DNA from: an uncultured virus (IMG/VR IMGVR_UViG_3300025138_000017)
Lineage: Duplodnaviria; Heunggongvirae; Uroviricota; Caudoviricetes
Virus record (IMG/VR): IMGVR_UViG_3300025138_000017
DNA length: 64,000 nucleotides
Direction: 5' to 3' (one strand)
Shown: positions 1 to 64,000 of the stretch, piece after piece
Layout: the number at the start of each line of letters is the position of its first letter
How positions within the stretch are numbered: the first letter of the stretch is position 1
The notes under the pieces: generated by a model
Told to the model about the DNA's origin: nothing
What the model saw: the letters and a program-made list of their open reading frames with translations, nothing else
Database searches by the model: none
Made by a program: the position numbers and the translations under genes

Positions 1-1335
1 AGCTTCGTCTCTTTGAGCTGTAGATTGATTTCCAATTTCTTGGAGTTGTTCGTTTGAGTCACTATCGGTCTCCCAGTCATTTCGAATTTCTGTGATGAAA
101 CTTTCGAAACTGAGATTTGTATAGGATTCGTCTTTTGATTTTCTTGCTGCACGTAACCTCACTAGCTCTGCTTGTTTAACTTTTGGTAATAACCTTCTAG
201 CAAGTTTGGTGATAAAAGGCATTTTAGTTTGCATTCTCTTATCTATAGCCATCTTTTGTGATGGAGACAGGTTAACATAATTTGCACCTTGCTTACCTGC
301 AATTCTTTTTCTAATGAATTGTCTTGCTTGTCTTCTTGCTCTTCTTGTCAACATATCTAATGTTGCCATACGTTTCTTTTTAATCTTTCTAGCACGCATG
401 ATTCTGAATTTGAGTCTTCTCATCTTTAATGCAGCTTTTCTTCGTTGCATTAAAGTCATTACTCTTTCATTAATCATATCTTCTTTTTCAACGTCAACAC
501 TTACAATTTCTAATAGTTGTTCATCAGTAAGACAATTAATCTCTTCTTCTAACATATCCCAATCACTATCAATAAACTCTTCCGTAGCCTCTTTGATATG
601 ACCTGAAATTTGTCTTGCATGTTTATGCAAGGCCTTAGGTAAGCCTGCTTTGAATGATTTGTGATCGCCTGCTTTGGCGTGGTCTCTCATTTTTGTGCCT
701 GAGATACCTTCAGTACCATGTGAGTCTGGATCTCTATGTCCAGCAGAATGTACTGTAATTGATTTGAAGTTATAATGATCTGGATGTCCATTATATTTCT
801 TTAATGTTGTTTCGTATTCTTTCGTTCTATCAGATCCAGCAACCATATGTAGATGACTGTGTCCATCTGCATGAGCTTTTTTTGCGTGATGTAGAAACGA
901 TGGTGATTCTTTACTTGATCCAACTACCTTTGCACTCTTATTAATCTTTGAAAGATAATGCATTTTTTTATCTTGTGGTAGTGGATTCTTTTTGCCATCA
1001 TGGCTATGAGATGCAACCACATGAGCTTGAGCCCCTTTGCTTTTTGCTATCTCGTGTGTCTTGTTAATTAACTTTTCATGACCTGTAGTTGGAGGATTCA
1101 TTCTTCCAAATGTAAATACATGATGAGTTTCTTTAGCTTCATTAACACCTTGTCTCATCTTAGGACCTATATCCACGATGTCTTTAAGGTTTTTTGAAGG
1201 TTTTTTTAAATCAAGTTTCTTACCTTTCTTTCCAGCTTTTAATGGAGCTGGAGGGGTAACGACCATAGTTTGGCCTTGATTAGATCCAGGCTTGATACCT
1301 GTTGTTGTATAGTTTTCGTTTTTCGATGTAGGCAT
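1..1335 (-). CDS. Cytidylyltransferase/NMNAT-like nucleotidyltransferase with an Arg/Lys-rich C-terminal domain (3' end runs off the window)
   Basis: Not in the ORF track; translated by hand from ATG at 1335: MPTSKNENY...HVFTFGRMNPPTTGHEKLINK...VAGSDR...ISGTKMR. These are HxGH-type nucleotidyltransferase motifs typical of T4-like marine phage 'cytidyltransferases'. The frame stays open to position 1. Confidence 0.8.
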   Translation of the reverse strand, partial: MPTSKNENYTTTGIKPGSNQGQTMVVTPPAPLKAGKKGKKLDLKKPSKNLKDIVDIGPKMRQGVNEAKETHHVFTFGRMNPPTTGHEKLINKTHEIAKSKGAQAHVVASHSHDGKKNPLPQDKKMHYLSKINKSAKVVGSSKESPSFLHHAKKAHADGHSHLHMVAGSDRTKEYETTLKKYNGHPDHYNFKSITVHSAGHRDPDSHGTEGISGTKMRDHAKAGDHKSFKAGLPKALHKHARQISGHIKEATEEFIDSDWDMLEEEINCLTDEQLLEIVSVDVEKEDMINERVMTLMQRRKAALKMRRLKFRIMRARKIKKKRMATLDMLTRRARRQARQFIRKRIAGKQGANYVNLSPSQKMAIDKRMQTKMPFITKLARRLLPKVKQAELVRLRAARKSKDESYTNLSFESFITEIRNDWETDSDSNEQLQEIGNQSTAQRDEA

Positions 1336-1419
1336 AAAGGTTTCCCGTAGGCTAACTTATTGTTAATTTAATTACTTACCAACACTTTCGTGGCTCTATA
1401 GGTATGTAATTGCCGCTAT

Positions 1420-1427
1420 TATTTATA
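1420..1427 (-). promoter_or_regulatory. T4-type late promoter TATAAATA
   Basis: Exact gp55 consensus in the intergenic region upstream of the nucleotidyltransferase gene. Confidence 0.7.
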
Positions 1428-1434
1428 ATAACTT

Positions 1435-2649
1435 TTATCTTCTGAAGTCTGATTGCCAGCCTTTAATTACGTCATCACTAAAGTTTGCGTAACTAAATTC
1501 CAGTCTATCAACTAACTTCACAGAATTCTTACTTATTTTGTCTGTAGCAACAAATCCTTCTTGACCTGTTACTTTCCATCCGTCTGCAGTTTTTAAGAAT
1601 GTCTTAATAAAACCTGCACTACTTAATTTTTTAATTATTAGTTTTTTTGCTTTTTGTAAACTATAATATAAATGGAACACTGACACTAATTCGTTTTTAG
1701 GTACAGACATAATTGGACTAATTGCTTCTTTCATTAGTTCTTGTTGTTTTGCTTTACCAGCTGCTGTCTTTCTTTTATCAATTTCTTTTTTAAACTTGGC
1801 CATAATAAACTCTGGAAGGCCTGCTGCAGCTTCCTCAGCTGTTGGAGTGACATTGTTTCTAATAAAGGCATTAGTGTATGTTGTACAAAATGCTGCAATA
1901 TATGGATCATTTAACTTTGTAAATGTATCTCTGCTAATATATCTAAAATGTGTACCTATGTTTGTTAATTCTTTATCTATTTGATTAGTCTCTGCTTTGG
2001 TCAACGATGCTGTTCCAGACATATCAGGCAAGTCAGCATCTATCTGCCATACTCCATTAGGAGCTTTTGGAAGTTTTACTCCAGCTGTTGCTGATAGATC
2101 GTTGATTGTTTTTCCACTATAGGATGTATGAAATACAATACCCATTTTCATAGTTTTAATCTTCTTTGCTAAATCACTATCGGCTGGAATAGAATATGCA
2201 ATTGTGTTAGGATGAAACGTAAGATACTCTATACCATCAACTCTGGTAGATTTTAAATCGCTTTCATCAAACAAAAAGTCACCTTGAAGTATTTTATCAA
2301 ACTTTACATCTTTATACATGTTAAATGCTAATAAGAACTTTTTCTTAAGTCCGTCACTTAAATCACTAGTCTCTTTTATTCCATCTTCTGATGTATAGTA
2401 TAGAGCATTTTTGTTGAATAAACTTTTCTTAGCTACAAAAAACTTCTTAGTAACTGGATGAGGTCCTACCCATATAGCTGGTGCACCGTCCCATTTGACA
2501 CTCGTTTGTAATGCTCTTTGAGATTGTCCTTGAAGTAAATCTCTGAACGATCTAATAAAATGTACAGCTTCCCTAGTACCTTCAATGTGACCAAGGAAGA
2601 TATTATCTTCCATGTGATTTAAGTGAGTATTTTTAGTCGCTTTTTCCAT
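1435..2649 (-). CDS. Conserved T4-like phage protein (DUF6267-like), probable ATP-dependent ligase/nucleotidyltransferase fold
   Basis: 404 aa; KNTHLNHMED N-terminus; SVKWDGAP (ligase motif I KxDG), LQGDFLF (motif III-like), QEGFVA (motif IV), VKLVDR (motif V). Confidence 0.6.
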   Translation of the reverse strand: MEKATKNTHLNHMEDNIFLGHIEGTREAVHFIRSFRDLLQGQSQRALQTSVKWDGAPAIWVGPHPVTKKFFVAKKSLFNKNALYYTSEDGIKETSDLSDGLKKKFLLAFNMYKDVKFDKILQGDFLFDESDLKSTRVDGIEYLTFHPNTIAYSIPADSDLAKKIKTMKMGIVFHTSYSGKTINDLSATAGVKLPKAPNGVWQIDADLPDMSGTASLTKAETNQIDKELTNIGTHFRYISRDTFTKLNDPYIAAFCTTYTNAFIRNNVTPTAEEAAAGLPEFIMAKFKKEIDKRKTAAGKAKQQELMKEAISPIMSVPKNELVSVFHLYYSLQKAKKLIIKKLSSAGFIKTFLKTADGWKVTGQEGFVATDKISKNSVKLVDRLEFSYANFSDDVIKGWQSDFRR

Positions 2650-3593
2650 TATACTGGTAATACTGTTTTAAATTTTAGTTTAAATATTCCACCTGCTAAT
2701 GCTACATCTTTAGCTATAACAGCTGGGTCCGTTGTTACTTTGTCCAAATTGACTTGGTATATTTGTATGCCTGCAGACTCATTATATTTTCCTTCTGAAC
2801 CAACCATATTAATATAGAATTGATCTTTACCTGGCTTGACACTCAATGTTTGTATCACAGAATATGCAAACAATCTAGAAGCAATATGTTCTCCTCCAGG
2901 TCTTGCTCCAGGACCAAAAGCACAATCAGACAATCCTCTTTCTTTAACCATTTTATCAAAATGATCAAACTGTGCTTCCATCTTTGCAAACAATTCGTAT
3001 TTCTTTGCAAATCCTTCCTTCTTAACAAGAGTTCTTAGTTCACAAAATGCTTCTGCAGCTGGTTCAAGATCACCACTTTTAAGTCTCAACACATCTTTTG
3101 CATCAACTCCTGGTTCACCTATTAATGCTTGTACACCAAGTATAGGTGCAATTAAGTTTCTAAAGTCTCTTAATGACTTCTCAAATCTACCTAAACTATC
3201 TAATGAATTCTTTGCTAATGGATATGCTTTAATCTCAAAAGCAGTAGACTTTCCAGATGTCTTGTGTTGTGTTGCAATTAAGTCAGGATTATTACTTCCT
3301 TGATTTTCTTTGATAAACTGTGCCTTAATAGTACCATCATCCTTTCTATTAGCACTATGATAATTAAATAACCAATAAAAAGCTGCCTCACCATAACCTG
3401 TAATTTGATCTGGGATACCGCCATAAGCTATTTTAAAACTTTCTAAATCAGCTCTGTCAGGTTTAAAGATACCGTGCTTTATCTCAGAAATATTATACTT
3501 TCTGCTGGTGCTTGGTATGATAAGATGATCTCCTAACGATCTTCCATCACCAAATGCTTTTTCTATTGTTTGTTCTAATTTGTTTGAAACCAT
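2649..3593 (-). CDS. Hypothetical protein, possible PD-(D/E)XK nuclease
   Basis: 314 aa; GYGE...NPDLIA...AFEIKAY arrangement; preceded by TATAAATA at 3599-3606. Confidence 0.4.
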   Translation of the reverse strand: MVSNKLEQTIEKAFGDGRSLGDHLIIPSTSRKYNISEIKHGIFKPDRADLESFKIAYGGIPDQITGYGEAAFYWLFNYHSANRKDDGTIKAQFIKENQGSNNPDLIATQHKTSGKSTAFEIKAYPLAKNSLDSLGRFEKSLRDFRNLIAPILGVQALIGEPGVDAKDVLRLKSGDLEPAAEAFCELRTLVKKEGFAKKYELFAKMEAQFDHFDKMVKERGLSDCAFGPGARPGGEHIASRLFAYSVIQTLSVKPGKDQFYINMVGSEGKYNESAGIQIYQVNLDKVTTDPAVIAKDVALAGGIFKLKFKTVLPV

Positions 3594-3597
3594 ATAC

Positions 3598-4113
3598 TTA
3601 TTTATAGAAGATGTGGTTATCTATAGTGACTGTTCTCTTCAAGTGGTCTGCCCAGTAAGGATGGACAGTATCGTTATGATAATGACTTGAAGAATCTGTA
3701 AAGTCATAAACCACATCTTCCATTAATAGCCTGGCTATAATCAAACATTGCTCAAAAGTTTTACTATCTTCTGGAAAGTCTGATTTGCCATCACAAAACC
3801 AACTGAATTGACATTTGTTTCTGATAGGTAATACATTACCTTTCCAGTTTATCATTGTCGGTCCTTGTTCTACTACTTCGCATACTGTGTCTGGATATTG
3901 TTTCATATCAACTCTATTAAGAGTGACTAGACCAACTGCAAGCCTTCCAGCTTCTGGTTGGTTACCAGCTTCAAAGTATATGTTCTTAGCTAAGCAAAAT
4001 ACATCTCCATTAATATCAAATGCTTTTACAGGATGTGCAAATGATAAAACTAACATCATTATTAATGTAAACCACAAAGGTAAAAAGTTTTTATCAAAGT
4101 TGCTTAGTTTCAT
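3598..4113 (-). CDS. SleB/Hydrolase_2-family cell wall hydrolase with N-terminal hydrophobic segment
   Basis: CLAKNIYFEAGNQ, VTLNRV, YPDTVCEVV, CQFSW and IDNHIFY motifs. Confidence 0.9.
   Translation of the reverse strand: MKLSNFDKNFLPLWFTLIMMLVLSFAHPVKAFDINGDVFCLAKNIYFEAGNQPEAGRLAVGLVTLNRVDMKQYPDTVCEVVEQGPTMINWKGNVLPIRNKCQFSWFCDGKSDFPEDSKTFEQCLIIARLLMEDVVYDFTDSSSHYHNDTVHPYWADHLKRTVTIDNHIFYK
3599..3606 (-). promoter_or_regulatory. T4-type late promoter TATAAATA
   Basis: Exact consensus overlapping the stop of the cell-wall hydrolase gene, just upstream of the 314-aa ORF. Confidence 0.55.
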
Positions 4114-4117
4114 ATTA

Positions 4118-4330
4118 TTATCCTATCACCTTATCAGTGTCTCGTAACATAATATCTGATGCTAATTTATCAGCTTTAGCAAGGCTGGTAAGGTTGGATA
4201 TAGCTTGTAAGAAACTTGTAGTCTTATCTTTATGTGTAAAGTCCATAACCATCTCTACTAGTATTGTTTTCTTTTCCCCAATACTCTTAGCTGCCCATAC
4301 CTCTTGTGCGAGGATCTCAAAGTTTTTCAT
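4118..4330 (-). CDS. Small hypothetical protein
   Basis: 70-aa ORF in a tightly packed co-oriented run. Confidence 0.6.
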   Translation of the reverse strand: MKNFEILAQEVWAAKSIGEKKTILVEMVMDFTHKDKTTSFLQAISNLTSLAKADKLASDIMLRDTDKVIG

Positions 4331-4332
4331 AA

Positions 4333-4566
4333 TTATAGTCCTAAAATTCTAGCTACGTTTTCTGGATCCAAAGGTTTCTTCTCATCTTCTATCCAGTCTG
4401 CAATCATATCCATATAATGAGCTGCATCGTTTTCGCCTCTTTCCATTAACAAGAAGTATGCATTCTTAAAAAACTTTACTTGTTGCTGATGTGATTTATA
4501 TTGTTGACGATCTGCTTGTTCAAAAGTCATATCGTTTTTAGTATTACGGTGGGTTGCAAATGCCAT
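4333..4566 (-). CDS. Small hypothetical protein
   Basis: 77-aa ORF; its start overlaps the upstream stop (TAATG). Confidence 0.65.
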   Translation of the reverse strand: MAFATHRNTKNDMTFEQADRQQYKSHQQQVKFFKNAYFLLMERGENDAAHYMDMIADWIEDEKKPLDPENVARILGL

Positions 4567-4754
4567 TATCGTACTCCTCTTGAGTTCTTATCTAACATTC
4601 TTGGAATAGAGGCCTCCATAGCGGCTGCTTCTATTACATTGATTAATTTTCCAGCCATTCCTTTACGCTGGGCCTCATCTCCGATCTTAACTAGATCGAC
4701 AGAGTCGAGCCTACATATTTGCTCGACTATTTCTTCTGGGGTTAGTTTTTTCAT
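4566..4754 (-). CDS. Small hypothetical protein
   Basis: 62 aa with AGGAG Shine-Dalgarno upstream. Confidence 0.65.
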   Translation of the reverse strand: MKKLTPEEIVEQICRLDSVDLVKIGDEAQRKGMAGKLINVIEAAAMEASIPRMLDKNSRGVR

Positions 4755-4762
4755 ATTGCTCC

Positions 4763-5080
4763 TTAAAAGTTGAAACTTGCTTGTGGTGTGTAGTAACCAG
4801 CAGCTTTACCATAAAAGCCCATTGACTCTAATTTAGTAACTAAATCATCAAAGTTAAACTCACCTTTCTCTGCTTTACTAGGATATATTCCTACAGTCAT
4901 TGGATCATCAATATCAAACTGACATCCTTCCAATACTGGGTTAGATTTAATGTACTCAGCAACAACTTGCTTGCCTTGTTCAAATGTTAACTCACTTTTT
5001 GTTCTAACTTCAAAGTCAGATATTGTCATGCCAGACTCTACTAATGTTGGTTCTGGTTGGTTTCCTAATATTCTTATCAT
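4763..5080 (-). CDS. Hypothetical (probable early) protein
   Basis: 105 aa with AAGGAG SD, directly downstream of a consensus sigma70 promoter. Confidence 0.7.
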   Translation of the reverse strand: MIRILGNQPEPTLVESGMTISDFEVRTKSELTFEQGKQVVAEYIKSNPVLEGCQFDIDDPMTVGIYPSKAEKGEFNFDDLVTKLESMGFYGKAAGYYTPQASFNF

Positions 5081-5115
5081 AATTTATACTCCTTACTTTA
5101 TCAAATTATACATCC

Positions 5116-5144
5116 ATTATACCAAATATACCATTAAAAGTCAA
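5116..5144 (-). promoter_or_regulatory. sigma70-type early promoter
   Basis: TTGACT-17 nt-TATAAT on the minus strand. Confidence 0.8.
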
Positions 5145-5162
5145 CAGGTTAAGTGAAATTAA

Positions 5163-5208
5163 CTCAGAAAAAGTGAACCCGCAACTCGTGAGAATTGCGG
5201 GCTCTGAG
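5163..5208 (-). terminator. Intrinsic terminator-like hairpin (possibly a small RNA)
   Basis: GAGCCCGCAA...TTGCGGGTTC stem followed by ACTTTTT on the minus strand. Confidence 0.6.
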
Positions 5209-5228
5209 TAGAGATATTTATACTATGC

Positions 5229-6818
5229 CTACTCGGTTATCAATACGCCATTAATCACAATACCATCTAACGATGGCAACATCATATAAGCATCTTCAAT
5301 GCTGGACACTATGGGGTATCCATTATCATTAAAAGATGTATTCAGTAACGGCGTACCAATTTCTGTCAACAGTTTATATACCGTTGAATCTTTATCATCA
5401 CAAATTTGAACTCTAGCAGTACCGTCAACGTGACATGCAGCACTAAAGCTCCTCTCAAACTTAATCTTAGCTTTTATTGCATATGACATGCTTTCTAAGT
5501 TATTCTTATTACTTCTTTCAAAGTATTCATCAAACATATCTTCTAAGATCACGGGTGCAAATGGTCTGTATTCTTCTCTATGTTTAATTTTATTAATATC
5601 ATCCTTGATACCTCTTATGCTTGGATCACATATAATTGATCTATGACCCAAAGCTCTTGGTCCTAATTCAGCATTCCCTTCCACTATACCAAGTATCTTT
5701 CCTTCTTGTAGCATTTTAGCTATAGTCTTTATAGGTGTTTTTCTTTTCTTTCTAAATTTTTTATTTTCTATTAAAGGTATTCCACTAAACTTATAATCTT
5801 GCTGAGGTATTTCAACACCTATTAAATGTAGATACCAAAATAATCCACCTAACGACAATCCACCATCTGTAGGATTAGGTGGCACATAAACATTGAATCC
5901 TGCATCTTGGATAAATTGATTGTTTATAATATTGAGAGCACATCCACCTGTAAGTATAATATTATCATCTAGTTTGCCAATATTATATTGTCTATCATTT
6001 ATTACATTATAGTATTTTTCTTGGAACACACTTTGATTTGCTGCAGCAACCCTATAACCTAACCTTTCACTTTTAAATGTAGCAGGCTTTGTCTTGCCTT
6101 TTGACATGGATAAATTAGATTGCCACCACTCAATTGCTTTTTCATCCTCGTCCATCATCCCAGTGTGTTTACTAAATTCTATAGTGTGTCTACGATTTGT
6201 AAATTCTGAGTAAAGTTTCCTGACTATACCTAACAATTTTTCGTCTGTTGGTAATTCTAAAGTAGAAGCAAGCGACATTGCTTTACCTGGTACATCATAT
6301 ATCCAAGTTGTCTTTTTACCTATTTGTGGTATTGTAGATGCAATTAATGAATAAATTGTACCAAAATCAAATCTATCAATTTGTTCATTTGGTTGTGGGC
6401 CTGTTTTTTTAGTACAATAATACATATTAAAATACCCATCATTGCCACCTCCATCAGAAGATATTAAAAATGCATTGTCCATTCCAGATTGCCAATATGC
6501 ACTGTGAGCGTGACATAGATGATGACCTGGACCCCATATTGATCTTTTATAGTTTATAATACCATCAAACTTATCATGTGCTAATGTACCGTTTCTTCTT
6601 CCACTATAGGATCCATTGATCCATATATCAAAATCGTTTTCAACATTAGCTACCTTCATAGCTAAATCCAATAACTCACTGCTTTCTACTATAGACATAG
6701 AGTCCATGCTAAAATACTTTTGTCCAACTAGCTTATCTAATTCAACAACAGTAATTTTTCCATCAACATAAAATGTTATACTAGATTCGTGTCCTGCATA
6801 TGTACTAATTATTTTCAT
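5229..6818 (-). CDS. Carbamoyltransferase (CmcH/NodU/TobZ family)
   Basis: GHE, HHLCHA, DGGG, GGCALN, ELGPRALGHRS, REEYRPFAP, HVDGTARVQ and LNTSFN motifs. Confidence 0.92.
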   Translation of the reverse strand: MKIISTYAGHESSITFYVDGKITVVELDKLVGQKYFSMDSMSIVESSELLDLAMKVANVENDFDIWINGSYSGRRNGTLAHDKFDGIINYKRSIWGPGHHLCHAHSAYWQSGMDNAFLISSDGGGNDGYFNMYYCTKKTGPQPNEQIDRFDFGTIYSLIASTIPQIGKKTTWIYDVPGKAMSLASTLELPTDEKLLGIVRKLYSEFTNRRHTIEFSKHTGMMDEDEKAIEWWQSNLSMSKGKTKPATFKSERLGYRVAAANQSVFQEKYYNVINDRQYNIGKLDDNIILTGGCALNIINNQFIQDAGFNVYVPPNPTDGGLSLGGLFWYLHLIGVEIPQQDYKFSGIPLIENKKFRKKRKTPIKTIAKMLQEGKILGIVEGNAELGPRALGHRSIICDPSIRGIKDDINKIKHREEYRPFAPVILEDMFDEYFERSNKNNLESMSYAIKAKIKFERSFSAACHVDGTARVQICDDKDSTVYKLLTEIGTPLLNTSFNDNGYPIVSSIEDAYMMLPSLDGIVINGVLITE

Positions 6819-8176
6819 TTAAAATCATCAAATAGACTTTTCATGTCTTTTCCTGTATTTGCTTGTGCTCCAAACAATGGAGTATCATCGACTAATTCTT
6901 TCTGCGCAGATTGCTCTACATCAAACAATCTCATTTTACTTTTATCTACACCTACTACAAATCTCCTATGGAAACCTGGATCAGCGTATCTGTTCTTTAA
7001 TTGTTTGACCATGTATTGGTTGAGGGCTTCGAGTTCTTCTGTTTGCGAGATTGCCAACATGAAATCAGCCGTTGCCGGTAGACCGAAACTCTCCGACGTA
7101 TCCTCCAGACCAATATCAGAAGACGAGAACCCAGTTCTGTTTGTTTGTGTTGCACTGATGATTGGGACGTTGAATTCCACAGCCAGTCCTCGTAGTTCTT
7201 CTGCAATCGCTTTGACAATGGCATACGATCCTGCATTTGCTCCTCCTCTTACTCTAAACGATGCACATATATTAAGATAGTCAATATATATTACATCTGC
7301 TTTAAAGTTCTTTTTAATTCTTAATTCTTGTAAGAGGTGTCTAAAATGGTTAGAGTTAGCACTTGCAGTAGGATATTCTTTAATAACCAATTTACCTGTA
7401 CATCTCTTCTTAAGTCTATCCATTTTCTTATCATAACCAGACTTTGGTATGATATTAAGTTCTTCCATACTTACATCCAATAGGTTAGCGTCTATTCTTT
7501 CTGCTATCCTTTCCTCGGCCATTTCCATTGTAATGTATAAGACATTTTTGCCTTCTACAATATTGGCTGCAGCCATATGACACATAAACAATGACTTACC
7601 TACACCGGTACCAGCCATAATAATATTAAGTGTCTTATTGGGTATTCCACCCTTAGTGATTTTGTTAAGTAAATCTATGTCCCAAGGAACACGAGATTCA
7701 ACTTGATGATAGAAGTCGTATCTAGTATCTGCATCTTCTATAAAGTCATGACCTACACTATTATCAAAACTTACTTGTAGTGCTTCTTGCAGCATTCCAG
7801 GTAATGCACCTTTTGATTCTGGATCCTTTTCTATAATATCAATGCCACCCATAATGGCGTTGTAAATAGCTTTGTCCTGACAAAATGCCTCAGTTTGGTC
7901 TACTAACCAATCATCAGCTTCACTTGTAGCGAAAGAAGATACAATATCTTCTGCAGACTTAATTGTCTTCTCATCAAACCCGCCTACTTGATTTATTTCA
8001 ATATCTAATGCTGCCTTAGTTGGCAATGCATTATACTTTTCAAAATATTCTGAAACTATTTTAAATATTAATGCTTGATCAGGATTAACAAAGTATTCTG
8101 ATTTTAAGAAAGGCATGACTTGACGAGTATAACTCTCGTCATTAATCAATCCTTGTAATATTTGGTTCTCAATCAT
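6815..8176 (-). CDS. gp41: Replicative DNA helicase (T4 gp41-like)
   Basis: Walker A AGTGVGKS, YITMEMAEE, IDYLNI, SATQTNR, SESFGLPATAD, KQLKNRY. Confidence 0.97.
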   Translation of the reverse strand: MIENQILQGLINDESYTRQVMPFLKSEYFVNPDQALIFKIVSEYFEKYNALPTKAALDIEINQVGGFDEKTIKSAEDIVSSFATSEADDWLVDQTEAFCQDKAIYNAIMGGIDIIEKDPESKGALPGMLQEALQVSFDNSVGHDFIEDADTRYDFYHQVESRVPWDIDLLNKITKGGIPNKTLNIIMAGTGVGKSLFMCHMAAANIVEGKNVLYITMEMAEERIAERIDANLLDVSMEELNIIPKSGYDKKMDRLKKRCTGKLVIKEYPTASANSNHFRHLLQELRIKKNFKADVIYIDYLNICASFRVRGGANAGSYAIVKAIAEELRGLAVEFNVPIISATQTNRTGFSSSDIGLEDTSESFGLPATADFMLAISQTEELEALNQYMVKQLKNRYADPGFHRRFVVGVDKSKMRLFDVEQSAQKELVDDTPLFGAQANTGKDMKSLFDDFK

Positions 8177-8780
8177 TGATACCTCCCATATGATATCTAC
8201 CGTAGTCCAGATTAAATGATATTGCTATTCTATCTACATCCATTTCTACTTTTTGTGGATTAACTCTATGCCATACCCACGATGGCCACAATATCATATC
8301 CCCAGCATTCGGTTTATATGTAAAGACAGCCTTGTCTGCTGACATTGTATCATGCATTGTCTGAGCTCTCCACGGTGCTTCTAAAACAATAGGATTAGAT
8401 TTACTTCCTGTTTGAGGATAATATGTTCCGGCAATTAATGTGTTTGGATGGTTATGTGATCCGTGATGATCGCCCTTCCTGTATATGCTAGCCCAATAGT
8501 CTAAATAACATCCTTTTGTTTTTAGATCAAACTTTCTTCTACCTGTTCTCTCAACATATTCATCTGCAGCTTCTTTGACAACTTTTTCAAATTTCTCTCT
8601 ACCAGGTAAACCTTGTTTCCAATCTTCATTTATTTTTGGATTATGATACGAGGTATATGAATTCCATTTCTTCTGATGCTCAATAGTATAATCAGCAATT
8701 GCCTGATGGTCGAGATCTAAAACAAATCTTAAAAAGTCAACACTGAATAAACCTTGATGCTTAACATCTAGTATACTCAT
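8169..8780 (-). CDS. Putative 2OG-Fe(II) oxygenase
   Basis: HxH...AGTYY...GDMILWPSWVWHRV...RIAISFN double-stranded beta-helix signature. Confidence 0.8.
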   Translation of the reverse strand: MSILDVKHQGLFSVDFLRFVLDLDHQAIADYTIEHQKKWNSYTSYHNPKINEDWKQGLPGREKFEKVVKEAADEYVERTGRRKFDLKTKGCYLDYWASIYRKGDHHGSHNHPNTLIAGTYYPQTGSKSNPIVLEAPWRAQTMHDTMSADKAVFTYKPNAGDMILWPSWVWHRVNPQKVEMDVDRIAISFNLDYGRYHMGGIND

Positions 8781-8935
8781 ACCAACTCTTCTACTATCCC
8801 TAATATCTCAGCTATGATTAATGCTAGTCCAGCCATAAAGAATGAACCTAAAAGAAGATACCAGCCTGCTCCTATTCTAAGAAAGCTCTTCAGTAATGAT
8901 ATCCTCAGATGCCATTTCGGATCCGGTTGTTCCAT
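8777..8935 (-). CDS. Small hydrophobic membrane protein (52 aa) overlapping the uvsX 3' end
   Basis: Translated by hand: MEQPDPKWHLRISLLKSFLRIGAGWYLLLGSFFMAGLALIIAEILGIVEELV. It fills the gap, and its stop overlaps the next ATG (ATGA). Confidence 0.65.
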   Translation of the reverse strand: MEQPDPKWHLRISLLKSFLRIGAGWYLLLGSFFMAGLALIIAEILGIVEELV

Positions 8936-9941
8936 AACTATATTTCTCCTGTGCAAATTTATCTAATACGTCCATTATCTCTGGTGTAAAGTATTGTTCA
9001 GGGTTAGCTAAAATTTGTTTAGCATACACTGACTTTTCACCTGCTTGTATTCTGGACCCCTTCTTCTCAAATAAACCAGCCTCAATAGCTAGTTCAATCA
9101 TACCATAATATTTGTCAAGTCCTTTATCATAAGTCAATAGCACTTCTGCTTTCTGATTCTCTTTTGATAGTCTTGATTTGAATGTAGTACACTTAATGAT
9201 ATTACCAATAATATCTTTGTTAGAATCTCTTTCTTTTTTCTTACCAAGATATACAATAGTACTTGCTGCATACTTAAGACCTGAACCACCACCCATCTCT
9301 TTCATAGGGATATAACTTCCTATAACCTCGTATACGTGGTTTGTTACTAACATTGGTATACCTGCTCTGGCTAGCTTTAAAGTTAGTACTCTGAACGCTG
9401 CTTTGATCACCTGAGCTTTAGTCATATCTCTTGTTTCTTTACCATCACTAATGTCTTCTAACTCTTTAGTAGTAGACAATAAACCTAAACTATCTAACAC
9501 AAACATAAAAGGTGGTCTCTTATCCTTTGGTGTTGATTCATATAGTTCAATGGCTTTCAATGCTTTAGTTCTAAACTCTTGGATTGTCTGAGGCTCAGAT
9601 ATCATTACACGATTAGTGTCGATACCTCTTTGCTCCATCATGTCTTTAGTCACAGCTGCTTCTGTATCATAATACATTACACCAGCATCTGGATTTGCGT
9701 CCAAGAATGCTTTGAGACATCCCATGACAAAGAACGTCTTACCTGTTGCAGACTCTCCAGCAAATGCTGTAATCTTGTTGTTAGGAATACCACCATGAAT
9801 GGATCCACTAAGCAATGCATTAAGTAAGTATGAACCGGTATCAATTGTACCGCTGAATTCGCTAGCTGCTTTACCTGAGCTGGCCAAGGTTGTATCTTCG
9901 TCTTTTAAATCTTCCACGAAGTTATTAAAGAAATTACCCAT
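8877..9941 (-). CDS. uvsX: RecA-like recombinase UvsX
   Basis: IDTGS, AGESATGKT, YYDTEAA, VLDSLG, TNHVY, MGGGSGLKYAAS. Confidence 0.96.
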   Translation of the reverse strand: MGNFFNNFVEDLKDEDTTLASSGKAASEFSGTIDTGSYLLNALLSGSIHGGIPNNKITAFAGESATGKTFFVMGCLKAFLDANPDAGVMYYDTEAAVTKDMMEQRGIDTNRVMISEPQTIQEFRTKALKAIELYESTPKDKRPPFMFVLDSLGLLSTTKELEDISDGKETRDMTKAQVIKAAFRVLTLKLARAGIPMLVTNHVYEVIGSYIPMKEMGGGSGLKYAASTIVYLGKKKERDSNKDIIGNIIKCTTFKSRLSKENQKAEVLLTYDKGLDKYYGMIELAIEAGLFEKKGSRIQAGEKSVYAKQILANPEQYFTPEIMDVLDKFAQEKYSYGTTGSEMASEDIITEELS

Positions 9942-9964
9942 ATTTTTCCTCCATATGTTAGACC

Positions 9965-9993
9965 ATTATACTGTATTAGCTTTATAAGGTCAA
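9965..9993 (-). promoter_or_regulatory. sigma70-type promoter upstream of uvsX
   Basis: TTGACC-17 nt-TATAAT. Confidence 0.75.
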
Positions 9994-11658
9994 CTGTTTC
10001 ATTAAATTATATACTTTATGTAAATTTTGTTTACCTATTTTAATATTTTTTTTATGATCTCTTGCGTCCCAAGGATTAGCAAAACCTATTTTTCTTTTTC
10101 TGTCTATTACATGTTCTGGATAGAATTTTCTCATGTGGTCTCTTAAGACTCCTTTATAGTTGCCCATTCTCCAAAATCTTTGTTCTCTTCGATTTACCAC
10201 TACTTTATTATCATTTGGAGAGATCATCGAATGGTCCTTGTAATTAAATGGAACACGGAGTTTGTCTACACCTGGAATGCTTAATATGTACATTGCCAAC
10301 TCTTGATGTAAGAATGGTACCCTGCTCTCCATTCCAAAGCTACCAGCAAGATGGTCTGCTACTGTACAGAATCCATCACCTTGAGTCATTGTCCTCCATA
10401 ACAATACATTATTAATCCAATCGTTACCAAATACATTAATTGGACAATACTTTAAATACTCATCACCTAAACCATGTGGCCTACTTGCAAGCCATTCTTT
10501 TCCAAAGTTATGATAATGACTTGGTCTTGGATAGAAGCTGTTGAAATCACCATTATATCCTGTTAACAATTCATCAGCACAATCACCCACAATGAATACT
10601 TTTTCTTTTTGTTGCGCTGCTTTTTTTACAGTTTCATATCTTGGAACAATTCTATTGTGATCCCATATTGGTGCACCCAATGCTTTGTAAGCCTCTTCAG
10701 TGTCAAACTTTTCTTTTACGACAGACTTATAGAATGGAATGTTAAATTCTTTGGCAGTTTGTTCAGCTAATTCGGATTCTGATAACATATAAGAGTTGTA
10801 TGTGTTCGATCCCTCATGTCCATTATCTTCAAACGAACAGCTAACGGCACTTAGATTCTCTCTATCTTTAAGTACAGATGCTATTAAGGTTGAATCAAGG
10901 CCACCACTTAATGATATTGTTTTTTTAAGATTTGGACCAGCATCGTATACTTCATTAAAAGCCTTCACAAGTATAGTTTCAAATTCATCAGGATCCCATT
11001 TCAAATGCATATCGATCTTCTTTTTGAAATCCCATAAAGATGATAGTTTAGTGATTGCTTTTTTGTCTAAACTATATTCTATAATTTGACCTGGACATAC
11101 TCTGTTAATATGTGCCCATGGTGTCAATCTTCCAATACCAAACCTATCTGAATGTGCAAATAAATTTGATTTCTTTTTATCTATTTCTAATAAATTGTCT
11201 TGATTAAGGACAGCATATAAAGGTTTTTGAGTAGAGCTAAAAAATAAATCACCAAATTGCTCCATATAATATAATGGCTTTACTCCAAAATGATCTCTGC
11301 AGAGTGTAATAGTTCCTTTTCTAGGCTCATACCAAGAGAATGCCCACATACCATTAACATTGTTAGCTAATGAACTAATACCCTTCTGTTCTATTCTATC
11401 AGCAAGCCACTTAGTATCCCAAGTCCCTTCTGGAAGACCGTATATCTCACCATTGTATGTAAGAACATTACCGTTCTCTGTAACATATGGCTGTACACTT
11501 GGGGAATCGTTAGGTGATATTTTTAATAAGTTATGACCAAAATTAACTTGATCATCTTTAAAGAAATTAGTATCATCTGGACCACGAACTTTGTTTAACT
11601 TAGTAAATTGTTCTATTGTAAATGGTTGTGGTGTTGTAAAACCTTCAATACTACACAT
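9982..11658 (-). CDS. Asparagine synthetase B-like glutamine amidotransferase
   Basis: N-terminal Cys (MCSI), RGPD, YNGEIY, RDHFGVKPLYY, SLSGGLDS, GDCADEL, ESRVPFL, KIGF. Confidence 0.88.
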   Translation of the reverse strand: MCSIEGFTTPQPFTIEQFTKLNKVRGPDDTNFFKDDQVNFGHNLLKISPNDSPSVQPYVTENGNVLTYNGEIYGLPEGTWDTKWLADRIEQKGISSLANNVNGMWAFSWYEPRKGTITLCRDHFGVKPLYYMEQFGDLFFSSTQKPLYAVLNQDNLLEIDKKKSNLFAHSDRFGIGRLTPWAHINRVCPGQIIEYSLDKKAITKLSSLWDFKKKIDMHLKWDPDEFETILVKAFNEVYDAGPNLKKTISLSGGLDSTLIASVLKDRENLSAVSCSFEDNGHEGSNTYNSYMLSESELAEQTAKEFNIPFYKSVVKEKFDTEEAYKALGAPIWDHNRIVPRYETVKKAAQQKEKVFIVGDCADELLTGYNGDFNSFYPRPSHYHNFGKEWLASRPHGLGDEYLKYCPINVFGNDWINNVLLWRTMTQGDGFCTVADHLAGSFGMESRVPFLHQELAMYILSIPGVDKLRVPFNYKDHSMISPNDNKVVVNRREQRFWRMGNYKGVLRDHMRKFYPEHVIDRKRKIGFANPWDARDHKKNIKIGKQNLHKVYNLMKQLTL

Positions 11659-11675
11659 AATATAATTTGTTACCT

Positions 11676-12530
11676 TTATTCTTTAGGAAATATTTTTCTC
11701 TTGAGCTTTAATGCTTCGTCTCTAGCTTTGTTATCTAGTTCTATTTTATCTTTTGAGATGCCAACTAAACCTGCCATATCTCCAACTCTCATTGGTTGGT
11801 GTGGATCCCTACTTTTTGCTATTATTCCTAAACTTGCTACTAATAATAATACAGCTAATGGATCAAATGCAAATATAATTAATAATATTAATATTCTAGC
11901 AGCATCGTCTATTTTGTTTTCTGCTTCTTCACCATATATCATTTCAGCGACATATTTAATAGGTCCAATCTCTCCATCTTGTTCTAATTGAAGTCTTTGG
12001 AATGGTAGCTTCTCTTGATTCAATTGTACTATATCATCCACTAAGGGGTCAACAGCTTCTGCTATTTCTTTTCTTTCATCTCTTTGTCTTCTGTCAATAT
12101 AGTTTCTATCTTCTGGTCTTGCTGTATCAATAATGTAGTCTAAACCACCTAGTCTATCTTCTAATCTTTTTAACTGTGACTCTTTAGATTCTATTCTCTT
12201 ATCTATAATAGACATTTCTAATGAGTATGCGTCACCCTGAAGGTTTTGCTCAATATTAGCTTTTGCTAAGAATCCAAATATACCTAAAGATGTTATCAAC
12301 ATTAAAACTACAACAGAAGTCATTAAATAATATCTCATAGCTCTGTTAATGTCACTCCAACGGATATGGAGAAATCCGGCGGTGACTAATTTTCCGACCT
12401 CTAGCGCACCGGCCATAATTACCACTGGCCAAAATGATCCAGAAAAGATAGTTGCCAATCCTATTACAGAAAACCATGCGGCAACCCCAGCCACTAACAA
12501 TGAAGTTAGGAATGCTAAGTAATTAATCAT
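11676..12530 (-). CDS. Membrane protein with coiled-coil domain
   Basis: Three N-terminal hydrophobic helices, a coiled coil and a C-terminal helix (IFAFDPLAVLLL). Confidence 0.75.
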   Translation of the reverse strand: MINYLAFLTSLLVAGVAAWFSVIGLATIFSGSFWPVVIMAGALEVGKLVTAGFLHIRWSDINRAMRYYLMTSVVVLMLITSLGIFGFLAKANIEQNLQGDAYSLEMSIIDKRIESKESQLKRLEDRLGGLDYIIDTARPEDRNYIDRRQRDERKEIAEAVDPLVDDIVQLNQEKLPFQRLQLEQDGEIGPIKYVAEMIYGEEAENKIDDAARILILLIIFAFDPLAVLLLVASLGIIAKSRDPHQPMRVGDMAGLVGISKDKIELDNKARDEALKLKRKIFPKE

Positions 12531-12825
12531 TTAATAATTGTTGAAGTTTTAATTTGAAAGAATCAATTTTTACTGAACGGTTAGGCCAGTAGATATATTC
12601 TTTGTCTTCGTTGGATTGTAAATTGTTTAGTAGTGGAATGACAGCATCGTAGATAGCATTTGTTTTTGCTTTCCATTCTTCTGCTTGATCTTTCCATTGG
12701 GCAGCTGTATCTGATGCAGCTGCTGCTTCAACTTTAACTGATTGTACGGCAGACAGTTCATCTTCGTCTACTACGCTAAAACCAAAATCAAATGTTGATA
12801 AATCTATGTTATTTTTGCTTGCCAT
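12523..12825 (-). CDS. Conserved hypothetical phage protein
   Basis: 100 aa (FDFGFS...EYIYWPNR), GAGG SD, TATAAATA upstream at 12850-12857. Confidence 0.7.
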   Translation of the reverse strand: MASKNNIDLSTFDFGFSVVDEDELSAVQSVKVEAAAASDTAAQWKDQAEEWKAKTNAIYDAVIPLLNNLQSNEDKEYIYWPNRSVKIDSFKLKLQQLLND

Positions 12826-12852
12826 GTTAATACCTCTCGGATCTTATAGTAT

Positions 12853-15369
12853 TTATACGAAGAATTGATCCAAAGTAGCCTGTTTGTCAATACTCCAGCC
12901 TATTGCTTCGCATATGTTATTAAGAGGTTCTTTGAATGTTTTACTGAATTGTTTCTCATAATCTATGTATTGCTCCATCATTAAATCAGAAGGAAGTACT
13001 TTTGGAACAGCTAATACATTTTCTCTAATTGGATTAGGAAGTTTCATATAACAAAATTTAATCTTTTCACCTTCTTGGATTAAGTCGTACTTCTTGTCCA
13101 ACTTCATATCTCTAATAGTTTTATTATATAACAATGCACCTCTTACATGAATGGGTGTTCCCTTCTTATAGATGCTACTAGCATCAGACCATTTTCCAAT
13201 ATAACGACAACCTCTAGGGAACGCTACATCTTCAAATGGCATTTCAACAAACAGTTTCTCAAAGTCATTTACATAATCTCTTAAAGCCATCTCACCTTCG
13301 TTCATTAGAACTTCTAGCGCTTCCTTGATAGCTTTTCTTGCAACAGCAGGCGTGCTTGATCTAACTGATTCAATGCCCATCATTTTAAGTTTAGGTTCAG
13401 CATAACGAACGCCTTCGTTATCAAATACATTCATGATGTAATGCTTCTTGCCTGTCCATATAGCCTTATTGGCAATAGCTTCTCGCTTCATTACCATCTT
13501 TTGTTCATACGCACTTACATACGTTGCAAGCTCTCTATAGCCTTTATCGATAAATGGTTCAAGGACTTCAGTGGCCAAACGATCCAAGAAGTTGATAACT
13601 TTGTTAGTGTCTGTTGTATCGATTTTAGATTTAGTGACAAGCTCATCAAGACCAACATATAATGAATCTGTGTCAACAGCAAGTACATAGTCTTTGTCTT
13701 TGTTACCCAATTTCTTATTGAGGAATTCGTTGAGTTTGACTTCCATCCACTTAATGGATAGCTGACCACTGAGTGTAATAGACTCAGCATACTTAGTGTC
13801 AAAAAAGCGGAAGTATTGGTTACCAAGCGCGCCATATGCTGAATTAAGTTGGATCTTTTTAGCCATCTGCATATTGTTACATTTAGCGATTTCGTATTCC
13901 AATTCACGTGTGGGAGTTTTTTCATATTTTTTCTGAGCCTCGATCATTCGTGTCTTCCATTCGACACGGTTGTTATACATACTTTCCATTAACTTGGGCA
14001 AGAACCCTTGGAAATCTTTTGTGTACATTGCACCTGAACCACATACTGTAACATTATGTTCTTTCATAAATTGTTTAATATTATCTTGGTTATACAGGCC
14101 TGCAATGATCTCGTCTGCTGTAGGTCTCTGACCTATATGTCTTACATATGTTTCTGGTGAAATATTGTATTGCATTATTAAGTGAGGATACAAACTGTTC
14201 AAGTCAAATGATACCACCCAGTCATGCATTCCTACTTGTGGATCTTTTACATAAGCTCCTTCTACTTGGTTTTCTTTTTCTCCAATACCTTTAGGTGGTA
14301 CTACTATATTTTTCTGCATTAAGAAGTTATGAATAATAACATCCCACATTCGCACTGACGTTAATGAGTCGACTAAGTTTACACCAGCATCATAAGCAAT
14401 AGTACATGCCTGCTCTAATAGTTTCATTTTATCATCTAAACGCTCAACAAGTACGACATCCTTAATGTTATAGTCCAAGAACTTCTGATAATTTTGTTTG
14501 TATAGTTCGTTCAAGGATCCATACTCTGAATAGTCTAATTTCTTCTCTCCGAGTATTGCTTGACCAATATAATCTAATGCATAGCTTTCTTGTTGAGTGT
14601 ATGTAAACTTCTTAAATAAGTTCATATAGTCAAAGCAAGTTATGCCAACTATATCTTTAGCATTAGGTGGTGCATCTCTTCCAAGTGCTTGATTCTGAGC
14701 AGTAGGTATTGTTCTTTGTTTTACAATGCCCCATGGTGATAAACGCTGAGCTGCTTCTTTAGATAATCTTCTGTTTATTCTATTGACTGTATATGGAATA
14801 TCGAAAAGCTCAATGTTCCATCCAGTAATAATATCAGGGTTCAGATCAACCCATAGGTTAATAAATTTATGAAGTAAGTCTGTCTCATTTACACATTTAA
14901 CATAAATGTCTTCACCACTAGTTTTGTATTCACCGCATCCAAGAATATATGATTGACCTTTACATCTAAGAGCAATAGATAATATTTCTTTATCAGCTAC
15001 TGAGATGTCAGGGAATCCTTCATCTGACTTGGTCTCAATATCAAAGTTAAGAATAGACATCTGGTTGAAGTCAAATTCTCTTGTAGGATATTCTTCATTG
15101 ATATAAGCATATGCAAATTGTTGCATGCCATATACAGGTTGGTTGGATACTCTTTCATGTGATTGAATAAAGTCTCTTGCTTCTTTAATACTATTGAACC
15201 CACGAGGCTCAACAACTTCACCCTTGATTGTTTTAAATGGTGATTGTTTTACTGTATGAATATACAGTGTAGGTTGATATGGAATCTCGCGTTGCTTTTG
15301 TACACCATCCTCTATGTATCTCTCAAGGATAACATTATTGTATTGTTGGATGTTTGTATAAAATTTCAA
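12853..15369 (-). CDS. gp43: Family B DNA polymerase (T4 gp43-like)
   Basis: Exonuclease FDIET, DLNSLYP, KIQLNSAYG, VDTDS, KKHY motifs; no intein visible. Confidence 0.98.
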   Translation of the reverse strand: MKFYTNIQQYNNVILERYIEDGVQKQREIPYQPTLYIHTVKQSPFKTIKGEVVEPRGFNSIKEARDFIQSHERVSNQPVYGMQQFAYAYINEEYPTREFDFNQMSILNFDIETKSDEGFPDISVADKEILSIALRCKGQSYILGCGEYKTSGEDIYVKCVNETDLLHKFINLWVDLNPDIITGWNIELFDIPYTVNRINRRLSKEAAQRLSPWGIVKQRTIPTAQNQALGRDAPPNAKDIVGITCFDYMNLFKKFTYTQQESYALDYIGQAILGEKKLDYSEYGSLNELYKQNYQKFLDYNIKDVVLVERLDDKMKLLEQACTIAYDAGVNLVDSLTSVRMWDVIIHNFLMQKNIVVPPKGIGEKENQVEGAYVKDPQVGMHDWVVSFDLNSLYPHLIMQYNISPETYVRHIGQRPTADEIIAGLYNQDNIKQFMKEHNVTVCGSGAMYTKDFQGFLPKLMESMYNNRVEWKTRMIEAQKKYEKTPTRELEYEIAKCNNMQMAKKIQLNSAYGALGNQYFRFFDTKYAESITLSGQLSIKWMEVKLNEFLNKKLGNKDKDYVLAVDTDSLYVGLDELVTKSKIDTTDTNKVINFLDRLATEVLEPFIDKGYRELATYVSAYEQKMVMKREAIANKAIWTGKKHYIMNVFDNEGVRYAEPKLKMMGIESVRSSTPAVARKAIKEALEVLMNEGEMALRDYVNDFEKLFVEMPFEDVAFPRGCRYIGKWSDASSIYKKGTPIHVRGALLYNKTIRDMKLDKKYDLIQEGEKIKFCYMKLPNPIRENVLAVPKVLPSDLMMEQYIDYEKQFSKTFKEPLNNICEAIGWSIDKQATLDQFFV

Positions 15370-15809
15370 TGGTTCTTTACTCTATCTCTTAGTTCACTTG
15401 TACTGAATGAATGATCACGGTTATTATACACTATTTCGATATCAGAGTCAACGCAATATTGCTTGCCTGTAAAATCTTTTTTAAGATAGTCACTACCAAT
15501 AATTCTAACATCTATTGGTAATGCCTTAAGTATATCTAACACATCATTCTCAGTATTGTAAACAACAACTTCGTCTACAAATCGACATGCAGTGATTTGA
15601 AGTTGTCTTTCAAAGATAGATTGGATAGGTTGATTTTTCTCGGGCCTATCTACCGAGGGGTCATTCTGTAAGCCAACAATAAGATAGTCACAGTTTTGTT
15701 TTGCTTCTGCTAACATTGCTACATGACCAGCATGTAGTAAATCAAAAGCTCCAAATGTTATGCCTATCTTACCTTTGTCGCTAACGTCACCGTTAAGCCA
15801 TTTTAACAT
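15366..15809 (-). CDS. Glycerol-3-phosphate cytidylyltransferase (TagD)-like protein
   Basis: FGAFDLLHAGH, VDEV, GSDY and FSTSELR motifs. Confidence 0.88.
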   Translation of the reverse strand: MLKWLNGDVSDKGKIGITFGAFDLLHAGHVAMLAEAKQNCDYLIVGLQNDPSVDRPEKNQPIQSIFERQLQITACRFVDEVVVYNTENDVLDILKALPIDVRIIGSDYLKKDFTGKQYCVDSDIEIVYNNRDHSFSTSELRDRVKNH

Positions 15810-15812
15810 AAT

Positions 15813-16031
15813 TTACTCAGATAAGAATTCTGTATCTTGTTCTAATTTAAGAGCAGTACTAAGTTTTTCCTCTGCAGATGCTAATTGATGAATTAGCTCA
15901 TCTAATGTTCCTACTACGTCTGGATGATCAGCAACACCATTTGTATTGTTTAATAAGTTTTGAATATTAGCCCTTGCTACCATTACGTCGCCATTATACT
16001 TTGCGATCAGTGCTGTTACTAAATTAGGCAT
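15813..16031 (-). CDS. Small hypothetical protein
   Basis: 72 aa, overlapping the lysozyme stop. Confidence 0.65.
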   Translation of the reverse strand: MPNLVTALIAKYNGDVMVARANIQNLLNNTNGVADHPDVVGTLDELIHQLASAEEKLSTALKLEQDTEFLSE

Positions 16032-16464
16032 TCTCTAATCTCTCCATTAGCCTTTCAGCTCTATTGGTAACTTGACGATACCATTTACTATCTCTTCCTT
16101 CTACTGCAGCAGTTTTCCAATCGCCACACTGTAAAGCAGCTACGTGCTTTTTAAAACCTGTAAGTCTTGTTCTTCCCATATTAAACATCATGTTAGCAAT
16201 CACTTGCTTTACTTCTTCTGGGTATCCGTCCCAAGCCTCATGAAGAATTATACAGTCATCTATGACTGTTTGTACATCTTTCTCGAATAACTCTACACAT
16301 CTTTCTTCTGTGATTGGTGTTCCAAGAGGCTTTCCATATTCTTCGTCACTATCTAAAATAAGGTGACCAATGCCCACAGTAGGTAAGCCAAGGTGATCAT
16401 GATACACTTCTAGTACCTTGCCCTCATCAATTGTTAATTGTTCTCTAAGTTTTATTAGATCCAT
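16024..16464 (-). CDS. T4-type lysozyme (GH24)
   Basis: DEG...YHDHLGLPTVGIGHL catalytic loop; NMMFNMG; DSKWYRQVTNRA. Confidence 0.92.
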   Translation of the reverse strand: MDLIKLREQLTIDEGKVLEVYHDHLGLPTVGIGHLILDSDEEYGKPLGTPITEERCVELFEKDVQTVIDDCIILHEAWDGYPEEVKQVIANMMFNMGRTRLTGFKKHVAALQCGDWKTAAVEGRDSKWYRQVTNRAERLMERLENA

Positions 16465-16612
16465 TTTTATTCTCCTTTACAAAGTTTTTGATCATTGAAC
16501 GTACCTGACTACTTGCCGATATGTCAAGCTCATCACAAAGATCGATGAATTCGTATTTGTCTTCTCTATTTATTTTTAATAAAAACTGAGAATCCTTAAT
16601 TTTTTTTGCCAT
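16445..16612 (-). CDS. Ribbon-helix-helix (CopG-like) DNA-binding protein, 55 aa
   Basis: Translated by hand: MAKKIKDSQFLLKINREDKYEFIDLCDELDISASSQVRSMIKNFVKENKNGSNKT. Strand-helix-helix pattern; GAGGG SD. Confidence 0.65.
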   Translation of the reverse strand: MAKKIKDSQFLLKINREDKYEFIDLCDELDISASSQVRSMIKNFVKENKNGSNKT

Positions 16613-16671
16613 AATTTATTCCCTCAAAGGTCATTATAATATATATACTTATACATTAGGAGATATATACC

Positions 16672-16767
16672 ATGACCAGAATAGCAAACCTTTGGATTGA
16701 ATTTGATTTAATGATGAAAGCAGGTTCTTTAGAGAACGTCACTGACTCACTAAACTTCAGTCAATAA
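16672..16767 (+). CDS. Divergent 31-aa peptide
   Basis: AGGAGA SD then MTRIANLWIEFDLMMKAGSLENVTDSLNFSQ; followed by a hairpin. Confidence 0.5.
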   Translation: MTRIANLWIEFDLMMKAGSLENVTDSLNFSQ

Positions 16768-16772
16768 AATAA

Positions 16773-16792
16773 GGCCATAGTTATCTATGGCC
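16773..16792. terminator. Perfect 8-bp hairpin GGCCATAG-TTAT-CTATGGCC
   Basis: Inverted repeat between the converging small peptide and hsp20 genes. Confidence 0.55.
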
Positions 16793-16794
16793 CC

Positions 16795-16823
16795 ATTATC
16801 CATAATCAATATTATAAAGTCAA
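16795..16823 (-). promoter_or_regulatory. sigma70-type promoter
   Basis: TTGACT-17 nt-GATAAT. Confidence 0.6.
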
Positions 16824-16827
16824 CAGT

Positions 16828-17244
16828 TTACTTGACTTTTATTTCAATTGGTTTTTCTTCTTCAGGGATGACCCTTTTCAAATGGATGTTTAATATACCA
16901 TTAGTGTAACCAGCATCTTCCACTTCAACATATTCTGCTAAAGCAAATGTCCTATCAAATGATCTACCAGCTATACCTTTGTGAACAAACTCTTGTTCCT
17001 TTTCAGTATTTTTTGTGGCCATCACCTTAAGAGATTGGTCTTTAAGAGTGATATCAAAATCCTTCTTATTAAACCCAGCTGCTGCTATCTCAATGATAAA
17101 TTTATCGTCAGACAACTTAATTATGTTGTATGGTGGATAATTACCGTTTGGTTGGTTGTGAATTGCGTCGAGTCTTTTGAACATCTCGTCAAAGCCGACA
17201 CCGAATGGTCTCATGCGACCGAATGGTTCTTCGTATAAAGTCAT
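16828..17244 (-). CDS. Small heat-shock protein (Hsp20/IbpA family)
   Basis: NYPPYNI, EIAAAGF, HKGIAGRSF, NGILNI. Start reassigned to MTLYEE after the AGGAGG SD. Confidence 0.95.
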   Translation of the reverse strand: MTLYEEPFGRMRPFGVGFDEMFKRLDAIHNQPNGNYPPYNIIKLSDDKFIIEIAAAGFNKKDFDITLKDQSLKVMATKNTEKEQEFVHKGIAGRSFDRTFALAEYVEVEDAGYTNGILNIHLKRVIPEEEKPIEIKVK

Positions 17245-17248
17245 GTTT

Positions 17249-17300
17249 CCTCCTTTCATTAAGCGAAGATTAAAGTTTGTAGCCTCCCTATGAGCACTAC
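17249..17300 (-). promoter_or_regulatory. ROSE-like RNA thermometer in the hsp20 5' UTR
   Basis: CUUCGCU pairs with SD AGGAGG with a bulged G; a second hairpin lies upstream (GUAGUGCUC...GAGGCUAC). Confidence 0.6.
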
Positions 17301-17305
17301 ATAAC

Positions 17306-17344
17306 TATTTATATATTATATGGTGGCTAACTATTAAAAGTCAA
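17306..17344 (-). promoter_or_regulatory. Tandem sigma70 and late promoters for hsp20
   Basis: TTGACT-18 nt-TATAAT (17315-17344) followed by TATAAATA (17306-17313). Confidence 0.7.
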
Positions 17345-17364
17345 CAGTTTTTTTTAAATAAGGC

Positions 17365-17411
17365 GGAGCCGGTTACCGCTTGCAGGCCGGCCAGGTGGGT
17401 CAACCGACTCC
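17365..17411. ncRNA. Candidate GC-rich structured RNA element
   Basis: 10-bp outer stem GGAGUCGGUU/AACCGGCUCC (minus strand) enclosing 27 GC-rich nt, in an AT-rich genome. Confidence 0.35.
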
Positions 17412-17419
17412 TTGATTGG

Positions 17420-17812
17420 TTATTTCTTTTTGCCAATATTATATTTGGCTACCAATTCCCATTCAGATTTTTGGCTGAAAGGAATTACTTTAATAGATGA
17501 CATGCTATCTGCAGGTTCTATTTGAGTAGGGATTACAATTGATACGAGATCCCATTCTTGTAATAACTTGGCTATTGTATTTCTTCTTGAGGTGTCGTCA
17601 TCATTCATATCAGTCTGCTTGCCGTCTAATGCAAATAGCTCTTTAAAGTGAACGATGTAATACTTTCCTTGCTTGTGAAGTATATGACATGACTGAAACA
17701 GTGTCTGAGTTTTTTTGCTAGCTACACCTATTCTTGTAAGTGTTTCTTTAACTTTTAGAAAGTCGTCTGGTTCTTTTAATGTGACTTCAATTAATGATTC
17801 TATACTAATCAT
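17420..17812 (-). CDS. regA: Translational repressor RegA
   Basis: DDFLKVKETLTRIGVAS, QSCHILHKQGKYYIVHFKELF. Confidence 0.97.
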   Translation of the reverse strand: MISIESLIEVTLKEPDDFLKVKETLTRIGVASKKTQTLFQSCHILHKQGKYYIVHFKELFALDGKQTDMNDDDTSRRNTIAKLLQEWDLVSIVIPTQIEPADSMSSIKVIPFSQKSEWELVAKYNIGKKK

Positions 17813-18197
17813 TTTTAATTCCGTTTTCCATTTTGCTTTTAATAATATTTTTTTGCTCAGTGGAGAGAATGTTTAGGGCAGCTTTAGCTTTTTGAGGTGA
17901 GCATTTATAATACTCTTGAATCATCATTATCTCATCATTACTGTCTGCTTTCGCCCACTTCGCAAATCTTTTCTTCTTACGAAGAGTATTTAGATAAAAC
18001 TCATATTGCAACTTGTTATCTAGGAAGTGGTAACGATTCATTTCGTTAGCATATAGTAGTGTATCAGTAAAGTAAGATAGTGATTTGTTAGTAAGATAAG
18101 GAGCATAACCTTTCTCAGCTAACTCGTCGTTCTCTGTATTCTTCATCAAGTTCTTCTTGGTGAAGTTAATACTGTTTACAAAATCAAACGGTTTCAT
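17805..18197 (-). CDS. gp62: Clamp loader small subunit
   Basis: YANEMN, RKKKRFAKWAK; located between gp44 and regA. Confidence 0.92.
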   Translation of the reverse strand: MKPFDFVNSINFTKKNLMKNTENDELAEKGYAPYLTNKSLSYFTDTLLYANEMNRYHFLDNKLQYEFYLNTLRKKKRFAKWAKADSNDEIMMIQEYYKCSPQKAKAALNILSTEQKNIIKSKMENGIKND

Positions 18198-18978
18198 AAT
18201 AGTCGTGCTTAAACTCTAGGACTTTATCATAAAGACCATCACCCTTTTCATTTTTAAAATAAAGACTATTATAATGAGTAGTATCCTTTGGTAAACATTT
18301 ACCACCAAAACCAAACCTACCATCTGGTCCTGGAACATTCCAATGACTGTCACCTAAACATCCATCATGTTTTAAAAATGATGTAACCATTGTATAGCTT
18401 GAGCTATATCTTTTGCAAAGTTGCCACAGCATGTTGGCTTGAGCAACCTTAGCGGCTAGCATAGCATTCCTAGACATCTTCATAATACATGCTTCGTGCA
18501 AACTACATTGATAGATTACTTTTTCATCATGTGGTAATATTAAATTCATAAATGTTTCAGAGTTACCACCTAATACAGTTGGAATAGTTTTGTCGTTGAC
18601 GTCAGTCTCCCAATGATCTTCTCTTAAAAATTCAGGCCAAATGATAAAGTTATGATCAATTTTGGCATACTTTTCTAATATTAAATCAACAAGGTCAGGT
18701 CCTAGTGTACTTCTAATAACTGGAATAGCAAATGGAGCAGCATCTTGTATTCTATCTAATGCTTGGTAGACATAATCAAGTGCTAGTTTATCTCCATCTA
18801 AATTAGTTGGTACACATATAAATGCATATGCTGGATGAGCCCATTCCATATCCGTAATATATTTGTCCTGTCCTGGATCTTCAACTAATACCTCAGTGAC
18901 ATTAGGACAGTACTTCTCCAAATAGTATCTTGTTGCATTACCAACAAACCCGTTACCGAGTACTGCTACTGTTATCAT
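18184..18978 (-). CDS. UDP-glucose/GDP-mannose dehydrogenase family protein (short form)
   Basis: GNGFVG Rossmann motif, FICVPT, IRST, PEFLRE, GFGGKCLPKD catalytic Cys motif. Confidence 0.85.
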   Translation of the reverse strand: MITVAVLGNGFVGNATRYYLEKYCPNVTEVLVEDPGQDKYITDMEWAHPAYAFICVPTNLDGDKLALDYVYQALDRIQDAAPFAIPVIRSTLGPDLVDLILEKYAKIDHNFIIWPEFLREDHWETDVNDKTIPTVLGGNSETFMNLILPHDEKVIYQCSLHEACIMKMSRNAMLAAKVAQANMLWQLCKRYSSSYTMVTSFLKHDGCLGDSHWNVPGPDGRFGFGGKCLPKDTTHYNSLYFKNEKGDGLYDKVLEFKHDYYETV

Positions 18979-18980
18979 AT

Positions 18981-19193
18981 TTAATCCTTATGATTTTCTT
19001 CGAGCCATTCTTCTTCACCATGGTACACCGTTGACTCTTTCAGTGCTTTTTCTGCTGCCCATAATGTTTCGTAAATCTTTTTCTTACAAGCAAATCCATT
19101 ATAGCCATCTATGTTAGGGTCATCCATTACCCCTCTCCAAAGTTCTAAAGCTGTCTTAACTGACTCGACTGGTGTTTTATCTATGTATGGCAT
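18981..19193 (-). CDS. Small hypothetical protein
   Basis: 70 aa with AAGGAG SD. Confidence 0.65.
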   Translation of the reverse strand: MPYIDKTPVESVKTALELWRGVMDDPNIDGYNGFACKKKIYETLWAAEKALKESTVYHGEEEWLEENHKD

Positions 19194-19204
19194 CCTTTCT
19201 CCTT

Positions 19205-20140
19205 TTACTTAAATTCAACCTCTGCCATAACTTGAGTTAAGAATGCAACTAGGTTGACTTCTTGATCTGCTACGAAGGCTGATTTATATTGATATTCTCC
19301 AATTAGTAATACTAATTGAGGTATTGAACTTGGTGTCACTTTATCATTTGCATGATCGTATAGCTGTCTCATAATGCTTGTGGGATCACTGTCTATGTTC
19401 TGACCTACCCACTTACGCATGTCGCTGAACTTCTTGTCTTTTAGTAGGGCTAGGAGCGAATTAAACGCGTTCTGAGAGGAGTTAGCAAGTATGCCTATGT
19501 CAATGATCCCTGTCGCAGAATATCTCTGTAATTCATTGAGTACTCTTCTCCAATCCGGGAAGTGTCGTTGTATAATTTCTGCAAGTACTTTTTCATCATA
19601 CTTAACTTGCTCTTGATCTAAAATAGTTTTGACTCTATTAAAAAAACTACCGGCCAGCGAAGGGGCTAATTTCTTTGGAAAGACAAAGTCGATCACACTA
19701 CAACGAGATTGTAGTGGCTCTATGATCCTATTTTTGAAATTACAAGTTAAGATGAATCCACAGTTCTTAGAATATTCTTCCATGAAGTTTCTAAGTGCGG
19801 GTTGTGTACTTTGTGGATTGAGATAGTCTGCTTCGTCTAAGATAACATACTTTCTTCCTTCACTAAAGGACACGGTAGTAGCAAAGTTCATAATCTCATT
19901 TCGAAGAGTATCAATGTTGCCGTGAAGAGATCCATTAACTACAATGTAGTCAGCGTCTAATTCTTCTAGCATAGCTTTTGCTACCGTTGTCTTACCCACA
20001 CCTGCAGAACCAGACAACAATAAGTTCGGAATGTTTTGTTGATTTACAAATTGTTGGAATGTATTCTTTAGTTCATCTGGTAGAATACAGTCTGCCAATA
20101 GTTGTGGTCGATATTTTTCAACCCATAAAAATTCTTGCAT
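19205..20140 (-). CDS. gp44: Clamp loader large subunit
   Basis: WVEKYRP, GSAGVGKTT, ILDEAD, SRC. Confidence 0.97.
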   Translation of the reverse strand: MQEFLWVEKYRPQLLADCILPDELKNTFQQFVNQQNIPNLLLSGSAGVGKTTVAKAMLEELDADYIVVNGSLHGNIDTLRNEIMNFATTVSFSEGRKYVILDEADYLNPQSTQPALRNFMEEYSKNCGFILTCNFKNRIIEPLQSRCSVIDFVFPKKLAPSLAGSFFNRVKTILDQEQVKYDEKVLAEIIQRHFPDWRRVLNELQRYSATGIIDIGILANSSQNAFNSLLALLKDKKFSDMRKWVGQNIDSDPTSIMRQLYDHANDKVTPSSIPQLVLLIGEYQYKSAFVADQEVNLVAFLTQVMAEVEFK

Positions 20141-20143
20141 ATG

Positions 20144-20860
20144 CTATGACTCGAATGTAGAGCTACCCTGTTCGGTTGCTATCCAATATGTTAATATAGG
20201 TCCGTCTTGCATCTGGACTTTTTCGTCCTTCCAAGTCTTATTATTTAACGATTGGAATTTAGCTATACCTTTAGAAGATAATTCTACTTTATAATCATAA
20301 TTCATAATCTTCATATTCTCTAGCTTGAAGACAGCTTTGAATACTTTTCCACTTGCATTGTTATCAATCACAGTTGTGTACTTATCTGCAGTTGGATTCT
20401 TACTATTGATAGCTTCTAAGTTAATATTAGCTCCTTCAGAAGTAATTGCAATTTCAGGCAAGGACATGACGCTAGCAGCTCTAAGAGTATTGCTAAGATC
20501 AGCCCATGTGATATCAACTTCCACATCAACTTGAGGTAGTTGAACTTCTTTAGAAGGTGGCGTAACTATCATTTGAGGATCCGCATAAGTATAATTCACA
20601 CTTCTTTTTGCATCCCTAACAGTTACGAACTTCTCACCAAAGTCTAGCTCGGGGTTATCAAATAAAGTTAGCACCCCCAAGAATCGATTTAGTTCATAAA
20701 AACATCCAGCGGCTGGAATGGTATCAGGCAACACTGCTTTAGCCATTATAGACTTCTGCGGTGAGATTGTCTGCAACACATCACCAGGCTTTAGTTCTAT
20801 TCCAGTATTGATTACTGAGAATGATTTTAGAACATTTATTGTACTTTCACTTAATTTCAT
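20144..20860 (-). CDS. gp45: Sliding clamp
   Basis: MKLSESTINVLKSFSVIN N-terminus, YWIATE C-terminus; synteny with gp44. Confidence 0.93.
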   Translation of the reverse strand: MKLSESTINVLKSFSVINTGIELKPGDVLQTISPQKSIMAKAVLPDTIPAAGCFYELNRFLGVLTLFDNPELDFGEKFVTVRDAKRSVNYTYADPQMIVTPPSKEVQLPQVDVEVDITWADLSNTLRAASVMSLPEIAITSEGANINLEAINSKNPTADKYTTVIDNNASGKVFKAVFKLENMKIMNYDYKVELSSKGIAKFQSLNNKTWKDEKVQMQDGPILTYWIATEQGSSTFES

Positions 20861-20874
20861 AATATAATTATTTC

Positions 20875-21852
20875 CTACATATTTTTGTTTTTGCCAACCT
20901 TACTAGGATCAGCGGTTGCTGGAGCTCCGATCTGAGCTAAGTCTTTTAATGAACCACCGAACACGAACGAGCCCATGTGCTGTAATTCTATCCAAGGACA
21001 TAGCCATACTTTAATACCAACATGCCTAGCCCATTGACAGAACATATAGTCTTCTGAGAGATACCTATTAGAGTATTCTCTTAGTTTACCATTTCGTTTA
21101 TCTGCTACAAAGTCTAATACTTCTTTCTTAGTAGGCTTGCCTTTCTTTTCTTTATAGAATAATTCTAATTCTTTTTCAATGAATAGTTGTTTATCATCAA
21201 TCACTGCATCAAAGAATGCCATAATCTCTCTTGATCCATCAAAGTGTTCTGTTCTAACATGATCTGGTTTATACATCATATTAGGATACGCTTCTTTAAA
21301 GTTGTTCAATGCTTTCTTAGTCATCATCATAAACCCTGTACCACCTTCAAGTACTTCTGTAGGTTCACTTAGTTGAATTTCGTTTCCACCTGCAACAGGA
21401 TTGAATACATAATCACCAACAAACTTAGATAATACTTCTGGGTTCTCATCTGCCATACCTTGGTTGACTGCATGAGTAATCTTTTCCCATGAAATACATT
21501 TCTTAGGATATGGGCCACAAAGAATATCATATTCGTTCTTTGTGTCATCAGGATCTTGCATTGCTAACATTGTTATTACATCATTAGGATTAAATGAGAT
21601 ATCTGCATCAATGAATATCATATGTGTACAATCTGATCTTAAGAATTCGTCACAGCAATAGTTTCTTGCTCTTGTGATTAATGATTCGTTGAATAGATAA
21701 TAAAACTTTGCATTGATTCCATAGTGCATACATAATGCTGCAAGGTCATTTACTGATTTAGTATACATTCCAGCACACTGTCCGCCGTACATTGGAGTTG
21801 CTATGAATAGCGATCTCTTCTGTAGCTCTTCTATTGGTATATTAATTTCCAT
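20875..21852 (-). CDS. GT-A fold glycosyltransferase-like protein
   Basis: FIATPMYGG, ESLITRARN, FIDADI (DxD), GTGFMM, YLSEDYMFC. Start reassigned to MEINIP. Confidence 0.75.
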   Translation of the reverse strand: MEINIPIEELQKRSLFIATPMYGGQCAGMYTKSVNDLAALCMHYGINAKFYYLFNESLITRARNYCCDEFLRSDCTHMIFIDADISFNPNDVITMLAMQDPDDTKNEYDILCGPYPKKCISWEKITHAVNQGMADENPEVLSKFVGDYVFNPVAGGNEIQLSEPTEVLEGGTGFMMMTKKALNNFKEAYPNMMYKPDHVRTEHFDGSREIMAFFDAVIDDKQLFIEKELELFYKEKKGKPTKKEVLDFVADKRNGKLREYSNRYLSEDYMFCQWARHVGIKVWLCPWIELQHMGSFVFGGSLKDLAQIGAPATADPSKVGKNKNM

Positions 21853-22342
21853 ACTTTTTATCGTGCTCCTTTCCCACACCGTAATCACCATCATACATTG
21901 ATAGTGTTTCTGCTTCAAACATTAAGAACTGACCTACTCTGGATCCTTTCTCGATTATTGCTGGTCCATGTTCTACATGAAGTGCACCAGCCATTACTCC
22001 ATTGTAACCTGAGTCATATAGACCACTTGTTATGAACAAGCCATTTCTGTTAAGAGTTGATCTTGTGATCACCCATCCTGCATATCCTTCTGGAACGGTT
22101 ACTATATTCTCCATAATAATCTCATATGTTCCAGGTTGCAGAGTCCATGATCCATCTACAGGTTCTATTTCAACAGACCCTCTATGCTTCTTTTCTGATT
22201 CAGAAATAGAAAAGACTTCATTTTTTAACTTGAATATCTTGTCTACTCTAAGATCAACAGCATTAGGTTGACTGTCTCCTTCTTGTACATTCGTCAATAG
22301 ATTCTTTGGAATCGTTGGCGACATAATATGTTTCATACTCAC
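21842..22342 (-). CDS. dCTP deaminase/trimeric dUTPase family protein
   Basis: QPNAVDLR, RSTLNRNG, YDSGYNG, RVGQF. Confidence 0.85.
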   Translation of the reverse strand: MSMKHIMSPTIPKNLLTNVQEGDSQPNAVDLRVDKIFKLKNEVFSISESEKKHRGSVEIEPVDGSWTLQPGTYEIIMENIVTVPEGYAGWVITRSTLNRNGLFITSGLYDSGYNGVMAGALHVEHGPAIIEKGSRVGQFLMFEAETLSMYDGDYGVGKEHDKKYGN

Positions 22343-22626
22343 TTATCTTCTCCTTGCGTGAAGTGCCATAACAATATAGTATAATGAATGATCTTCATAA
22401 GGTCTTTCTTATTGTATCCTTCTTTCTTACCATATCTCATTGCGTACTTAATAATATTAGAATGACATGCTTCTTTCTCTTGACCCATCTGCTTCCAGAC
22501 ATCAATAGTTTGAATTTCTTCATCCTTGGTTCCAGCTTTCTCATTTACATAATGAGATGAGTATGTCTTTTCAATATACTCGCTAATCTCTTTTAGAATT
22601 TTATCTTCGTTAAATCTATAAATCAT
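22339..22626 (-). CDS. DUF3310-like protein (possible nucleotide kinase)
   Basis: TYSSHY, NIIKYAMRYGKKEG, DLMKIIHY pattern. Confidence 0.6.
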   Translation of the reverse strand: MIYRFNEDKILKEISEYIEKTYSSHYVNEKAGTKDEEIQTIDVWKQMGQEKEACHSNIIKYAMRYGKKEGYNKKDLMKIIHYTILLWHFTQGEDK

Positions 22627-23471
22627 AATCTTTCTGTGTGGTTGTATCTTTGAACAAGAAGGTCAATGTAGTTCATATTATTCTTTGCCATTGCAATGAA
22701 GGTACTATCCTCTATCTCAGCCTCAAAGTCAACATGCTTCTCAAACTTTCCATCATTTAATCCTGTTGGTGATTGATCAAATCCTACACCATTAAGACCA
22801 GCCCATACACCTGCACTTGAATCCCAAGTGTCAATATGGAAATCTCTTAGTAATGTAATCTCATTAGGACCATCAACCATGCCCAAGAAATGAATCTTTT
22901 TTCCATTCTGTGCAGCAAGTTGTAATAGGTTTCTATCATAGAGCTCATTCATAAACTTCCATCTAGCATTGAATCTCTGAAGTTTATTTCCAGTCTCACA
23001 ATGGTAGGCATTTGGTACAGCTAAGATACTGATACCAATATAATCTATTAGTGGACTTGACGCAGCCCAAGCAAACGATGTAATTAAATCTTCTAAGTCT
23101 CCAATATCACTTTGAGGAACAAAGAAGGTTCCAAAACCAGCTTGTTTGAATACAGGAGCATATCTTTTAGCGTCATCTATTCCTACCATACTTGGATGAG
23201 CAGGATGATCTGGTAACACTATATGTGTTGCATTTACTTTCTTTGCAAGGCCTACTAGCTTCTGTGGATCGAACATAGGTAGCTGAGCTTTGTATAACTC
23301 AAAGCCACTGTTATCCATTATGTTGAGATAGTTGGGTGTTTTTGATTCTTCTTGATAGAAGTCTATGTAGTCTTGATGACCCTCATCAATAAGATGAGCT
23401 AAAGTTAAATGGCAGTCCCTAGATTTTACTAGGTCCAAATGCGCCATAGGCGCGATATGACAAAATTTCAT
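22623..23471 (-). CDS. TGT-fold protein, putative DpdA-like DNA guanine transglycosylase
   Basis: IMDNSGFE, IVLPD, FFVPQ, IHFLG and DTWDSS resemble tRNA-guanine transglycosylase motifs; lies within the folE2/queD/queE cluster. Confidence 0.65.
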   Translation of the reverse strand: MKFCHIAPMAHLDLVKSRDCHLTLAHLIDEGHQDYIDFYQEESKTPNYLNIMDNSGFELYKAQLPMFDPQKLVGLAKKVNATHIVLPDHPAHPSMVGIDDAKRYAPVFKQAGFGTFFVPQSDIGDLEDLITSFAWAASSPLIDYIGISILAVPNAYHCETGNKLQRFNARWKFMNELYDRNLLQLAAQNGKKIHFLGMVDGPNEITLLRDFHIDTWDSSAGVWAGLNGVGFDQSPTGLNDGKFEKHVDFEAEIEDSTFIAMAKNNMNYIDLLVQRYNHTERL

Positions 23472-23502
23472 AATATATCCTCATTATATAATTAAACTAT
23501 TT

Positions 23503-23775
23503 CTAGTCTTTTTGTGGTACGCCAGCTTTACCTGATGATGTTGGGCCATCTGTCTTAGCCACAATGTTATCAGCATATCTAACATCCCACTTTTTACCTT
23601 TAAGCTCATCAACTTGTTGAGCTGTTAAGTTTTGTCCTGGAGTAAACCCCATCATCTTCTGTGCGTTCTGTCCACACATTTTAATGGTCCATTGGTTACC
23701 GCTACTGTTGCCCTTACACACAATGGTGTTAGGCTCGCAGTCTTTGGCCTCCTGGAATTCTTTGAAGTTATGCAT
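23503..23775 (-). CDS. Hypothetical protein with a capsid-targeting-like N-terminus
   Basis: 90 aa beginning MHNFKEFQEA. Confidence 0.6.
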   Translation of the reverse strand: MHNFKEFQEAKDCEPNTIVCKGNSSGNQWTIKMCGQNAQKMMGFTPGQNLTAQQVDELKGKKWDVRYADNIVAKTDGPTSSGKAGVPQKD

Positions 23776-23779
23776 AAAT

Positions 23780-24160
23780 TTATTCCCACACTAACCTGCA
23801 TCCGTTTTCATTGTCTTCTGCTACACTTATACTTAATGCTCGGTTAGGATATTTAGTCTGTATATATTTAGCTAACTCTCTAGCTATCATTTCGCATGAC
23901 TGATAATTAAGAGACATTGGTCCTTCATTACTATAACATGCTTCTAGCTCTCTTTTAAATAAAAGAAATTCTATATCTCTATCATCATGGAACACTTCTA
24001 TCTCTACTCTAAAGTGAAACATATGTCTATGAGGATACCCTAAGAAGGATACATCCTTTAGCTCTGGATCAGTTAATGCTTGTGGATACTTGTGTATTCC
24101 TTCTTTCTGAAAGGTTACCCAAATAAAGTTTTTATGCTTATCGTATTTAAAATCAGTCAT
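23780..24160 (-). CDS. QueD paralogue (T-fold), DpdL-like putative CDG decarboxylase
   Basis: LGYPHRHMF fits LxxxHRHxF; also RDIEF, SCEMIA and VAEDNENG. Confidence 0.7.
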   Translation of the reverse strand: MTDFKYDKHKNFIWVTFQKEGIHKYPQALTDPELKDVSFLGYPHRHMFHFRVEIEVFHDDRDIEFLLFKRELEACYSNEGPMSLNYQSCEMIARELAKYIQTKYPNRALSISVAEDNENGCRLVWE

Positions 24161-24527
24161 TATATTTCTTCCAACTTGCTAATGGGTCTGGTGTATGATT
24201 AAAAGCACATTGAGCATTTACTATCATCTCTTGAATCTTCTCTCCTTCTAAAGTTAGAAGTTGCTCTCGAGTCATCTCTTTAGGTTCCTGCACCCATCTG
24301 ATATCCCATTCATTTTTTTCAGCAATTGGTCTTCTTAGATTTGATCTAAAGACTGTCATGCTATATTTAAACTTTACAAACTTATGTCCTTCTCTATGGT
24401 ACATATCAACTTTATATAACTCTTGGTGTTCAGTTGATCCTCTATAGACAACATCACCGTTGGTGTCAAAGTATTCATATATGCCACCGAGAACAATATC
24501 TTTTAAAGTTTTCTTTTTGTAAGCCAT
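24153..24527 (-). CDS. GIY-YIG-like nuclease domain protein
   Basis: GIYEY-(8 aa)-YRGST, a later LEG Glu and a terminal FN. Start reassigned to MAYKKK, coupled to the folE2 stop (TAATG). Confidence 0.5.
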   Translation of the reverse strand: MAYKKKTLKDIVLGGIYEYFDTNGDVVYRGSTEHQELYKVDMYHREGHKFVKFKYSMTVFRSNLRRPIAEKNEWDIRWVQEPKEMTREQLLTLEGEKIQEMIVNAQCAFNHTPDPLASWKKYND

Positions 24528-25471
24528 TAATCTAATATCCCATGTCCGCCTGTTGATACTGCTATTGCATTCCAAGGATGCAGTGATTCTTCGTGTGAGG
24601 CTACGATGCTAAAGTCTTCAATCTTATTCTGATCAACCCAACCATCTAATGCACTATGCATAATTCTAACAGCATCCTCACTGAACAATAAGTTAGCTCC
24701 ATTGAGTTCTGCAAATGCTTGCTCGTCTCTTCTCTTAACAACAATCTGTACTTCTGTAGGAATGTTCTCTCTACATAGATCAACTAAGTCTTCTATCCAT
24801 ACAATGTTATCCTTGCTTCTGTCAAACGCTACCTTAACTTTTAAGATTGATCTCTGACTATGAGCATTAGCTGCTGCATTTCTTTTCTCTCTAGCATCAT
24901 GTGCTAACTCAAAAGAACATGGGCAAGTAGATGAATAAACATAATCAATAGTTAAAAACCATTTGTAGTTCCCATCTCTATACTGTCCTTCTAATTCTGT
25001 CTTGTATGCAATGTGTCCTCTTTGTTTCATATCAGGATTATCTTTCTTTCTAGTTCTCAATGCTTCCTGATACATTGGATATTTGAATCTAAGTTTAACA
25101 TATGCATTCCTAGTTCCTTGACCTTCTGCTAATTCTTTCAATGCAGATTCCATACCATCAAGTGATAGTTGGTCTTTAATCTTCTCATGCATAATGAGAT
25201 ATAGTCTTGAAAGGTTGAGGCCTTTAGCCATTGGATCATCTAAAGAACAATAAAGACTTGCTTCAGTCTGTAGCAGTTTATCTTCACCACCACTTCTGCT
25301 TCTAAGTCTTACAGGCAAGTCGACGGGAGCAATACCTACTTTCTTTAATGGTACTCGTGCTCCAGGCAATACTGGATCTACTTGTGGATCTGGTAAGTCG
25401 TCGGTATAAAAATCTTTATCATAACTAAAGATAGTACCTGGCATCTTCTCTGAATAATCTATGTTAGGCAT
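24527..25471 (-). CDS. folE2: GTP cyclohydrolase IB (FolE2)
   Basis: KGLNLSRL, STCPCS, AHSQRS, VKRRDEQAFAE, FSEDAVR, HEESLH. Confidence 0.93.
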   Translation of the reverse strand: MPNIDYSEKMPGTIFSYDKDFYTDDLPDPQVDPVLPGARVPLKKVGIAPVDLPVRLRSRSGGEDKLLQTEASLYCSLDDPMAKGLNLSRLYLIMHEKIKDQLSLDGMESALKELAEGQGTRNAYVKLRFKYPMYQEALRTRKKDNPDMKQRGHIAYKTELEGQYRDGNYKWFLTIDYVYSSTCPCSFELAHDAREKRNAAANAHSQRSILKVKVAFDRSKDNIVWIEDLVDLCRENIPTEVQIVVKRRDEQAFAELNGANLLFSEDAVRIMHSALDGWVDQNKIEDFSIVASHEESLHPWNAIAVSTGGHGILD

Positions 25472-25919
25472 TTACTCTCCTCACTGTTGCTGAATTTGCT
25501 TCATGTTCTCTAACTGTAACAGACTCTACCCAACATCTATCACCATATAATTTCTCTATTATACTCGAAGCTCGATCAAAAGTCAACTCTGCAAATCTCT
25601 CACAACCAACAGCTGCAACTTCTCTCATATCAATCAGCCCCTTGGTTTCTAAATCTAAGAATGTATCAAAGTGTGGATCATCTGTAGCAACTAGATAGGT
25701 ATGATCAAACATATACTTGAGCCATTCTTTAAGTTCTTTTAGACCACCAAAATCTACTACCCAGTTTCTGTTATCTAACTTATCGCTACCGAATGTTAAC
25801 TCAAACTGTAACGCATAACCATGTATTAAATTACAATGACTATCTGCTTTCCATTGTCTAAACGCACAACTATGTCCTGTGTTGTGTGCGTATACTTTAC
25901 CGCTTTCAAATTTTTTCAT
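25464..25919 (-). CDS. queD: 6-carboxy-5,6,7,8-tetrahydropterin synthase QueD
   Basis: HCNLIHGY, WVVDFG, FDHTYL, VREHEANSA. Confidence 0.9.
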   Translation of the reverse strand: MKKFESGKVYAHNTGHSCAFRQWKADSHCNLIHGYALQFELTFGSDKLDNRNWVVDFGGLKELKEWLKYMFDHTYLVATDDPHFDTFLDLETKGLIDMREVAAVGCERFAELTFDRASSIIEKLYGDRCWVESVTVREHEANSATVRRVNA

Positions 25920-26122
25920 TATTGGGTCCCCCATGATATTTTAATTCCTCTTCTCTCAAGTTCTCTAATGCACTTTGCTCTTCTTTTCTTAATAGGATTA
26001 CTACTGTTAATATATTCAAACAAGGCTTCCTTGCTCATTGTCTTCATGTAGAAGTGTTCTGTTGTTACTACTTTTGTTCCTCTCTGAACAGTCTTGGCAC
26101 TTGGTTTAAATTTTACTGGCAT
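25919..26122 (-). CDS. Small basic hypothetical protein
   Basis: 67 aa with AGGAG SD. Confidence 0.65.
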   Translation of the reverse strand: MPVKFKPSAKTVQRGTKVVTTEHFYMKTMSKEALFEYINSSNPIKKRRAKCIRELERRGIKISWGTQ

Positions 26123-26135
26123 TTTTCTCCTATGG

Positions 26136-26717
26136 TTATGATACGATTCCTACTATGTTTAACAACATCTTAGGATCCCTACCTATTTTTTCAAAATCTT
26201 CTTCTTTTGCTATAGCATTACCGCTAATAGATATCCTTGTATTCCCACTAATATTTTTCTTAGTGAAGTGAGGCATCCAATTAGGAAATATAATTAGCAT
26301 TCCTACTTCTGGTGTCTCTTCCATGACAACAAATTTATTATGTACAGTAGTTTGCCATACAATGTTACCACATTTAGGATCTGTTTTACTATAATACACC
26401 CAGCTTAAACAAGGCGGCACGCCTGGACGATCGTGAGTATGGATCATAGTTGATTCGTTTGGCTCTAAAATATGAGCCCATTGATTATCTGTTTTAAAGT
26501 GAGGATTAATTTCTCTTTGAATAATAGTGTCTACTTCATGTATCAATTTATCGCAAGCTAATGTCTCAGGATAAAAACTATCCTCCTGGAACGTATTGCC
26601 AGGTGTATCATCTAGCTTCATATTTTTTCTAGCTATAACATCTTTATTAATTTGTTCATTATCTATACCGGTAAGTTTTGTTGTAAACTTTCCAGCTAAT
26701 ATTATTGGACTAAACAC
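26136..26717 (-). CDS. Putative 2OG-Fe(II) oxygenase
   Basis: IHTH, SWVYY, GMLIIFPNWMPHF, RISISGN. Confidence 0.8.
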   Translation of the reverse strand: MFSPIILAGKFTTKLTGIDNEQINKDVIARKNMKLDDTPGNTFQEDSFYPETLACDKLIHEVDTIIQREINPHFKTDNQWAHILEPNESTMIHTHDRPGVPPCLSWVYYSKTDPKCGNIVWQTTVHNKFVVMEETPEVGMLIIFPNWMPHFTKKNISGNTRISISGNAIAKEEDFEKIGRDPKMLLNIVGIVS

Positions 26718-27702
26718 CTATCAAGTTCCCCCACAGGTATGTGTGCACTCTTGCTGATACACTATATCCTCTTGCCTGAGCCATTGTAGCAACATCACCA
26801 TCACAAAGTTCTTGACCTTCTACTGTAGCTCCTACAGGCATAATCCATACAGGCCAATCAATACCAACATCTCTATACATTTGTATAACCTCATCTAACT
26901 CGTCCCATTGTTCTTGTTTAGGACCTAGTACAAACTTTAACTGACCATTAGGAATATCTCCATTGCCATTTCTTCTTGAAGCTACTAAATTATAATCTAT
27001 TAGATTCTCTGGCTTGATTGCTCTACTTCTTTTCTCACCTGACACAGTCCATAGTTTAGGTGAACATGACCAGAATATTTTAGGTCTCATACATCCTCTG
27101 TTACTACAGAAGTCTATAAACTCTTGTGTAAGTTTTTGTGTACCATTGGTCTCCCAAGTTACCCACGATGGGAAATTGCCATTATCATTTTCTCTATATG
27201 ACTTTAATATTTCCAATGCTGCTCTCTGTGCATTTCTCATTAATGGCTCACCACCAGTAAACACCATATGAGCTTGTTCGCCTGACTTAGGATGTAAATA
27301 TGTACCTGTCGGATTGTGCTCATTTGTCATACACTTTGCTAGTTCCTGTTTGATCTCTTTTGCAGACTTGTGTTTTTGTAAATGTCTGAACTTCTTTGCC
27401 CAGCTGTATGATGAGTCGCAACCTTTATCCCATACAGGTAGTTCCGTTACATTACTAATAGTAGTAGCATCAAACTTCTCATAAGGTAGCTCCCATGAAT
27501 CTGGATTAGTAGGTTCGTCTTGTCCAAAGCCACTACATTGAAGATTACATAAAAAGAACCTTACCCAAGTACTTGGTACACCAGTAAAGTATCCTTCACC
27601 TTGTATAGAATAAAAAGTCTCACTATATGTAATAGGCATATTATGATCTTTAGGTGGCAATGTATTTGTTACATTTGCTACCTGTATTGTTTCTGGTTTC
27701 AT
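26710..27702 (-). CDS. queE: 7-carboxy-7-deazaguanine synthase QueE (radical SAM)
   Basis: FYSIQGEG, CNLQC...CDS, FTGGEPL, ETNGT, SPKL, QLKFV. Confidence 0.9.
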   Translation of the reverse strand: MKPETIQVANVTNTLPPKDHNMPITYSETFYSIQGEGYFTGVPSTWVRFFLCNLQCSGFGQDEPTNPDSWELPYEKFDATTISNVTELPVWDKGCDSSYSWAKKFRHLQKHKSAKEIKQELAKCMTNEHNPTGTYLHPKSGEQAHMVFTGGEPLMRNAQRAALEILKSYRENDNGNFPSWVTWETNGTQKLTQEFIDFCSNRGCMRPKIFWSCSPKLWTVSGEKRSRAIKPENLIDYNLVASRRNGNGDIPNGQLKFVLGPKQEQWDELDEVIQMYRDVGIDWPVWIMPVGATVEGQELCDGDVATMAQARGYSVSARVHTYLWGNLIGV

Positions 27703-28301
27703 CTTCTTCTTACTCCTGACCCGTGTTTAGAACGGCCCTCTGATTGTCTCTTAACCTTTCTAAGCAGTTTTCTTTGTCTTTCCTTAGCCCTTTCTAGCTC
27801 AAACTGACTCATTCCTTCTAGGAAGTTTTCGCCGTCCATGTGCTCTTGCTCATGTAGGAATATTCTAGCTGTCATTCCACTAAATCTTTTTACACATGGG
27901 TTGCCATATGGATCTTGAAATCTAACTCTGATTAATGGCGGTCTCTTCTTCTTTATATAAAGACCAGGGAAACTTAAACAACCTTCATCAAGTAATACTG
28001 GATCACCTGATACTGCTGTAATGGTTGGATTATAACATACGAATGCTGGTTCACCCTCCATTACAAAAACTCTATATGGCAATCCTAGTTGATTAGCTGA
28101 CAAACCAATACCATTGAAATGTCTCATATGCTTTATCATATCTGACCCTAATTCAATAGGATCTATTGGTGGATTGCTAAAATCAAATCTTTCTAGCTTT
28201 GTAGCTAGTAATGAATCTGTAGGCGAGATAAGATTGTATTTCTTTTTGAATACACTTTGTGGAGCATGAGCTTCCACTTTTGCTTTGTCTACTTCCGTCA
28301 T
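27699..28301 (-). CDS. def: Peptide deformylase
   Basis: GIGLSANQ, EGCLS, HEQEHMDG. Confidence 0.95.
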   Translation of the reverse strand: MTEVDKAKVEAHAPQSVFKKKYNLISPTDSLLATKLERFDFSNPPIDPIELGSDMIKHMRHFNGIGLSANQLGLPYRVFVMEGEPAFVCYNPTITAVSGDPVLLDEGCLSFPGLYIKKKRPPLIRVRFQDPYGNPCVKRFSGMTARIFLHEQEHMDGENFLEGMSQFELERAKERQRKLLRKVKRQSEGRSKHGSGVRRR

Positions 28302-30016
28302 TGTCCTACTACCCTAGAAAAGTTTTTATGCTTCTCGAATCTTACTACATTAGAAAATTTATCAAGAAGCTGATCTGTCTTATGGCTTATTATAATGATA
28401 TTTGTATCAGAAGTCAACTCTTTTATTATCTTTAAGAATTCTTCTGTACCGGAAGTGTCTAAACTACTATCAAATATCTCGTCCATAATTAAAATATTAG
28501 TACTTGCGCTATTCTTTAACTTAGCAATTGCTCTCCATGTAAACAACAATGCTAAATCTATTCTCATTTTCTCTCCCTCTGAGAAAGATGCATATGAGAA
28601 TTCATCTCTATGTCTGGATCTTATTGTTTCTTTAAAGTCTTCATCTAAGTTAAAGTCTACAAAAAATTCCATTGCAGCTAAGTATTTATTAATTAGCTTA
28701 TTCATTACAGGAACGTACTGTTTAATAATTCTTGATTTTATTCCAGTATCCATTAACAATGTTCTTGCAGTATCAAATACTACTTGCTGTTGTCGTAGAC
28801 TAACCTTCTTTACTTTCTCATCTTCTACGTCTTGATTAAGCTGTTCTAATCTTGCTTCCGCTTCATCCTGATCACCAGCTTCGAAAGTCTTATTTGCAAT
28901 CTCGTCATTAAGCCCTTTAAGAATATCCGTATTGATAGCGATGGCAGTTCTTTCGTTGTCTTTGTTTTGATCTTTGGATTTTGCCTGAGCCTTGATCTTT
29001 TTAAGTTCCTCAATTGTTCTTGAGTTAGTTTCGATTTGGGATTCGAGCTGCTTAAGGCCGCCAATTGTCTCGGTGATAGCAGTATTTGATTCTTCTGTTT
29101 TTTCTGTTCTATACTCATTTGTTATCTCCTGACCGCATGTATCGCACTCAGTGTTATCCTCATAGAATTGAAGTTGTCTTTTGAGCTTGATAAGTTTTTT
29201 TTCTATCTGTCCTTCAAGAGTAAGATATTGCTGTACTCTATTAGAAACAGACTCTAATGATTCGCATTGTTTAAATAGTTCTTCTGCTTCGATCTCATAT
29301 GCATCAGCAAGCTCTTCATGTAGCTTGATAGCTTTTTCTGTAGAGATAATTTTATCTTTAATCTCTTGGAGCTGAGCGTCTTTATTTTCTTTTACTTTAT
29401 CTATATAGCTTTCTTGGACCGATATTTTTTCTTCTAATAAATTTAATTGATAATCTACATCTTGCAAACTATTTTTATTCAAAGAGATTCTATCTTTTAA
29501 CAACGCTGCCATTGTACTGAAGATTTGTATATCAAGTAAATCTTCTATAACTGTTCTTCTATCTACAGTACTTAATTGCATGAACGGAACAAAGTTTCTG
29601 GATCCCAATACTACTATCTGTGTAAAAGATTTGTAGTTCATCTTAAGTACGTTTTGTTCTAATACTTTTTGATAGTCTTTTGTATGTGCATCCTGATTAA
29701 GTAGTTCACCGTTTTGATATACTTCAAACTTTCTTGGTGCGTGGCCTCTGCATACTTTGTATTTGTTTGGCCCTACGCTAAACTCTACTTCCACCATTAA
29801 ATGTTTTTTGTTGACACTATTAACTAATTGAGGATTGTTAACTTTTCTAAATGGTTTCATATACAATGCATATGACAATGCATCGAGGAACGTCGACTTA
29901 CCAGCCCCGTTCTCTCCTACAATTAATGTATCTTGATGTTCGTTTAGATTAAGCTCTGTCCAAGTGTTTCCATAGGACAGGAAGTTCTTGAAGCGTATCT
30001 TCTCAAAAATTATCAT
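28298..30016 (-). CDS. gp46: Recombination ATPase subunit (Rad50/SbcC-like)
   Basis: GENGAGKS, CDTC zinc hook, FSEGEK, IMDEIFD. Start reassigned to MIIFEK. Confidence 0.96.
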   Translation of the reverse strand: MIIFEKIRFKNFLSYGNTWTELNLNEHQDTLIVGENGAGKSTFLDALSYALYMKPFRKVNNPQLVNSVNKKHLMVEVEFSVGPNKYKVCRGHAPRKFEVYQNGELLNQDAHTKDYQKVLEQNVLKMNYKSFTQIVVLGSRNFVPFMQLSTVDRRTVIEDLLDIQIFSTMAALLKDRISLNKNSLQDVDYQLNLLEEKISVQESYIDKVKENKDAQLQEIKDKIISTEKAIKLHEELADAYEIEAEELFKQCESLESVSNRVQQYLTLEGQIEKKLIKLKRQLQFYEDNTECDTCGQEITNEYRTEKTEESNTAITETIGGLKQLESQIETNSRTIEELKKIKAQAKSKDQNKDNERTAIAINTDILKGLNDEIANKTFEAGDQDEAEARLEQLNQDVEDEKVKKVSLRQQQVVFDTARTLLMDTGIKSRIIKQYVPVMNKLINKYLAAMEFFVDFNLDEDFKETIRSRHRDEFSYASFSEGEKMRIDLALLFTWRAIAKLKNSASTNILIMDEIFDSSLDTSGTEEFLKIIKELTSDTNIIIISHKTDQLLDKFSNVVRFEKHKNFSRVVGQ

Positions 30017-30029
30017 AATGTACCTTTGT

Positions 30030-31097
30030 TTACGAAACTTGCAATGCTTCGTCATACAGGCTTCTTAGTAATGCCTGTAAGTCAATTTTATCGTTCTTTA
30101 TCTCTAGGTTATCAACATATGTGTTGAGTATTGTTAATGTGTCTTCTGCTTCGTCAACTATATCCTGATCGTCTTCTAAATCCATATGAAGATGATCTGT
30201 GACTACTTGCAGATGCATTGGATCTACTTTCTCTATCTTTTCAATAAACATATCAAATAGAGTTGGATTATCTTTATTTGTAACAACTACTTTAATGATA
30301 CATCCTTCATACTTTGCAAAGTCTTTTGTTTGTTCTAACAGACCAGCCATATCTAATCCAGTATCATTGTACCATACTTTATGAAATAATGTATGAGGAT
30401 TAGGAATAAACTCCAATGTTCTCGTGTCAGTATCTAATATATGAAATCCTTTTTGATCGTCGTAGTCACTCCAAGTAAGTTCATATTCTGTACCAAGATA
30501 GTTTATAGATCCATTTTGAGACTTATGATGATAATGTCCACTACATACTAAATCAAATTTCTTAAGCCATTGATCTGATATACCATGATCAATTACAATA
30601 GACTTATTCATTTCATAACCAGACAGTTCTAAATGACCTAGCAACATTTGCGCATCAGTCTTGTCTGCCATAACAAATGTAGCCTCTTGGTTAGCATCAC
30701 ATATCCATGGTACTAGCATTATCTTAGATCCATCAAACTCAACTACGTCTGGTTGAACATATGTTGTAATGTTATCATACTCTTCTAACAACAAGTCAAT
30801 ACTATTAACATCTAATGTGTTCTTATATACACTATCATGGTTACCGACCATTACATGCATATGTATTCCTCTTTCTGCTAGAGGTGTAAAGAACATCTCC
30901 TTTGATCTTTTCAGTGAAGTAAATGAAATATACTTTCTTCTATCGAAGGTATCACCAAGATTAATTACGGTATCAATCCCTCTCTTATCAATCTCTGGAA
31001 AGAATACGTTATCATAAAACTTCTGCATATGATCTGCAATCTTCTTAGAGTCGTTTCTTGCACCAAAATGTTGGTCCGTAACTAATGCTATCTTCAT
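30030..31097 (-). CDS. gp47: Recombination nuclease subunit (Mre11/SbcD-like)
   Basis: DQHFG, GDTFD, GNHD, GHLE, SGHYH. Confidence 0.96.
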   Translation of the reverse strand: MKIALVTDQHFGARNDSKKIADHMQKFYDNVFFPEIDKRGIDTVINLGDTFDRRKYISFTSLKRSKEMFFTPLAERGIHMHVMVGNHDSVYKNTLDVNSIDLLLEEYDNITTYVQPDVVEFDGSKIMLVPWICDANQEATFVMADKTDAQMLLGHLELSGYEMNKSIVIDHGISDQWLKKFDLVCSGHYHHKSQNGSINYLGTEYELTWSDYDDQKGFHILDTDTRTLEFIPNPHTLFHKVWYNDTGLDMAGLLEQTKDFAKYEGCIIKVVVTNKDNPTLFDMFIEKIEKVDPMHLQVVTDHLHMDLEDDQDIVDEAEDTLTILNTYVDNLEIKNDKIDLQALLRSLYDEALQVS

Positions 31098-31411
31098 TGA
31101 TCTAACCTATAATATACAGTCAACTCCTCACCCTTAGCAATTGGCTTTATAGCTATCAGTGTTATGTGATTGTGTCTTGAATGGTTAAAACAATTAGGTT
31201 GTTCACCATGGTTTACAAAACCACCAAGTGGTGTTCTAATCCAATCATTCTCAAAACTCATTATATGAGTTCTACCTATCTCATAGCCTGCTGCAATATC
31301 TACCGTTGCATGTAATCCCAAGCCATCTATTTTTGATTGTTGTATTGTTACTTGGGGTGGCAGTGGTCTGTAGTTAAACTTTATCTTCGTCAACTTTTTC
31401 TTCCTCAACAA
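31094..31411 (-). CDS. SET-domain protein (putative lysine methyltransferase)
   Basis: SKIDGLGLHA, FVNHGEQPNC, IAKGEELTVYY. The true start may be TTG at 31393. Confidence 0.85.
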   Translation of the reverse strand: MLRKKKLTKIKFNYRPLPPQVTIQQSKIDGLGLHATVDIAAGYEIGRTHIMSFENDWIRTPLGGFVNHGEQPNCFNHSRHNHITLIAIKPIAKGEELTVYYRLDQ

Positions 31412-31949
31412 AATTCTCTAAACCTTTCTTTTTCTTTCTACTCTCTTTTTTCTCTGCTTCTTTAGCTTCAAAGTTAGCAACAAATTCTTGCATGTAAGGT
31501 GTATCTAAATTTATAGATCCTCCTTGATCGCCATGCTCTCCATCACTATGTGTTGCTAGTTCATCAAACACTATTGATCTTTCTAATGATTTATGTTTAA
31601 TGTATAGTTGTTTCTTCTCTCTCTGTATTCTTCTTAAGAATGCATAGTATATAATTTGAGTAAAGTACGCAAATGGGTTAGATGATTTTTCTGGATTAAA
31701 GTTGCCAATATAATTGACACAGTTTTCAATACCATCACTTATCATCTCATCCCTGTAAGTGTAGTTTATAAAGTTTGGTTTAGTAGATAATCTCGTTGAG
31801 ATCTTTAATAAGCATTCACCTATGTACTCAGGAATCCTAGGTCTGTCTTCGCCTGAATTTTCTGCTTCAACTCTAGAATCTAAATATTCTACCATCTCTG
31901 CATATAGTTTTTTATTGTCTACGTAATGTTCTGATTTGGCTCTTGGCAT
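31374..31949 (-). CDS. gp55: Late-transcription sigma factor
   Basis: HYVDNK, PNFINYTYRDEMISDG, NPFAYFTQI. Confidence 0.96.
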   Translation of the reverse strand: MPRAKSEHYVDNKKLYAEMVEYLDSRVEAENSGEDRPRIPEYIGECLLKISTRLSTKPNFINYTYRDEMISDGIENCVNYIGNFNPEKSSNPFAYFTQIIYYAFLRRIQREKKQLYIKHKSLERSIVFDELATHSDGEHGDQGGSINLDTPYMQEFVANFEAKEAEKKESRKKKKGLENFVEEEKVDEDKV

Positions 31950-31951
31950 AA

Positions 31952-32356
31952 TTAATGTATAGTTGTATTTGCATCAAGATTATCTAACTCTTCCAGTGTA
32001 TCTGGAAATTCATCTGACATTTTATTTAATGCACGTGTGATCATTTCTTCCACTCTACCATGATCATCTAAGTTTATGATTGATGCTTTGTCCTCAGTAA
32101 ACTTTTTGTAGTGCTTTATAGTATTATCCTCTATATCGTACTTTAAGGCAACGATTTTTGACTTTTTTATTACAGCAGCATTTTGTTTAGTAAACATTAA
32201 CCAATGAGAAACAGATAGTACAGGTCCAAGAGCTGAGTTTTGTTTATGAACTACAACTGGATTGTATACAGTTATCTCTAAAGGACCAGGTCCTTCTTCT
32301 ACTATGGCTAATAATTCTTCACCAGAGTCTAATTTAATTGTTGCTAAGTTTTCCAT
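31952..32356 (-). CDS. Conserved hypothetical protein (Sm-like N-terminus)
   Basis: IKLDSGEELLA; located between uvsW and gp55. Confidence 0.7.
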   Translation of the reverse strand: MENLATIKLDSGEELLAIVEEGPGPLEITVYNPVVVHKQNSALGPVLSVSHWLMFTKQNAAVIKKSKIVALKYDIEDNTIKHYKKFTEDKASIINLDDHGRVEEMITRALNKMSDEFPDTLEELDNLDANTTIH

Positions 32357-33813
32357 TAATTTTTTAGTGCTACCTTATATATTTTATAATCAAATTTTTC
32401 TTCATTGTACATTCCAACTCTTTCTGCAAAGTGTGAGAGTGTATAGTTCTTTTTAGATTTCCAGGCTAAGTTATCTGCTATATCAAAGAGAGTTGCATTA
32501 TCTTTATTATCACCCTTCCTTAGTCCTCTACCAATACTCTGTAAAATTCTTATCCTACTTTTGCTTGGTGAGCAAAACACTACATTATGCAACCTTTTAA
32601 TATTGACACCAGTACTAAAAGTACCAAAGCTGGCAACAATGATAGCGTTATTTTCATCTTCAACAATGTGTCTAATCTCTTCACGCGAGTTTCCATCTAC
32701 TTCTCCTGAAACGAAAAATACCTTCCTATCTTTATCAACACTATTTTTAATTGCAGTACTGATTTCATCATAGAGCGGCTTGCCATGTTTCTCAACAAAT
32801 TGATATAACATGAGAGTGTTCCCATTAAGGCTCAACCCTAGGTTCTTAAGGAATCTATTTCGAGCTTCATTTCTAACTATAAAATCTACTTCGTCTTGGT
32901 ATTTATCTTTTGAATGAAGTTTTTTTACTTCATCAGGATATTGCAATTCAATACATTTAACATTAAATGATGATAGTGTTCCTTTCTTTATTAGTTCATC
33001 TGTTGTAGTCACTTTCTCTACTGAACCAAATAAACCTTCAAGTACTAATTGATGTGTCTGTGTACCATCCAATGTTCCAGTAAAACCAAACCTATGCTTA
33101 CATGCTGTAAGTTTTGTCATTATTGAAGTAAGTGATTTACTTTTAAATTGATGAGCCTCGTCTCCTATAACAACATCAAATTGTTCAAACCATTTCTTAG
33201 GCATTTTAAATATTGACTGCCATGTACTAATAGTTAATAGATGTGATGTGTCTTTTTCAACTCCAGCTGTAATTAAATGAGGCTCTCCTTGGTATCCATA
33301 AGATTTAAAGTCGCCTGCCATTTGTTGAACTAATGATATTGTTGGTACTACTATCAATGTCTTCTTTGATAGGAACGCTGCAATAAGATAAATTATTAAT
33401 GACTTACCACTTGCTGTTGGTGATAGTAATAATCCTCTTTTCTTTTTTATAGCATGAGCAAATGCATCTAGTTGATAATCTCTTACCTCAAATGGTAAAT
33501 CTAATTTGCTTGCAAAAGCCTTTGCTTCTTCTAAGCTAAACTCATCATCTGCAAAAGCTGGATCAATTTCTAAATTATAATCTCTCTCTTGACAAAACTT
33601 TTGTACATGAGGAAGTAGGCCACTATATATTCTTTTGTTCTGAGGATTGAATAATCTTATCTTGCCGTCCCAGAATTTATTTCTAACGGCAGGCATAAAC
33701 TGCATACCAGGTACAGTGAATGTAAAGTAGTCTTGAAGCTCCCAACATGATCCACCATCACAATCGATAGTCATGTATACTTCATTTACTTTACGAGCTA
33801 CTAATGTTTCCAT
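32356..33813 (-). CDS. uvsW: DNA helicase UvsW
   Basis: SPTASGKS, DEAH, TGT, QSIGRGLR. Confidence 0.96.
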   Translation of the reverse strand: METLVARKVNEVYMTIDCDGGSCWELQDYFTFTVPGMQFMPAVRNKFWDGKIRLFNPQNKRIYSGLLPHVQKFCQERDYNLEIDPAFADDEFSLEEAKAFASKLDLPFEVRDYQLDAFAHAIKKKRGLLLSPTASGKSLIIYLIAAFLSKKTLIVVPTISLVQQMAGDFKSYGYQGEPHLITAGVEKDTSHLLTISTWQSIFKMPKKWFEQFDVVIGDEAHQFKSKSLTSIMTKLTACKHRFGFTGTLDGTQTHQLVLEGLFGSVEKVTTTDELIKKGTLSSFNVKCIELQYPDEVKKLHSKDKYQDEVDFIVRNEARNRFLKNLGLSLNGNTLMLYQFVEKHGKPLYDEISTAIKNSVDKDRKVFFVSGEVDGNSREEIRHIVEDENNAIIVASFGTFSTGVNIKRLHNVVFCSPSKSRIRILQSIGRGLRKGDNKDNATLFDIADNLAWKSKKNYTLSHFAERVGMYNEEKFDYKIYKVALKN

Positions 33814-34247
33814 TAAATACCAACTTTAAACTTCTCCCAGTTAATGGCAGCGTTAATGTTAAACCCTCTATTGTTTAATGACTTAATAATAGCTTCTAAG
33901 AAATCTACTTTCTCTCTGTGCATTGCTAATTTAAGTTGATTGTTAATCCAGTCTTGGTTGCGATCAATGTAATGTGTAATATCAGATTTTAGGATCCGGA
34001 GTTGCATTGGTTCCCATCCTTTCTCTTGACACATTTCATAGTCAAAATTACCTTGATAGTATTCCCATAGATCAGTATAGAGTTGTTTGGATTCTAACTC
34101 TGCTTTTCTTAGCTTCAATCTTTCTGTAGAGAATATTTTAAAATACTTACTATGAAGTTGAGGGATCTTAACTGCCTCATCTCCTAAGTTAGTTCTATCT
34201 ACGTTTGAATCTAAAGACCATTCATTATGTATTTCATCTAGTGTCAT
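33813..34247 (-). CDS. uvsY: Recombination mediator UvsY
   Basis: IPQLHSKY, RGFNINAAINWEKF; adjacent to uvsW. Start reassigned to MTLDEI. Confidence 0.9.
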   Translation of the reverse strand: MTLDEIHNEWSLDSNVDRTNLGDEAVKIPQLHSKYFKIFSTERLKLRKAELESKQLYTDLWEYYQGNFDYEMCQEKGWEPMQLRILKSDITHYIDRNQDWINNQLKLAMHREKVDFLEAIIKSLNNRGFNINAAINWEKFKVGI

Positions 34248-34461
34248 ACTTCTTCTCAAAATATAGTCTGATGGTTGCCTTTCTCCATACTGCTATAAAA
34301 AATAATATACTTGTAGTTGCTATTGTAATCTGTAATGCATTAAAAGACAACACTTCAAGACAAATGTATATAATAATAAAGTTAAGTGGAGCCATTATAA
34401 GTGTTCCTAAGAACGTATCAATAACTGCTTCCTTAATTGCCCTCTTCTTTTTTTGGTTCAC
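34234..34461 (-). CDS. Small membrane protein
   Basis: 75 aa with two hydrophobic segments. Confidence 0.6.
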   Translation of the reverse strand: MNQKKKRAIKEAVIDTFLGTLIMAPLNFIIIYICLEVLSFNALQITIATTSILFFIAVWRKATIRLYFEKKYDTR

Positions 34462-34696
34462 CTTTGTACCATTCTATAACTGTGTTCACTCGGAACGATC
34501 TCCATGCTTGTTTGTCCATTGCCCATACAGCAAAGTGTGCGCTGTTAGCAGTAATATCATGTATCTCTATATCCTGCTTTGACAATTCTTTGTTTAGAGT
34601 ACATGGCATTACTCTAACTTCATCTGAATTTATTTTTTGAAATTTAACGGTCACGATTCCAGCCTTAGCTGCATCTAAGAATTCTCTGTTGTTCAT
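34433..34696 (-). CDS. DUF2693/WYL-like SH3-fold protein
   Basis: VTVKFQK...RVMPCTL...VWAMDKQAWRSFR. Confidence 0.7.
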   Translation of the reverse strand: MNNREFLDAAKAGIVTVKFQKINSDEVRVMPCTLNKELSKQDIEIHDITANSAHFAVWAMDKQAWRSFRVNTVIEWYKGEPKKEEGN

Positions 34697-34699
34697 AAT

Positions 34700-35233
34700 T
34701 TAACTACTCGTTTTAATATCGAATTTTCTATATTTAAAAGTGGCTGTGCACTCCACATAATCAACATCTGATAATGTAGTGCTAAAAGGTAAGTCCATTA
34801 GTCCTGTTGGATAAACGTCTGTGAAAAGAACATCCTTATTAGGATTCATTGCACTATTCAAGATTGTAAGTGTTGCATCACTGAACACTTTATCGTCACC
34901 CATTGAACCGCCAGCTTCACCTGTCCATCCAGTTCCATCGTCTGTAAAGTTATCTATCCTAGTTATAGAACGAATCCAATTATAAACCTCTAAATAATTT
35001 TCCATATTTTCATCAACTCTAAAAGTTAATACTAGGTCTCCAAACATTACTAAATCACCAGGCATCTGGATCTTAGCTGAGAAGGGAGTCCCTATAGGAA
35101 TTTCACCTACCGATATGGAAGGTATTGAAACCGATTGAACAAAGAAGTTCACAGTCGGTAATTTTTTAATACTAAACTTAGCACCTAGCGGTGATAAGAA
35201 GTTAGTAGATTTAGGTTCTGAATTGAATGCCAT
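34700..35233 (-). CDS. gp3: Tail tube terminator/completion protein
   Basis: NFLSP, FFVQSVSIP, FRVDENMENY, SDATLTIL. Confidence 0.88.
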   Translation of the reverse strand: MAFNSEPKSTNFLSPLGAKFSIKKLPTVNFFVQSVSIPSISVGEIPIGTPFSAKIQMPGDLVMFGDLVLTFRVDENMENYLEVYNWIRSITRIDNFTDDGTGWTGEAGGSMGDDKVFSDATLTILNSAMNPNKDVLFTDVYPTGLMDLPFSTTLSDVDYVECTATFKYRKFDIKTSS

Positions 35234-35238
35234 AACTA

Positions 35239-35272
35239 TATTTATAATACCTTAATTACGTTTAAATGTCAA
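35239..35272 (-). promoter_or_regulatory. Overlapping sigma70 and late promoters
   Basis: TTGACA-17 nt-TATTAT overlapping TATAAATA (35239-35246). Confidence 0.65.
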
Positions 35273-35280
35273 CGCCTATT

Positions 35281-35357
35281 TGGCCTGCCTGGTAGGACTT
35301 GAACCTACAACCTATAGCTTAGAAGGCTATTGCTCTATCCAGTTGAGCTACAGGCAG
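35281..35357 (-). tRNA. tRNA-Arg (anticodon UCU)
   Basis: Full cloverleaf: CTGCCTG acceptor stem, GCTC/GAGC D-stem, ATAGC-CTTCTAA-GCTAT anticodon arm, GTAGG-TTCAAGT-CCTAC T-arm, encoded CCA. Confidence 0.96.
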
Positions 35358-35365
35358 GTTAAGTC

Positions 35366-35581
35366 TTACTTCTCGTTTACAAAGTCATTTAATTGTCTTG
35401 CGACATTAATAACATTTTCCACACTTACAAACTGATCGCCTAAAGACTTTTTGTCATTAGGAAAACTATCGTTGTGTGAGTGGATTGCATCATTAGATCT
35501 GTAGATATTACCTGTGGTAATGCTATCTGCTAATGACAGTAAGTCGGCACGTATCTCGTACCCAGATTTTGCTTGTGACAT
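35366..35581 (-). CDS. Conserved hypothetical phage protein
   Basis: 71 aa (SGYEIRADLL), AGGAG SD, its own promoter. Confidence 0.75.
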   Translation of the reverse strand: MSQAKSGYEIRADLLSLADSITTGNIYRSNDAIHSHNDSFPNDKKSLGDQFVSVENVINVARQLNDFVNEK

Positions 35582-35629
35582 ATTTTCTCCTGTGTGTATG
35601 TGTATGTCTGTACTTTATTGTACTGGGCA

Positions 35630-35658
35630 ATTATACTACATACAGATCAATAGGTCAA
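35630..35658 (-). promoter_or_regulatory. sigma70-type promoter
   Basis: TTGACC-17 nt-TATAAT. Confidence 0.78.
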
Positions 35659-35661
35659 CAG

Positions 35662-35835
35662 TTAATATTCGTATAGCTTTTTAAATGTTCTGCGAGCTTT
35701 GCTGAATCCTTTGATAGGTGTTTTGAATTTCTTATCGTTATGTTGAACTAAATGACCGTTGCCATCTATATGATAGATACCGTTAGCAACTTTAGTGTCA
35801 CCCCAATCTGTAGTCTCTTGATAAACTTTTATCAT
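35662..35835 (-). CDS. Small hypothetical protein (57 aa)
   Basis: Translated by hand: MIKVYQETTDWGDTKVANGIYHID...KGFSKARRTFKKLYEY; coupled to the upstream stop. Confidence 0.65.
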   Translation of the reverse strand: MIKVYQETTDWGDTKVANGIYHIDGNGHLVQHNDKKFKTPIKGFSKARRTFKKLYEY

Positions 35836-36047
35836 TAGTCGTATTCCTTATACATGGCACTAGCTTCGTTATCATTGAAACCTTTTGTATATTCAGCTAT
35901 CTCTTTTACACACATATCTTTTAGTTCGACTATGTCGCTGTCACAAGTATCGCCTTTATAAAAGTGTGGAGTGAATGGACGTCTGTAATAACTATCACAA
36001 TTTCCTCTATCATAAGGTCCGCCATGTCTTTCATCTATATTACTCAT
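35835..36047 (-). CDS. Small hypothetical protein
   Basis: 70 aa, RHGGPYDRGNCDSYYRR. Confidence 0.7.
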   Translation of the reverse strand: MSNIDERHGGPYDRGNCDSYYRRPFTPHFYKGDTCDSDIVELKDMCVKEIAEYTKGFNDNEASAMYKEYD

Positions 36048-36484
36048 GCTATTAAGTACCCCTTGTACATTTCATCTTCTGTAAGTTTAACAAGCTCAGT
36101 AAGCTCTTTAACAAGTGCTCTACCCTCATCAGTGAATAAGAATCCTTGATTCCAAACATAATGCTCGACATCTGGATACTCGAATGAGAAATACTTATCT
36201 CCATCAAGGTCCCACCATAGAGCAACTTGTCTATTAGATGCACCAAGATCAATCAGAGATTGAATGTGCTCTTCATACTCAGCTGCACAATGTTTTGCAT
36301 GTGCTTGCTCTTCTTCGTATGTATCTTGAGCTACCTTACCTAAATGGTCTAACTCACTACGAAGCTCTTCAACGGTAAACTCATTGTATTGACCTCTAGG
36401 TCTAAACCCATAAGCATCCTTATGCGTATCTGAGATACACTGAAGCAGTTGCTCTTTCTCTGATAATTTCAATCCGTTCTTCAT
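36044..36484 (-). CDS. Hypothetical protein
   Basis: 146 aa, ISDTHKDAYGFRPR; GGAG SD. Confidence 0.7.
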   Translation of the reverse strand: MKNGLKLSEKEQLLQCISDTHKDAYGFRPRGQYNEFTVEELRSELDHLGKVAQDTYEEEQAHAKHCAAEYEEHIQSLIDLGASNRQVALWWDLDGDKYFSFEYPDVEHYVWNQGFLFTDEGRALVKELTELVKLTEDEMYKGYLIA

Positions 36485-36506
36485 AGGGGTCTCCAGGTTG
36501 TTTATA

Positions 36507-36746
36507 TTAATTCTTTTGTTGTAGGGCTTGCAACTGTAGTTTGTTTTGTGCTTGCATCAGCTGAAGTGCTAGTTCCTTATTGCCTATATGTTGTTGCACC
36601 TTAGCTAGATTTGCTCCGTTCAGTTTTGCACAGATTTCTTCAAATGACATAAAGGAGTCTTGTATAGGAGAACTAGCTAGTTCCGCTACTGCTTGTCGAT
36701 CTTCTTTATTACCGATTTGGAATGGTTTCATGTTAAATTTTTTCAT
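36507..36746 (-). CDS. Small hypothetical (probable early) protein
   Basis: Start reassigned to MKKFNM after the AAGGAG SD. Confidence 0.65.
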   Translation of the reverse strand: MKKFNMKPFQIGNKEDRQAVAELASSPIQDSFMSFEEICAKLNGANLAKVQQHIGNKELALQLMQAQNKLQLQALQQKN

Positions 36747-36782
36747 AATTTTTCTCCTTACTTTATTACTTAATATACATCT

Positions 36783-36811
36783 ATTATACAATACTGTTGA
36801 TTTAAAGTCAA
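36783..36811 (-). promoter_or_regulatory. sigma70-type early promoter with palindromic operator
   Basis: TTGACT-17 nt-TATAAT, with GTTGA-N7-TCAAC over the -35. Confidence 0.8.
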
Positions 36812-36814
36812 CAA

Positions 36815-37105
36815 TTATTTTCCAGTATAACCAAAATGTTCCATTGCACCTCTTGGATGTATGTCTTCAGCCAACTGTAGATACTCTTCAACATTAACAC
36901 CCTTCTTAACTAGGAAGTTAATCCAAGTTTTGTATGGCTTATATCCATATTTGAATCTGGCAATAAATGCTGGTCGAGGTAAACCCCTCCATGATGGGTG
37001 ACAGTCTGGATTTGCAACCTCCATGTTTTCTGAATTTGTGTGACGGCCTCTGTACATTAAATACATTCCATCCCAAGTAAAGTCTTCTTTATTAAATTTA
37101 GTCAT
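36815..37105 (-). CDS. Hypothetical (probable early) protein
   Basis: Start reassigned to MTKFNKEDF after the AAGGAG SD. Confidence 0.7.
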   Translation of the reverse strand: MTKFNKEDFTWDGMYLMYRGRHTNSENMEVANPDCHPSWRGLPRPAFIARFKYGYKPYKTWINFLVKKGVNVEEYLQLAEDIHPRGAMEHFGYTGK

Positions 37106-37129
37106 TTTATTTCTCCTTAACATACAGCT

Positions 37130-37158
37130 ATTATACCAAATAGTTGATTTGAAGTCAA
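37130..37158 (-). promoter_or_regulatory. sigma70-type early promoter with palindromic operator
   Basis: TTGACT-17 nt-TATAAT, with GTTGA-N7-TCAAC over the -35. Confidence 0.8.
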
Positions 37159-37181
37159 CGGTTATATGAAATATTTTGGAC

Positions 37182-37210
37182 AAAAAAAAGAGCCCACAAG
37201 GGGCTCTTTT
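37182..37210 (-). terminator. Rho-independent terminator after gp23
   Basis: GAGCCC-5 nt loop-GGGCTC followed by T8 on the minus strand. Confidence 0.9.
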
Positions 37211-37228
37211 AAAACTAGTAATCAGAGA

Positions 37229-38554
37229 TTACATAATGTTTTTAACTAATACTCTTCTGTAGTATTTGTTAGCATTGTCATCCAATGCACCAGAAGCTGC
37301 TAGTGCAGTAGTTCCTCTTGCAAAAGGATTCTCAACTACGCCGTAACGAGTTTTGAAACCAATTTTAGGTTGGAACGTATCTTCACCAACTGCTCTAACC
37401 ATTTGTAATGGTACGTATGGGCAGTAGAATAATCCAGCGTCAAATGCGCTAGAACCTTTATAACCAACAGTCATGTAGTGGATACCACTTGAAGGTGCGA
37501 AATAAGGGTCAATGAAAACTCTGATTCTTCCGTTAAGAACACCAGCAAAAGTAGAGCCAGTATCATCAACTTGTAGATTGTTAGAGTTTAAAGCAGGAGT
37601 ATAATCTAATACACCAGCCATTTGAAGAGCTGAAGCGACGTCGGATGAACATAACATGATGTTACCTTTTCCTCTTCTTGTTCCTCTTGCGATCTCATTA
37701 GCTTCTCTTTCGATTTGGAACATAAGACCTTTGAATTTCTCAACCATCCATCTTCCGTTGGAATCGATATCTAAATCGAATGTTCCAGCAGCGGATGTAT
37801 TTTGTTGAGCACCAGTAACAGCAACTAGGTTAACTGTTCTGACAATCTCTCTGTTGATCTCTGCTAAGATTTCAGTTGAAAGAATGTTTGCTAATTCAGT
37901 CTCAGCGTCAAGACCATGAATTGCTTTAAGGTCTTGTGCTAATTCCATAGAGTACTCAGCTTTTAGAGCTCTTGATTTTGCTTCAACACTGATCTTCTCA
38001 ATTGAGAAAGCCATTTCAGCAAATGCTACGTTAGACGCAGATCCTAAACCTTCAGCCTGAGATGTTTCCATACCAGCTGCAAAGTTATAAGATGTACTGT
38101 TACCAGATGGTTGAGTACCGTCTTGTGCATTTCCTAATGTGTTGTTTCCAGAACCAGCAACCACTGATGAATGTTCAGTGTCAGCTTCGTTATAAAAAGC
38201 CTCGGTTCCAGATTGGTTTGTATATCTGCTTCTCATAGCAAATATTAAACCTGTAGGTCCAGTCATTGGCTGAACGCCTACTAAGTCATACGCGACCAAG
38301 TTAGGCATAGCTCTTCTCACTAGAGATATCAGTACGGGGTCGTAGTTATCTATACCACCACCAGTTGCGTTTGTAGGGGCCACCTCAAGCAAAGAAGCAG
38401 GTCCAAAGCCTTGCTCTTCTTTTAATGCTCGTTCGGTATTCTCTAAACAAACAGCAGTTACTGATTTCTTGTGACTATCTGCTATGTCAGGAAGGTCGGC
38501 ATGCTCAATAATTGGCTGCCATTTTGACTGTAGTTCTTCATATTGATATTGCAT
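37229..38554 (-). CDS. gp23: Major capsid protein
   Basis: DPVLISLVRR, GVQPMTGPTGLIFAMR, KSRALKAEYS, FYCPYVPL, FKTRYG. Confidence 0.98.
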   Translation of the reverse strand: MQYQYEELQSKWQPIIEHADLPDIADSHKKSVTAVCLENTERALKEEQGFGPASLLEVAPTNATGGGIDNYDPVLISLVRRAMPNLVAYDLVGVQPMTGPTGLIFAMRSRYTNQSGTEAFYNEADTEHSSVVAGSGNNTLGNAQDGTQPSGNSTSYNFAAGMETSQAEGLGSASNVAFAEMAFSIEKISVEAKSRALKAEYSMELAQDLKAIHGLDAETELANILSTEILAEINREIVRTVNLVAVTGAQQNTSAAGTFDLDIDSNGRWMVEKFKGLMFQIEREANEIARGTRRGKGNIMLCSSDVASALQMAGVLDYTPALNSNNLQVDDTGSTFAGVLNGRIRVFIDPYFAPSSGIHYMTVGYKGSSAFDAGLFYCPYVPLQMVRAVGEDTFQPKIGFKTRYGVVENPFARGTTALAASGALDDNANKYYRRVLVKNIM

Positions 38555-38577
38555 AATTGCTCCTTTAAATATCTATA

Positions 38578-39642
38578 TTATTTACGTACAGTTCGCGAAA
38601 TTGCGTCTGCATAATTAGCTATTGGACCTGTCATCATTGGAGAAGTTTCTTCCTCTAAATCAATTGGGTCACTATCTTCAACATTAGATGCTGAAGCAAC
38701 AGCTTGTTTGTTGTTGAAATATGATTCTTTCAAAGTGTTTAACTTCTTCTCAAAATCTTCAACGTTATCATAATCTAAACCTTCCGATAGAGCACGGAGT
38801 TTTTCAATTTGTGTTCCAGCTAAACCATCTGTGGCCTCACTGAAAATGTTTGTTACCTGAGCGTCGATTAATTCGTTGCTCATAGAAATCTTGCTAGATG
38901 TTTCTTCTTCTAACTTTCCTTGAAGTTCTTCTATTTGAGTTTGAAGGTCTGTTAAGATGTCTGAATCTGCTTCTTCGGGGATTACAACATTGTGTGCTTC
39001 CATTAATCCTCGTAAGCCTGTCATGAATGATTCTGCAACTTCTACCTTAAGAGATGATTCGATAGCAACTTTGTTATCTTCCATCCATTGCTCACTTAAG
39101 TAGTTGATGTATTCATCTACTTTAGATGTCATATCTTCTGCAAGTGCTTCTTTAGCTTCTGCAAGCTGTGTGTCAAATGCTTCTGAATATGTAGCGTCGA
39201 TGTCAGATACTCTAGCGCTAACAGCAGCTTCAAAAACTGTCTCTGCTTTTTCTCTTAAGTCTTCAGAGAGGTCATCTCCAAAGATTGCGTCGATATCTTC
39301 TTTATTCATTGATCCGCCTTGTCCAGGTGTTGCAACTTTAGGCGCATCTTTAGCAGTAGCAGAAGCACTCTTGTCAGCTTTTCGAGCTGGAGCTTTCGTA
39401 CCACTTTTAGATCCGATTAGGTCTTCACCTTTGGACTCAGATCCTGATTTTTCGTCTGAACCGCCTGGGTTAGGTGCTGTGAAAGATGCAGTCTTATCTG
39501 CCGATCTTTTATTGCTTCCTTTAACCACAGGATCAGCTATAGATGAATCCTCACCGCTGGCCTTAAACTCGTCAAGTTCTACTTGCTCTTCGGCCACAGC
39601 TTCGATTTCCTCGTTGGTGAACTTTTCTAGTTCTTTAGCCAT
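38578..39642 (-). CDS. gp22: Prohead core scaffolding protein
   Basis: Acidic coiled coil, TVFEAAV, WMEDNKVAIE, LKESYF; synteny. Confidence 0.92.
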   Translation of the reverse strand: MAKELEKFTNEEIEAVAEEQVELDEFKASGEDSSIADPVVKGSNKRSADKTASFTAPNPGGSDEKSGSESKGEDLIGSKSGTKAPARKADKSASATAKDAPKVATPGQGGSMNKEDIDAIFGDDLSEDLREKAETVFEAAVSARVSDIDATYSEAFDTQLAEAKEALAEDMTSKVDEYINYLSEQWMEDNKVAIESSLKVEVAESFMTGLRGLMEAHNVVIPEEADSDILTDLQTQIEELQGKLEEETSSKISMSNELIDAQVTNIFSEATDGLAGTQIEKLRALSEGLDYDNVEDFEKKLNTLKESYFNNKQAVASASNVEDSDPIDLEEETSPMMTGPIANYADAISRTVRK

Positions 39643-39684
39643 TTTTTTCTCCTCGTAGTTTGAGTCTTATATACTTGTGTATAT

Positions 39685-39692
39685 TATTTATA
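39685..39692 (-). promoter_or_regulatory. Late promoter TATAAATA
   Basis: Exact consensus upstream of gp22. Confidence 0.8.
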
Positions 39693-39702
39693 AATTATAA
39701 GT

Positions 39703-40362
39703 TTACAGGGTTCTTAGAAACTTCTCAAATAACTTAATTGAATTTTCATTCAACTCTTTTACTGATCTAGCTCCCGTCTTAACTATTTCTTCTATCACAG
39801 CCTGTGATTGCCAAGAATTAGTAGCAGCGTCGTAAACCCACTCTACACCCTCCATAACACCATTCACAAATGCGTTAGGTGCGGACGGGTCAGCTACAAT
39901 ATCGCCTGCAGTAGCAAGTTGAAAATCACCCTGCACTTCGTTAATACCATCACTGTTCTGTCTTAGAGACCCCATGCCTCGAGAGGAGACACCTAAATTA
40001 GCGCCTTCGTCGATTAAAGATTTTACAATCTTTCCGTATGGAGTATCCATGATCTTTGCTTTTCCAACATAATTGTTGCCTTCTTTCTTGAGGCTTTTCA
40101 TCATATGAGATACTCTTTCTAAATTAATAGTTGGACCCTCTGGGTGTCCTAGTTCTCCATATGCTCTATTTTGTTGAATAAATTGTTCGTTATATCTTTG
40201 GACTTCTTTGTCCAAAGTCTCTACAGGATACATTCTTCCGTTCCTGTTCTTGATGCCACCTTGCATAAAGATGCCTTCAATAAAATGATTCTTACCGCCG
40301 CCTTCTTTTGCTTCAGTAATTGCTGATACATGTTCAAAGTTAGTTTCTGCTATTAGCTTCAT
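39703..40362 (-). CDS. gp21: Prohead protease
   Basis: IEGIFMQ, NRNGRMYP, GELGHP, GVSSRGMGS, DIVADPSAP. Confidence 0.97.
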   Translation of the reverse strand: MKLIAETNFEHVSAITEAKEGGGKNHFIEGIFMQGGIKNRNGRMYPVETLDKEVQRYNEQFIQQNRAYGELGHPEGPTINLERVSHMMKSLKKEGNNYVGKAKIMDTPYGKIVKSLIDEGANLGVSSRGMGSLRQNSDGINEVQGDFQLATAGDIVADPSAPNAFVNGVMEGVEWVYDAATNSWQSQAVIEEIVKTGARSVKELNENSIKLFEKFLRTL

Positions 40363-40363
40363 G

Positions 40364-40657
40364 TTATCCCTCTACTGATACGCCAGCTGCTAATAATGTT
40401 GCAGCTGATCCAAAGACTTCGTCTGTTGGGTCTTTTCTTAATATTACTGATTGACCAGCACCTACAGAAATCATTCCTTTAACTACAGCATCACCTACTG
40501 TAGAAGCATTGTTGGATGCTGTCTGTATTGTTACGTCACCCTTGGCGGTGTGATTGTTGTATACTCTAACTGCAGTAGCTAAACTAATGTTGCCTGCGTG
40601 AGTATTGTTTGCTACTAATGCAGCTTGTGAACTTTTTAGTTTTAATACCTCAGCCAC
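40364..40657 (-). CDS. Hypothetical virion-associated protein
   Basis: 97 aa, GTG start, inside the head gene cluster. Confidence 0.6.
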   Translation of the reverse strand: MAEVLKLKSSQAALVANNTHAGNISLATAVRVYNNHTAKGDVTIQTASNNASTVGDAVVKGMISVGAGQSVILRKDPTDEVFGSAATLLAAGVSVEG

Positions 40658-41082
40658 TATTCGTCCCCTTCCAACTCAGCCATTGTGTTCAATGCAAACT
40701 CGACTGCAGTCTCTGGACTCTCGTCTAGTAGCTTATCAAACTTTTCTAAATTAACTTCGTTTAGATTATCTCTAACAAAGTCAACTGCTTGTTCTGCTGA
40801 CTCATATGCAATTGCATCTTCGCCTGGTTTGTAATGACCAGCTCCGGCAACATCATGAGTAGTATCTTTTGGAACAGATCCACTAAACACTGCTTCTTGT
40901 TCTTTTTCATTTTTAAAAGCAGGGTGTAGATTTTTCTGAACGTTGTCCATATGTTTGTCTACAAATCTTTTTTCGGCAGGTGATTTAGGGTTGGCATAAT
41001 TAGAAACAGTTCCAGCTTGTTCTTCTGGATCTGGCACTAAGTCAATTTTCTTTAACTCGACTATCTGTCTAAGTGATTTCAT
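40657..41082 (-). CDS. Probable prohead core protein
   Basis: 141 aa between portal and protease genes. Confidence 0.55.
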   Translation of the reverse strand: MKSLRQIVELKKIDLVPDPEEQAGTVSNYANPKSPAEKRFVDKHMDNVQKNLHPAFKNEKEQEAVFSGSVPKDTTHDVAGAGHYKPGEDAIAYESAEQAVDFVRDNLNEVNLEKFDKLLDESPETAVEFALNTMAELEGDE

Positions 41083-41399
41083 TATTCTTCCTCTTGCTCT
41101 TCTGATTCCTCAGGTTCTTCTATTTCATTCTGCACGTGTGCAGAATCGCCTTCACCTTCATCTTCATCAGCTTCCATCTCTACTGGATCCAGTTCTAGTT
41201 CTTGTTGAACTTCAACTGGGTCAGCATCCTGCTCTGGCATTTCTTGTCCAAAGAACTCATTAGAAATTTCATTCTTGATTCCTTGTACTTGATCAACAAC
41301 CTTGTCAAGCATAATGTCGTTCATTACTTCACCTGCTTTGTTAGGTTTATCATCCATTGCCAAATCAACTATGTCTCTTGCTGTTCCATTATCTGCCAT
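41082..41399 (-). CDS. Acidic prohead core protein (gp67-like position)
   Basis: Very acidic 105-aa protein directly after gp20, with a late promoter at 41415-41422. Confidence 0.6.
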   Translation of the reverse strand: MADNGTARDIVDLAMDDKPNKAGEVMNDIMLDKVVDQVQGIKNEISNEFFGQEMPEQDADPVEVQQELELDPVEMEADEDEGEGDSAHVQNEIEEPEESEEQEEE

Positions 41400-41432
41400 T
41401 ATATTCTCCTGTATTATTTATATAAATTATAC

Positions 41433-43016
41433 TCACGCAGATGGTGCTTCTGGGAATCCATTCCCTTGTTCTGGCGCTTCTTCGCCATTTTCTGGCTGTT
41501 GAGCAGGCATATTATCCATATTTTCCTGTTCCGCTTCAGCGTCAGCCGTCATCTCTGCATGCATATCTTCAATCTCTTCTTCTGTCTGTCTAAGCACATG
41601 AGTCTTAACCCACTTGCTACTAAAGTATTTACCAAGGTAAGGATCCACGTCATTGACTGCTCCTAACTTCTCTCTAAAGATTTCTAGCTCTTTAAGTTCT
41701 GAGAAGTGACTGTCGGTTACATAATCGAACCTCATCTCTCTACGAACCATTGGCCAATCATCAGGAGTGATAACACCTTTAAGAATTAATTGTTTTTCTA
41801 AAGCATGTTCAAATATTCTAGAAAACTTTAATCTAATTCTTCCTATAAACTTTTGAAACTTAATTTCGTCTCTTGATATTTCTGAAGCTCTACCTATTGC
41901 AAAACCTGACTCAGCTTCTAATCTTGATACTGGTACATTCAATGCTCTGTATAACTTCTTCTGGAAGTATAGGACATCGTCCATCTCTCCCAAGTTCTGT
42001 CCAGCTGGAAGAGTAGTAATCTCAGTACCCTTCCCGCCTTCTCTTCTCGGTAACCAATAATCTTCTAACATTGTCATGAACTTTCTATCGTCTCTTAGTT
42101 CACCTGTTGAAGCATCATACACAAGTCTGTTCTTATGCTTGGCCATCATGTCTCTTAGATATTGTTCAGCCTTTACCTTAGGTAAATTACCAACGTCAAT
42201 ATAAAATATTCTTCTCTCTGGTGCTCTGGATATTCTATAGATGACTGTTGCATCTTCCAGAACTCGTAATTGATTTAAAGGTTTGATTGCTTTATGTAAG
42301 TGAGATAATACCATTTTATTATCTTCACTCATTAGACCAGACGTACAATGTAATATACTATCCTTAGCGATCTTGATGCCTTGTGTAGTACCTTGAGCGG
42401 GATTGAGCGTCCCTGGTCCTGACTTAAAGCCTTTATCATTATACAGGTAATATTCCTGACTCGTTTGTGTAAGAGTCACTTCATTAGGACCTGAACCTTT
42501 TCTTTTCTTTTTGACTGCTCTGACCTTTCGAATCTTTCTAGGGTCAATGTATCTGAGTTCTTGGATTCCCGCCTTGACGTTTGCTTCGTCTATGATGGCA
42601 TGGTAGTATAATCTTCCGTCGATATACCAATGTCTGAACGTCTCATAACTTTGTCTTTCAAAGTCTAGCAAATCTTTAACTAAATGGAATTCTTCTTGAA
42701 TTCTTTTCTTAATATTATCTGCAACATCAACTTTGTCTAAGTCTAGTTCTACTGTGTGTGATTCGGGATCGTAAACAATTGCCTCATTTACTACATCATC
42801 AATAGCATTCTCGCACTCAGGCTGCATGGACATTTGCCTGTAACGTGTGACGAGCTCGCCTTCTGTCTTTGATGATTGTTCAAGATCAACGTATTGTCCA
42901 TAGACGCCACCTTCGGCGACTACGACTGCACCGTCATCTTCTTGTTTAGGGACGAAAGAACCCAGATCTTGGTCTGTGGTTTTTCTTTTGATTTCGAAAC
43001 CGAATAATTCTGCCAT
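41433..43016 (-). CDS. gp20: Portal protein
   Basis: WYIDGR, YIDPRKI, IYRISRAPERRIFYIDVGN, EDYWLPRREGG. Confidence 0.98.
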   Translation of the reverse strand: MAELFGFEIKRKTTDQDLGSFVPKQEDDGAVVVAEGGVYGQYVDLEQSSKTEGELVTRYRQMSMQPECENAIDDVVNEAIVYDPESHTVELDLDKVDVADNIKKRIQEEFHLVKDLLDFERQSYETFRHWYIDGRLYYHAIIDEANVKAGIQELRYIDPRKIRKVRAVKKKRKGSGPNEVTLTQTSQEYYLYNDKGFKSGPGTLNPAQGTTQGIKIAKDSILHCTSGLMSEDNKMVLSHLHKAIKPLNQLRVLEDATVIYRISRAPERRIFYIDVGNLPKVKAEQYLRDMMAKHKNRLVYDASTGELRDDRKFMTMLEDYWLPRREGGKGTEITTLPAGQNLGEMDDVLYFQKKLYRALNVPVSRLEAESGFAIGRASEISRDEIKFQKFIGRIRLKFSRIFEHALEKQLILKGVITPDDWPMVRREMRFDYVTDSHFSELKELEIFREKLGAVNDVDPYLGKYFSSKWVKTHVLRQTEEEIEDMHAEMTADAEAEQENMDNMPAQQPENGEEAPEQGNGFPEAPSA

Positions 43017-43070
43017 GCTTACCTCATACTATATCTATAGTGAATAGCGAACTATACACTATAAAAGAAG

Positions 43071-43096
43071 TAAAGGCAACAGTTAAGTTGCCTTTA
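43071..43096 (-). terminator. Terminator-like hairpin after gp19
   Basis: TAAAGGCAAC-6 nt-GTTGCCTTTA, followed by CTTCTTTT on the minus strand. Confidence 0.7.
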
Positions 43097-43099
43097 TCC

Positions 43100-43651
43100 T
43101 TAATTTCCGCCTGCGTTGCCTGTAGAACCACCAGTCACTTCCCACCAATCGTATTGGAAAGTCACCTGGAATTCTTGAATGACATCTGTAGCATTCCAAT
43201 CAACTTCCATCTCAGTTATGTTAACTGGGAATATACCATTAAAAGAATACTCTCTTATTGGAACACCGGTCTTACTAAATTGTGTGACCTGTGCTGTTTG
43301 CTTGTATGCTAAGTCTGCAGCTGATCCAAAGCCTCTTACGTTGCCTAGATGAGAGTTGATTTGATTCATCCACTCTTCCATTGCATTTCTAATTAAGAAG
43401 TCTTCGTCGTTTATTACTGTTACGTTCCACTCAGCGAATGTTCTATCACCAGCAATCTTTACCTTTCTTCCGAAGTATGGTACTTCAATGAAACCTAAAG
43501 TTGAAGCTGGGACCTGAGAAGCTCTAATTAAAAATGGAGCTTTGAGGTCGCCTGCTGCGTTTGCCGGGTTAGTGATATTAACTTGGAACAGGGTAGGTCT
43601 AGCACCACCAAGTGATAACTGGGACCTTATTTCGTTAATGTTAAAAGCCAT
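43100..43651 (-). CDS. gp19: Tail tube protein
   Basis: GARPTLF, GRKVKIAGDRTF, EFQVTFQYDWW. Confidence 0.95.
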   Translation of the reverse strand: MAFNINEIRSQLSLGGARPTLFQVNITNPANAAGDLKAPFLIRASQVPASTLGFIEVPYFGRKVKIAGDRTFAEWNVTVINDEDFLIRNAMEEWMNQINSHLGNVRGFGSAADLAYKQTAQVTQFSKTGVPIREYSFNGIFPVNITEMEVDWNATDVIQEFQVTFQYDWWEVTGGSTGNAGGN

Positions 43652-43673
43652 TGTTTTCTCCTATTCCTATTTA

Positions 43674-45602
43674 TTAAAATTGACCAACAATTTCTGAGAA
43701 TTCAACACCACTTCTTACCGCTACAAAGTTTAACTGTATGTAGTTAATACTTCTTGAAGGTTTAATGTAGATGTCTCCTACAAATTCGTTTCTATCTATT
43801 ACTTCTCCAGTGTTGTTTGTGTCGTCACATACAACTTTAAAGTCTGTAATACCTTTTCTTCCTTGAATGTCTCTTAAGAATGGCTCAACCAAGTTCTTAA
43901 ATTGACTTCTTGTGAAGCTATCGTTAAATTCAAACAATGTGAATTTAGCTGCTGTCGAAATTGCTTTCTCTAAAACTATGAACAATCTTCTTACATTTAA
44001 TCTATCAAATGCTGATGGCTTACCTAGTAGAGTCTTATCACCAAACAAGATTGTACCTTGTCCTGGGAATGTTACTACTGGGTTAATATCTGATTGATAC
44101 AATAAATCTCTTTCAGCTTGTTTAGGATTGAAGGCTAGTTTAACTACATTCTTTAAACCACCTCTGTTGTATCCTGCTGGTGAGAACCATGCATCTCTTA
44201 GTTCATCTGATCTTACTGCTAGGCCTGCAATGTCACCGTTAAGTGGCACATACCTGTATACATCTTCATACTTATCGTAAGCATATTTGTATCCGCTGTC
44301 TAGCATTGCATATGATGAGTTTGTTAAAGCATTTCTATATGCTTTGATTGCATCAACTTCGCCACCAATGTTATTAACTACATCACCTTTAGCTGGTGAA
44401 GCAAATAGAACACAATCTTTTCTCTTTTCACAGATATTATCTATGATGTATTTTGCAACACCTGAATCTGCTGTTCCACCTAATGCTTTACCCTGAAGGA
44501 TTAAGCTGATGTCTACATCTTCTGCTGAAGCAAATTTGTCATACCCTGCTGATATATCAGCTAATGACATGGATCCTTCTGCTGCAGAATCGACACCTAA
44601 TTTAAGTGAATCGTAATTTGCATTTTGTGTTGCTAATGCAGTACTTGCTGCACCTGTTGTGTTTGCTGCTAAGTTGAAAGCACCTTTTGCCCATACCCAA
44701 GATGACTGTTGATTGATAACATTGATCCAGAAGTTAGTTTCTCCTGATTCTGTTTTCGCATCAGTAGCTCTTGATACACCTTCAAATACTTCTAGTACTT
44801 GTCCTTTAGTTCCAGAGATGTCTCCATCTTCGTCTGTAACTACTACGTGTATTTCATCACCTGAACCGCCTTTGGCTTGTGTGTAAGATGATGTTCCAGG
44901 AGCTGCTCTCACTAAGTCGTAATACTTCCAGTATCTGTCAAAAGACATACCTGTTAAGTTTACTGCACCTGTGTAGTTATCCTTGAATGTGAATGTTGTG
45001 CTGTTTGCTGCTGTAACTTCTAAGTAGTAAAGACCTACTGTTGAGTTACCAAATTTAATTTTGTCTCCTACATTTACAAGACCTTGACCACTTGAAGTCT
45101 CATTCTGAGATGTAGTAGCAATATTATTACCTGCATTAATAGCAAGAGTACCACCATCGGTAGACTCTAAGTAATCATTTGCTGACTTACATGTTGAGAC
45201 TTGTAGACTGTTTCCAAGCGCACCTGGATACTTTGCTACATAGTGATCGTTACTTGTAAGAGACACATTGTCTATCTGATCATCGTTCTTTATTAAAACT
45301 GCTGCTGAACTACCGTTTGAAACCGCGTTCTTGGCTGCAGAGCTAATAACTCTGTTCACATAGAGTTTATTCCCGTATGCTAAAAAGTTAGCTGCGGTAA
45401 AAAAAGTTTCTGGGTTTAAGGACCCAACTGGTTTATGGAATCGAGATACTAGTGTTTCCTCGCTGTCAACTAAGACACGAGAATCCACAGGTCCCCATCT
45501 AAAAACCCCTGCTAAAGCGCCTTCTGTAGAAGAAACTGCTGGTACTACTGTACTCAAATCAATTTCTGATACATTTACGCCTGGACTGACCTGAAATGCC
45601 AT
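43674..45602 (-). CDS. gp18: Tail sheath protein
   Basis: SPGVNVSEID, WFSPAGYNRG, FDRLNVRRLF, FEFND. Confidence 0.97.
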   Translation of the reverse strand: MAFQVSPGVNVSEIDLSTVVPAVSSTEGALAGVFRWGPVDSRVLVDSEETLVSRFHKPVGSLNPETFFTAANFLAYGNKLYVNRVISSAAKNAVSNGSSAAVLIKNDDQIDNVSLTSNDHYVAKYPGALGNSLQVSTCKSANDYLESTDGGTLAINAGNNIATTSQNETSSGQGLVNVGDKIKFGNSTVGLYYLEVTAANSTTFTFKDNYTGAVNLTGMSFDRYWKYYDLVRAAPGTSSYTQAKGGSGDEIHVVVTDEDGDISGTKGQVLEVFEGVSRATDAKTESGETNFWINVINQQSSWVWAKGAFNLAANTTGAASTALATQNANYDSLKLGVDSAAEGSMSLADISAGYDKFASAEDVDISLILQGKALGGTADSGVAKYIIDNICEKRKDCVLFASPAKGDVVNNIGGEVDAIKAYRNALTNSSYAMLDSGYKYAYDKYEDVYRYVPLNGDIAGLAVRSDELRDAWFSPAGYNRGGLKNVVKLAFNPKQAERDLLYQSDINPVVTFPGQGTILFGDKTLLGKPSAFDRLNVRRLFIVLEKAISTAAKFTLFEFNDSFTRSQFKNLVEPFLRDIQGRKGITDFKVVCDDTNNTGEVIDRNEFVGDIYIKPSRSINYIQLNFVAVRSGVEFSEIVGQF

Positions 45603-45645
45603 TTCAATTCTCCTTTTCTTTTCGGTAGATTATAAAGCTCTGTAT

Positions 45646-45653
45646 TATTTATA
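45646..45653 (-). promoter_or_regulatory. Late promoter TATAAATA
   Basis: Exact consensus upstream of gp18. Confidence 0.8.
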
Positions 45654-45663
45654 AAACTCAATA

Positions 45664-47322
45664 CTAGAAGAGTGATTCACTCTCATAGTCCCATCCTTCT
45701 ACATTAACTCTTTGTCCACCTTTAAATTCATCGTCATCAGACCATAAGTCATCACTGCTGTGACCATCCTCTACAAAGCCGAATGGTACAAGCTGATCTT
45801 CTATAGCCTGTTGGTTAAGTTCGTATAAGTTCTTCCTTATATCTATGTCAGTTAGTTCTTTGAAAAAGTCTTCCTTAGTTAACCATGCAAAGAATACTAG
45901 ACACATTGCTAAATCATCAGTTCTACCTTGTTCTGCTTCGTAGTTAGTACCACGTTTATTTGCTACGAACGTTGTTAGTTCTGATAAAATATCAAAGTCG
46001 TTTACTATCATTCTATCATTTTCGACAATAGTTTTCAACATAGCACAACCTATTCTTTTCATAGAAGGGGTTGTTCTAATACCTAATTGCTGATTGCCTC
46101 CACCAAATCCACCGCCAACTTTCTGTCCAGCACGACCTTTCCACTGGGCAGTTATTATATTCTCATACTCTAAATCATCATGGAGTATGTCAGCTACTTG
46201 TTGACCTATATCATTAATCTCTATTAATACATGAGCATTGTTGTATGTTCTGCCAGCATTAAATATTGCTTTAGGATATAACACTGGTGCTATTGTATTA
46301 TTTCTGTAAGTAGCTACTACTTTATATGGTACTTCTGTAACATCAAATACTGCAAAAGCACTATAGTCTCCTCCTACGCCTCTACTTGTATCAGCTGTAA
46401 GAGTGTATATGTGATCCTTTTTTGGAGTCTCAAATATTTTTAAATCTTCTGTTTGCTGTATTGGGTTATTGAATACCAAGTTTCTTAGTTTGTGAGCATC
46501 AATTAATGTATCACTGGATCCTAAAAATTCACATTCAAACTCAACTGCAAATTGTTTTTCGGATGTATTTCTTATTGTTTGTTCTTTCCATGCTTCATCT
46601 CTTCCTGGTACATCCCACCAGTTAACACTTACGGTAGAGTAATCATTATATCCTTTCTCAGCATCGTGCCATAATTTATAAAACATGTTCATACCATTTG
46701 GCGTACTTGTTATCAATACTCTTGATGACGTACCAGATGATATTGTAGGATATACAGAGCTAAAGAATTCTTCTTGTACTGTTGAAGGTACGAATGCAAA
46801 CTCATCTAAGTATACTAAGTTAATAGACATACCCCTGATAGCAGAAGCTGATGTAGATGATGCAAATATCTTACTACCATTCTCTAAAACTATACTACCT
46901 TTATTCCATTCTACAACACCCTGTTGTAAAAACCATGGTAGGTTTTCATATGCTAGCTGTAGTCTTCCTAAAATTTCTCTTGACGTTGCTGCTTTGTTAG
47001 CAAGGATAGCAATGTTATAGTCTGGATTAAACAATGCATAATGCAACATAACTGCAACCATTGTTGTAGTCTTACCAGTCTGACGAGGCATCTTACAGAT
47101 AACAAATCTGTTAGCATCCACCTCTCTCATTATATTTTTTTGATATTCGTATGGCGTGAATGGCATTAAACCAGTATCAATATTAATAATCTTTTGATAT
47201 TTTTCACAGAAGTATACAATATCTTTACTACATTTGACTACCTCAGATATTTGTTCTTCGGTAAAGTCAATAATTTTATTAGCTTTTTTTAGCTTAGGAT
47301 TTCCTAAATAATGATCGGCCAT
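45664..47322 (-). CDS. gp17: Terminase large subunit
   Basis: PRQTGKTT, YLDEFAF, TSTPNG, DTSRG, DDLAM. Confidence 0.97.
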   Translation of the reverse strand: MADHYLGNPKLKKANKIIDFTEEQISEVVKCSKDIVYFCEKYQKIINIDTGLMPFTPYEYQKNIMREVDANRFVICKMPRQTGKTTTMVAVMLHYALFNPDYNIAILANKAATSREILGRLQLAYENLPWFLQQGVVEWNKGSIVLENGSKIFASSTSASAIRGMSINLVYLDEFAFVPSTVQEEFFSSVYPTISSGTSSRVLITSTPNGMNMFYKLWHDAEKGYNDYSTVSVNWWDVPGRDEAWKEQTIRNTSEKQFAVEFECEFLGSSDTLIDAHKLRNLVFNNPIQQTEDLKIFETPKKDHIYTLTADTSRGVGGDYSAFAVFDVTEVPYKVVATYRNNTIAPVLYPKAIFNAGRTYNNAHVLIEINDIGQQVADILHDDLEYENIITAQWKGRAGQKVGGGFGGGNQQLGIRTTPSMKRIGCAMLKTIVENDRMIVNDFDILSELTTFVANKRGTNYEAEQGRTDDLAMCLVFFAWLTKEDFFKELTDIDIRKNLYELNQQAIEDQLVPFGFVEDGHSSDDLWSDDDEFKGGQRVNVEGWDYESESLF

Positions 47323-47323
47323 A

Positions 47324-47743
47324 TTATTTCTTTTTGTGAGTGGCTACTTTTCTTGCTCCACCTTCTAATAAATCTGTTAAGTCTTTAGTGGATCCAATAA
47401 ATAAATTGTTCTCAACTTTACTTGGACCTTTTTCTTCTGGGTGCATGTCTTTCATTTTCTTTTGAATGTCCAGTAAGTCTTTGTTTGCACTTGATAGTGT
47501 TCTTACTAAATCTGCAACCACTTCAAAAGAACGCGGATGTTGTGATTGATTTGCTAGATCAACAATACCATTAAGAGCATCTGTTCCTCTCTCAATAATA
47601 TTATACAAGTTTTCTCTTGCATATGTAAAATCATTTTCTAATCTATCATCTGTTGCTGGTTTTTCAGCAGGGACGATTTCACCTTGTACTACGGGTTCAA
47701 CGTCTAGCGCTTTTCCAATAGTATCATTATTAAGTTTGTCCAT
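47324..47743 (-). CDS. gp16: Terminase small subunit
   Basis: DFTYARENL, HPRSFEV, NNLFIGST; late promoter at 47789-47796 inside gp15. Confidence 0.93.
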   Translation of the reverse strand: MDKLNNDTIGKALDVEPVVQGEIVPAEKPATDDRLENDFTYARENLYNIIERGTDALNGIVDLANQSQHPRSFEVVADLVRTLSSANKDLLDIQKKMKDMHPEEKGPSKVENNLFIGSTKDLTDLLEGGARKVATHKKK

Positions 47744-48563
47744 CAAAGTAATCCTCAAAGTCTACGGCAATTCCATAACTATCACTACTATTTATACTAT
47801 TTGCAGAAACGGATGCTGCAGCATTAGTAGTTGCACTACCATTGGCTAACAATCCTGGTTGTATTTTTACTGCTGTTGCAGGTGTATTTCCATATGCTCC
47901 ATTTGCATGAGTAGTGGTAAAGTTAACATTTGCTTTTCTTATTGCAGCTTGTTCTTTAATAGGACCATATAAGTATGCCTTCATTCTAAAATTTAAGTTC
48001 CATATTAAAGCTCTTCTTGTTTCAAAGTCACCTTCATATGTATCCTGTGACGACATAGCTTCTAATATGATTGGTATGTCAGCTTTAATGCCCATCTCTG
48101 GTATTGTATTAATTGTAGCTGTAAATTCTGGTGTAAAGAAAGGTACGATTTGTTCTAATATTTGAGTTGCATCTTCAGCATATCTAGTATAGATATTCAT
48201 ATCAAAATTTATATCATAAGGTACTGGTTGATATTGAAATTTCATCTTGCCACCAGTAGCTGCATCACCTGGATCATGTCTCAATCTATTCATTGTATTT
48301 AACTTCCTACTTGGATCGTATTGCATATTGGTCATCTCAAAAGATAGCCTTGGAAGTAATATTGATTCTTGGTTAGTTAGATCTGGATTTTGTTCTAATC
48401 TTGCTGTAACTTTTTCTCTTGGTGCATATACTAATGGACATTTAATAGTTTGTATTACGTTACCACTACTGTTACGTCTTTCAATATGAAGATCATTAAA
48501 CATAGTACCAAATAAAATGATGTACTTTCTTAATGATGTATGATAAAACTTATGTCCAAACAT
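47730..48563 (-). CDS. gp15: Tail sheath stabiliser/terminator
   Basis: FGTMFNDL, LPRLSFEM, QILEQIVPFFTP. Confidence 0.94.
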   Translation of the reverse strand: MFGHKFYHTSLRKYIILFGTMFNDLHIERRNSSGNVIQTIKCPLVYAPREKVTARLEQNPDLTNQESILLPRLSFEMTNMQYDPSRKLNTMNRLRHDPGDAATGGKMKFQYQPVPYDINFDMNIYTRYAEDATQILEQIVPFFTPEFTATINTIPEMGIKADIPIILEAMSSQDTYEGDFETRRALIWNLNFRMKAYLYGPIKEQAAIRKANVNFTTTHANGAYGNTPATAVKIQPGLLANGSATTNAAASVSANSINSSDSYGIAVDFEDYFDGQT

Positions 48564-49315
48564 TAGAATGTACCGCCTTCACTAAATGGATCTCCGTCTG
48601 AGAAATCAATAAAGCCATCGGCTCCGGTTTCAAAGAATGCATTTTCACTATCTGTTGCCTCATCTTGATCTATCTCAGTAAATCCATCTAACAAAATTCG
48701 TTGTCCTGTTTCTATGTGTATTGGTAGTTCAGGATCTCCTGTCTCCATTATAAACATAGAGCTCATATTGATATCCATAGACTTAGCTGTTTCTAACTTA
48801 TCTATTTCTTGTATACCAGTAGATAATCTTTCACCACTATACTCAAACATATCTAATCTTAATTCATAGAATTGTAATGAACCCATTTGATAAAATATAG
48901 GTTCGTGCTCTACAAAGTTAATTGTATATAATTTTCTGTTAAGTGGGAAGTATATTACATCACCTTCTCTAGGCCTTGCAATATTTGCTTTCTCTTCATT
49001 ACCAACGTCTTGTTCAAATGTCCATCTTGCTACAGACATTGTCATTGTGTCTCTTTGTTCGACTCCAAACTTGCTTAAGAAGTCTCCCTCACCACCAAAA
49101 CCTTCTACAGTATTAATATACATTGGTACTGTGTAATGATCAGAGATTGTTCCTAGATCATCTTCACCATATAGATAATCATAGTCGCCATATGTTTTAG
49201 GCAAGTACAATGCTTCGACTCCATATATTCCAATAGACTCTATTACGAGATCTTCTATTAACTTCTGCTCTTGACTTTGTGCAAAGTTATTAAAGAATAC
49301 ATTTTGTCCAGCCAT
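48563..49315 (-). CDS. gp14: Neck protein
   Basis: ESIGIYG, SKFG, RPREGDVIYFP, FVEHEPIFYQ. Confidence 0.93.
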   Translation of the reverse strand: MAGQNVFFNNFAQSQEQKLIEDLVIESIGIYGVEALYLPKTYGDYDYLYGEDDLGTISDHYTVPMYINTVEGFGGEGDFLSKFGVEQRDTMTMSVARWTFEQDVGNEEKANIARPREGDVIYFPLNRKLYTINFVEHEPIFYQMGSLQFYELRLDMFEYSGERLSTGIQEIDKLETAKSMDINMSSMFIMETGDPELPIHIETGQRILLDGFTEIDQDEATDSENAFFETGADGFIDFSDGDPFSEGGTF

Positions 49316-49316
49316 A

Positions 49317-50057
49317 TTATCCTACCATATCTTCTGGAGGATATACATAGTTGCTTGCCATTTCTTCTTCTAGCTGTTGTCTTTCGGCAAACGCATCGTC
49401 ATATAATTTTTGACCATTAAATTGTACACCACCAGGTAATTGCATTCCTTCAAATTTAATTAAGTTTGAACCCCATTGTAATTTAATTAAACAAGCAGCA
49501 TATCTTAATAGCCATCTGTCTTTCCATACATCTGTATATGTGTCTGGGTCTATAACTCTATATGCTTTGAATACAAGGAACGTACCTACTGGTACTCTGT
49601 CCCAACCCATATCTATATGAGCCTGGTTCATATGTCTGCTAAATCTAAGTCGTTGTTTACCAACTAATATTTCTTCAATCATTCTAATATTTTGAAAGTT
49701 CATATAGAATGGTACTAGTTCATATCTACTTAAATCATATAAGTCGTTTAATGCTATTTGATATCTAACATTAAATAAATTGTTTGTACTTGTGGCATCA
49801 CCAACATCAAACATATCTACAACACCAATTATATTGTCTGGTAGTGTCACATATTTGTTATCTATATCTGTCTGGGTAACTTCATGTTTGTAATATGTTG
49901 GTTCGAATGCATCGAAGTGGTAGTCAGCATAATAATCTAATGCTTCATCTACTCTATCATCTACTTGATCTTCGTCAACATTTATTTCAATAACAGGCTT
50001 GCCTAATCTTCTTAGACAGTGTTCCTTAAATGTTGTTTTTGTGTTTGGTCTACTCAT
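49317..50057 (-). CDS. gp13: Neck protein
   Basis: LRRLGKPVIEINV, QWGSNLIKF, LPGGVQFNG. Confidence 0.94.
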   Translation of the reverse strand: MSRPNTKTTFKEHCLRRLGKPVIEINVDEDQVDDRVDEALDYYADYHFDAFEPTYYKHEVTQTDIDNKYVTLPDNIIGVVDMFDVGDATSTNNLFNVRYQIALNDLYDLSRYELVPFYMNFQNIRMIEEILVGKQRLRFSRHMNQAHIDMGWDRVPVGTFLVFKAYRVIDPDTYTDVWKDRWLLRYAACLIKLQWGSNLIKFEGMQLPGGVQFNGQKLYDDAFAERQQLEEEMASNYVYPPEDMVG

Positions 50058-50065
50058 TATACTAT

Positions 50066-50377
50066 TTATTCTCCCCAGGCAATACTACCATTAGCGTAGT
50101 ATGTTTTGAACACTCTTCCAGTGTTATCTTCTAAATCTGTTCCAATTCTTACATCACCTTCAACATCTAATACTGCTTGAGGGTTATCAGTTTGAATACC
50201 TATTCTATCTGAAGATGTATTTGCAACTAATAGATTATCTGATGCACTAGCACCCATCCTTGTTGCTGCGGTTTTAGATAATGCAGCGTCCTTTAGAGAT
50301 GCATCAGCATTACCCACTGCCTTACCTCTACTCTCATCGCTCATTAAATCTGCTAAATGTCTTGCTTTACTTGGCAT
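50066..50377 (-). CDS. Small virion/fibre-associated protein
   Basis: RIGIQTDNPQAVLDVEG fibre-type motif; C-terminus resembles that of the neighbouring ORF. Confidence 0.6.
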   Translation of the reverse strand: MPSKARHLADLMSDESRGKAVGNADASLKDAALSKTAATRMGASASDNLLVANTSSDRIGIQTDNPQAVLDVEGDVRIGTDLEDNTGRVFKTYYANGSIAWGE

Positions 50378-50380
50378 ATT

Positions 50381-51070
50381 TTATCCCCACGCTAAATCAC
50401 CATTAGCATAATAAACTTTTAATGCTCTGTTTTGGTTGTCTAGCAATGTTGCTCCTACTTGAACATTTGCTCCAAAAAATGTTTTACCATTAACTGAAAA
50501 TAAATGTGCTGGACTTGTATTTCCTATTCCAACATTATTATTAGCAGCTACAGTAACATTGTTACTACTAAACAAGTTATATGAATGTATTTGTACAATA
50601 TCATTATTACTTGCTGCACCTGTTAAGACTACATTAGAACTATTAGTTGCTGTATAGTCAGTTCCGTTTTCTAATAGAATACCATTGAGGAATACTTTAA
50701 GTGAATCTGCTGTTCTATAACTTAATGAAGAACCATTGTTATCATTACCAGCAAAATTAGTTTGGTTAGTTGCTGCAGTGAATTCATATTCTGTAAATGC
50801 ACCTGTTGCAGTAGCTCCACCTTCACCCCAGTATAGAGAACCGTTACCATATGTAGTTATTACTTTACCATTTGCCCCATCTGCTGTTGGGAATGCCATA
50901 GCATTAACTGTCAAACTAGAAAGATTTGCACCAATTTCAAATACTGCTGTTGCGTTCGCTGAGTATAGTTTACCATCAGCTGTGTTAATAGCTAACTCAC
51001 CAGTCTCCAGCTGACTATTTGTTGGTACGTTCTGGCTTACGCTAGATCGTTTAATCTTAATTGTTGCCAT
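50381..51070 (-). CDS. Fibre-like structural protein
   Basis: IKIKRS...GELAINTADGKLY N-terminal motif, VFLNGILL...DY domain, NVGIGNTSP motif. Confidence 0.7.
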   Translation of the reverse strand: MATIKIKRSSVSQNVPTNSQLETGELAINTADGKLYSANATAVFEIGANLSSLTVNAMAFPTADGANGKVITTYGNGSLYWGEGGATATGAFTEYEFTAATNQTNFAGNDNNGSSLSYRTADSLKVFLNGILLENGTDYTATNSSNVVLTGAASNNDIVQIHSYNLFSSNNVTVAANNNVGIGNTSPAHLFSVNGKTFFGANVQVGATLLDNQNRALKVYYANGDLAWG

Positions 51071-51133
51071 ATAGCTCCTCTAATGTTCTATAAAGAACGA
51101 GTTTACAGCCTTTTATATAAAAGGCATCATTAT

Positions 51134-51397
51134 TTAGTCGTACGTGCCCCCGTCGATATCCATTCCTGTATTAGCTAAAGTAAATGTATCGTTGGCTGAA
51201 TCGTAAACTAACATACCATTATCTACTTCTGGGTCAGTATCAACATCTAATAAATCTTTAAGATTAGCAGATGATAATGAACTACTTGTAGTTACGGTAA
51301 AAACGTTTGTTGTATTTAATTGATTGTGTTCTATACCACCACTTGGTATTTCAACTTTCAAGTTTAATGCTGCATCATTGAATAAGGTATTACTCAT
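51134..51397 (-). CDS. Small virion-associated protein
   Basis: LKDLLDVD...LVYDS...IDGGTY motifs typical of phage fibre modules. Confidence 0.6.
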   Translation of the reverse strand: MSNTLFNDAALNLKVEIPSGGIEHNQLNTTNVFTVTTSSSLSSANLKDLLDVDTDPEVDNGMLVYDSANDTFTLANTGMDIDGGTYD

Positions 51398-51729
51398 TAC
51401 TTGGTTACCTCTGGGGTCACAGTTACCATCCCCTCTAATATTCTGGATTTAATTCCACCACTGTTAGTTAGCTCAGCATCGTAAACAAATCTACCTGCAT
51501 TCATAGCAGCTGTTGTAGCATTGTTTAATGCTAATGTCAATGTTGAGTTGGCAGTGGATAGTGTAGCTGTAAAAGCTGTGGAATTAGATGAAGAAAAAGT
51601 TTTTCTTATTTGAGCAGCTGCAGAGTATCCAGACAGGTTTACGTTTGTACCCGCTGCATCTTTTAAATTAACTGTCGTAGAAAAGTCTGTGCCTTGATCT
51701 ATTATTATATTAACCTTAGTGGCCATCAA
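51397..51729 (-). CDS. Ig-like/BppU-like virion protein
   Basis: NIIIDQGTDF...GRFVYDAEL...RILEG. Confidence 0.65.
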   Translation of the reverse strand: MMATKVNIIIDQGTDFSTTVNLKDAAGTNVNLSGYSAAAQIRKTFSSSNSTAFTATLSTANSTLTLALNNATTAAMNAGRFVYDAELTNSGGIKSRILEGMVTVTPEVTK

Positions 51730-51738
51730 ATGCTCCTA

Positions 51739-51761
51739 TATAAATACTATTACTATTTATA
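51739..51761. promoter_or_regulatory. Face-to-face pair of late promoters
   Basis: TATAAATA on + (51739-51746) and on - (51754-51761). Confidence 0.65.
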
Positions 51762-51774
51762 AGAGGAATGAATT

Positions 51775-52113
51775 ATGCAACTGCGAACTGACTTTAAATA
51801 TGCATTAGTCGAAGAATATCAGACTTATTGGAATGCATACGATAACCCAAACGAATTTTACTCAGACATTTTAAGTATGGATCCATCTATGTATGAACAT
51901 TTTGCCGCAAGAAGATTAGCAGCAAAGGGACAAAATGGATTAGTAGAGCTCAAATTAATTGACCAAAATACATTATGGTTTGTAATGTATGGTAAAACTA
52001 AAAGAGCTCTTGATTGTTTAGAGGTCGTTAATAAAGATCAAATTAATTATCTTGGATCTAAAAACAGATTAAATGTAGAAAGAAAGATTATTGACTTGCA
52101 AAAGACTGGTTAG
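51775..52113 (+). CDS. Hypothetical protein on the plus strand
   Basis: 112 aa with GAGG SD; fills a gap with no competing ORF; has its own late promoter. Confidence 0.7.
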   Translation: MQLRTDFKYALVEEYQTYWNAYDNPNEFYSDILSMDPSMYEHFAARRLAAKGQNGLVELKLIDQNTLWFVMYGKTKRALDCLEVVNKDQINYLGSKNRLNVERKIIDLQKTG

Positions 52114-52864
52114 CATTTAAGTAGCTAGCTTCTTTTCCTTGAGCTTTCTCTTCTGACTCAAGTTCTTCAATAATATCTTCCCATATATTCTCATCAAAGA
52201 CAACCCAACCTAAAGTTATTCTTGGTCCACCATAGGCAGAATGCCACATAATTTTATTATGTTCTTCTTTCTTACCATAGTATCCAAGTTTGCTATGCCA
52301 TCCAACTGGATCTTGCATATGCACTAACTTGCTGTCTGGATCAGGTCTAACTGAACCTTCTTTCTCTTCTGATGAGTCAAGGTGACGCCAATAGCCTTCC
52401 CCTGTAGGATTCCATGTAAACAGACAATTAAATCCTGGTACATTCCAATTAGTATGCCAAGCAATGTATCCATCTTTAGGATAATACATTTTTAGTGCAC
52501 AGAATTTATATCCAATATATGCTCCCAAGGTATCGTCGAGCCATTGAGATTTCTCAATATATTTTTTAATCCAATCTTTTTCTTCGGAAGAAAATCTTTC
52601 TCCTTCCATTTGTAGAGTTCTTTTTAATGTGGGTTCATTTAGATCATATCCATAACTGTCTGGTGGAAACCCATCATGTGTTTCTGCTGGTGTGCTCTTA
52701 ACGCACTCTAATGAAGCAGCATACTCAGCTCTATCTTCTTTTTTAAATTTACCTTTTGTTTTCCAATTTGGTAAATTTACATCTGGTGGATTTGCTGATA
52801 CCCAATCGCTATATTCATTTAAGACGGTCAAAAGATCCGTAGGTAGTGTCAAAAGTTGTCTCAT
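52088..52864 (-). CDS. Cupin/2OG-Fe(II) oxygenase-like protein
   Basis: YYPKDGYIAWHTN...MWHSA...RITLGW double-stranded beta-helix pattern (HxN in place of HxD). Confidence 0.55.
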   Translation of the reverse strand: MRQLLTLPTDLLTVLNEYSDWVSANPPDVNLPNWKTKGKFKKEDRAEYAASLECVKSTPAETHDGFPPDSYGYDLNEPTLKRTLQMEGERFSSEEKDWIKKYIEKSQWLDDTLGAYIGYKFCALKMYYPKDGYIAWHTNWNVPGFNCLFTWNPTGEGYWRHLDSSEEKEGSVRPDPDSKLVHMQDPVGWHSKLGYYGKKEEHNKIMWHSAYGGPRITLGWVVFDENIWEDIIEELESEEKAQGKEASYLNANQSFASQ

Positions 52865-53657
52865 TGATTATAAAAGCCTCCCGCTTATGTACTTGCTTGG
52901 AATCTATAGTGTAGTGCAAAAATGCTTTTTTAGATCCAGGCCTCAATTCAGTTTCACGATACCCTGTAACAAAATTATATTTTGCATCATTAGGCATCCT
53001 TTTTATATTTATCTGCATATCTGGATTTTCATATAATGCTCTCCAGAATGCAAATGTATCCCAATACGTTAGCCCTTTAGGAAACGGTTTGGTGTTCTTT
53101 TCAACTGTATGTCTTTTATACCAATACAGCCATTGCTCCCATAGTTTTTGTGTTCGCTCATTCTTACGCCAGACAAACATTCCACAATGCCATCTAAACT
53201 TATGAGCCTTTCCTTGTTTGTATAACTCAACATGATCAGGATTATAGTGTTCTAACTCTTCTCCAGGTATACCGGGTCCTACTTGATCGTCGTGTGTAAA
53301 GTAAACGACTTTAGCATTGTAAGGTCTATTCTCTGACATGACAACATCTGCATCACCTAATAAATCAAAAACTTCTTCTATTTCATTGCTTAGTACAAAT
53401 CCATCTACATCCAAATAACATGTAACGTCAAATGGTGTCAATGGTAATGCCCATAACTTTGTTCTACAATGTACTGGTACTGGTGTTATAAGATGATCAA
53501 ACAAATGTCTATCTTCATCTCTTACCCACTCTTCATGAGTAAACACTGCTACCTTTGCATCAGGTACCTCATCTTTCAATGATTGAACGCACATAACCAT
53601 TGCTTCATAGAATGGTTTTGATAATGTAGCTACTAAAAGATAACCTCTAGTTTCCAT
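52815..53657 (-). CDS. GT-A (GT8-like) glycosyltransferase
   Basis: RTKLWAL...TCYLDVD (DxD), HCGMF, WDTFAF, KYNF, FLHY. Confidence 0.78.
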   Translation of the reverse strand: METRGYLLVATLSKPFYEAMVMCVQSLKDEVPDAKVAVFTHEEWVRDEDRHLFDHLITPVPVHCRTKLWALPLTPFDVTCYLDVDGFVLSNEIEEVFDLLGDADVVMSENRPYNAKVVYFTHDDQVGPGIPGEELEHYNPDHVELYKQGKAHKFRWHCGMFVWRKNERTQKLWEQWLYWYKRHTVEKNTKPFPKGLTYWDTFAFWRALYENPDMQINIKRMPNDAKYNFVTGYRETELRPGSKKAFLHYTIDSKQVHKREAFIINETTFDTTYGSFDRLK

Positions 53658-54180
53658 CCTTTTCAGCTTCCTTAATTAAAATAGCAGATCCAAATGCTCT
53701 TGCCTCTTCGGCCGTTAATGCTGATCTAAGTTTTCTTTTTAAATTTTTATGTTCTGTATTTTTAACAGTAGGTATATCAAGAAACATAGATTTAACATTC
53801 CATAAGTCTGCTCGAGACTTTTCTCTTTCTTCTGCCTTCTTCATTTCTTCTGATGATTTTGACAAAGCTGACTGTATTGCTGCTTGTCTTTTAGTATTAT
53901 GTCTAACTTCATCTTCACTAAATTGTCTTTTTATATCTCTATACAATGGATGGTTTTGATCTTTAGGAATTCCTTTTTCTTGAGTAGCCATTCCATCTGG
54001 TCTTAATAACACACATGATAATTCTGTCCGAGCATTATTTGTATAATGTGGATTTACAATTACCGGTAATGTAGGATCCAGATGTAACTCTGGAATTGGA
54101 AGAGTTCTTAGTTCTTCTTTCTTGGGGGTTTCGACTGTGACTCCTTCTGGAATCTTAGCCATTTTAGGTTCTTCTGCCAT
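53647..54180 (-). CDS. Hypothetical protein
   Basis: 177 aa with GAGG SD; first gene after the dual promoter at 54203-54231. Confidence 0.7.
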   Translation of the reverse strand: MAEEPKMAKIPEGVTVETPKKEELRTLPIPELHLDPTLPVIVNPHYTNNARTELSCVLLRPDGMATQEKGIPKDQNHPLYRDIKRQFSEDEVRHNTKRQAAIQSALSKSSEEMKKAEEREKSRADLWNVKSMFLDIPTVKNTEHKNLKRKLRSALTAEEARAFGSAILIKEAEKDGN

Positions 54181-54202
54181 AATGTATCCTCAATGTGGTC
54201 TA

Positions 54203-54231
54203 ATTATATACTATTCTATTTATAAGGTCAA
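54203..54231 (-). promoter_or_regulatory. sigma70 promoter with an embedded late promoter
   Basis: TTGACC-17 nt-TATAAT, with TATAAATA (54217-54224) inside the spacer. Confidence 0.7.
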
Positions 54232-54234
54232 CAG

Positions 54235-57200
54235 TTAAGCTGTTCTAACCCATAGTTTTAATGTTGTTATTGTTTCTGTACCAGCCTGTACTGTTTGTCC
54301 AGCATATGCATGAGTATAGGTTCCTTCGTATTGGGCTACAAAGTTAGTTGTAAATGAACCCTCATATGCTTTTTCATATTGTTTAGTGTATTGGCCAATG
54401 TATGCTTTTTCGTATTGTGTTGTAAATGATCCCTCAAATAATTGCGTATAGGTCTTAACATAGTTACCTGTAAACTGCTGATCAAATTGACCAGAGTATG
54501 ATTTTTCATACAAGCCAACATATGCTTTTTCAAATTGTTGAGTAAACTGACCTGTAAATGTTCCTTCGTAATCTTTAGAATATATTTTTAACCAAGTACC
54601 AACATATGATCTTTGGAATTCGCCTTCATATTGTTTAGTATATTGACCAAGATATTCGCCAGAGTATTGGCCAAGGAATGATCCAACCCAAGCCTTTTCA
54701 AACTGTCCTACATATATGCCTTCATATTGTTTGTTAAATGATCCTTCAAACTGTTTACTAAATTGTTTTGCATATTGTTTAGTATATTGTCCTGTGTACT
54801 GTCCTAAGTATGACTTGACGTATGAACCAGTAAACTCACCTTCATATGTTTTAGTATATTGTCCAACATATGATGCACCAAATTGGCCTTCAAAAGTTCC
54901 TGTATACTGTCCAATATATGTACCTTGATATATTCCCTGGTATGCATGTGCACCTTCATATATTCCTGTCCAGTATCCTATGTATACTCCTTCATATGTT
55001 TTTTCATACTGTCTTGTAAACTGGCCAGTGTATTGGCCATCATATTGTCCACTAAATGTTCTGTCACCTGTCCATTGCTTGGCATATGCTTTCTGATAGT
55101 TTGCACTTACATATGTTGTGTTGAAGACTCCTTCCCACTGATGAGCATATTGCCCCTCGTATGATCTGTCTCCTTCAAATTGACCTGCATATTGTTTTAC
55201 ATATTCAACTACAAATACCTTTTGATAATTAGCTGAGTATTGTCCTGTATATGTTCTTGATCCAGAGTATGCTTTGGTATAGGTTTTATTAAATACTCCA
55301 GTGTATTGAGTGCCATACTGACCTGTATATGTTCTGTCGCCTTCATATTGTTTAGCAAATTGGCCTTCCCAGTTTCTAGCAAACGAACCTTCATATGTTT
55401 GACCATATTCTTTTTGATAGTTCTTAGTATAAGCTCTAGCGTATTGGCCTACAAACTGCGTATTGAATACTCCAACATATATTCCTTCGTATAATGTTAA
55501 GTATGTTTTGCCATATTGTCCAACAAATGATTTTAAGTAATCAGTTGTAAATGATCCTTGATATGATTTAGTATAGTTAGTATCAAATGAACCTTCATAT
55601 AATGCTAAGTATTGTTTATTGAATTGGCCTTCGTATGCTTTAACGAACAATCCAGTATATGTTTTAACATATGATGTTTCAAATACACCTTCATATGCTT
55701 TTTCATAATTAGTTGCAAACTGCCCTTCATAAGTTTTTTCGTAATTAGTTCCAAACTGGCCTGTGTATGTTGTGTCATAGTTTGTAGCAAATTGACCTTC
55801 ATACAGTTTAGCATATTGTACTCCAAACGCACCCTCATATTGAGTAGTATATTGGCCTTCATATGCTTTAGCATATGTAGTATTGAAGTCTCCTTCGTAT
55901 TGAGCTACATAATCTTTAGCATAGTTTGTACTAAATATTCCTTCATACAATTTAGCATATTGTGTAGAAAACTGTCCTTCATATGCTTTAGCATATTGTT
56001 GTGTATAGTTAGTTGTGTATGTTCCTTCAAACACACCACCGTATATGTTTGTATATTGACCAATGTATGCTTTTGCATATTGCTCACTAAATTGTCCTAA
56101 GAATGCTTTAGAGTATGATCCAGTATATGCTTTTGCATATTGCTCAATATAATCTTTAGAGTAGTTGTCTGTAAATGCACCAGTAAACTGACTAGCATAT
56201 TGTCCAAGATATGCTTGAGCATAGTTGACTGATTCCCCACCTGTAAACTCTCTTGCATAAGAACCTGTATATGTTTTCTGGTATTGGTTAACATAGTTCT
56301 TAGCATAGTTATCTGTAAACTGTCCTTCGTATACATCTGTATATTGGCCTACATAATTCTTAGTATAATTGGTAGTATATGTTCCTTCAAACACTCCACC
56401 GTATATGTTAGTGTATTGACCAACATAGTTCTTAGCATATTGTGTTTGATATATTCCTACAAATGCTTTGGTGTAAGTTCCTGTATAATCTTTTTGGTAA
56501 TTAGTAGAATATATTTTTGTATAGTTATCTGTATACTGGCCAGTGTACTGTCTGTCATAGTTTCCAGCATAAGTTTTAACATATTCAGTTACATAATCTT
56601 TAGCATAGTTATCAGCAAATTGTCCTGTAAACTGTCTATCATAATTACCCTCATATTGCTTAGCATATTGAGCAATATAATCTTTAGCATAGTTGTCTGT
56701 AAATTGACCTTCATATGCTTTATCAAAATTCTTTATATATGATTTAGCATACTGTGTGGTATAGGTTCCTTCGAAGACACCACCATATATGTTCGTATAT
56801 TGACCAACATAATTCTTAGCATAATTTTCTGTAAACGCACCTTCGTATTGAGAAACAAATACACCCTCATATGTTTTAGTGTATTGTGTTGTGTATGCTC
56901 TTTCATATGAAGCTGCAAACAATCCTACATACTGACCTTCAAATTGTCCTTCATAGTTAGTAGCATATTGTCTTTCCCAGTTTTTAGTATAGTTGGTCGT
57001 AAACAATCCTGTGTATTGGTCTGTAAATTGACCTACGAATGCTTTTGTATAGTTTCCAGTATATGCTCTATCATAGTTGCCCGTATAGTCTCTAGTATAA
57101 TTGGTTGTATATTGAGCATCAAATGATCCAGTAAATTGACTTGCATATTGTCCAACATAATTTTTGGTATAGTTAGTTGCATATGATCCAGCAAACACGC

Positions 57201-60200
57201 CACCGTATATGTTTGTATATTGACCAACATAGTTCTTAGTATAGTTTGTTACATAATCTCTAGAATAATTGGTTGTGTATACTCCAACATATGCTTTTGT
57301 CCACTGACCTGAATATGCTTTTTGGAAGTTCTTATTATAGTTACCAGTAAACTGTCCGGCAAACCCTCTTGAGTATTGACCGATCCATTGTTGAGCATAG
57401 TTGGTTACAAACGTACCCGCAAACACGCCTTCATATATATTTGTATATTGACCTACATATGCTTTCTGATAAGCAGTAGAGTAAGTTCCGTCAAACGAAC
57501 CACCATATATGTTTGTGTATTGGCCTACGTATGCTCTTTGATATGCTGTGTTATATGTTCCTGAAAATGCACCTTCATAGATATTCGTATATTGACCAAC
57601 ATAGTTTTTAGTATAATTGGTTGCATACTGGCCAGTAAAGGTTTTAGTATATTGACCAGTGTATTGTTTTAAATAGTTAGTAGCATATTGACCAGTATAT
57701 GTTTTAGTATATTGTCCTGTATATGTCTTAGTATAATTTACATCATAGTTTTTAGTATAATTGGTTGCATACTGACCAGCAAACGCTTTTGTATATTGAC
57801 CTGTGTACTGTTTTAAATAGTTTCTAGTATATGTTCCACTAAACTGTGTATTGTAAGTTCCAGAATATGCTCTATCATAGTTTCCAGCATAAGTCTTAGT
57901 GTAATTACCAGTATATGATTTTGTGTATTGACCAGTATATTGTCTTAAAAAGTTGGTAGCATACTGACCAGAATATCCTTTAGTATAATTACCAGTATAA
58001 GAACCTGTATACTGTCCAGTGTATGCTCCAGTATATTGACCTGCATATGCTCTTTGATAGCTAGTGTCATATTGTTTTAAATAGTTTTTATTATATGAAC
58101 CACTAAACTGCTTAGTATATTGACCAGTATATTGTTTTAAATAATTGGTTCCATACTGGCCAGCAAATTGTCTATTATATGTACCACTAAACTGTTTGTT
58201 ATAGTTACCTGCATATGCTCTAGTGTAGTTAGTTGCATATGTTCCACTATATTGTGTAGCGTATGTTCCTGTGTACTGTCCAGAATAAGCTGTTGAGAAA
58301 TATCCTGTATATTGTTTAGTATAGTTGCCTGTAAATTGTCCTGTGTACTGTCCAGTAAATCCTCTAGTATATTGTCCTGTATACTGTCTTAAATAGTTAG
58401 TACTATAGGACCCTGTATATGTTGTACTAAAGTATCCTGTATACTGACCTGAATATGTTGCAGTAGTTTGAGAGAAACAACCTTCGTATTCTTCAAAGTC
58501 ATCATCACCAGTATCAATAAAGATTCTACAATATGTACCACCACTACTGAATTGTTGAGATACTGACCCTACAAATGTTCTAGTATAGTTAGTTGTTTTT
58601 ACATAGTTTAAAAATTGGCTCCCAAATTTACTAGAGACAACCCTGTTGTAAGTTACATTACCAGCAAACTGTCTAGTATAATTTACATTTGCAGTACCAG
58701 TAAATTGTTGAACTGCCCCAACATAGTTTCCTGTATATTGAGTAGATCTGGTTACTCTTACATAGTTTCCTGAATAAGCTCTTGTATAGTTGGTTCCATA
58801 TGATCCACTATATTGTGAATTATATGTTCCGGAAAATTGACTACTATATGTTCCAGCAAATTGTTTTGAGTAGTTTGTAGTTCTAGTTACCCTAGAATAA
58901 CTTCCTGTCCATTGTCTTGAGAAGTTTCCTGTATACTGTCCTGTGTATTGTCTTGTATAGTTAGTGCTGTAATATCCAGTATATGTCTTAGTATAGTTTC
59001 CTGAATATGCTTTTGTATAGTTACCTGTATACTGTCTTAAAAAGTTAGTACCATATGTTCCACTATACTGTGCTGAGTATTGACCTGTGTACGATCTAGT
59101 AAAGTTAGTTCCATATTGTCTTGTATAGTTGGTAGCATAGTATCCTGTATACTGTCCAGAATAGGTTCCACTATACTGTCCTGAATATGCACCAGAGTAT
59201 GCTCTGTCATAATTTCCTGTATAATGTTTAGTATAGTTAGTTCCATATGTTCCAGCAAATTGACTGGTGTACGTGCCACTATATGCTCTATCATAGTTTC
59301 CAGTATATCTTTTAGTATAGTTACCTGTATATGATTTAGTATATTGACCTGTGTATGCTTTTTGGAAGTTAGTACCATACGTTCCACTATATTGAGAACT
59401 ATAGTTACCTGTGTACTGTCTTTGATACTGAGCCGTATAAGTTTTTAAATAGTTTTTATTATAGTCACCAGAGTATGCTCTGTTATAGTTTCCCGTATAA
59501 TGTTTAGTATAGTTAGTTCCATATGTTCCAGAATATTGTTTATTGTAGTTACCTGTATACTGTCTAGTATAGTTAGTAGCAAATGACCCTTCCCATATTC
59601 TATCATACTGTCCTATATAAGAACCAACATATGCTTTAGTATAGTTTCTAGCAAATGATCCTTCCCATATTCTATCGTATTGTCCTACATAAGATCCAAC
59701 ATATGCTTTAGTATAGTTTCTAGTAAATGATCCTTCCCATATTCTATCGTATTGTCCTATGTACTGACCAACATATGCTTTCTGATATTGAGCTGCGTAT
59801 GGTCCTAAGAATGTTCCTGTGTATACTCCAGTCCATTGCGTCTGGAATAATTTAGTATAGTTGGTATTATATACGCCAGTGTAGGTGGTGTTATAGGAAC
59901 CTTCATATGCTTTCTGATATTGTTTAACATAATTCTTAGCATAGTTTGTAGCAAATGAACCTTCCCAGATTCTATCATATTGTCCTACATATTGGCCAAC
60001 ATAGTTTTTAGTGTAATTCTTTGCAAACGTTCCTTCGAATGCTCCTGTGTATTGTCCTAGCCAAACTTTAGCATATTGCTTTGCATATGCTTTTTGATAT
60101 ACGCCTGTATATGTTTTGGTGTATACGCCTGTAAATATTGTAGAGTATACTCCTTCCCATATCTTGGTGTACTGGCCTTCATACTGTGCAGCCCATTGTA

Positions 60201-63200
60201 CAAGATATGCTTTTTGATATTGTTTTGTATATACTCCAGTCCATTGTTTTGCATATGAACCTTCCCACTGTTGTGCGTATGCTGCAACATATTGTTTAGC
60301 ATATTGTTTTGAATACTGACCGACATAAGCCTTTTCATATTGTCCAAGGTAAACTTTATCATATTGGGTAACAAATGTTCCTTCCCATATTCTATCATAT
60401 TGGCCTACGTATTGGCCAACATATGCTTTCTCGTATTGTTTTGAATAAGCCTTTTCATATGTTTTTACATATTGTCCGGTCCACTGTTGTTGATATTGAG
60501 CAACATAGTTTTTAGCATAGTTGGTTGTATACTGTCCTGTGAATCTTCCTTCGTATTGTCCAGCCCATTGTTGTAGGTATTGGGCAACATAGTTTTTAGC
60601 ATATGCAGTTTGGAATTCACCTGCATATCTTTTTTCGTATATTCCTGTCCACTGTTGCTGGTATTGTGCTGCATAGTCTTTTTGATACTGACGAAGATAA
60701 ACACCAACATAGTCTGTCTCATAAGATCCTTCATAATCTTTGGTGTATTGAGTAACAAACGTACCTTCCCATATTCTATCGTATTGTCCTATGTACTGAC
60801 CAACATATGCTTTTTCGTATTGTTTAGCAAATGTTCCTTCCCATTGCTTAGTGTACTGACCTGCCCATTGTTGTTCGTATTGGGTTACATAATCTTTAGC
60901 ATAGTTAGTATTATAGTCGCCATCAAATGCTCTTTCGTATGCACCAGCATATGCCTTTTGATATTGTGTTACAAACTGGCCTTCAAATGCTCCTGTGTAT
61001 TGTCCTACCCATTGTTGCTGATATTGCTTAACATAATTCTTAGCATAGTTGGTTTCATAGTCGCCAAGATATGCTTTAGAGTATGAGCCTTCGTATTGTT
61101 TATCGTATTGAGTAACAAACGTACCTTCCCATATTCTATCGTATTGTCCTACCCATTGACCAACATAAGCCTTTTCATATTGCTTACTATATTGTTTTAC
61201 ATATTGACCAATGTAATCTTTTGTATATTGAGCTACGTATTGACCAACATATTCTTTTGTATATTGTGCAACATAGTTCTTAGCATATTGTCCTGTGTAT
61301 GCTTTTATATAATTTGTAGTATACTGACCACCATATTGACCAGCATAGAGACCTACATATGCTTGGCCCCAGTTTTGTTCATATAATCCTGTGTATTGAT
61401 TAATCCACGTCTTACCGTATACGCCTGTATACTGTTGAAGATAATTACGTGCGTAGATTCCTGCATACTGTTTTAAGTATTGTGTTGCGTATTGGCCAAC
61501 GTATTGTTTAGCATAACCTTTGTTCCAATTACTTAAATAATTCTTTTCATAGGATCCAACATATGCTTTCTCCCATATTCTATCATATTGGCCAACATAT
61601 GTCTTTGTGTATTGAGCTTCGTATATTCCAACATAATCTTTTGTGTATGTTTTTATATACTGGCCTATGAAATCCTTTTCGTAGTTCTTAATATAAGAAC
61701 CTACATAAGCTCCTTCAAATGTTTTTTGATATGCTCCAACATAATCTTTATTATATGATGTAACATAATCTTTTATATAACCAGCAGTATAGTTACCAAC
61801 ATAATTAGCTTCTAAGAAATATCCTGAGAATAATTCTGAAGCACTATCATATTGTCCAGTGAATGTTCTATCACCTTCGTATTGTTTTGTATACTGACCT
61901 GTATATGCTTTTAAGTATCCTTGAGTATAGAAACCATTATATTCTCTATCACCCTCGTATGCTTTTGTAAATTGCTTTTGATAGTTTGTACCAAGATACC
62001 CTTTACTAAAGTTTTGAGTAAATTGGCCAGTGTATGTTCTTGTTCCAGTATATTGTTTTGTGTATTGACCTGTGTATGATGCTGTCCAATTACCAATATA
62101 TATTTTTTGGTATTGATCTGCATACTGTCCTGTATATGTTCTACTACCAGCGTATGTGCCTTCGTATGAGCCCGTATACTGCTTTGCATATTGCTCAACA
62201 TACTGTCCCGTATAGTTAGCTGCGAAAATGCCTTCAAACTGTTTTACGCCGGTGTAATACCCTGTGTATTGTCCATCGAACGAGCCTTCAAATTGTTTAG
62301 AGTATGCTCCAGTCCATTGTTGGCCAAATGATCCTTCATATTGTTTACTATACTGTCCTGTGTAAATTCCTGTATAAGTTGTATTAAAAGATCCTTCAAA
62401 TACACCTTCGTATATTTTACTGAATGTTCCTTCAAATTGGCCTTCGTATTGCCCCAGGTATGCACCCATGTACTGTCCAGCAAACGCTCCGGAATATTGG
62501 GAAATAAAGAATCCATCAAACGAGCCTTCATATTGCTTAGTAAATGAGCCTTCGTATTGTTTGCTGTACAGACCAGTATAAGACTTAAGATATATTTTAT
62601 CATATTGGCCAACATACTGTTTAACATATACGCCTGTATATGTTCCTTCAAAAGAACCTTCGTATTGGGTTAAGAATGTTCCTTCGTATTGTTTTGTGTA
62701 GTTTCCAGAAAATGAACCTTCATACAATCCGGTATATGTTTTATTAAAGTTTCCTTCATATTGTCCAATATATTCTTTTGTATATTGGGAAACAAAGACA
62801 CCCTCATATTGTTTTTCGTAATGGTGTGTGTATATACCGACATATTGCTTTGCATATTGAGATGCATATTGGCCAACATAGTTTGTATTGTATCCTATAT
62901 CAGCTAAAGTGTTTCTATTATCAACAAATGATCCACCTACTTGTACCCAGGTCTCACCTGAAGCTGCAGGGTTAGTCGCTGATAATTTATATTGTCCTAT
63001 ACCAGTAGCATATATTTGATTTCTCAATCTCATTGCTAATAGTTTTATCTCTGCATCGGACATCTCTTTAATTGCAGAGTTTTGAATTTTTGCTGTTCTA
63101 ACAACAGAAGGTGCAGAAACACCTTGGGTCTTACGCCATAAGGTATATGTAGTCGTACCACCTAAAGTGGTATCGGTCATTGTGGATCCAGTACTTGTAT

Positions 63201-63639
63201 AAAGGCTATTGTTGGGATTTGTTTCAGACAAGTGGTAGGATCCCAAACCGGACGATGTAAGATTCGCAAGTGCTCTTGATATAAGGACAGAGTTTAGAGT
63301 ATTACTATGCTCAGATGCATAGCCGCTGTCATTAAGAAACAATGGGTACACCATAGATGTTTCTGCGATCGAATTGAGATTTTGTTTAAGTGTATATGTT
63401 TGGGACGTTATATTATTAGCAGCTGGATGAGTACCTACGCTTTCTGTTCTATAGGTATCAGTGAAAGAACCCATTGAGGTTCCCTGTCCATTTATGTTTA
63501 AAGTACCAAGGCCAGAAGTGCTTGTTGAGAATTCAGATAGAATTTGATGGACGGCGTAATCCATCTCGGTAGTCTGCATTTCCTGCACACCGAGAAAAGT
63601 ACCCCCTCCGGTCGTTTTTATTCTAAGTGGATTTCCCAA
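54235..63639 (-). CDS. Giant (3134 aa) aromatic tetrad-repeat protein with mirror-symmetric arms; putative beta-hairpin fibre
   Basis: Uninterrupted 9.4 kb ORF with TTG start. Residues ~250-3112 carry Y/F/W at every 4th position. Central C1704-C1721 acidic loop. Confidence 0.85.
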   Translation of the reverse strand: MGNPLRIKTTGGGTFLGVQEMQTTEMDYAVHQILSEFSTSTSGLGTLNINGQGTSMGSFTDTYRTESVGTHPAANNITSQTYTLKQNLNSIAETSMVYPLFLNDSGYASEHSNTLNSVLISRALANLTSSGLGSYHLSETNPNNSLYTSTGSTMTDTTLGGTTTYTLWRKTQGVSAPSVVRTAKIQNSAIKEMSDAEIKLLAMRLRNQIYATGIGQYKLSATNPAASGETWVQVGGSFVDNRNTLADIGYNTNYVGQYASQYAKQYVGIYTHHYEKQYEGVFVSQYTKEYIGQYEGNFNKTYTGLYEGSFSGNYTKQYEGTFLTQYEGSFEGTYTGVYVKQYVGQYDKIYLKSYTGLYSKQYEGSFTKQYEGSFDGFFISQYSGAFAGQYMGAYLGQYEGQFEGTFSKIYEGVFEGSFNTTYTGIYTGQYSKQYEGSFGQQWTGAYSKQFEGSFDGQYTGYYTGVKQFEGIFAANYTGQYVEQYAKQYTGSYEGTYAGSRTYTGQYADQYQKIYIGNWTASYTGQYTKQYTGTRTYTGQFTQNFSKGYLGTNYQKQFTKAYEGDREYNGFYTQGYLKAYTGQYTKQYEGDRTFTGQYDSASELFSGYFLEANYVGNYTAGYIKDYVTSYNKDYVGAYQKTFEGAYVGSYIKNYEKDFIGQYIKTYTKDYVGIYEAQYTKTYVGQYDRIWEKAYVGSYEKNYLSNWNKGYAKQYVGQYATQYLKQYAGIYARNYLQQYTGVYGKTWINQYTGLYEQNWGQAYVGLYAGQYGGQYTTNYIKAYTGQYAKNYVAQYTKEYVGQYVAQYTKDYIGQYVKQYSKQYEKAYVGQWVGQYDRIWEGTFVTQYDKQYEGSYSKAYLGDYETNYAKNYVKQYQQQWVGQYTGAFEGQFVTQYQKAYAGAYERAFDGDYNTNYAKDYVTQYEQQWAGQYTKQWEGTFAKQYEKAYVGQYIGQYDRIWEGTFVTQYTKDYEGSYETDYVGVYLRQYQKDYAAQYQQQWTGIYEKRYAGEFQTAYAKNYVAQYLQQWAGQYEGRFTGQYTTNYAKNYVAQYQQQWTGQYVKTYEKAYSKQYEKAYVGQYVGQYDRIWEGTFVTQYDKVYLGQYEKAYVGQYSKQYAKQYVAAYAQQWEGSYAKQWTGVYTKQYQKAYLVQWAAQYEGQYTKIWEGVYSTIFTGVYTKTYTGVYQKAYAKQYAKVWLGQYTGAFEGTFAKNYTKNYVGQYVGQYDRIWEGSFATNYAKNYVKQYQKAYEGSYNTTYTGVYNTNYTKLFQTQWTGVYTGTFLGPYAAQYQKAYVGQYIGQYDRIWEGSFTRNYTKAYVGSYVGQYDRIWEGSFARNYTKAYVGSYIGQYDRIWEGSFATNYTRQYTGNYNKQYSGTYGTNYTKHYTGNYNRAYSGDYNKNYLKTYTAQYQRQYTGNYSSQYSGTYGTNFQKAYTGQYTKSYTGNYTKRYTGNYDRAYSGTYTSQFAGTYGTNYTKHYTGNYDRAYSGAYSGQYSGTYSGQYTGYYATNYTRQYGTNFTRSYTGQYSAQYSGTYGTNFLRQYTGNYTKAYSGNYTKTYTGYYSTNYTRQYTGQYTGNFSRQWTGSYSRVTRTTNYSKQFAGTYSSQFSGTYNSQYSGSYGTNYTRAYSGNYVRVTRSTQYTGNYVGAVQQFTGTANVNYTRQFAGNVTYNRVVSSKFGSQFLNYVKTTNYTRTFVGSVSQQFSSGGTYCRIFIDTGDDDFEEYEGCFSQTTATYSGQYTGYFSTTYTGSYSTNYLRQYTGQYTRGFTGQYTGQFTGNYTKQYTGYFSTAYSGQYTGTYATQYSGTYATNYTRAYAGNYNKQFSGTYNRQFAGQYGTNYLKQYTGQYTKQFSGSYNKNYLKQYDTSYQRAYAGQYTGAYTGQYTGSYTGNYTKGYSGQYATNFLRQYTGQYTKSYTGNYTKTYAGNYDRAYSGTYNTQFSGTYTRNYLKQYTGQYTKAFAGQYATNYTKNYDVNYTKTYTGQYTKTYTGQYATNYLKQYTGQYTKTFTGQYATNYTKNYVGQYTNIYEGAFSGTYNTAYQRAYVGQYTNIYGGSFDGTYSTAYQKAYVGQYTNIYEGVFAGTFVTNYAQQWIGQYSRGFAGQFTGNYNKNFQKAYSGQWTKAYVGVYTTNYSRDYVTNYTKNYVGQYTNIYGGVFAGSYATNYTKNYVGQYASQFTGSFDAQYTTNYTRDYTGNYDRAYTGNYTKAFVGQFTDQYTGLFTTNYTKNWERQYATNYEGQFEGQYVGLFAASYERAYTTQYTKTYEGVFVSQYEGAFTENYAKNYVGQYTNIYGGVFEGTYTTQYAKSYIKNFDKAYEGQFTDNYAKDYIAQYAKQYEGNYDRQFTGQFADNYAKDYVTEYVKTYAGNYDRQYTGQYTDNYTKIYSTNYQKDYTGTYTKAFVGIYQTQYAKNYVGQYTNIYGGVFEGTYTTNYTKNYVGQYTDVYEGQFTDNYAKNYVNQYQKTYTGSYAREFTGGESVNYAQAYLGQYASQFTGAFTDNYSKDYIEQYAKAYTGSYSKAFLGQFSEQYAKAYIGQYTNIYGGVFEGTYTTNYTQQYAKAYEGQFSTQYAKLYEGIFSTNYAKDYVAQYEGDFNTTYAKAYEGQYTTQYEGAFGVQYAKLYEGQFATNYDTTYTGQFGTNYEKTYEGQFATNYEKAYEGVFETSYVKTYTGLFVKAYEGQFNKQYLALYEGSFDTNYTKSYQGSFTTDYLKSFVGQYGKTYLTLYEGIYVGVFNTQFVGQYARAYTKNYQKEYGQTYEGSFARNWEGQFAKQYEGDRTYTGQYGTQYTGVFNKTYTKAYSGSRTYTGQYSANYQKVFVVEYVKQYAGQFEGDRSYEGQYAHQWEGVFNTTYVSANYQKAYAKQWTGDRTFSGQYDGQYTGQFTRQYEKTYEGVYIGYWTGIYEGAHAYQGIYQGTYIGQYTGTFEGQFGASYVGQYTKTYEGEFTGSYVKSYLGQYTGQYTKQYAKQFSKQFEGSFNKQYEGIYVGQFEKAWVGSFLGQYSGEYLGQYTKQYEGEFQRSYVGTWLKIYSKDYEGTFTGQFTQQFEKAYVGLYEKSYSGQFDQQFTGNYVKTYTQLFEGSFTTQYEKAYIGQYTKQYEKAYEGSFTTNFVAQYEGTYTHAYAGQTVQAGTETITTLKLWVRTA
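54304..62892 (-). repeat. Degenerate 12-nt periodic coding repeat with higher-order units
   Basis: Codes [Y/F/W]xxx tetrads (YTGQ, YEGS, YTKN and similar); near-identical DNA blocks recur, e.g. at 60751-60790 and 61111-61150. Confidence 0.9.
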
Positions 63640-63643
63640 TTTA

Positions 63644-64000
63644 CTAAGCCTTTAATTTAAACGCGCTATCCCCAAATACGCTACCAGTATTTATAAAACT
63701 TACTCGACTAGCATCATAACCTATTATAGCTGATCCTGGCTCGCCTCCGTTTCCTGACTGTGCGTATTGAGAATAGTGGGTTCCTGGGTTAGCAACATTC
63801 TGTGATGCATCTGAGTCATCATTATACCCGCCTGCACCTGTTCCTAGTTGACCTAGTAATCCACCATTTCCTCCATGTATGCCTAATGCTGTGGATGCAT
63901 TAGTGCCATTTCTATCTGAACTGCTTTCTGAAATGAAAGCTCCTGAATTCCATCCAGCACCAGTTCCACCGATGCCTCCAGAGCTACTTACTCCGTTTAC
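63644..64000 (-). CDS. C-terminal part of a glycine-rich protein, resembling a T-even gp38-type adhesin (5' end outside the window)
   Basis: Translated by hand: SSGGIGGTGAGW...GGNGGLLGQLGTGAGG...GNGGEPGSAIIGYDASRVSFINTGSVFGDSAFKLKA*. Confidence 0.6.
   Translation of the reverse strand, partial: VNGVSSSGGIGGTGAGWNSGAFISESSSDRNGTNASTALGIHGGNGGLLGQLGTGAGGYNDDSDASQNVANPGTHYSQYAQSGNGGEPGSAIIGYDASRVSFINTGSVFGDSAFKLKA
63688..63695 (-). promoter_or_regulatory. Late promoter TATAAATA for the giant gene
   Basis: Exact consensus about 50 nt upstream of the TTG start, inside the upstream gene's 3' end. Confidence 0.6.

Follow-up and report, generated by a model that had tools for sequence, protein, structure and literature searches.

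A giant protein in the tail-fibre module of an uncultured T4-like phage has two arms in antiparallel register and is probably a fold-back two-stranded beta-ribbon fibre

The DNA comes from an uncultured T4-like water phage, and the window (the whole stretch that was analysed, 64 kb long) carries a giant gene that sits in a tail-fibre module. The gene is an open reading frame of 3,134 codons plus stop and encodes a protein of 3,134 aa. Its TTG start at 63639 aligns with the ATG start of orthologues, whose N-termini read MGNPL[RK]IK, and the C-terminus of the protein reads TLKLWVRTA. The parts of the gene and its neighbours are located as follows.

51397..51729, minus strand: LtfC-like tail-fibre assembly protein, 110 aa (phrog_3304, 7e-22; Pfam LtfC, 1.5e-4, below the family cut-off)
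52088..54180, minus strand: three small downstream genes of 177, 280 and 258 aa with syntenic homologues in phage C48C1
54235..63639, minus strand: whole giant gene, open reading frame with TTG start
54238..54303, minus strand: conserved C-terminal strand, residues 3113-3134 (motif G.T[IV]...E..S...LW.R.A; predicted docking)
54304..58431, minus strand: arm 2 (return), residues 1737-3112 (aromatic tetrads, hairpin alignment)
54940..55347, minus strand: arm-2 phase-breaking insertion stretch, residues 2765-2900 (G-x-R at 2767, 2793, 2823 and 2858)
58432..58722, minus strand: apex or tip, residues 1640-1736 (non-periodic; the mirror axis, 3366/2 = 1683, lies inside)
58723..62892, minus strand: arm 1 (outward), residues 250-1639 (aromatic tetrads, hairpin alignment)
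58897..61812, minus strand: arm-1 core, residues 610-1581 (unbroken register i+j = 3366 with arm-2 residues 1785-2756)
61804..62247, minus strand: arm-1 phase-breaking insertion stretch, residues 465-612 (G-x-R at 498, 532, 563 and 589)
62893..63639, minus strand: N-terminal anchor domain, residues 1-249 (phmmer family, AF2 model of homologue P0052)
63644..64000, minus strand: 3′ end of the upstream fibre gene, 87% identical to the end of a 952-aa protein of locus L003
63688..63695, minus strand: late-promoter-like site TATAAATA, 49 nt upstream of the start and within the 3′ end of the upstream gene

The giant gene is placed between the gene of a fibre with a gp38-like adhesin and the LtfC-like assembly gene, upstream of homologues of gp13 to gp23. 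The adhesin assignment comes from the 952-aa fibre protein of L003, a locus with an orthologue of the giant protein, which matches Pfam GP38 (a gp38-like adhesin domain) at 7.8e-11. The homologues of the 177-, 280- and 258-aa genes in C48C1 are found at E values of 3e-7, 1e-16 and 4e-20, respectively, and the L003 locus has ORFs of matching size; the three genes thus travel with the giant gene. The initial annotation had pointed to a late-promoter-like site and structural-gene surroundings, and both are present, the latter in the form of tail-fibre neighbours. The site TATAAATA, which we take to be the T4 late promoter consensus, occurs 14 times in the window, 13 of them on the coding strand, and with 10.6 copies expected this total is not above chance. 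The aromatic repeat of the giant protein recurs inside baseplate wedge proteins (phrog_17744, E ~1e-158) and inside the neighbouring adhesin-bearing fibre protein.

Both arms are built from tetrads of the form [Y/F/W]-x-[G/K]-[Q/N], with Gly filling 40-60% of a single tetrad position. The aromatic residue at every fourth position that was described at the outset keeps an unbroken phase over residues 613-1581 and 1737-2765, and phase breaks are restricted to 462-613, 1581-1737 and 2765-2900. The tip (1640-1736) holds both Cys residues of the protein (1704 and 1721; there are no others) and an acidic run, DTGDDDFEEYEG. His makes up 0.2% of the body.

Landmark motifs in the two arms mirror one another. 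The W of YDRIW is found at residues 689, 837, 957, 1085, 1225, 1301, 1325 and 1349, and the last Y of YTNIY at 2021, 2045, 2069, 2145, 2285, 2413 and 2533. The seven pairs named in the initial annotation lie at the positions given there and each sums to 3370; W689 was missing from that list, and at its partner position, 2681, stands the final Y of a degenerate motif copy (YLALY-EGSF). Random placement of seven in-phase sites among 257 tetrads reproduces the mirrored arm-1 pattern with p ≤ 2e-11. A second mirrored set pairs the W of QQW (877, 925, 997, 1025 and 1053) with the D of DNY (2491, 2443, 2371, 2343 and 2315) at a sum of 3368, and takes in all five DNY sites and five of the six QQW sites of the arm-1 core. 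The G-x-R insertions, too, are found exactly where they were first reported (498/532/563/589 and 2767/2793/2823/2858). The spacings of the landmarks (24, 76, 120, 128, 140 and 148) have a greatest common divisor of 4. The comparison of YVGQYDRIWEGTF with YVGQYTNIYGGVF identifies the YDRIW and YTNIY motifs as direct homologues, and because of this the sum of 3370 varies with the residue that is chosen in each motif. The value consequently stands as a motif sum but does not describe the residue-level register, with values of 3366 for the core and 3362 close to the base.

The residue-level register is seen most clearly in the glycines. In the core, at a pairing sum (S) of 3366, the Gly/non-Gly state of the tetrad center agrees in 232 of 242 tetrads (p = 2e-52; this and the other p-values overstate significance, because modules within each arm are duplicates and pair counts are not independent). 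Agreement at 84 other registers is 0.52 ± 0.058 with a maximum of 0.62. An arm-1 Gly is located opposite a Gly in 91 of 97 cases. At the base of the arms, S = 3362 gives 31 G:G pairs, compared to at most 21 at 34 other values of S.

Mutual information between the arms peaks sharply at S = 3364, 3366 and 3368 only. The peak at 3366 is composed of pos2:pos2 (1.12 bits, z 6.8), pos1:pos3 (z 4.6) and pos3:pos1 (z 5.3). The peak at 3364 belongs to the polar face (pos1:pos1, z 5.9; pos3:pos3, z 4.4) and the one at 3368 to the aromatic face (pos0:pos2, z 5.7). Each residue is therefore coupled to a direct partner and to one diagonal neighbor (j-2 or j+2, depending on the face), a pattern that, by a geometric argument, a twisted antiparallel ribbon should yield. 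The coupled cross-arm pairs are complementary and not identical: E:V is observed 15 times versus 3.3 expected and V:E 12 times versus 4.6, and identical residues number 18 versus 34 expected. Asp or Asn occupies the diagonal site of 14 of 27 arm-1 Trp residues, as opposed to 1 of 280 Tyr/Phe (p = 5e-16, with the same overstatement); the Trp:Asp/Asn count never exceeds 4 at 40 other registers.

A hairpin alignment of the arms joins 1,419 pairs and is near-gapless with a total drift of 7, S shifting just from 3361 to 3368 up to residue 1648. Across the arm-1 insertion stretch the pairing sum stays at 3361-3362, because arm 2 has matching insertions. The Gly palindrome, the mutual information, the hairpin alignment and the indels of orthologues all bear out the antiparallel register of the two halves that was proposed from the landmarks.

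The initial annotation had named indels in only one arm as the outcome contrary to its proposal. In the orthologues, which are 296, 489 and 698 residues shorter, tracking indels were found in both arms. Each of these full-length proteins (2,838, 2,645 and 2,436 aa) keeps a single register. For the proteins of 3,134, 2,838, 2,645 and 2,436 aa, the dominant G:G register, expressed as S minus length (S-L), is 232, 231, 230 and 235 (z 6.2-7.7), and Gly-state agreement is 256/305, 227/273, 248/268 and 142/211, respectively. The 296 residues by which the giant protein exceeds its L003 orthologue are divided into 147 in arm 1 and 140 in arm 2, and the cumulative indel profiles of the two arms against L003 correlate at 0.9956 with a mean |D1-D2| of 3.4 residues. 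At the level of sequence, the antiparallel register of the arms and its conservation via paired indels can be regarded as established.

Homology to the N-terminal 250 aa delimits an unnamed family with 320 representatives at E ≤ 1e-3 and 196 at E ≤ 1e-10 (phmmer). These matches came from an exhaustive search; a word-indexed search of residues 1-260 against proteins of 1,723-5,485 aa gave none. Between the N-domain and the C-terminus, bodies of roughly 0 to 3,700 residues are found in the family. Of the 320 N-domain matches, the best 150 include 109 with the C-terminal motif ...L[WY].[RK].A, at lengths of 273-1,578. The anchor domain itself (1-249) contains three internal repeats, each consisting of a helix followed by G.G.Y.L...P. 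In short family members the arms are merely ~20-80 residues long and are joined at mid-body by a conserved Gly-containing turn; G340 of homologue P0052, a position kept as Gly in ≥ 90% of the rows of alignment A1, is the midpoint of its body (254-426). A mirror scan of the family, which is biased toward putting an irregular tip at the fold point, covered 52 members. The best axis is no more than 5% away from the body midpoint in 22 of them (null ~5) and more than 10% off in 20. The largest aperiodic gap was too noisy for use as an apex finder. Layouts are more complex in the giant relatives C48C1, P0002 and P0004.

For the giant protein, Pfam returned no family at E ≤ 0.01, a sequence search of the PDB returned just one low-complexity match (E 0.16), and megablast of the gene against phage records returned no match. 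The one PHROG match, a weak one to phrog_2468 (E 6e-5, with no stretch passing alone), was taken as compositional. Lectin-like mid-body domains (for example, in P0151) were considered for the relatives and dropped, as Pfam is empty for 16 of the 17 that were scanned and finds FG-GAP in P0002 only.

In the AF2 model of monomeric P0052, the N-domain with its three helices reaches a pLDDT of 93-98 and the C-terminal strand is placed at 81-98, with the mid-body at 37-50. The only long strands, 242-267 and 413-446, are mirror partners under P0052's own register (680). For the giant protein, ESMFold2 docking of residues 3024-3134 against 1-340 yielded an ipSAE of 0.84 (runs 0.86, 0.84 and 0.70; best control 0.00). 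Among solved complexes, 116 of 157 come up to the mark applied to this score, and among mismatched pairs 2 of 215 do; this calibration is rough for the present run with its own alignment. At least 25% of contacts are shared between the runs, and the partner has a pLDDT of 34-40. The confident interface holds partner residues 3113-3134 only, leaving the arm segments 250-340 and 3024-3112 outside, and these C-terminal 22 residues are predicted to lie between N-domain strands 213-224 and 228-249. The predicted contacts 230:3132, 231:3131, 232:3130 and 233:3129 all sum to 3362, which is the register found independently for the adjacent base of the arms. Docking of the C-terminus into the N-domain is accordingly a prediction. 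Both AF2 and ESMFold2 fold the arms with low confidence; AF2 without an alignment on residues 1290-2080 (pLDDT 30, too low to be of use) gives 6-residue strands with 2-residue breaks and a period of 8 residues. The P0052 model has no Foldseek match in the PDB or BFVD at E ≤ 1e-3.

Taken together, the giant gene of this T4-like phage probably encodes a fibre that is a fold-back, two-stranded beta-ribbon. Residues 1-249 would form a three-repeat, beta-prism-like anchor from which the chain exits as arm 1 (250-1639), at whose far end is a small tip without periodicity (1640-1736). It would come back as arm 2 (1737-3112), antiparallel to arm 1, and the last 22 residues would be re-inserted as a strand into the anchor domain. 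In the suggested register, an aromatic residue is placed opposite an aromatic one and the residue between opposite its counterpart (Gly:Gly, or Lys opposite Thr or Lys); therefore, one face of the ribbon would be an aromatic ladder over glycines. The opposite face would be polar, with T/V/E/A and Q/N. The fibre may project from the tail-fibre/baseplate region and hold its tip far from the virion, where it would widen the radius of capture in dilute water. We infer the pairing within one chain, the beta-ribbon geometry, the attachment to the virion and the role in host contact. With ~1,390 residues at ~0.33 nm each, the fibre may be up to ~450 nm long, and less if coiled.

The alternative that survives best keeps the hairpin and changes its packing. 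The ribbon may be coiled on itself, or several hairpins (e.g., three) may pack their aromatic faces, resulting in a thicker and possibly shorter rod. This has a good chance of being correct, if somewhat short of an even one, and none of the results speaks against it. An exposed face with ~350 aromatic pairs is physically awkward for a monomeric ribbon, which favors coiling or further association and makes 450 nm an upper bound. The near-purely aromatic and Gly face would be better buried, and the polar face with Q/N and T suits solvent. T4-type fibres are typically trimers, and most phage fibres consist of three chains. The three-repeat anchor, however, is a single-chain pseudo-threefold unit, so the anchor itself needs no trimerization.

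The same register could also be formed between chains. Arm 1 would then pair with arm 2 of another copy, with C-terminal strands swapped, giving an antiparallel dimer or polymer of up to twice the length with anchors at both ends. A constant register alone is the same for pairing within one chain and for antiparallel pairing between chains, and constant i+j and paired indels are expected equally from both. The docking run fits cis and trans alike and leaves them undistinguished, because two separate chains were modelled. Nevertheless, this arrangement is unlikely. The short family members have arms of only ~20-80 residues with their conserved mid-body turn, the C-terminal strand of P0052 is placed confidently in a monomer, and it is hard to see what use a virion would make of a fibre anchored at either end with its tips in the middle.

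It is about as improbable, or slightly more so, that the protein folds back but is no virion fibre. It might then be a scaffold or ruler for assembly, or act within the infected cell or outside it. It is assigned to the virion by no PHROG or Pfam family, which would fit such a role. Its gene, on the other hand, is part of a tail-fibre module behind a late-promoter-like site and beside a fibre assembly gene, and its aromatic repeat is shared with baseplate wedge proteins and the adhesin-bearing fibre next door.

Local folding of the arms into a beta-solenoid or triple beta-helix rod, with no contact between them and an incidental mirror, is very improbable. The short strands with an 8-residue period in the low-confidence AF2 models would agree with it, but no fixed coil length fits, because the landmark spacings share no divisor above 4. 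It also leaves the 232/242 palindrome, the paired indels of three orthologues and the cross-arm coupling without a reason. Finally, a by-product of inverted duplication at the DNA level is refuted by blastn of arm 1 against arm 2, which returned 95 direct and 0 inverted HSPs, in line with the direct homology of the arm motifs.

The fold-back ribbon can be compared with several known systems. The initial annotation knew of no characterized fibre of such design, and literature searches, covering sources other than subscription journals, likewise found none described. The closest topology is that of gp37, the tip of the T4 long tail fibre (PDB 2XGF). Its domain D10 (811-881 and 1010-1026) carries the needle D11 (882-1009) inserted into it (PMC6957217). 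The gp37 trimer is held by seven iron sites on His. With an elongated domain inserted in a base domain, the chain travels to a receptor-binding tip and back; gp37 is also a phage fibre from the same kind of module. The out-and-back topology is found in the giant protein by the 1,419-pair register and the predicted C-terminal docking, and the likeness is one of topology only. The excursion described for gp37 takes 128 residues, compared to ~2,860 here, and in place of His-x-His iron sites the His-poor body has an aromatic tetrad as its repeat. No sequence or fold match of the giant protein to gp37 was found, and the collar-type fold of gp11 (1el6), which gp10 and gp12 also have, aligns with the anchor domain over 45 residues at Z 2.9.

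In a fold comparison (VIA), the anchor domain matches four MABP beta-prisms with an extended beta-hairpin best, at Z 5.5-7.2, a weak range, given that Z ~7 is, by the tool's own note, the usual best score for a model without a true match; none of the next ones exceeds Z 2.9. They are the P2 domain of MPEG1/perforin-2 (6sb1; Z 7.2, rmsd 3.5, 115 residues aligned), Plu-MACPF (2qp2; Z 6.8, rmsd 3.8, 113 aligned), Mpf2Ba1 (8b6v; Z 5.6, rmsd 4.3, 111 aligned) and MVB12B (3tow; Z 5.5, rmsd 5.3, 119 aligned). Three helices and three sequence repeats are seen in the anchor, and Foldseek gave nothing at the threshold above. Pfam returned no MABP match for the protein, and the known MABP hairpin is tens of residues long, whereas each arm here has ~1,400.

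Among 50,697 phage records, the only relative is CDS0201 of phage C48C1 (OQ984149, Kyanoviridae), a 'hypothetical protein' of 3,347 aa. C48C1 is itself metagenomic, and no cultured phage among these records carries the giant gene. The two proteins have the same N- and C-termini, and their genes are accompanied by the same three downstream genes and an Ltf-assembly gene. They differ in that identity is ~30% and the best mirror axes of the C48C1 protein are internal, not whole-chain. P0002, with its FG-GAP repeats, is a close metagenomic relative of the C48C1 protein. The latter is unstudied; the sole paper found for 'C48C1' is unrelated. The Tentaclins, a 'tentacle' receptor-binding family, were set aside as unrelated, being C-type lectin and Ig chains.

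Long, thin, beta-rich shafts with short repeats are known from the triple beta-helix of T4 gp5C/gp12 and the triple beta-spiral of adenovirus. These are parallel three-chain shafts in which the repeat length is fixed and the chain does not return, whereas the register of the giant protein is antiparallel and lies between two halves of one sequence. The fixed coil length and local folding of triple beta-helices and beta-solenoids are not found in it, nor is the Gly at every third residue of collagen-like or polyglycine-II folds, its period being 4. Tryptophan zippers and OspA are two-stranded or single-layer sheets with cross-strand aromatic pairs and no conventional core. They share the cross-strand aromatic ladder but range from 12 to ~100 residues, while the ladder here would be a natural one of ~350 pairs.

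A bolder version of the fold-back ribbon is offered tentatively, as a possibility that more probably fails than holds. A single chain would form a free-standing two-stranded beta-ribbon of ~0.4 micrometre with ~350 cross-strand aromatic pairs over Gly:Gly, and the anchor would be a pseudo-threefold beta-prism completed by the protein's own C-terminus. No other beta-hairpin known would come within an order of magnitude of its length. Mirrored indels would tune the length, and the hairpin module would be a portable shaft that is also used in nearby fibre and baseplate proteins. The ribbon may further be modified by the products of the co-travelling glycosyltransferase-like (280 aa) and hydroxylase-like (258 aa) genes.

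To our knowledge, every phage fibre of known structure is a parallel bundle of chains. If the fold-back reading is true, long appendages can also be built in another manner, from one chain running out and back. It would offer a natural system in which to see how long a two-stranded sheet can become without a hydrophobic core, in a sequence that carries its own contact map in palindromic Gly, Trp:Asp/Asn coupling and paired indels. For protein design, a length-programmable nanofibre would be on offer. In the biology of abundant uncultured aquatic T4-like phages, very long and thin 'fishing-line' fibres would then have to be reckoned with, and estimates of their encounter radius would change.

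The window represents a portion of the genome of an uncultured T4-like phage. Among deposited phages, the nearest relatives of its major capsid protein belong to Stenotrophomonas phage DLP_6 (73%), Synechococcus phage S-SKS1, the Methylophilales Melnitz phages, and Pelagibacter phage Mosig. All long ORFs are on the minus strand, and homologs of T4 gp13, gp14, gp15, gp16, gp17, gp18, gp19, gp20, gp21, gp22, and gp23 are encoded downstream of the giant gene. The features around this gene are the following.

54235..63639, minus strand: giant gene, one ORF of 3,134 codons
63688-63695: TATAAATA, a T4-late-promoter-like site 49 nt upstream of the giant ORF start
63644-64000, minus strand: ORF immediately upstream of the giant gene, a fiber-protein C-terminus whose ortholog has a gp38-like adhesin domain
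Downstream of the giant gene: three small conserved genes, plus an LtfC-like fiber-assembly gene

The TTG start of the giant ORF coincides with the ATG start of its orthologs. TATAAATA is present in 14 copies in the window (13 on the coding strand, one on the other), a total not above chance; the sites are mostly found directly upstream of structural genes, for example at 54217-54224, 45646-45653, 41415-41422, and 39685-39692. At L003, an orthologous metagenomic locus, the genes further upstream include a tail-fiber protein with an S74 intramolecular-chaperone domain. The giant gene is assigned to a tail-fiber module because of the flanking adhesin-bearing fiber gene, the LtfC-like gene, and the S74 tail-fiber gene in L003.

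The giant protein consists of an N-terminal anchor domain (residues 1-249) and two arms (250-1639 and 1737-3112) that are separated by a tip. The aromatic period of four residues noted in the initial annotation holds with unbroken phase over residues 613-1581 and 1737-2765, and phase breaks occur only within 462-613, 2765-2900, and the center (1581-1737). The tetrads follow the composition [Y/F/W]-[T/V/E/A/S]-[G 40-60%, K 24-30%, T, R]-[Q/N/A/T]. All seven YDRIW/YTNIY pairs that had been proposed as mirror landmarks indeed sum to 3370 (p ≤ 2e-11 for a chance mirror of seven sites placed among 257 tetrads), and an eighth YDRIW (W689), which had been left out, lies opposite Y2681 of the degenerate copy YLALY. 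A second, independent landmark set is formed by the DNY sites of arm 2, all five of which pair with QQW sites of arm 1 at a sum of 3368. The coordinates reported for the giant protein were all correct when re-checked on the sequence, including those of the G-x-R insertions; these sit opposite each other in both arms, and the pairing sum is therefore undisturbed by them. The tip (residues 1640-1736, window 58432-58722) contains the protein's only two cysteines (1704 and 1721), which flank the acidic run DTGDDDFEEYEG and could form a disulfide-closed or metal-binding loop with it.

The antiparallel register was examined at residue level by scanning every pairing sum S = i+j between the arms. At S=3366, the Gly/non-Gly state of the tetrad center agrees in 232/242 cases, as expected from the antiparallel pairing originally claimed, compared with 52 ± 5.8% (maximum 62%) at 84 other in-phase registers; the binomial p of 2e-52, like all p-values of the mirror, is overstated because modules are duplicated within each arm and pair counts are not independent. 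The weight of the mirror evidence is carried by module order and exact spacing. Arm-1 Gly faces Gly in 91/97 cases, and the partners of arm-1 Lys are Thr (28), Lys (19), or Arg (9). The mutual information of the center position is 1.12 bits at S=3366 versus 0.25 ± 0.13 elsewhere (z 6.8). Directly facing positions give isolated peaks at S=3366, and further peaks are found at S=3364 (two polar-face positions) and S=3368 (two aromatic-face positions). A partner at S together with a diagonal neighbor (j-2 on one face, j+2 on the other) is the pattern that would be due from a twisted antiparallel two-stranded sheet. Coupling across the arms favors complementary over identical residues (E:V 15 versus 3.3 expected, V:E 12 versus 4.6), identical pairs being rarer than expected (18 versus 34), and Asp/Asn occupies the diagonal site of 14/27 arm-1 Trp versus 1/280 Tyr/Phe.

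Dynamic-programming alignment of arm 1 with reversed arm 2 paired 1,419 residues, with S passing through 3362 (250-514), 3361, 3362, 3365, 3366 (610-1581, 972 pairs), 3367, and 3368; in the aperiodic apex, the last 27 aligned pairs lie at S 3361. Comparison of the protein with its own reversed sequence, the check suggested in the initial annotation, yielded an identity peak at 3366. Two further scans, like this one coarser than the register analysis, point to the same place: local composition peaks at 3364-3372, and the similarity of direct-oriented 48-residue windows is highest, of 420 values, at 3360-3368. A DNA palindrome as the source of the mirror is ruled out by blastn, which returned 0 inverted versus 95 direct HSPs between the arms. 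The motifs of the two arms are direct homologs in mirrored order; each facing module pair thus forms a unit with pseudo-twofold symmetry, comparable to an antiparallel homodimer.

Four full-length close relatives from IMG/VR (3,134, 2,838, 2,645, and 2,436 aa; N-domain identity 66-99%; a fifth locus is incomplete) each show one dominant Gly:Gly register, at S minus protein length of 232, 231, 230, and 235 (z 7.3, 7.6, 7.7, and 6.2). Gly agreement amounts to 256/305, 227/273, 248/268, and 142/211, with a maximum of 60-64% at 60 other registers. In pairwise alignment, the length differences resolve into dozens of indels, mostly multiples of four, across both arms. Relative to L003, 32 residues at 980-1011 are matched by 32 at 2353-2384, and 16 at 1157-1172 by 16 at 2190-2205; of the total difference of 296 residues, 147 lie in arm 1 and 140 in arm 2. 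The cumulative indel profiles of both arms run closely parallel (r=0.9956, 0.9929, 0.9908), in favor of the pairing in the homolog comparison that had been proposed. The register of each protein is firmer than these profiles, since indel alignment is ambiguous in such repeats and the totals at locus L004 are unequal (215 versus 276).

With the N-terminal 250 residues as query, 320 representatives (E ≤ 1e-3) were retrieved among 1.84 billion. A conserved C-terminal ...L[WY].[RK].A strand is present in 109 of the best 150 of these, and the lengths of these motif-bearing members are continuous from 273 to 1,578 aa. Larger family members reach 4,046 aa; thus, the body spans almost nothing to ~3,700 residues while the ends stay constant. 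Of 52 members whose body has 140 residues or more, 22 have their best mirror axis no more than 5% from the body midpoint and 32 no more than 10% (null: ~5 and ~10), in a scan that is biased toward placing an irregular tip where the chain folds back; the axis is more than 10% off in 20/52. The peak falls within 2% of the midpoint in 10/52 for Gly:Gly and 13/52 for aromatic residues. Layouts are more complex in the giant relatives C48C1, P0002, and P0004. In an alignment of 63 short members, at least 90% of rows share a Gly that marks the midpoint of the body, within a Y-x-[RL]-[YF]-[YF]-[SG]-G turn and with gaps on both sides.

For the short family member P0052 (448 aa), AF2 with the alignment of short members gave a pLDDT of 93-98 over residues 1-250 and <50 in the mid-body. 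The only long strands, 242-267 and 413-446 (C-terminal pLDDT 81-98), are mutual partners under this protein's own register, 680. In the window protein, ESMFold2 docked residues 3024-3134 onto 1-340 with an ipSAE of 0.84 (runs 0.86, 0.84, 0.70; best of three controls 0.00), a mark reached by 116/157 solved complexes and 2/215 mismatched pairs, counts that are only rough here because the alignment supplied was our own. At least 25% of contacts are shared between the runs, the partner pLDDT is at least 34, and the confident interface consists of residues 3113-3134 only. The best contacts (230:3132, 231:3131, 232:3130, 233:3129) all sum to 3362, which is also the register obtained separately for the adjoining arm segments; the predicted ladder would therefore run unshifted from the domain into the arms.

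The anchor fold matched four MABP β-prisms with Z-scores that are not decisive (7.2, 6.8, 5.6, 5.5; all others ≤2.9), and Foldseek searches against PDB and BFVD gave no match at E ≤ 1e-3. The closest known principle is that of the gp37 needle, in which a base domain carries an elongated domain as an insertion (PMC6957217); by fold, the closest analog is the perforin-2 MABP domain, which has a hyper-extended hairpin (PMC7593815). The giant protein carries the defining sequence features of neither the gp37 needle nor the MABP family. No entry in Pfam, PHROG, PDB, or BFVD covers it, a literature search across 8.4 million papers found no description of such a protein, and among 50,697 phage records a relative occurs only in the metagenomic phage C48C1, annotated as hypothetical.

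Several other genes of the phage deserve mention. The 952-aa L003 ortholog of the upstream gene (L003:7136-9994) has an aromatic-tetrad region (~residues 30-610) with an irregular center. A separate Gly:Gly palindrome peak falls within this region at i+j=639 (z 5.2), so that, judged from sequence, the neighboring fiber protein may contain a second, smaller hairpin module. Three genes travel with the giant gene. One of them encodes a 280-aa protein (window 52815-53657, minus strand) with a DxD-type motif (YLDVDG), for which neighboring Atlas clusters carry Nucleotid_trans/Glyco_transf_8 (score 0.96; Pfam PF03407 E 0.07); another encodes a 258-aa protein (52088-52864, minus strand) that is linked only weakly (0.86-0.87) to 2OG-Fe(II) and Asp/Asn hydroxylases. 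Both look enzyme-like and might modify the fiber, itself rich in Lys, Thr, and Tyr. The first ~44-74 residues of a 229-aa protein (50381-51070, minus strand) match N-termini of giant baseplate-wedge and tail-fiber PHROGs (2.5e-8, 3.3e-7), and it may be a short fiber with a shared attachment module. QueE-like radical SAM, Nol-like carbamoyltransferase, and cytidyltransferase-like genes in the replication-gene region (26710-27702, 5229-6818, and 1-2649, minus strand) may form a DNA or sugar modification set. The sole tRNA gene is tRNA-Arg(TCT) (35281-35357, minus strand).

Stretches resembling the aromatic-tetrad arms also occur in ~1,800-aa baseplate wedge proteins of other phages (P0008-P0015), two of which (P0008 and P0009) match phrog_17744 (E ~1e-158). 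The repeat thus seems to be a portable module that is also used outside the anchor-domain family.

Most likely, the chain of the giant protein would leave a pseudo-threefold anchor, run ~1,390 residues to the small tip with its two cysteines and acidic run, and then return in register, and its last strand would lock back into the anchor domain. The arms would form an antiparallel ribbon with an aromatic face over Gly:Gly pairs. With so large an aromatic face, the ribbon would probably have to coil or associate laterally, and a free extended ribbon is therefore rather doubtful. The inferred function, alongside a likewise inferred one-chain topology and ribbon geometry, would be that of a very long, thin host-contact fiber of at most ~450 nm.

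Follow-up and report, generated by a model that had tools for sequence, protein, structure and literature searches.

A giant tyrosine-repeat protein of an uncultured marine T4-like phage, probably a virion appendage whose small base carries one very long hairpin

The stretch of DNA analyzed here (the window; 64,000 nucleotides) is from an uncultured marine T4-like (Kyanoviridae-type) phage, and one of its genes encodes a protein of 3134 amino acid residues. We consider it likely that this giant protein is a virion appendage that contacts the host, with a base of three units in which the hairpin of unit 3 has grown into two paired arms. Each base unit would consist of a short hairpin, a helix, and a long hairpin. 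Successive tandem duplications, each a multiple of 4 residues, would have expanded the long hairpin of unit 3 into two arms of ~1330-1390 residues each. These would lead to a tip of ~200 residues, which is irregular and diverges fast, and back from it in a fixed antiparallel register. The gene is as follows.

54235..63639, minus strand: giant gene, 3134 aa plus stop codon, TTG start

The start MGNPL(K/R)IK is common to the giant protein and its relatives. A copy of the gene with 99% identity was present on another contig (L003), and intact giant relatives of 2838, 2645, and 2436 aa were found on L004, L005, and L007, respectively. That the ORF at 54235-63639 is only an open frame over repetitive DNA and no real gene is hardly credible. 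Its sequence is repetitive and library families gave no match; against this reading stand a frame open for 9.4 kb in DNA of 33-41% G+C, conserved ends, intact relatives of different length (4 other contigs, one GenBank phage), and homologues numbering in the hundreds.

A phmmer search with the giant protein yielded 317 cluster representatives at E<=1e-3 and 201 at <=1e-10 (best 4e-96). The family appears from its sequences to be viral and uncharacterised, with a three-unit base, a hairpin insert of variable length, and a C-terminal LW.RTA strand. The original prediction had proposed looking for homologues that share the base and differ in the insert, and such homologues exist. Short relatives have the same base with almost no insert (P0150, 273 aa; P0057, 278 aa; P0063, 287 aa; P0018, 296 aa), the series of lengths is continuous up to 1578 aa, and giants of 2436, 2645, 2838, 3134, and 3347 aa (the last in Phage C48C1) extend it. 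A homologue search at near length (1723-5485 aa) returned nothing; the giants came from IMG/VR loci. The Atlas search returned only viral 'hypothetical protein' clusters. Of 50 short relatives, 49 had no PHROG family, Pfam gave none for the giant protein at E<=1 and none for P0018 or P0007, a PDB sequence search with the family profile had no match at E<=1, and Foldseek found nothing in PDB or BFVD at E<=1e-3. A PHROG 'head morphogenesis' match to the giant protein (E 6e-5, 0 stretches) was weak and was regarded as compositional. Among papers outside subscription journals, no report was found of the family or of a hairpin fibre with a period-4 tyrosine repeat.

The base comprises residues 1-245 and 3114-3134 (~265 residues). 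When a 50-member family alignment was split into three units and these were compared pairwise by hhalign, all three proved homologous: unit 2 matched unit 3 with a probability of 99.5% (E 1e-22, 64 columns), unit 1 matched unit 2 with 98.1% (E 6.5e-14, extending through the final strand), and unit 1 matched unit 3 with 98.0% (E 2.2e-13). Three sequence modules had been named earlier in this region. All were recovered, as the hairpin parts of longer homologous units (~1-96, 97-179, and 180-245 plus 3114-3134). The parts of the base are listed below.

63352..63639, minus strand: base unit 1, residues 1-96; MGNPLRIK hairpin, helix, and GSFTDTY...QTYTLKQ hairpin (family alignment, hhalign, AF2 of relatives)
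63103..63351, minus strand: base unit 2, residues 97-179; helix, GLGSYHLSETNP, and closed hairpin GSTMTDT-TLGG-TTTYTLWRK (alignment, hhalign)
62905..63102, minus strand: base unit 3, N-terminal part, residues 180-245; RTAK, helix, GIGQYKLSATNP, and outgoing strand GGSFVDNRNT (hhalign against unit 2)
54238..54300, minus strand: C-terminal strand GQTVQAGTETITTLKLWVRTA, residues 3114-3134, predicted to complete base unit 3 (alignment, AF2 of relatives, covariation)

Global hhalign placed the whole repeat as a single insertion, preceded by the 'D...G' turn of unit 2 and followed by its 't..LWrkT' strand (99.6%, E 2e-23), and aligned the C-terminal 't..LW.Rta' (LWVRTA) to the unit-2 LWRK strand. 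The earlier claim that a repeat of 2860 residues is inserted into the turn of a repeated base module is thus borne out at the unit-2-equivalent turn; the insert spans ~residue 245 to 3113 (~2870 aa). In the AF2 model of P0018, the unit-2-equivalent hairpin consists of strands 151-163 and 166-178 with a 2-residue turn.

The original prediction further held that the third module is completed by the extreme C-terminus, so that the two termini fold together and support a hairpin; the alignment, models, and covariation agree with both points. The giant protein carries the family's C-terminal end G.T[IV]...T..LW.R[TIV][AS], in which L3129, R3132, and T3116 occupy alignment columns with no or almost no variation. 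This motif ends 129 of the 202 family matches compared, which are 273-1578 aa long. In a covariation model of 110 complete family members and 281 columns, the top 2 pairs of all columns (224-275 and 237-265) connect the pre-insert strand to the C-terminal strand, columns 224 and 237 being located in the N-terminal part of base unit 3. Pairs 220-276, 213-277, and 235-269 are also within the top 40, and the sums of the covarying pairs (490-504) fit an antiparallel ladder. AF2 of the natural short relative P0018 gave a mean pLDDT of 92.7 and a pTM of 0.88, with strands 244-257 and 272-294; for the natural relative P0007 (513 aa), the base had a pLDDT of 89-98, with strands 234-258 and 479-511. 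Both models show the C-terminal segment as a long beta strand of high confidence (pLDDT >90) and are consistent with its completing the base. DSSP, pLDDT, homology, and covariation together suggest that this strand adjoins the pre-insert strand. With the last 21 residues as the final strand of unit 3, the base would be complete only once the whole chain is made. Since the base is completed only by the last 20 residues, the tyrosine repeat is most likely one very long fold-back fibre.

The inserted repeat is divided into the following parts.

58897..62904, minus strand: outgoing (N) arm, residues 246-1581; period-4 [YFW]-x-[G/K]-x, GDRTYTG-type 6-spacing breaks, seven DRIWEG motifs
58300..58896, minus strand: irregular middle/tip, residues 1582-1780, including Cys1704-RIFIDTGDDDFEEYEG-Cys1721; aromatic lattice broken
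54301..58299, minus strand: returning (C) arm, residues 1781-3113; period-4 repeat as in the N arm; T[ND][IV]Y[EG]G motifs and breaks mirror N-arm positions

Consecutive aromatics are spaced by 4 in 663 of 726 cases, and the longest unbroken run holds 222 aromatics (residues 613-1497). The 3134 residues include Y 538, T 399, G 366, and Q 310. Within the 4-residue unit, position 1 is mostly T/E/A/V, position 2 G/K/T/R, and position 3 Q/N/A/T. One face of each arm would present aromatics alternating with Gly or Lys and the other polar residues, which fits a solvent-exposed beta ribbon and not a buried core. The tip contains the sole Cys residues of the giant protein (Cys1704 and Cys1721), has no Pfam family match, and is 44% identical to that of L004; the base is 80% identical.

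Irregular motifs occur at mirrored heights in the two arms. Each of the seven DRIWEG motifs of the N arm pairs with a C-arm motif at a+b=3364, which takes up 7 of the 8 C-arm motifs. In L004, where the spacings differ, 4 of 4 N-arm motifs pair with 4 of 4 C-arm motifs at sum 3067. Random placements reached either motif-pair count in 0 of 20000 trials. GDRTYTG-type motifs, 4 in each arm, give sums of 3355-3356. The arm segments, given as N/C lengths, compare as follows.

Window protein: base to first break, 212/212; distal regular segment, 968/984
L004: base to first break, 212/213; distal regular segment, 840/856
L005: base to first break, 444/444; distal regular segment, 584/580
L007: base to first break, 444/444; distal regular segment, 380/372

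In these sequences, the N and C arms are shown to change length together across relatives. The irregular motifs (GDRTYTG breaks and DRIWEG / TNIYGG pairs) are most likely register marks, which would stop the degenerate period-4 repeat from slipping. The absolute register appears conflicting. When cross-strand sums of 3346-3391 were scanned, mutual information and G:G pairs peaked at 3366, whereas apposition of Ile in the paired motifs would need 3368 and the DR motifs ~3359. A generic mirror-identity scan gave a weak signal, with z no higher than 3.8, and the sum expected came out on top in only 2 of 11 segments. Symmetry fails near the tip, where the N side exceeds the C side by ~67 residues from residue 613 to the Cys pair. 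In C48C1, several globular-looking stretches interrupt the returning arm only, and the arm lengths (~970 vs ~1090) match no more than roughly.

The mirrored arrangement bears on two other readings of the repeat. In one, the arms fold separately, for example as ice-nucleation-type beta-solenoids, giving two rods side by side that would be ~10 times shorter. Autocorrelation peaks at lags of ~24-28, 48, 72-76, and 100 residues speak for such rods; coils of 24-28 residues are within beta-solenoid lengths, those of the ice-nucleation type having 16. Irregularities at matched heights would likewise be expected of two packed rods. However, the 4-residue unit lacks a position with the hydrophobicity that a solenoid core demands, and autocorrelation gave no peak at lag 16, so that the 16-residue solenoid-coil period was absent. 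The DNA contains tandem repeats with periods of 12-144 nt (64-90% matches), which are multiples of 12 nt with one exception, and the 24-28 residue period is accounted for by tandem duplications of 72 and 84 nt. The arm matches of 212/212 and 444/444 are tighter than rod packing requires, and AF2 extends the base hairpin of P0007 into the first repeats as paired strands (479-511). We regard separate rods as improbable.

In the other reading, the repeat is disordered or gel-like tyrosine-rich low complexity, and the C-terminus resembles unit 2 by chance. In favor of this, the composition is heavily skewed, and AF2 of the P0007 stalk (residues 260-477) gave pLDDT <50 with one 4-residue strand (405-408) only, which leaves a paired-ribbon stalk without model support. 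Disorder, however, would not maintain an unbroken lattice of 222 units, nor would it preserve mirrored motifs or matched indels in both arms, and the C-terminal motif, present in most family matches, covaries with the pre-insert strand. This reading seems very improbable.

If the arms do run out and back, they probably pair as beta strands. The rise of an extended beta strand is ~3.3-3.4 angstrom per residue, and 1330 residues would thus give a fibre of up to ~0.45 micrometre as an upper bound. The chain may be a monomer. A different assembly, which we hold possible but rather doubtful, is that the out-and-back chain forms a homotrimer, a six-stranded antiparallel needle like that at the distal tip of the T4 long tail fibre (gp37), with small polar residues inward and tyrosines outward. 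The failure of the AF2 monomer run on the P0007 stalk would be expected of it, fibre-assembly-like genes are nearby, and a lone two-stranded ribbon of 0.4 micrometre would seem fragile. On the other hand, the base folds confidently as one chain (pTM 0.88 in P0018), and its three homologous units constitute a built-in pseudo-trimer. No sequence relation to gp37 or fibre families was found with Pfam, the PDB profile, or PHROGs, and the giant protein has 11 His in 3134 aa, so that a gp37-like metal-binding His ladder is absent.

The growth of the hairpin by loop expansion, as the original prediction had suggested, is supported by inserts at the turns of units 1 and 2, by tandem repeats mostly in multiples of 12 nt, and by the paired arm lengths. 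Inserts at the equivalent turn were found in unit 1 in 14 relatives and in unit 2 in 5, and some unit-1 inserts are themselves period-4 (P0107, 13 of 18 spacings equal to 4).

The gene lies in a tail-fibre gene cluster with the following neighbors.

63644..64000, minus strand: upstream neighbor, C-terminal 118 aa of a tail-fibre protein that ends like a GP38 adhesin; truncated at the window edge
53647..54180, minus strand: downstream neighbor, 177 aa, no family; adjoins the giant gene also in C48C1 and L004
51397..51729, minus strand: LtfC / L-shaped-tail-fibre-assembly-like gene, 110 aa, same cluster; phrog_3304 E 7e-22

The upstream neighbor is 87% identical to the end of a 952-aa protein of L004, which matched Pfam GP38 (E 7.8e-11) and a PHROG for tail fibre/host specificity; this 952-aa protein also contains the repeat seen in the giant protein. 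The downstream neighbor had no PHROG or Pfam match and is 26% identical to C48C1 CDS0202 (E 3e-7). The LtfC-like gene matched Pfam LtfC at E 1.5e-4, below cut-off; in C48C1, an LtfC-like gene likewise follows the giant gene. This tail-fibre context suggests that the giant protein is present in the virion and contacts the host. The tip, perhaps together with the neighboring GP38-like adhesin, would be the binding part.

Phage fibres determine which cell a phage finds and infects, and to our knowledge the known ones are trimers with a handful of repeat types. A bolder reading, to which we give less than even confidence, is a free-standing, two-stranded monomer ribbon of ~1330 rungs with a continuous tyrosine ladder and a mirrored 'knob' register, which would close only on the locking of its last strand into the pseudo-trimeric base. 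If true, this would be a monomeric fibre architecture without structural precedent, and marine phages would tune fibre length by paired duplications in the arms, widening the capture radius for scarce hosts. The family suggests that the hairpin of a small base can be stretched stepwise from ~7 to ~2870 residues with matching arm segments, some of them to the residue. The natural length series of 273-3347 aa could serve to study the folding and register of very long beta hairpins, and the ribbon is a possible new scaffold in protein design. It also offers the testable idea that phages of dilute oceans extend their reach. 'Length covariation' of arms may be usable like base-pair covariation in RNA, allowing a fold to be inferred from sequence alone.

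The closest known counterpart is CDS0201 of Phage C48C1 (Kyanoviridae; OQ984149.1), a protein of 3347 aa (WJE88074.1) that was the sole match in the phage record collection. It resembles the giant protein in its base (30% identity over 252 aa), its period-4 aromatic repeat, its end (...ETYTLYVRVA), and its neighbors, the conserved small downstream gene and the LtfC-like gene. It differs in that its repeat is richer in Arg/Ser/Thr, and it is annotated as hypothetical only.

The VIA-align comparison of the P0018 base model gave matches to 2qp2, 8b6v, 3tow, and 6sb1 with Z of 6.6, 6.5, 5.9, and 5.3, respectively (112-122 residues, rmsd 3.5-5.1). The best of these (Z 6.6, 122 residues, rmsd 3.8) is below the tool's caution line of 8. 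The structures matched are listed below.

2qp2: Photorhabdus MACPF C-terminal domain
8b6v: Mp2Ba1
3tow: MVB12B MABP domain
6sb1: perforin-2 P2 domain

The base fold may be beta-prism-like, while a Z below 8 may mean a common arrangement only. The three-fold internal repeat of the base fits a prism-like build; unlike beta-prism domains, each base unit also has a helix, and there is no sequence similarity. The perforin-2 P2 domain carries an extended hairpin. Tryptophan zippers and the central sheet of OspA are cross-strand aromatic or single-layer beta structures without a hydrophobic core, of 12-60 residues. The arms would resemble them in lacking a hydrophobic core and in having an aromatic and a polar face, whereas the giant would have ~1330 rungs.

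As for fibres, the account in PMC9659904 of the gp37 tip needle of the T4 long tail fibre (Bartual et al. 2010) describes a chain that runs out to the receptor-binding head and then back, antiparallel, with both ends in the same proximal domain. The mirrored motifs, the arm lengths, and the C-terminal strand point to the same plan in the giant protein, an out-and-back path with both ends in one proximal domain. The gp37 protein is trimeric, its needle is short, and its metal ions are bound by His. Unlike it, the giant protein would have a period-4 Tyr stalk 10-100 times longer on a three-unit, single-chain base.

The giant protein is the product of the following window ORF, and its start, MGNPL(K/R)IK, is common to the protein and its relatives.

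54235-63639, minus strand: giant protein, 3134 aa, TTG start

The original prediction placed the giant repeat in a turn of a base built from three related modules. The base consists of residues 1-245 and 3114-3134, and the family alignment gives the consensus of its three tandem units as RP[LV]K..L.EM.D.E(helix)..G.G.Y.LQ..AP.GGTW...TI.D..(turn)..T..LWR.T. We divided this alignment into the three units and compared their profiles pairwise. Unit 2 matched unit 3 at 99.5% (E 1e-22), and unit 1 matched units 2 and 3 at 98.1% (E 6.5e-14) and 98.0% (E 2.2e-13), respectively. In global mode, the entire repeat appeared as a single insertion separating the turn of unit 2 from its last strand, with the C-terminal 't..LW.Rta' paired with 't..LWrkT' of unit 2. 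This confirms that the three modules exist, as hairpin halves of units that are longer and also comprise a helix and a short hairpin on the N-terminal side.

Completion of the base by the C-terminus was further examined in natural relatives using AF2 with family alignments. The model of P0018, a family protein of 296 aa, had a mean pLDDT of 92.7 and a pTM of 0.88, and contained hairpins at 54-63/79-87, 151-163/166-178, and 244-257/272-294, with uncertainty only at turn 258-271. In P0007, the closest complete relative (513 aa, base 47% identical), pLDDT was 89-98 over residues 1-258 and 76-98 over residues 479-513, which included long strands at 234-258 and 479-511. Covariation was scored as mutual information with average-product correction in 110 complete members over a 281-column model. 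The best two column pairs of all 281 columns, 224-275 and 237-265, joined the strand before the insert to the C-terminal one; three further pairs, 220-276, 213-277, and 235-269, were within the top 40, and the sums of the covarying pairs (490-504) agreed with an antiparallel ladder. We infer that the C-terminal strand pairs with the pre-insert strand of the base. Unit homology, the AF2 models of relatives, and covariation thus agree that the C-terminus completes unit 3; the observation behind the original prediction is confirmed, and its interpretation that the two ends of the protein fold together is supported.

Searched against the full library with phmmer, residues 1-255 matched 317 cluster representatives at E ≤ 1e-3, of which 201 reached ≤ 1e-10 and 47 reached ≤ 1e-30. 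A C-terminal motif resembling ...G.T[IV]....T..LW.RTA ended 129 of the 202 hits collected, one of them a chance match in a truncated 184-aa protein; the rest of the 202 end at contig ends. The other motif-bearing hits were 273-1578 aa long (median ~408) and formed a continuous series of inserts of differing length on a shared base, beginning with P0150 (273 aa), whose insert is essentially just a turn. Close relatives in IMG/VR had 3134 (99% identical), 2838, 2645, and 2436 aa, and there was one truncated copy. The Phage C48C1 homologue has 3347 aa and the C-terminus ...ETYTLYVRVA. This protein (CDS0201, 1012-11055 of its locus, P0002) carries a repeat variant rich in Arg/Ser/Thr, in which aromatics are spaced by 4 or 8, and an exact ~75-aa duplication (KTRHRSYLYY...) that may be genuine or may stem from the assembly. 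The family had no match in Pfam, PHROGs, or PDB sequence profiles, Foldseek against PDB and BFVD returned nothing at E ≤ 1e-3, and Atlas and cluster look-ups returned only viral 'hypothetical protein' entries. Literature searches found no account of the family.

All proteins collected were aligned to the base HMM, and inserts of at least 12 aa were counted. The unit-3 turn carried such an insert in nearly all complete members, and the equivalent turns carried inserts in 14 proteins for unit 1 (17-232 aa) and in 5 for unit 2 (31-43 aa). Hairpin turns of this base are therefore general expansion sites, which supports the proposed loop expansion, and the base itself seems to act as a general platform for display. 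Of the 13 unit-1 inserts inspected, 6 had aromatics spaced by 4 to at least some extent: P0107 (13 of 18 spacings equal to 4), P0137, P0084, P0101, P0072, and P0095 (weakest, 2 of 8). The remaining seven (P0148, P0096, P0089, P0036, P0144, P0130, and P0120) looked globular, as did the unit-2 inserts of P0199, P0200, P0202, P0204, and P0142. These globular-looking inserts of 31-232 aa either replace the tyrosine repeat or accompany it; Pfam gave no match for P0148 and P0096.

In the giant protein, an aromatic residue occupies every fourth position from residue 250 to 3112. The spacing between aromatics was 4 in 663 of 726 cases, and the longest uninterrupted run comprised 222 aromatics (residues 613-1497). 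The aromatic position (Y 75%, F 20%, W 5%) is the only hydrophobic one of the unit; it is followed by chiefly T/E/A/V at position 1, G 42%, K 27%, T 11%, and R 7% at position 2, and Q 36% and N 16%, then A/T/S, at position 3. No other window ORF contained a comparable repeat. The protein shows additional periodicity at 24-28, 48, 72-76, and 100 residues because short tandem arrays occur in the DNA of the gene, their periods being 12, 24, 36, 60, 72, 84, and 144 nt (64-90% matches); one overlapping row has a period of 38 nt. The array periods fit a repeat that grew as whole 4-residue units were duplicated.

The repeat runs outward in an N arm (residues 246-1581) and back in a C arm (1781-3113). 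The lattice is broken where the spacing is 6 residues, at G[DST]R[TSE][YF].G, and these breaks lie at equal distances from the base on both arms, with four motifs on each arm and position sums of 3355-3356.

Arm lengths in residues (N arm/C arm) of the window protein and its relatives on three IMG/VR contigs
Window: base to first break 212/212; distal regular segment 968/984
L004: base to first break 212/213; distal regular segment 840/856
L005: base to first break 444/444; distal regular segment 584/580
L007: base to first break 444/444; distal regular segment 380/372

Length differences between relatives thus amount to the same in both arms, the protein counterpart of compensatory change. 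Motif pairing was compared in the window protein and L004; L005 and L007 have no N-arm motif. All seven N-arm DRIWEG motifs had a C-arm T[ND][IV]Y[EG]G partner at a sum of 3364 (834/2530, 954/2410, 1082/2282, 1222/2142, 1298/2066, 1322/2042, and 1346/2018), with one C-arm motif in surplus at 2434. In L004, 4 of 4 motifs paired with 4 of 4 at a sum of 3067, with spacings different from those of the window. Neither pairing count was reached in any of 20000 random placements. The order of gaps along the C arm is the reverse of that along the N arm rather than a repeat of it, and direct duplication therefore cannot explain the mirror; an inverted DNA repeat would not yield a mirrored protein. The DRIWEG units at 1298, 1322, and 1346 are three tandem 72-nt copies with 90% matches (window 59565-59781), and their partners sit in a 72-nt array with 73% matches (window 57432-57603). 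The matching copies were therefore gained by separate duplications in each arm. Indications of the absolute register diverge: mutual information and G:G apposition peaked at a sum of 3366 among 3346-3391, Ile apposition in the paired motifs would need 3368, and the DR motifs would need ~3359. A generic mirror-identity scan was weak. Mirrored motifs and matched arm lengths are in line with the proposed hairpin. AF2 left the stalk of P0007 unmodelled, at pLDDT <50. In C48C1, arm lengths match only roughly, and several non-repeat, globular-looking stretches occur only in the returning second half.

Near the tip (residues 1582-1780), the N side is ~67 residues longer than the C side. The tip was 44% identical to that of L004, compared with 80% for the base, as would be expected of a host-contact part. 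The only two Cys of the 3134-aa protein, residues 1704 and 1721 (window 58477-58530, minus strand), stand on either side of the acidic stretch RIFIDTGDDDFEEYEG. A Cys pair also lies mid-protein in L007 (1352 and 1365), and there is none in L004 or L005. The pair may mark an apex that is closed by a disulfide or binds metal.

The window comes from the genome of a T4-like marine myovirus and has every gene on the minus strand; its nearest nucleotide matches are stretches of Prochlorococcus and Synechococcus myoviruses (~72% identical). It encodes neck and head-completion proteins, sheath stabiliser, small and large terminase, sheath, tube, portal, prohead protease, scaffold, and major head protein, together with DNA polymerase, clamp and loader, UvsX/Y/W-type genes, helicase, and late sigma factor. 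Two ORFs match tail-tube phrog_45 (34700-35233, minus strand, E 3.4e-40; 43100-43651, minus strand, E 3.5e-54), a second tube-like gene apart from the sheath-tube pair. Auxiliary genes at 1-30000 (minus strand) include carbamoyltransferase, two 2OG-Fe(II) oxygenases, QueD-like and QueE-like genes, peptide deformylase, Hsp20, and heptose kinase/adenylyltransferase-like and cytidyltransferase-like genes, a set typical of marine T4-like phages. The giant gene is flanked as follows, and three fibre-type genes precede its counterpart in L004.

63644-64000, minus strand: end of the upstream tail-fibre protein at the window edge, last 118 aa, 87% identical to an L004 adhesin-type protein
53647-54180, minus strand: family-less 177-aa ORF, Lys- and Glu-rich, directly downstream
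L004 fibre-type gene 1: large structural protein
L004 fibre-type gene 2: 1046-aa fibre with an endosialidase-chaperone domain
L004 fibre-type gene 3: 952-aa fibre with a GP38-adhesin-like domain at its end

Downstream in the window, three small family-less ORFs are followed by an LtfC-like gene. The first of the three, the 177-aa ORF, keeps its position beside the giant gene of C48C1 (26% identity, E 3e-7) and in L004, and its product is a candidate assembly factor. The upstream neighbour has a glycine-rich, GP38-adhesin-like end, and its full-length homologue is P0208 (L004 7136-9994, 952 aa). P0208 also has aromatics at period 4, forming two blocks (~33-272 and 347-606) separated by an irregular Pro/Gly-rich middle, and could be either another, smaller out-and-back hairpin or a docking partner of the giant fibre. 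Given its position in the tail-fibre module, the giant protein is read as a putative virion fibre.

If the arms were extended strands, their 1330 residues would span up to ~0.45 µm, an upper bound calculated from the textbook rise per residue. The mirrored motifs would hold the arms in register, and a base closed only by the last strand could serve as a check for a full-length, properly zipped chain. The best rows of an exhaustive structure aligner were beta-prism domains (Mp2Ba1 and Photorhabdus MACPF, Z 6.5-6.6; MABP, 5.9; perforin-2 P2, 5.3), which would fit a three-fold repeat at Z values under the tool's caution line. Among out-and-back fibres, the closest precedent is the T4 gp37 needle, described in an excerpt of PMC9659904 as six-stranded, antiparallel, and made of three chains.

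Follow-up and report, generated by a model that had tools for sequence, protein, structure and literature searches.

The product of a giant gene in the window, i.e., the whole 64,000-nucleotide stretch of viral DNA that was analysed, is on balance probably a fibre of great length that is folded back and belongs to an uncultured, T4-like marine myovirus; a variable, putatively Cys-stapled hairpin would be found at its tip. The two arms of the protein, which are built of aromatic tetrads, mirror each other residue for residue about a central, non-repeat module (Table 1), and the apex of a loop within this module is a hotspot of variation between closely related strains.

The fibre gene and its family

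The protein is rich in Tyr (17%), Thr (12.7%), Gly (11.7%) and Gln (9.9%), and searches gave no Pfam match at E ≤ 1, no PHROG match at E ≤ 1e-5 and no match among PDB sequences. When the "phages" collection was searched with megablast and tblastn, Phage C48C1 was the sole match. The literature that was searched contains nothing on this fibre family; its coverage is incomplete and the family may still be published. Downstream of the giant gene lies a T4-like structural module (gp13/14/15, sheath, tube, portal and MCP), and in L002, whose fibre is the closest among the full-length relatives with another tip type (head identity 79%), the genes found upstream resemble those of a long tail fibre distal subunit and a tail-fibre host-specificity protein. 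Three downstream genes keep synteny with the giant gene at 5 to 8 of the 9 homologous loci compared and are candidates for assembly or modification factors; the 280-aa product displays a sub-threshold match to Nucleotid_trans (E = 0.07). The LtfC-like protein listed in Table 1 matches PF23926 at E = 1.5e-4, short of the family cut-off.

Table 1. Features of the window discussed in the text (residue numbers refer to the fibre protein)
Feature	Coordinates	Strand	Remark
Giant fibre gene	54235..63639	(-)	3134 aa
N-terminal globular head, residues 1-248, conserved family domain	62896..63639	(-)	alignment
Outward arm, aromatic tetrad ladder, residues 250-1626	58762..62892	(-)	
SRVTRTTNY one-residue bulge motif, residues 1582-1590	58870..58896	(-)	
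VRVTRSTQY bulge motif, residues 1627-1635, tip module entry	58735..58761	(-)	
Non-repeat tip module, residues 1629-1727 (99 aa)	58459..58755	(-)	only interior non-tetrad gap
Codon 1650 (A/V), third polymorphic tip codon	58690..58692	(-)	
C1704-RIFIDTGDDDFEEYEG-C1721, putative disulfide-stapled acidic beta-hairpin	58477..58530	(-)	
Hypervariable apex, codons 1713-1715; D1713 = D/S, F1715 = F/N/H	58495..58503	(-)	
Return arm, tetrad ladder, residues 1729-3112	54304..58455	(-)	
C-terminal tail, ending in TETITTLKLWVRTA	54238..54303	(-)	ending kept family-wide
Three genes downstream of the giant gene (177, 280, 258 aa)	52088..54180	(-)	
110-aa LtfC-like / tail-fibre-assembly-like protein	51397..51729	(-)	phrog_1084, phrog_3304

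The head (~250 aa) of the window protein is 55−79% identical to those of its IMG/VR homologues, and a profile search with the head yielded 398 representatives at E ≤ 1e-3. Among the 150 best representatives, 79 have the ending T-x-x-L-W-[VLI]-R-[TVI]-[AS], which is also carried by the window protein. These proteins form a new, unnamed fibre family characterized by a head, tetrad arms and an LWVR(T/V)A tail; the window protein displays all three traits, with its two arms arranged around one centre. In the AF2 model of P0038, a short member of 448 aa, the head is predicted with pLDDT >90 and is adjoined by long, confident strands (242−266 and 414−446), while the conserved C-terminal ending is a high-confidence strand beside the head. 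Against neither PDB nor BFVD did this model have a Foldseek hit at E ≤ 1e-3. The matches in the ESM Atlas were confined to unnamed viral clusters (scores ≤0.82), and a Pfam search of relatives with large centres was without match. No fold was assigned from the wide VIA comparison, where the best Z value for the P0038 model, 7.1 to the MABP/beta-prism-type domains of MACPF proteins, is under the caution line of 8.

Mirror symmetry of the arms

Seven of the eight DRIWE motifs, these seven being in the outward arm, are paired with seven TNIY[GE]G motifs of the return arm at a position sum that is constant at 3364, and in L002 the sum is 3067 for four of four such pairs. An unbiased mutual-information scan, in which the best position sums were 3366 (window) and 3069 (L002), reproduced the mirror axis of the window protein at residue ~1683. 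The interruptions are mirrored as well, i.e., a hinge zone of the outward arm (463−612) with four G[DST]R[TSE][YF] kinks (at 498, 532, 563 and 589) has its counterpart in the return arm (2766−2899, kinks at 2767, 2793, 2823 and 2858). The tetrad runs of the window protein are 54, 8, 8, 4, 6, 243, 10, centre, 185+74, 6, 7, 5, 9, 54, and mirror-symmetric runs are also found in L002 (54, .., 211, 7, centre, 225, .., 52), L003 (112, 8, 8, 4, 147, centre, 146, 7, 5, 9, 112), L016 (112..96..centre..94..112) and L019 (232, centre, 238). Furthermore, the arm lengths co-vary among homologues, and for 6 of the 8 long homologues the largest non-tetrad gap is located at 0.499−0.506 of the body, as it is within 0.4−0.6 for 47 of 64 evaluated sequences; the tip module of the window protein is found at 0.499 of the repeat body. 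For four fragmentary loci (L024, L025, L029 and L030) the axis scan is without a clear peak, and the Cys loop of L025 is read as the chain turn only because it is the sole non-tetrad gap of that fragment.

The earlier note on this DNA had predicted a distal tip domain from the sequence, a prediction that agrees with the mirror-exact arms: the centre would be the point where the chain of a folded-back fibre reverses. An arm of up to ~1380 residues would measure ~0.45 um if fully extended.

The tip module and its cysteines

The region singled out in the earlier note, 58440−58900, corresponds to residues 1581−1734. Here, the unbroken tetrad ladder stops at 1581/1626 and restarts at 1729. As the note had described, the register is broken by Val/Arg-rich strands, i.e., SRVTRTTNY, VRVTRSTQY and YNRVVSSKF (1664−1672) precede the loop and coincide with the loss of aromatic register; SRVTRTTNY appears again on both arms near the centre in L007/L011. 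The residue count also agrees with its observation that the 3134 residues include two cysteines only, C1704 (58528−58530) and C1721 (58477−58479), which bracket 16 residues with a net charge of −6. The chance that two random Cys are found within 17 residues is 0.011 over 3134 residues, and 0.092 if they are confined to the 369 non-repeat residues. Hence, the pairing of the cysteines alone is only suggestive and it is the comparative data that carry weight.

The loop had also been placed near the mirror axis. The axis itself was recovered as described above, but the midpoint of the loop (1712.5) is found ~30 residues away from it, which means that the loop is one part of a tip module of ~100 aa rather than the turn itself. 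The suggestion that the loop lies at the turn was therefore not borne out by the position of the axis, and the AF2 model of residues 1500−1840 (four-sequence alignment) is too poor to decide the matter, with an unusable mean pLDDT of 26.5. The strands assigned by DSSP in this unusable model, 1703−1709 and 1716−1722 (pLDDT ~30), are centred on the midpoint of the Cys pair.

The hairpin in relatives

The Cys pair is not conserved family-wide, contrary to what the earlier note would have required of homologues: in five relatives the homologous hairpin is found without it. C1704 and C1721 align with S/Y in L002, I/F in L022 and P0002, and H/Y in L023 and L026, and the loops of these Cys-less relatives are Gly-rich. 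Because the pair is absent from L002, it is dispensable for the fold. Where this hairpin has a loop closed by Cys (four cases), the loop carries a net charge of −6, −5 or −8, as compared to 0 or +1 for the five loops without Cys. A search for tip homologues gave none among near-length proteins and two among shorter ones, and rescanning IMG/VR with the hairpin alignment added no further tips.

Other tip types have Cys pairs of their own, i.e., Cx12C in L016, L024, L029 and L030, Cx22C in L025, and two pairs in L036. In L016, which is complete, the pair (1352 and 1365) straddles the axis at ~1361.5. Counted over the 22 centres listed, the number of Cys per centre is zero in 13, two in eight and four in one. 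No Cys is found outside the head in 72 of 79 complete distant family members, while 6 of the 79 complete representatives have one Cys beyond residue 260; the distant member P0144 holds a single Cys (449) inside its centre, so that Cys parity is not absolute. Judging from these sequences, Cys pairs appear to recur independently in different tip types.

Variation between strains

The earlier note had also suggested that the loop may vary between strains, and variation is indeed concentrated at codons 1713 and 1715 of the apex. The window and L001 are 99.87% identical in nucleotides over 15.6 kb, yet these two codons (GAT>TCA and TTT>AAT) hold 5 of the 12 real nucleotide differences. The two proteins differ at four of 3134 residues, of which three fall within the tip, two of them inside the loop; the chance that at least two of four amino-acid differences fall in the loop is 1.6e-4. 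Assembled contigs, not reads, from four metagenome runs in four studies displayed four haplotypes over the 801 nt compared, where the six listed variable positions are all non-synonymous and confined to codons 1650, 1713 and 1715; a piece of run X6 (58781−59000) has three more differences, outside the placed list.

L021 adds T1710M, F1715H (TTT>CAT) and E1719D, which brings the codon changes in its loop relative to that of the window to four non-synonymous and none synonymous. Over the tip module the corresponding numbers are 16 and 5, as compared to 12 and 22 in the arm (p = 0.005). The Cys pair is kept in the window, L001 and L021 while four intervening residues change.

Proposed structure of the fibre

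In the structure that we propose, the N-terminal head of ~250 aa and the conserved C-terminal strand would be located together at the proximal end. From there, two arms of ~1380 residues, with Tyr, Phe or Trp at every fourth residue, would run out and back, antiparallel and in exact register, and the ~100-aa non-repeat module (1629−1727) would constitute the distal tip. Residues 1703−1722 presumably form a beta-hairpin, homologous to the Gly-turn hairpin of the relatives, where in this lineage the turn would have been replaced by a strongly acidic loop of 16 residues and a cross-strand pair by Cys-Cys. Fibres are assembled in the reducing cytoplasm, which counts against a disulfide; the bond would most likely form following release, in oxic seawater, and would keep the self-repelling loop shut. 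The presumably exposed apex (D1713 and F1715) would be under diversifying selection, and for that reason it is most likely the contact surface for a host receptor or another tip ligand.

Alternative explanations

The cysteines could be incidental free thiols in a surface loop that is little constrained and subject to neutral drift, as might be suspected from the five relatives that lack the pair at homologous positions, the proximity chance of 0.09 over the 369 non-repeat residues, and the single centre Cys of P0144. This explanation is unlikely, however, given that several separate tip types have even Cys counts while none is found in thousands of arm residues, that the pair persists in the window, L001 and L021 despite the changed loop residues, and that codons are replaced at multiple nucleotides with no synonymous change listed in 801 nt. 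About equally improbable is a loop that serves mainly as a structural Ca2+/Mg2+ site, stabilising the tip in seawater, instead of contacting a receptor. The charge of the 16-residue loop fits such a site, as do the independently closed and also highly acidic loop of L025 (−8) and the observation that Cys staples accompany acidic loops, not Gly-rich ones. On the other hand, 3 of the 5 haplotypes have Ser in place of D1713, and L021 has Asp in place of E1719, which would be unusual for liganding positions, and uncharged loops suffice in relatives. Ca2+ loops of the EF-hand/DxDxDG type have a canonical 12-residue liganding pattern. This pattern was not found by eye, nor was there a Pfam match, and the candidate was rejected because DTGDDDFEEYEG, inspected by eye, has Gly/Phe at required liganding or forbidden positions.

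Mirror symmetry alone fits antiparallel pairing within and between chains alike, and the arms could in principle pair between the chains of an antiparallel, head-to-tail oligomer, which would have heads at either end and the centre at mid-rod. This arrangement is very unlikely: the AF2 monomer of P0038 puts strands 242−266 and 414−446 beside the same head, the VIA alignments cover residues 41..448 of that model as one unit, and the centre is a site of module swapping, with globular inserts of 466−634 aa in P0143, P0145 and P0147. Both module swapping and strain variation at the centre are more readily reconciled with an exposed end than with a junction at mid-rod. The variable loops might also be a docking site for an adhesin or chaperone encoded downstream, in which case they would co-evolve with that protein and not with the host. 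T2-type gp38 sits on the gp37 tip, and here the three unannotated downstream genes are syntenic as noted above, where identity drops most rapidly for the 177-aa protein (to 72% in L002 and 51% in L003, as compared to 88% and 70% for the next gene). However, between the window and L001 this 177-aa protein has an identity of 99.4% even though the loop differs, and the 280-aa and 258-aa proteins contain Cys and look enzyme-like (the weak Nucleotid_trans match), such that we give this explanation little credence.

Implications

Variable loops at fibre tips decide the host range of phages, and with the folded-back fibre proposed here the variable loop comes down to two codons, in a marine T4-like lineage that is abundant and uncultured. 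The family has no annotation and no solved relative, and one record was matched in the phage collection searched. The mirror-exact arms point to an unusual fibre architecture, and their pairing offers a rule that can be applied from sequence alone, i.e., the business end of any family member is its midpoint. The putative Cys staple would be a simple biochemical handle, and the natural D/S and F/N/H variants are ready material for binding studies once the host is known. It is possible, if somewhat short of probable, that the protein represents an undescribed class of phage fibre, in which a single chain forms a full-length, in-register antiparallel ribbon with an aromatic ladder and swappable fold tips, and in which the Cys-stapled acidic hairpin determines the host specificity of this lineage and evolves by rapid multi-nucleotide replacement at two residues of its apex in natural marine populations.

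Comparison with known systems

Localised hypervariation in a phage receptor-binding protein is a feature shared with DGR targets such as Mtd of the Bordetella phage. A DGR was rejected, since neither a template repeat of the tip DNA nor a reverse-transcriptase motif/YxDD ORF was found in the 64-kb window, and the substitutions (GAT>TCA, TTT>AAT/CAT) are not adenine-specific. In T2/T6-type gp38 and at the tip of T7 gp17, short loops at the fibre end vary between close strains while the scaffold is conserved. The window loop is similar in that it changes at 1710, 1713, 1715 and 1719, but there is no homology and the loop is acidic and bracketed by Cys. It also differs from gp38 in having no scaffold of glycine-rich motifs, although the Cys-less relatives do have Gly-rich turns.

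In the coiled-coil arms of SMC/Rad50 proteins the N- and C-terminal halves pair antiparallel, with mirrored interruptions, and a functional domain is located at the fold-back. The likeness to the window fibre is one of architecture only and no homology is implied; the composition of the window protein suggests beta-type tetrads rather than heptads, and the protein would be a virion fibre, not an ATPase.

According to Bartual et al. (2010), the chain of T4 gp37 reportedly runs to the distal domain and returns. The window fibre would be like it in having the receptor-binding part in mid-sequence and antiparallel strands in the shaft, where its chain reversal is a prediction from the mirror-exact arms. 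The location of the gene among T4-like baseplate and fibre genes is common to both. They differ in that there is no sequence or family match between them (Pfam, PHROG, PDB sequences). The needle domain of T4 gp37 is described as containing seven iron atoms (PMC6957217). The window protein has no HxH iron motif, i.e., among its only 11 His (31, 71, 111, 136, 272, 273, 1380, 1472, 2833, 2898 and 3110) none are spaced i, i+2. In contrast to T4 gp37, where the last ~150 residues are folded back, the entire repeat body of ~2760 residues would be folded back in the window fibre, which has a period-4 repeat with an aromatic ladder and, at its tip, a Cys pair as the putative closure.

The cysteine pair and its loop

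The giant protein, a predicted fibre, contains only two cysteines, C1704 and C1721, which enclose RIFIDTGDDDFEEYEG with a net charge of -6. The chance of two random cysteines lying this close is 0.011 for the whole protein and 0.092 for its 369 non-repeat residues only. The ladder of aromatic residues at every fourth position (tetrads), continuous over residues 613-1581, is bulged by the strands SRVTRTTNY and VRVTRSTQY, ends at 1626 and restarts at 1729. Every sequence statement of the earlier note, i.e., the two-cysteine count, the bracketed acidic loop and the break of the tetrad register by RVTR strands, is correct.

Variation between strains

Over 15.6 kb the homologous contig L001 has 99.87% identity to the window, and its giant protein differs at four residues only (see table). 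Of the gene's 12 real nucleotide differences, 5 sit in a 9-nt stretch of the loop apex. Assembled contigs (not reads) from four runs in four studies were aligned on 58200-59000, and only six listed variable positions are seen, all non-synonymous and in codons 1650, 1713 and 1715; X2 may be the source sample, and the X6 piece (58781-59000) has three further differences without an assigned position. The homologous locus L021 (89% identical over 341 aa) has haplotype V-S-H as well as T1710M and E1719D. Its codon changes relative to the window are 22 synonymous and 12 non-synonymous in the arm (1285-1628), 5 and 16 in the tip (Fisher p=0.005 vs the arm) and 0 and 4 in the Cys loop. That the loop varies between strains, as had been proposed, is thus borne out by codons 1713 and 1715 in L001, the run contigs and L021. 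Residues 1662-1680 are a second variable patch. A DGR origin of the variation was rejected, as neither a DGR template nor a reverse transcriptase is found within the 64-kb window.

Tip modules of the homologues

Homologues from IMG/VR, metagenome contigs and protein collections have very diverse central modules, which include Pro/Gly-rich types (L003, L011), inserts of 466-634 aa (P0143, P0145, P0147) and several smaller types. The inserts of these three representative proteins are globular and placed exactly at the midpoint; a motif in that of P0145 is suggestive of LamG/ConA-like lectins, and a Pfam search of this insert gave no match.

The window hairpin has clear homologues in which the flanks are kept (SSGGTY...QYTGYFSTTY) and the equivalents of C1704/C1721 are S/Y (L002), I/F (L022, P0002) or H/Y (L023, L026); these Cys-less hairpins carry Gly-rich, uncharged loops of 15 residues. 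A Cys pair at the window positions is common only to the window, L001 and L021. The closed loop of L025 is longer and more acidic (Cx22C, charge -8), Cx12C is found in a different tip type (L016, L024, L029, L030), and L036 has two Cys pairs. In the complete L016 protein the axis, at ~1361.5, runs between the two cysteines of the pair (1352, 1365). The arms lack Cys, and 13 of 22 listed centres have none, eight have two and one has four, in a set with duplicates (L011=L028, L032=L033) where the window is nearly identical to L001. Beyond residue 260, 72 of 79 complete distant representatives have no Cys, six have one and one has two, and the single Cys of P0144 is inside its centre; these counts speak against a strict paired-Cys rule.

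The pair is missing from the Cys-less relatives and most distant members and is therefore not a family feature, contrary to the conservation that the earlier note had envisaged. In the sequences compared, such pairs have been added to tip modules repeatedly and in particular lineages, and the best interpretation is a putative disulfide staple accompanying acidic loops.

Two of the database proteins contain artefacts: P0002 starts with MCIRDS and ends with HIRDHET, presumably sequencing-adapter read-through, and P0004 looks out of frame after ~residue 560, which is not biology.

Mirror symmetry and predicted position of the tip

The tetrad runs of the window protein are mirror-symmetric (54/8/8/4/6/243/10/centre/185+74/6/7/5/9/54), and both arm sides co-change in homologues (L002, 54..211/7/centre/225..52; L003, 112/8/8/4/147/centre/146/7/5/9/112); further examples are L016 (112..96..centre..94..112) and L019 (232/centre/238). 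Seven first-arm DRIWE motifs (834...1346) pair with seven second-arm TNIY[GE]G motifs (2530...2018) at a constant sum of residue numbers, 3364; DRIWE 686 and TNIYGG 2434 have no partner. In L002, 4/4 motifs of these types are likewise paired; there the sum is 3067 and the spacings differ from those of the window. In an unbiased mutual-information scan the maxima are at sums of 3366 (window) and 3069 (L002), with Tyr facing Tyr and Gly facing Gly. Four G[DST]R[TSE][YF] kinks per arm are likewise mirrored.

The midpoint test used 87 sequences, made up of 79 complete representatives plus 8 long homologues; the 64 with at least two tetrad runs were evaluated and the 23 with fewer were dropped. In those 64, the median position of the largest non-repeat gap is 0.50 of the repeat body, with 47 falling within 0.4-0.6; among the long homologues it is at 0.499-0.506 in six of eight, the other two (L014, L017) being without a large gap. 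An AF2 model of the 448-aa homologue P0038 (53-sequence alignment, mean pLDDT 73, middle unreliable) has a confident head and long confident strands at 242-266, the first-arm start, and at 414-446, the second-arm end with the C-terminal tail.

The arms thus very probably pair antiparallel and in register. Mirrored arms, the midpoint gap and the P0038 model point to a chain that is likely to fold back on itself, making residues 1629-1727 the distal end; pairing between chains, head-to-tail, instead of within one chain, is improbable. With the chain folded back, the Cys loop would lie within the predicted distal module, in line with the tip position first proposed for it, but its midpoint is ~30 residues from the axis, so the hairpin is not the chain turn itself.

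Hairpin 1703-1722 would be one of at least two in the tip module. The C1704-C1721 bond, oxidised outside the cell, would hold the acidic turn shut, as might bound divalent cations; Ca2+ is possibly bound by the loop, its charge being the one positive pointer. Apex residues 1713 and 1715 would be exposed and under diversifying selection, a pattern expected of a host-receptor contact surface.

Genome setting

Nearly all genes of the window (G+C 35.6%) are on the minus strand. Together they make up a module of T4-like myovirus type, with genes for DNA polymerase, clamp, clamp loader and UvsX/UvsY and also for gp13/14/15-type neck proteins, terminase, sheath, tube, portal, protease, scaffold and major capsid protein. 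The last of these shares 63-73% identity with the capsid proteins of the marine T4-like phages S-SKS1, Melnitz, Mosig and P-TIM40 and of Stenotrophomonas phage DLP6; with the T4-like module, this places the source in that group, as an uncultured marine representative.

Pfam and PHROG family searches with the giant protein gave no match. Directly upstream of the giant gene in the close relative L002 there are PHROG matches to the long tail fibre distal subunit and tail-fibre host specificity, and an LtfC-like/tail-fibre-assembly-like gene lies downstream of the window ORF; the fibre role is thus well founded, on gene context and not on homology.

In relatives, the upstream gene encodes a second Tyr-rich protein (9-12% Tyr) of at least 780 aa (L002, 952 aa; L003, 1188 aa). 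Downstream of giant-gene homologues, the 280-aa and 258-aa genes are present at 8/9 of the loci compared, among them that of Phage C48C1; for the 177-aa gene the figure is 6/9. The 280-aa protein has a sub-threshold match to a nucleotide-diphospho-sugar transferase (E=0.07), which raises the possibility that the fibre carries glycosylation or another modification.

Features of the window, the giant protein and relatives
Feature	Position	Remarks
Giant ORF	54235-63639 (-)	3134 aa; Tyr 17%, Thr 12.7%, Gly 11.7%, Gln 9.9%
Arms of giant gene	54304-62892	DRIWE (Trp) mirrors TNIY[GE]G (Gly-Gly) residue-exactly
Upstream gene	63644-64000	cut by window edge
Three unannotated genes	52088-54180	177, 280, 258 aa; right after giant gene
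tRNA-Arg (anticodon TCT)	35281-35357 (-)	inside 810-nt stretch without ORF of at least 80 aa, between tail-tube-like gene and head genes
Auxiliary genes	1-34000	typical of marine T4-like phages: QueD/QueE-like, peptide deformylase, Hsp20, two 2OG-Fe(II) oxygenases, Nol-like carbamoyltransferase, cytidylyltransferase, heptose kinase/adenylyltransferase-like
L001 differences	giant protein	A74S; A1650V; D1713S (GAT>TCA); F1715N (TTT>AAT)
Haplotypes	1650-1713-1715	A-D-F (window, X6); V-D-F (X2); A-S-F (X3); V-S-N (X4, L001)
Tyr-rich upstream protein	L002:7136-9991	C-terminus matches tail-fibre host-specificity PHROG
Phage C48C1 relative (OQ984149.1)	L020:11012-21055	3347 aa; same head and TYTLYVRVA ending; YxRxRxSxY-type tetrads; several globular domains interspersed; internal duplication near 2010-2150

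Comparison with known fibres

Sequence and fold searches against solved and predicted structures gave no match. The sole relative in the phage collection searched, in Phage C48C1, is annotated 'hypothetical protein', and protein-cluster members of the family carry that name or none; the 725-aa P0003 starts with a globular domain similar to those of the C48C1 protein.

The nearest known design is the tip of T4 gp37, whose chain turns back in the distal head. The gp37 needle contains iron, according to PMC6957217. The window fibre differs from gp37 in several ways: it is not homologous, lacks HxH motifs and is built on another repeat, and the whole protein would be folded back. A variable receptor-type loop is of a known kind; what appears to be new is the acidic, putatively Cys-stapled version of it, together with its carrier fibre.
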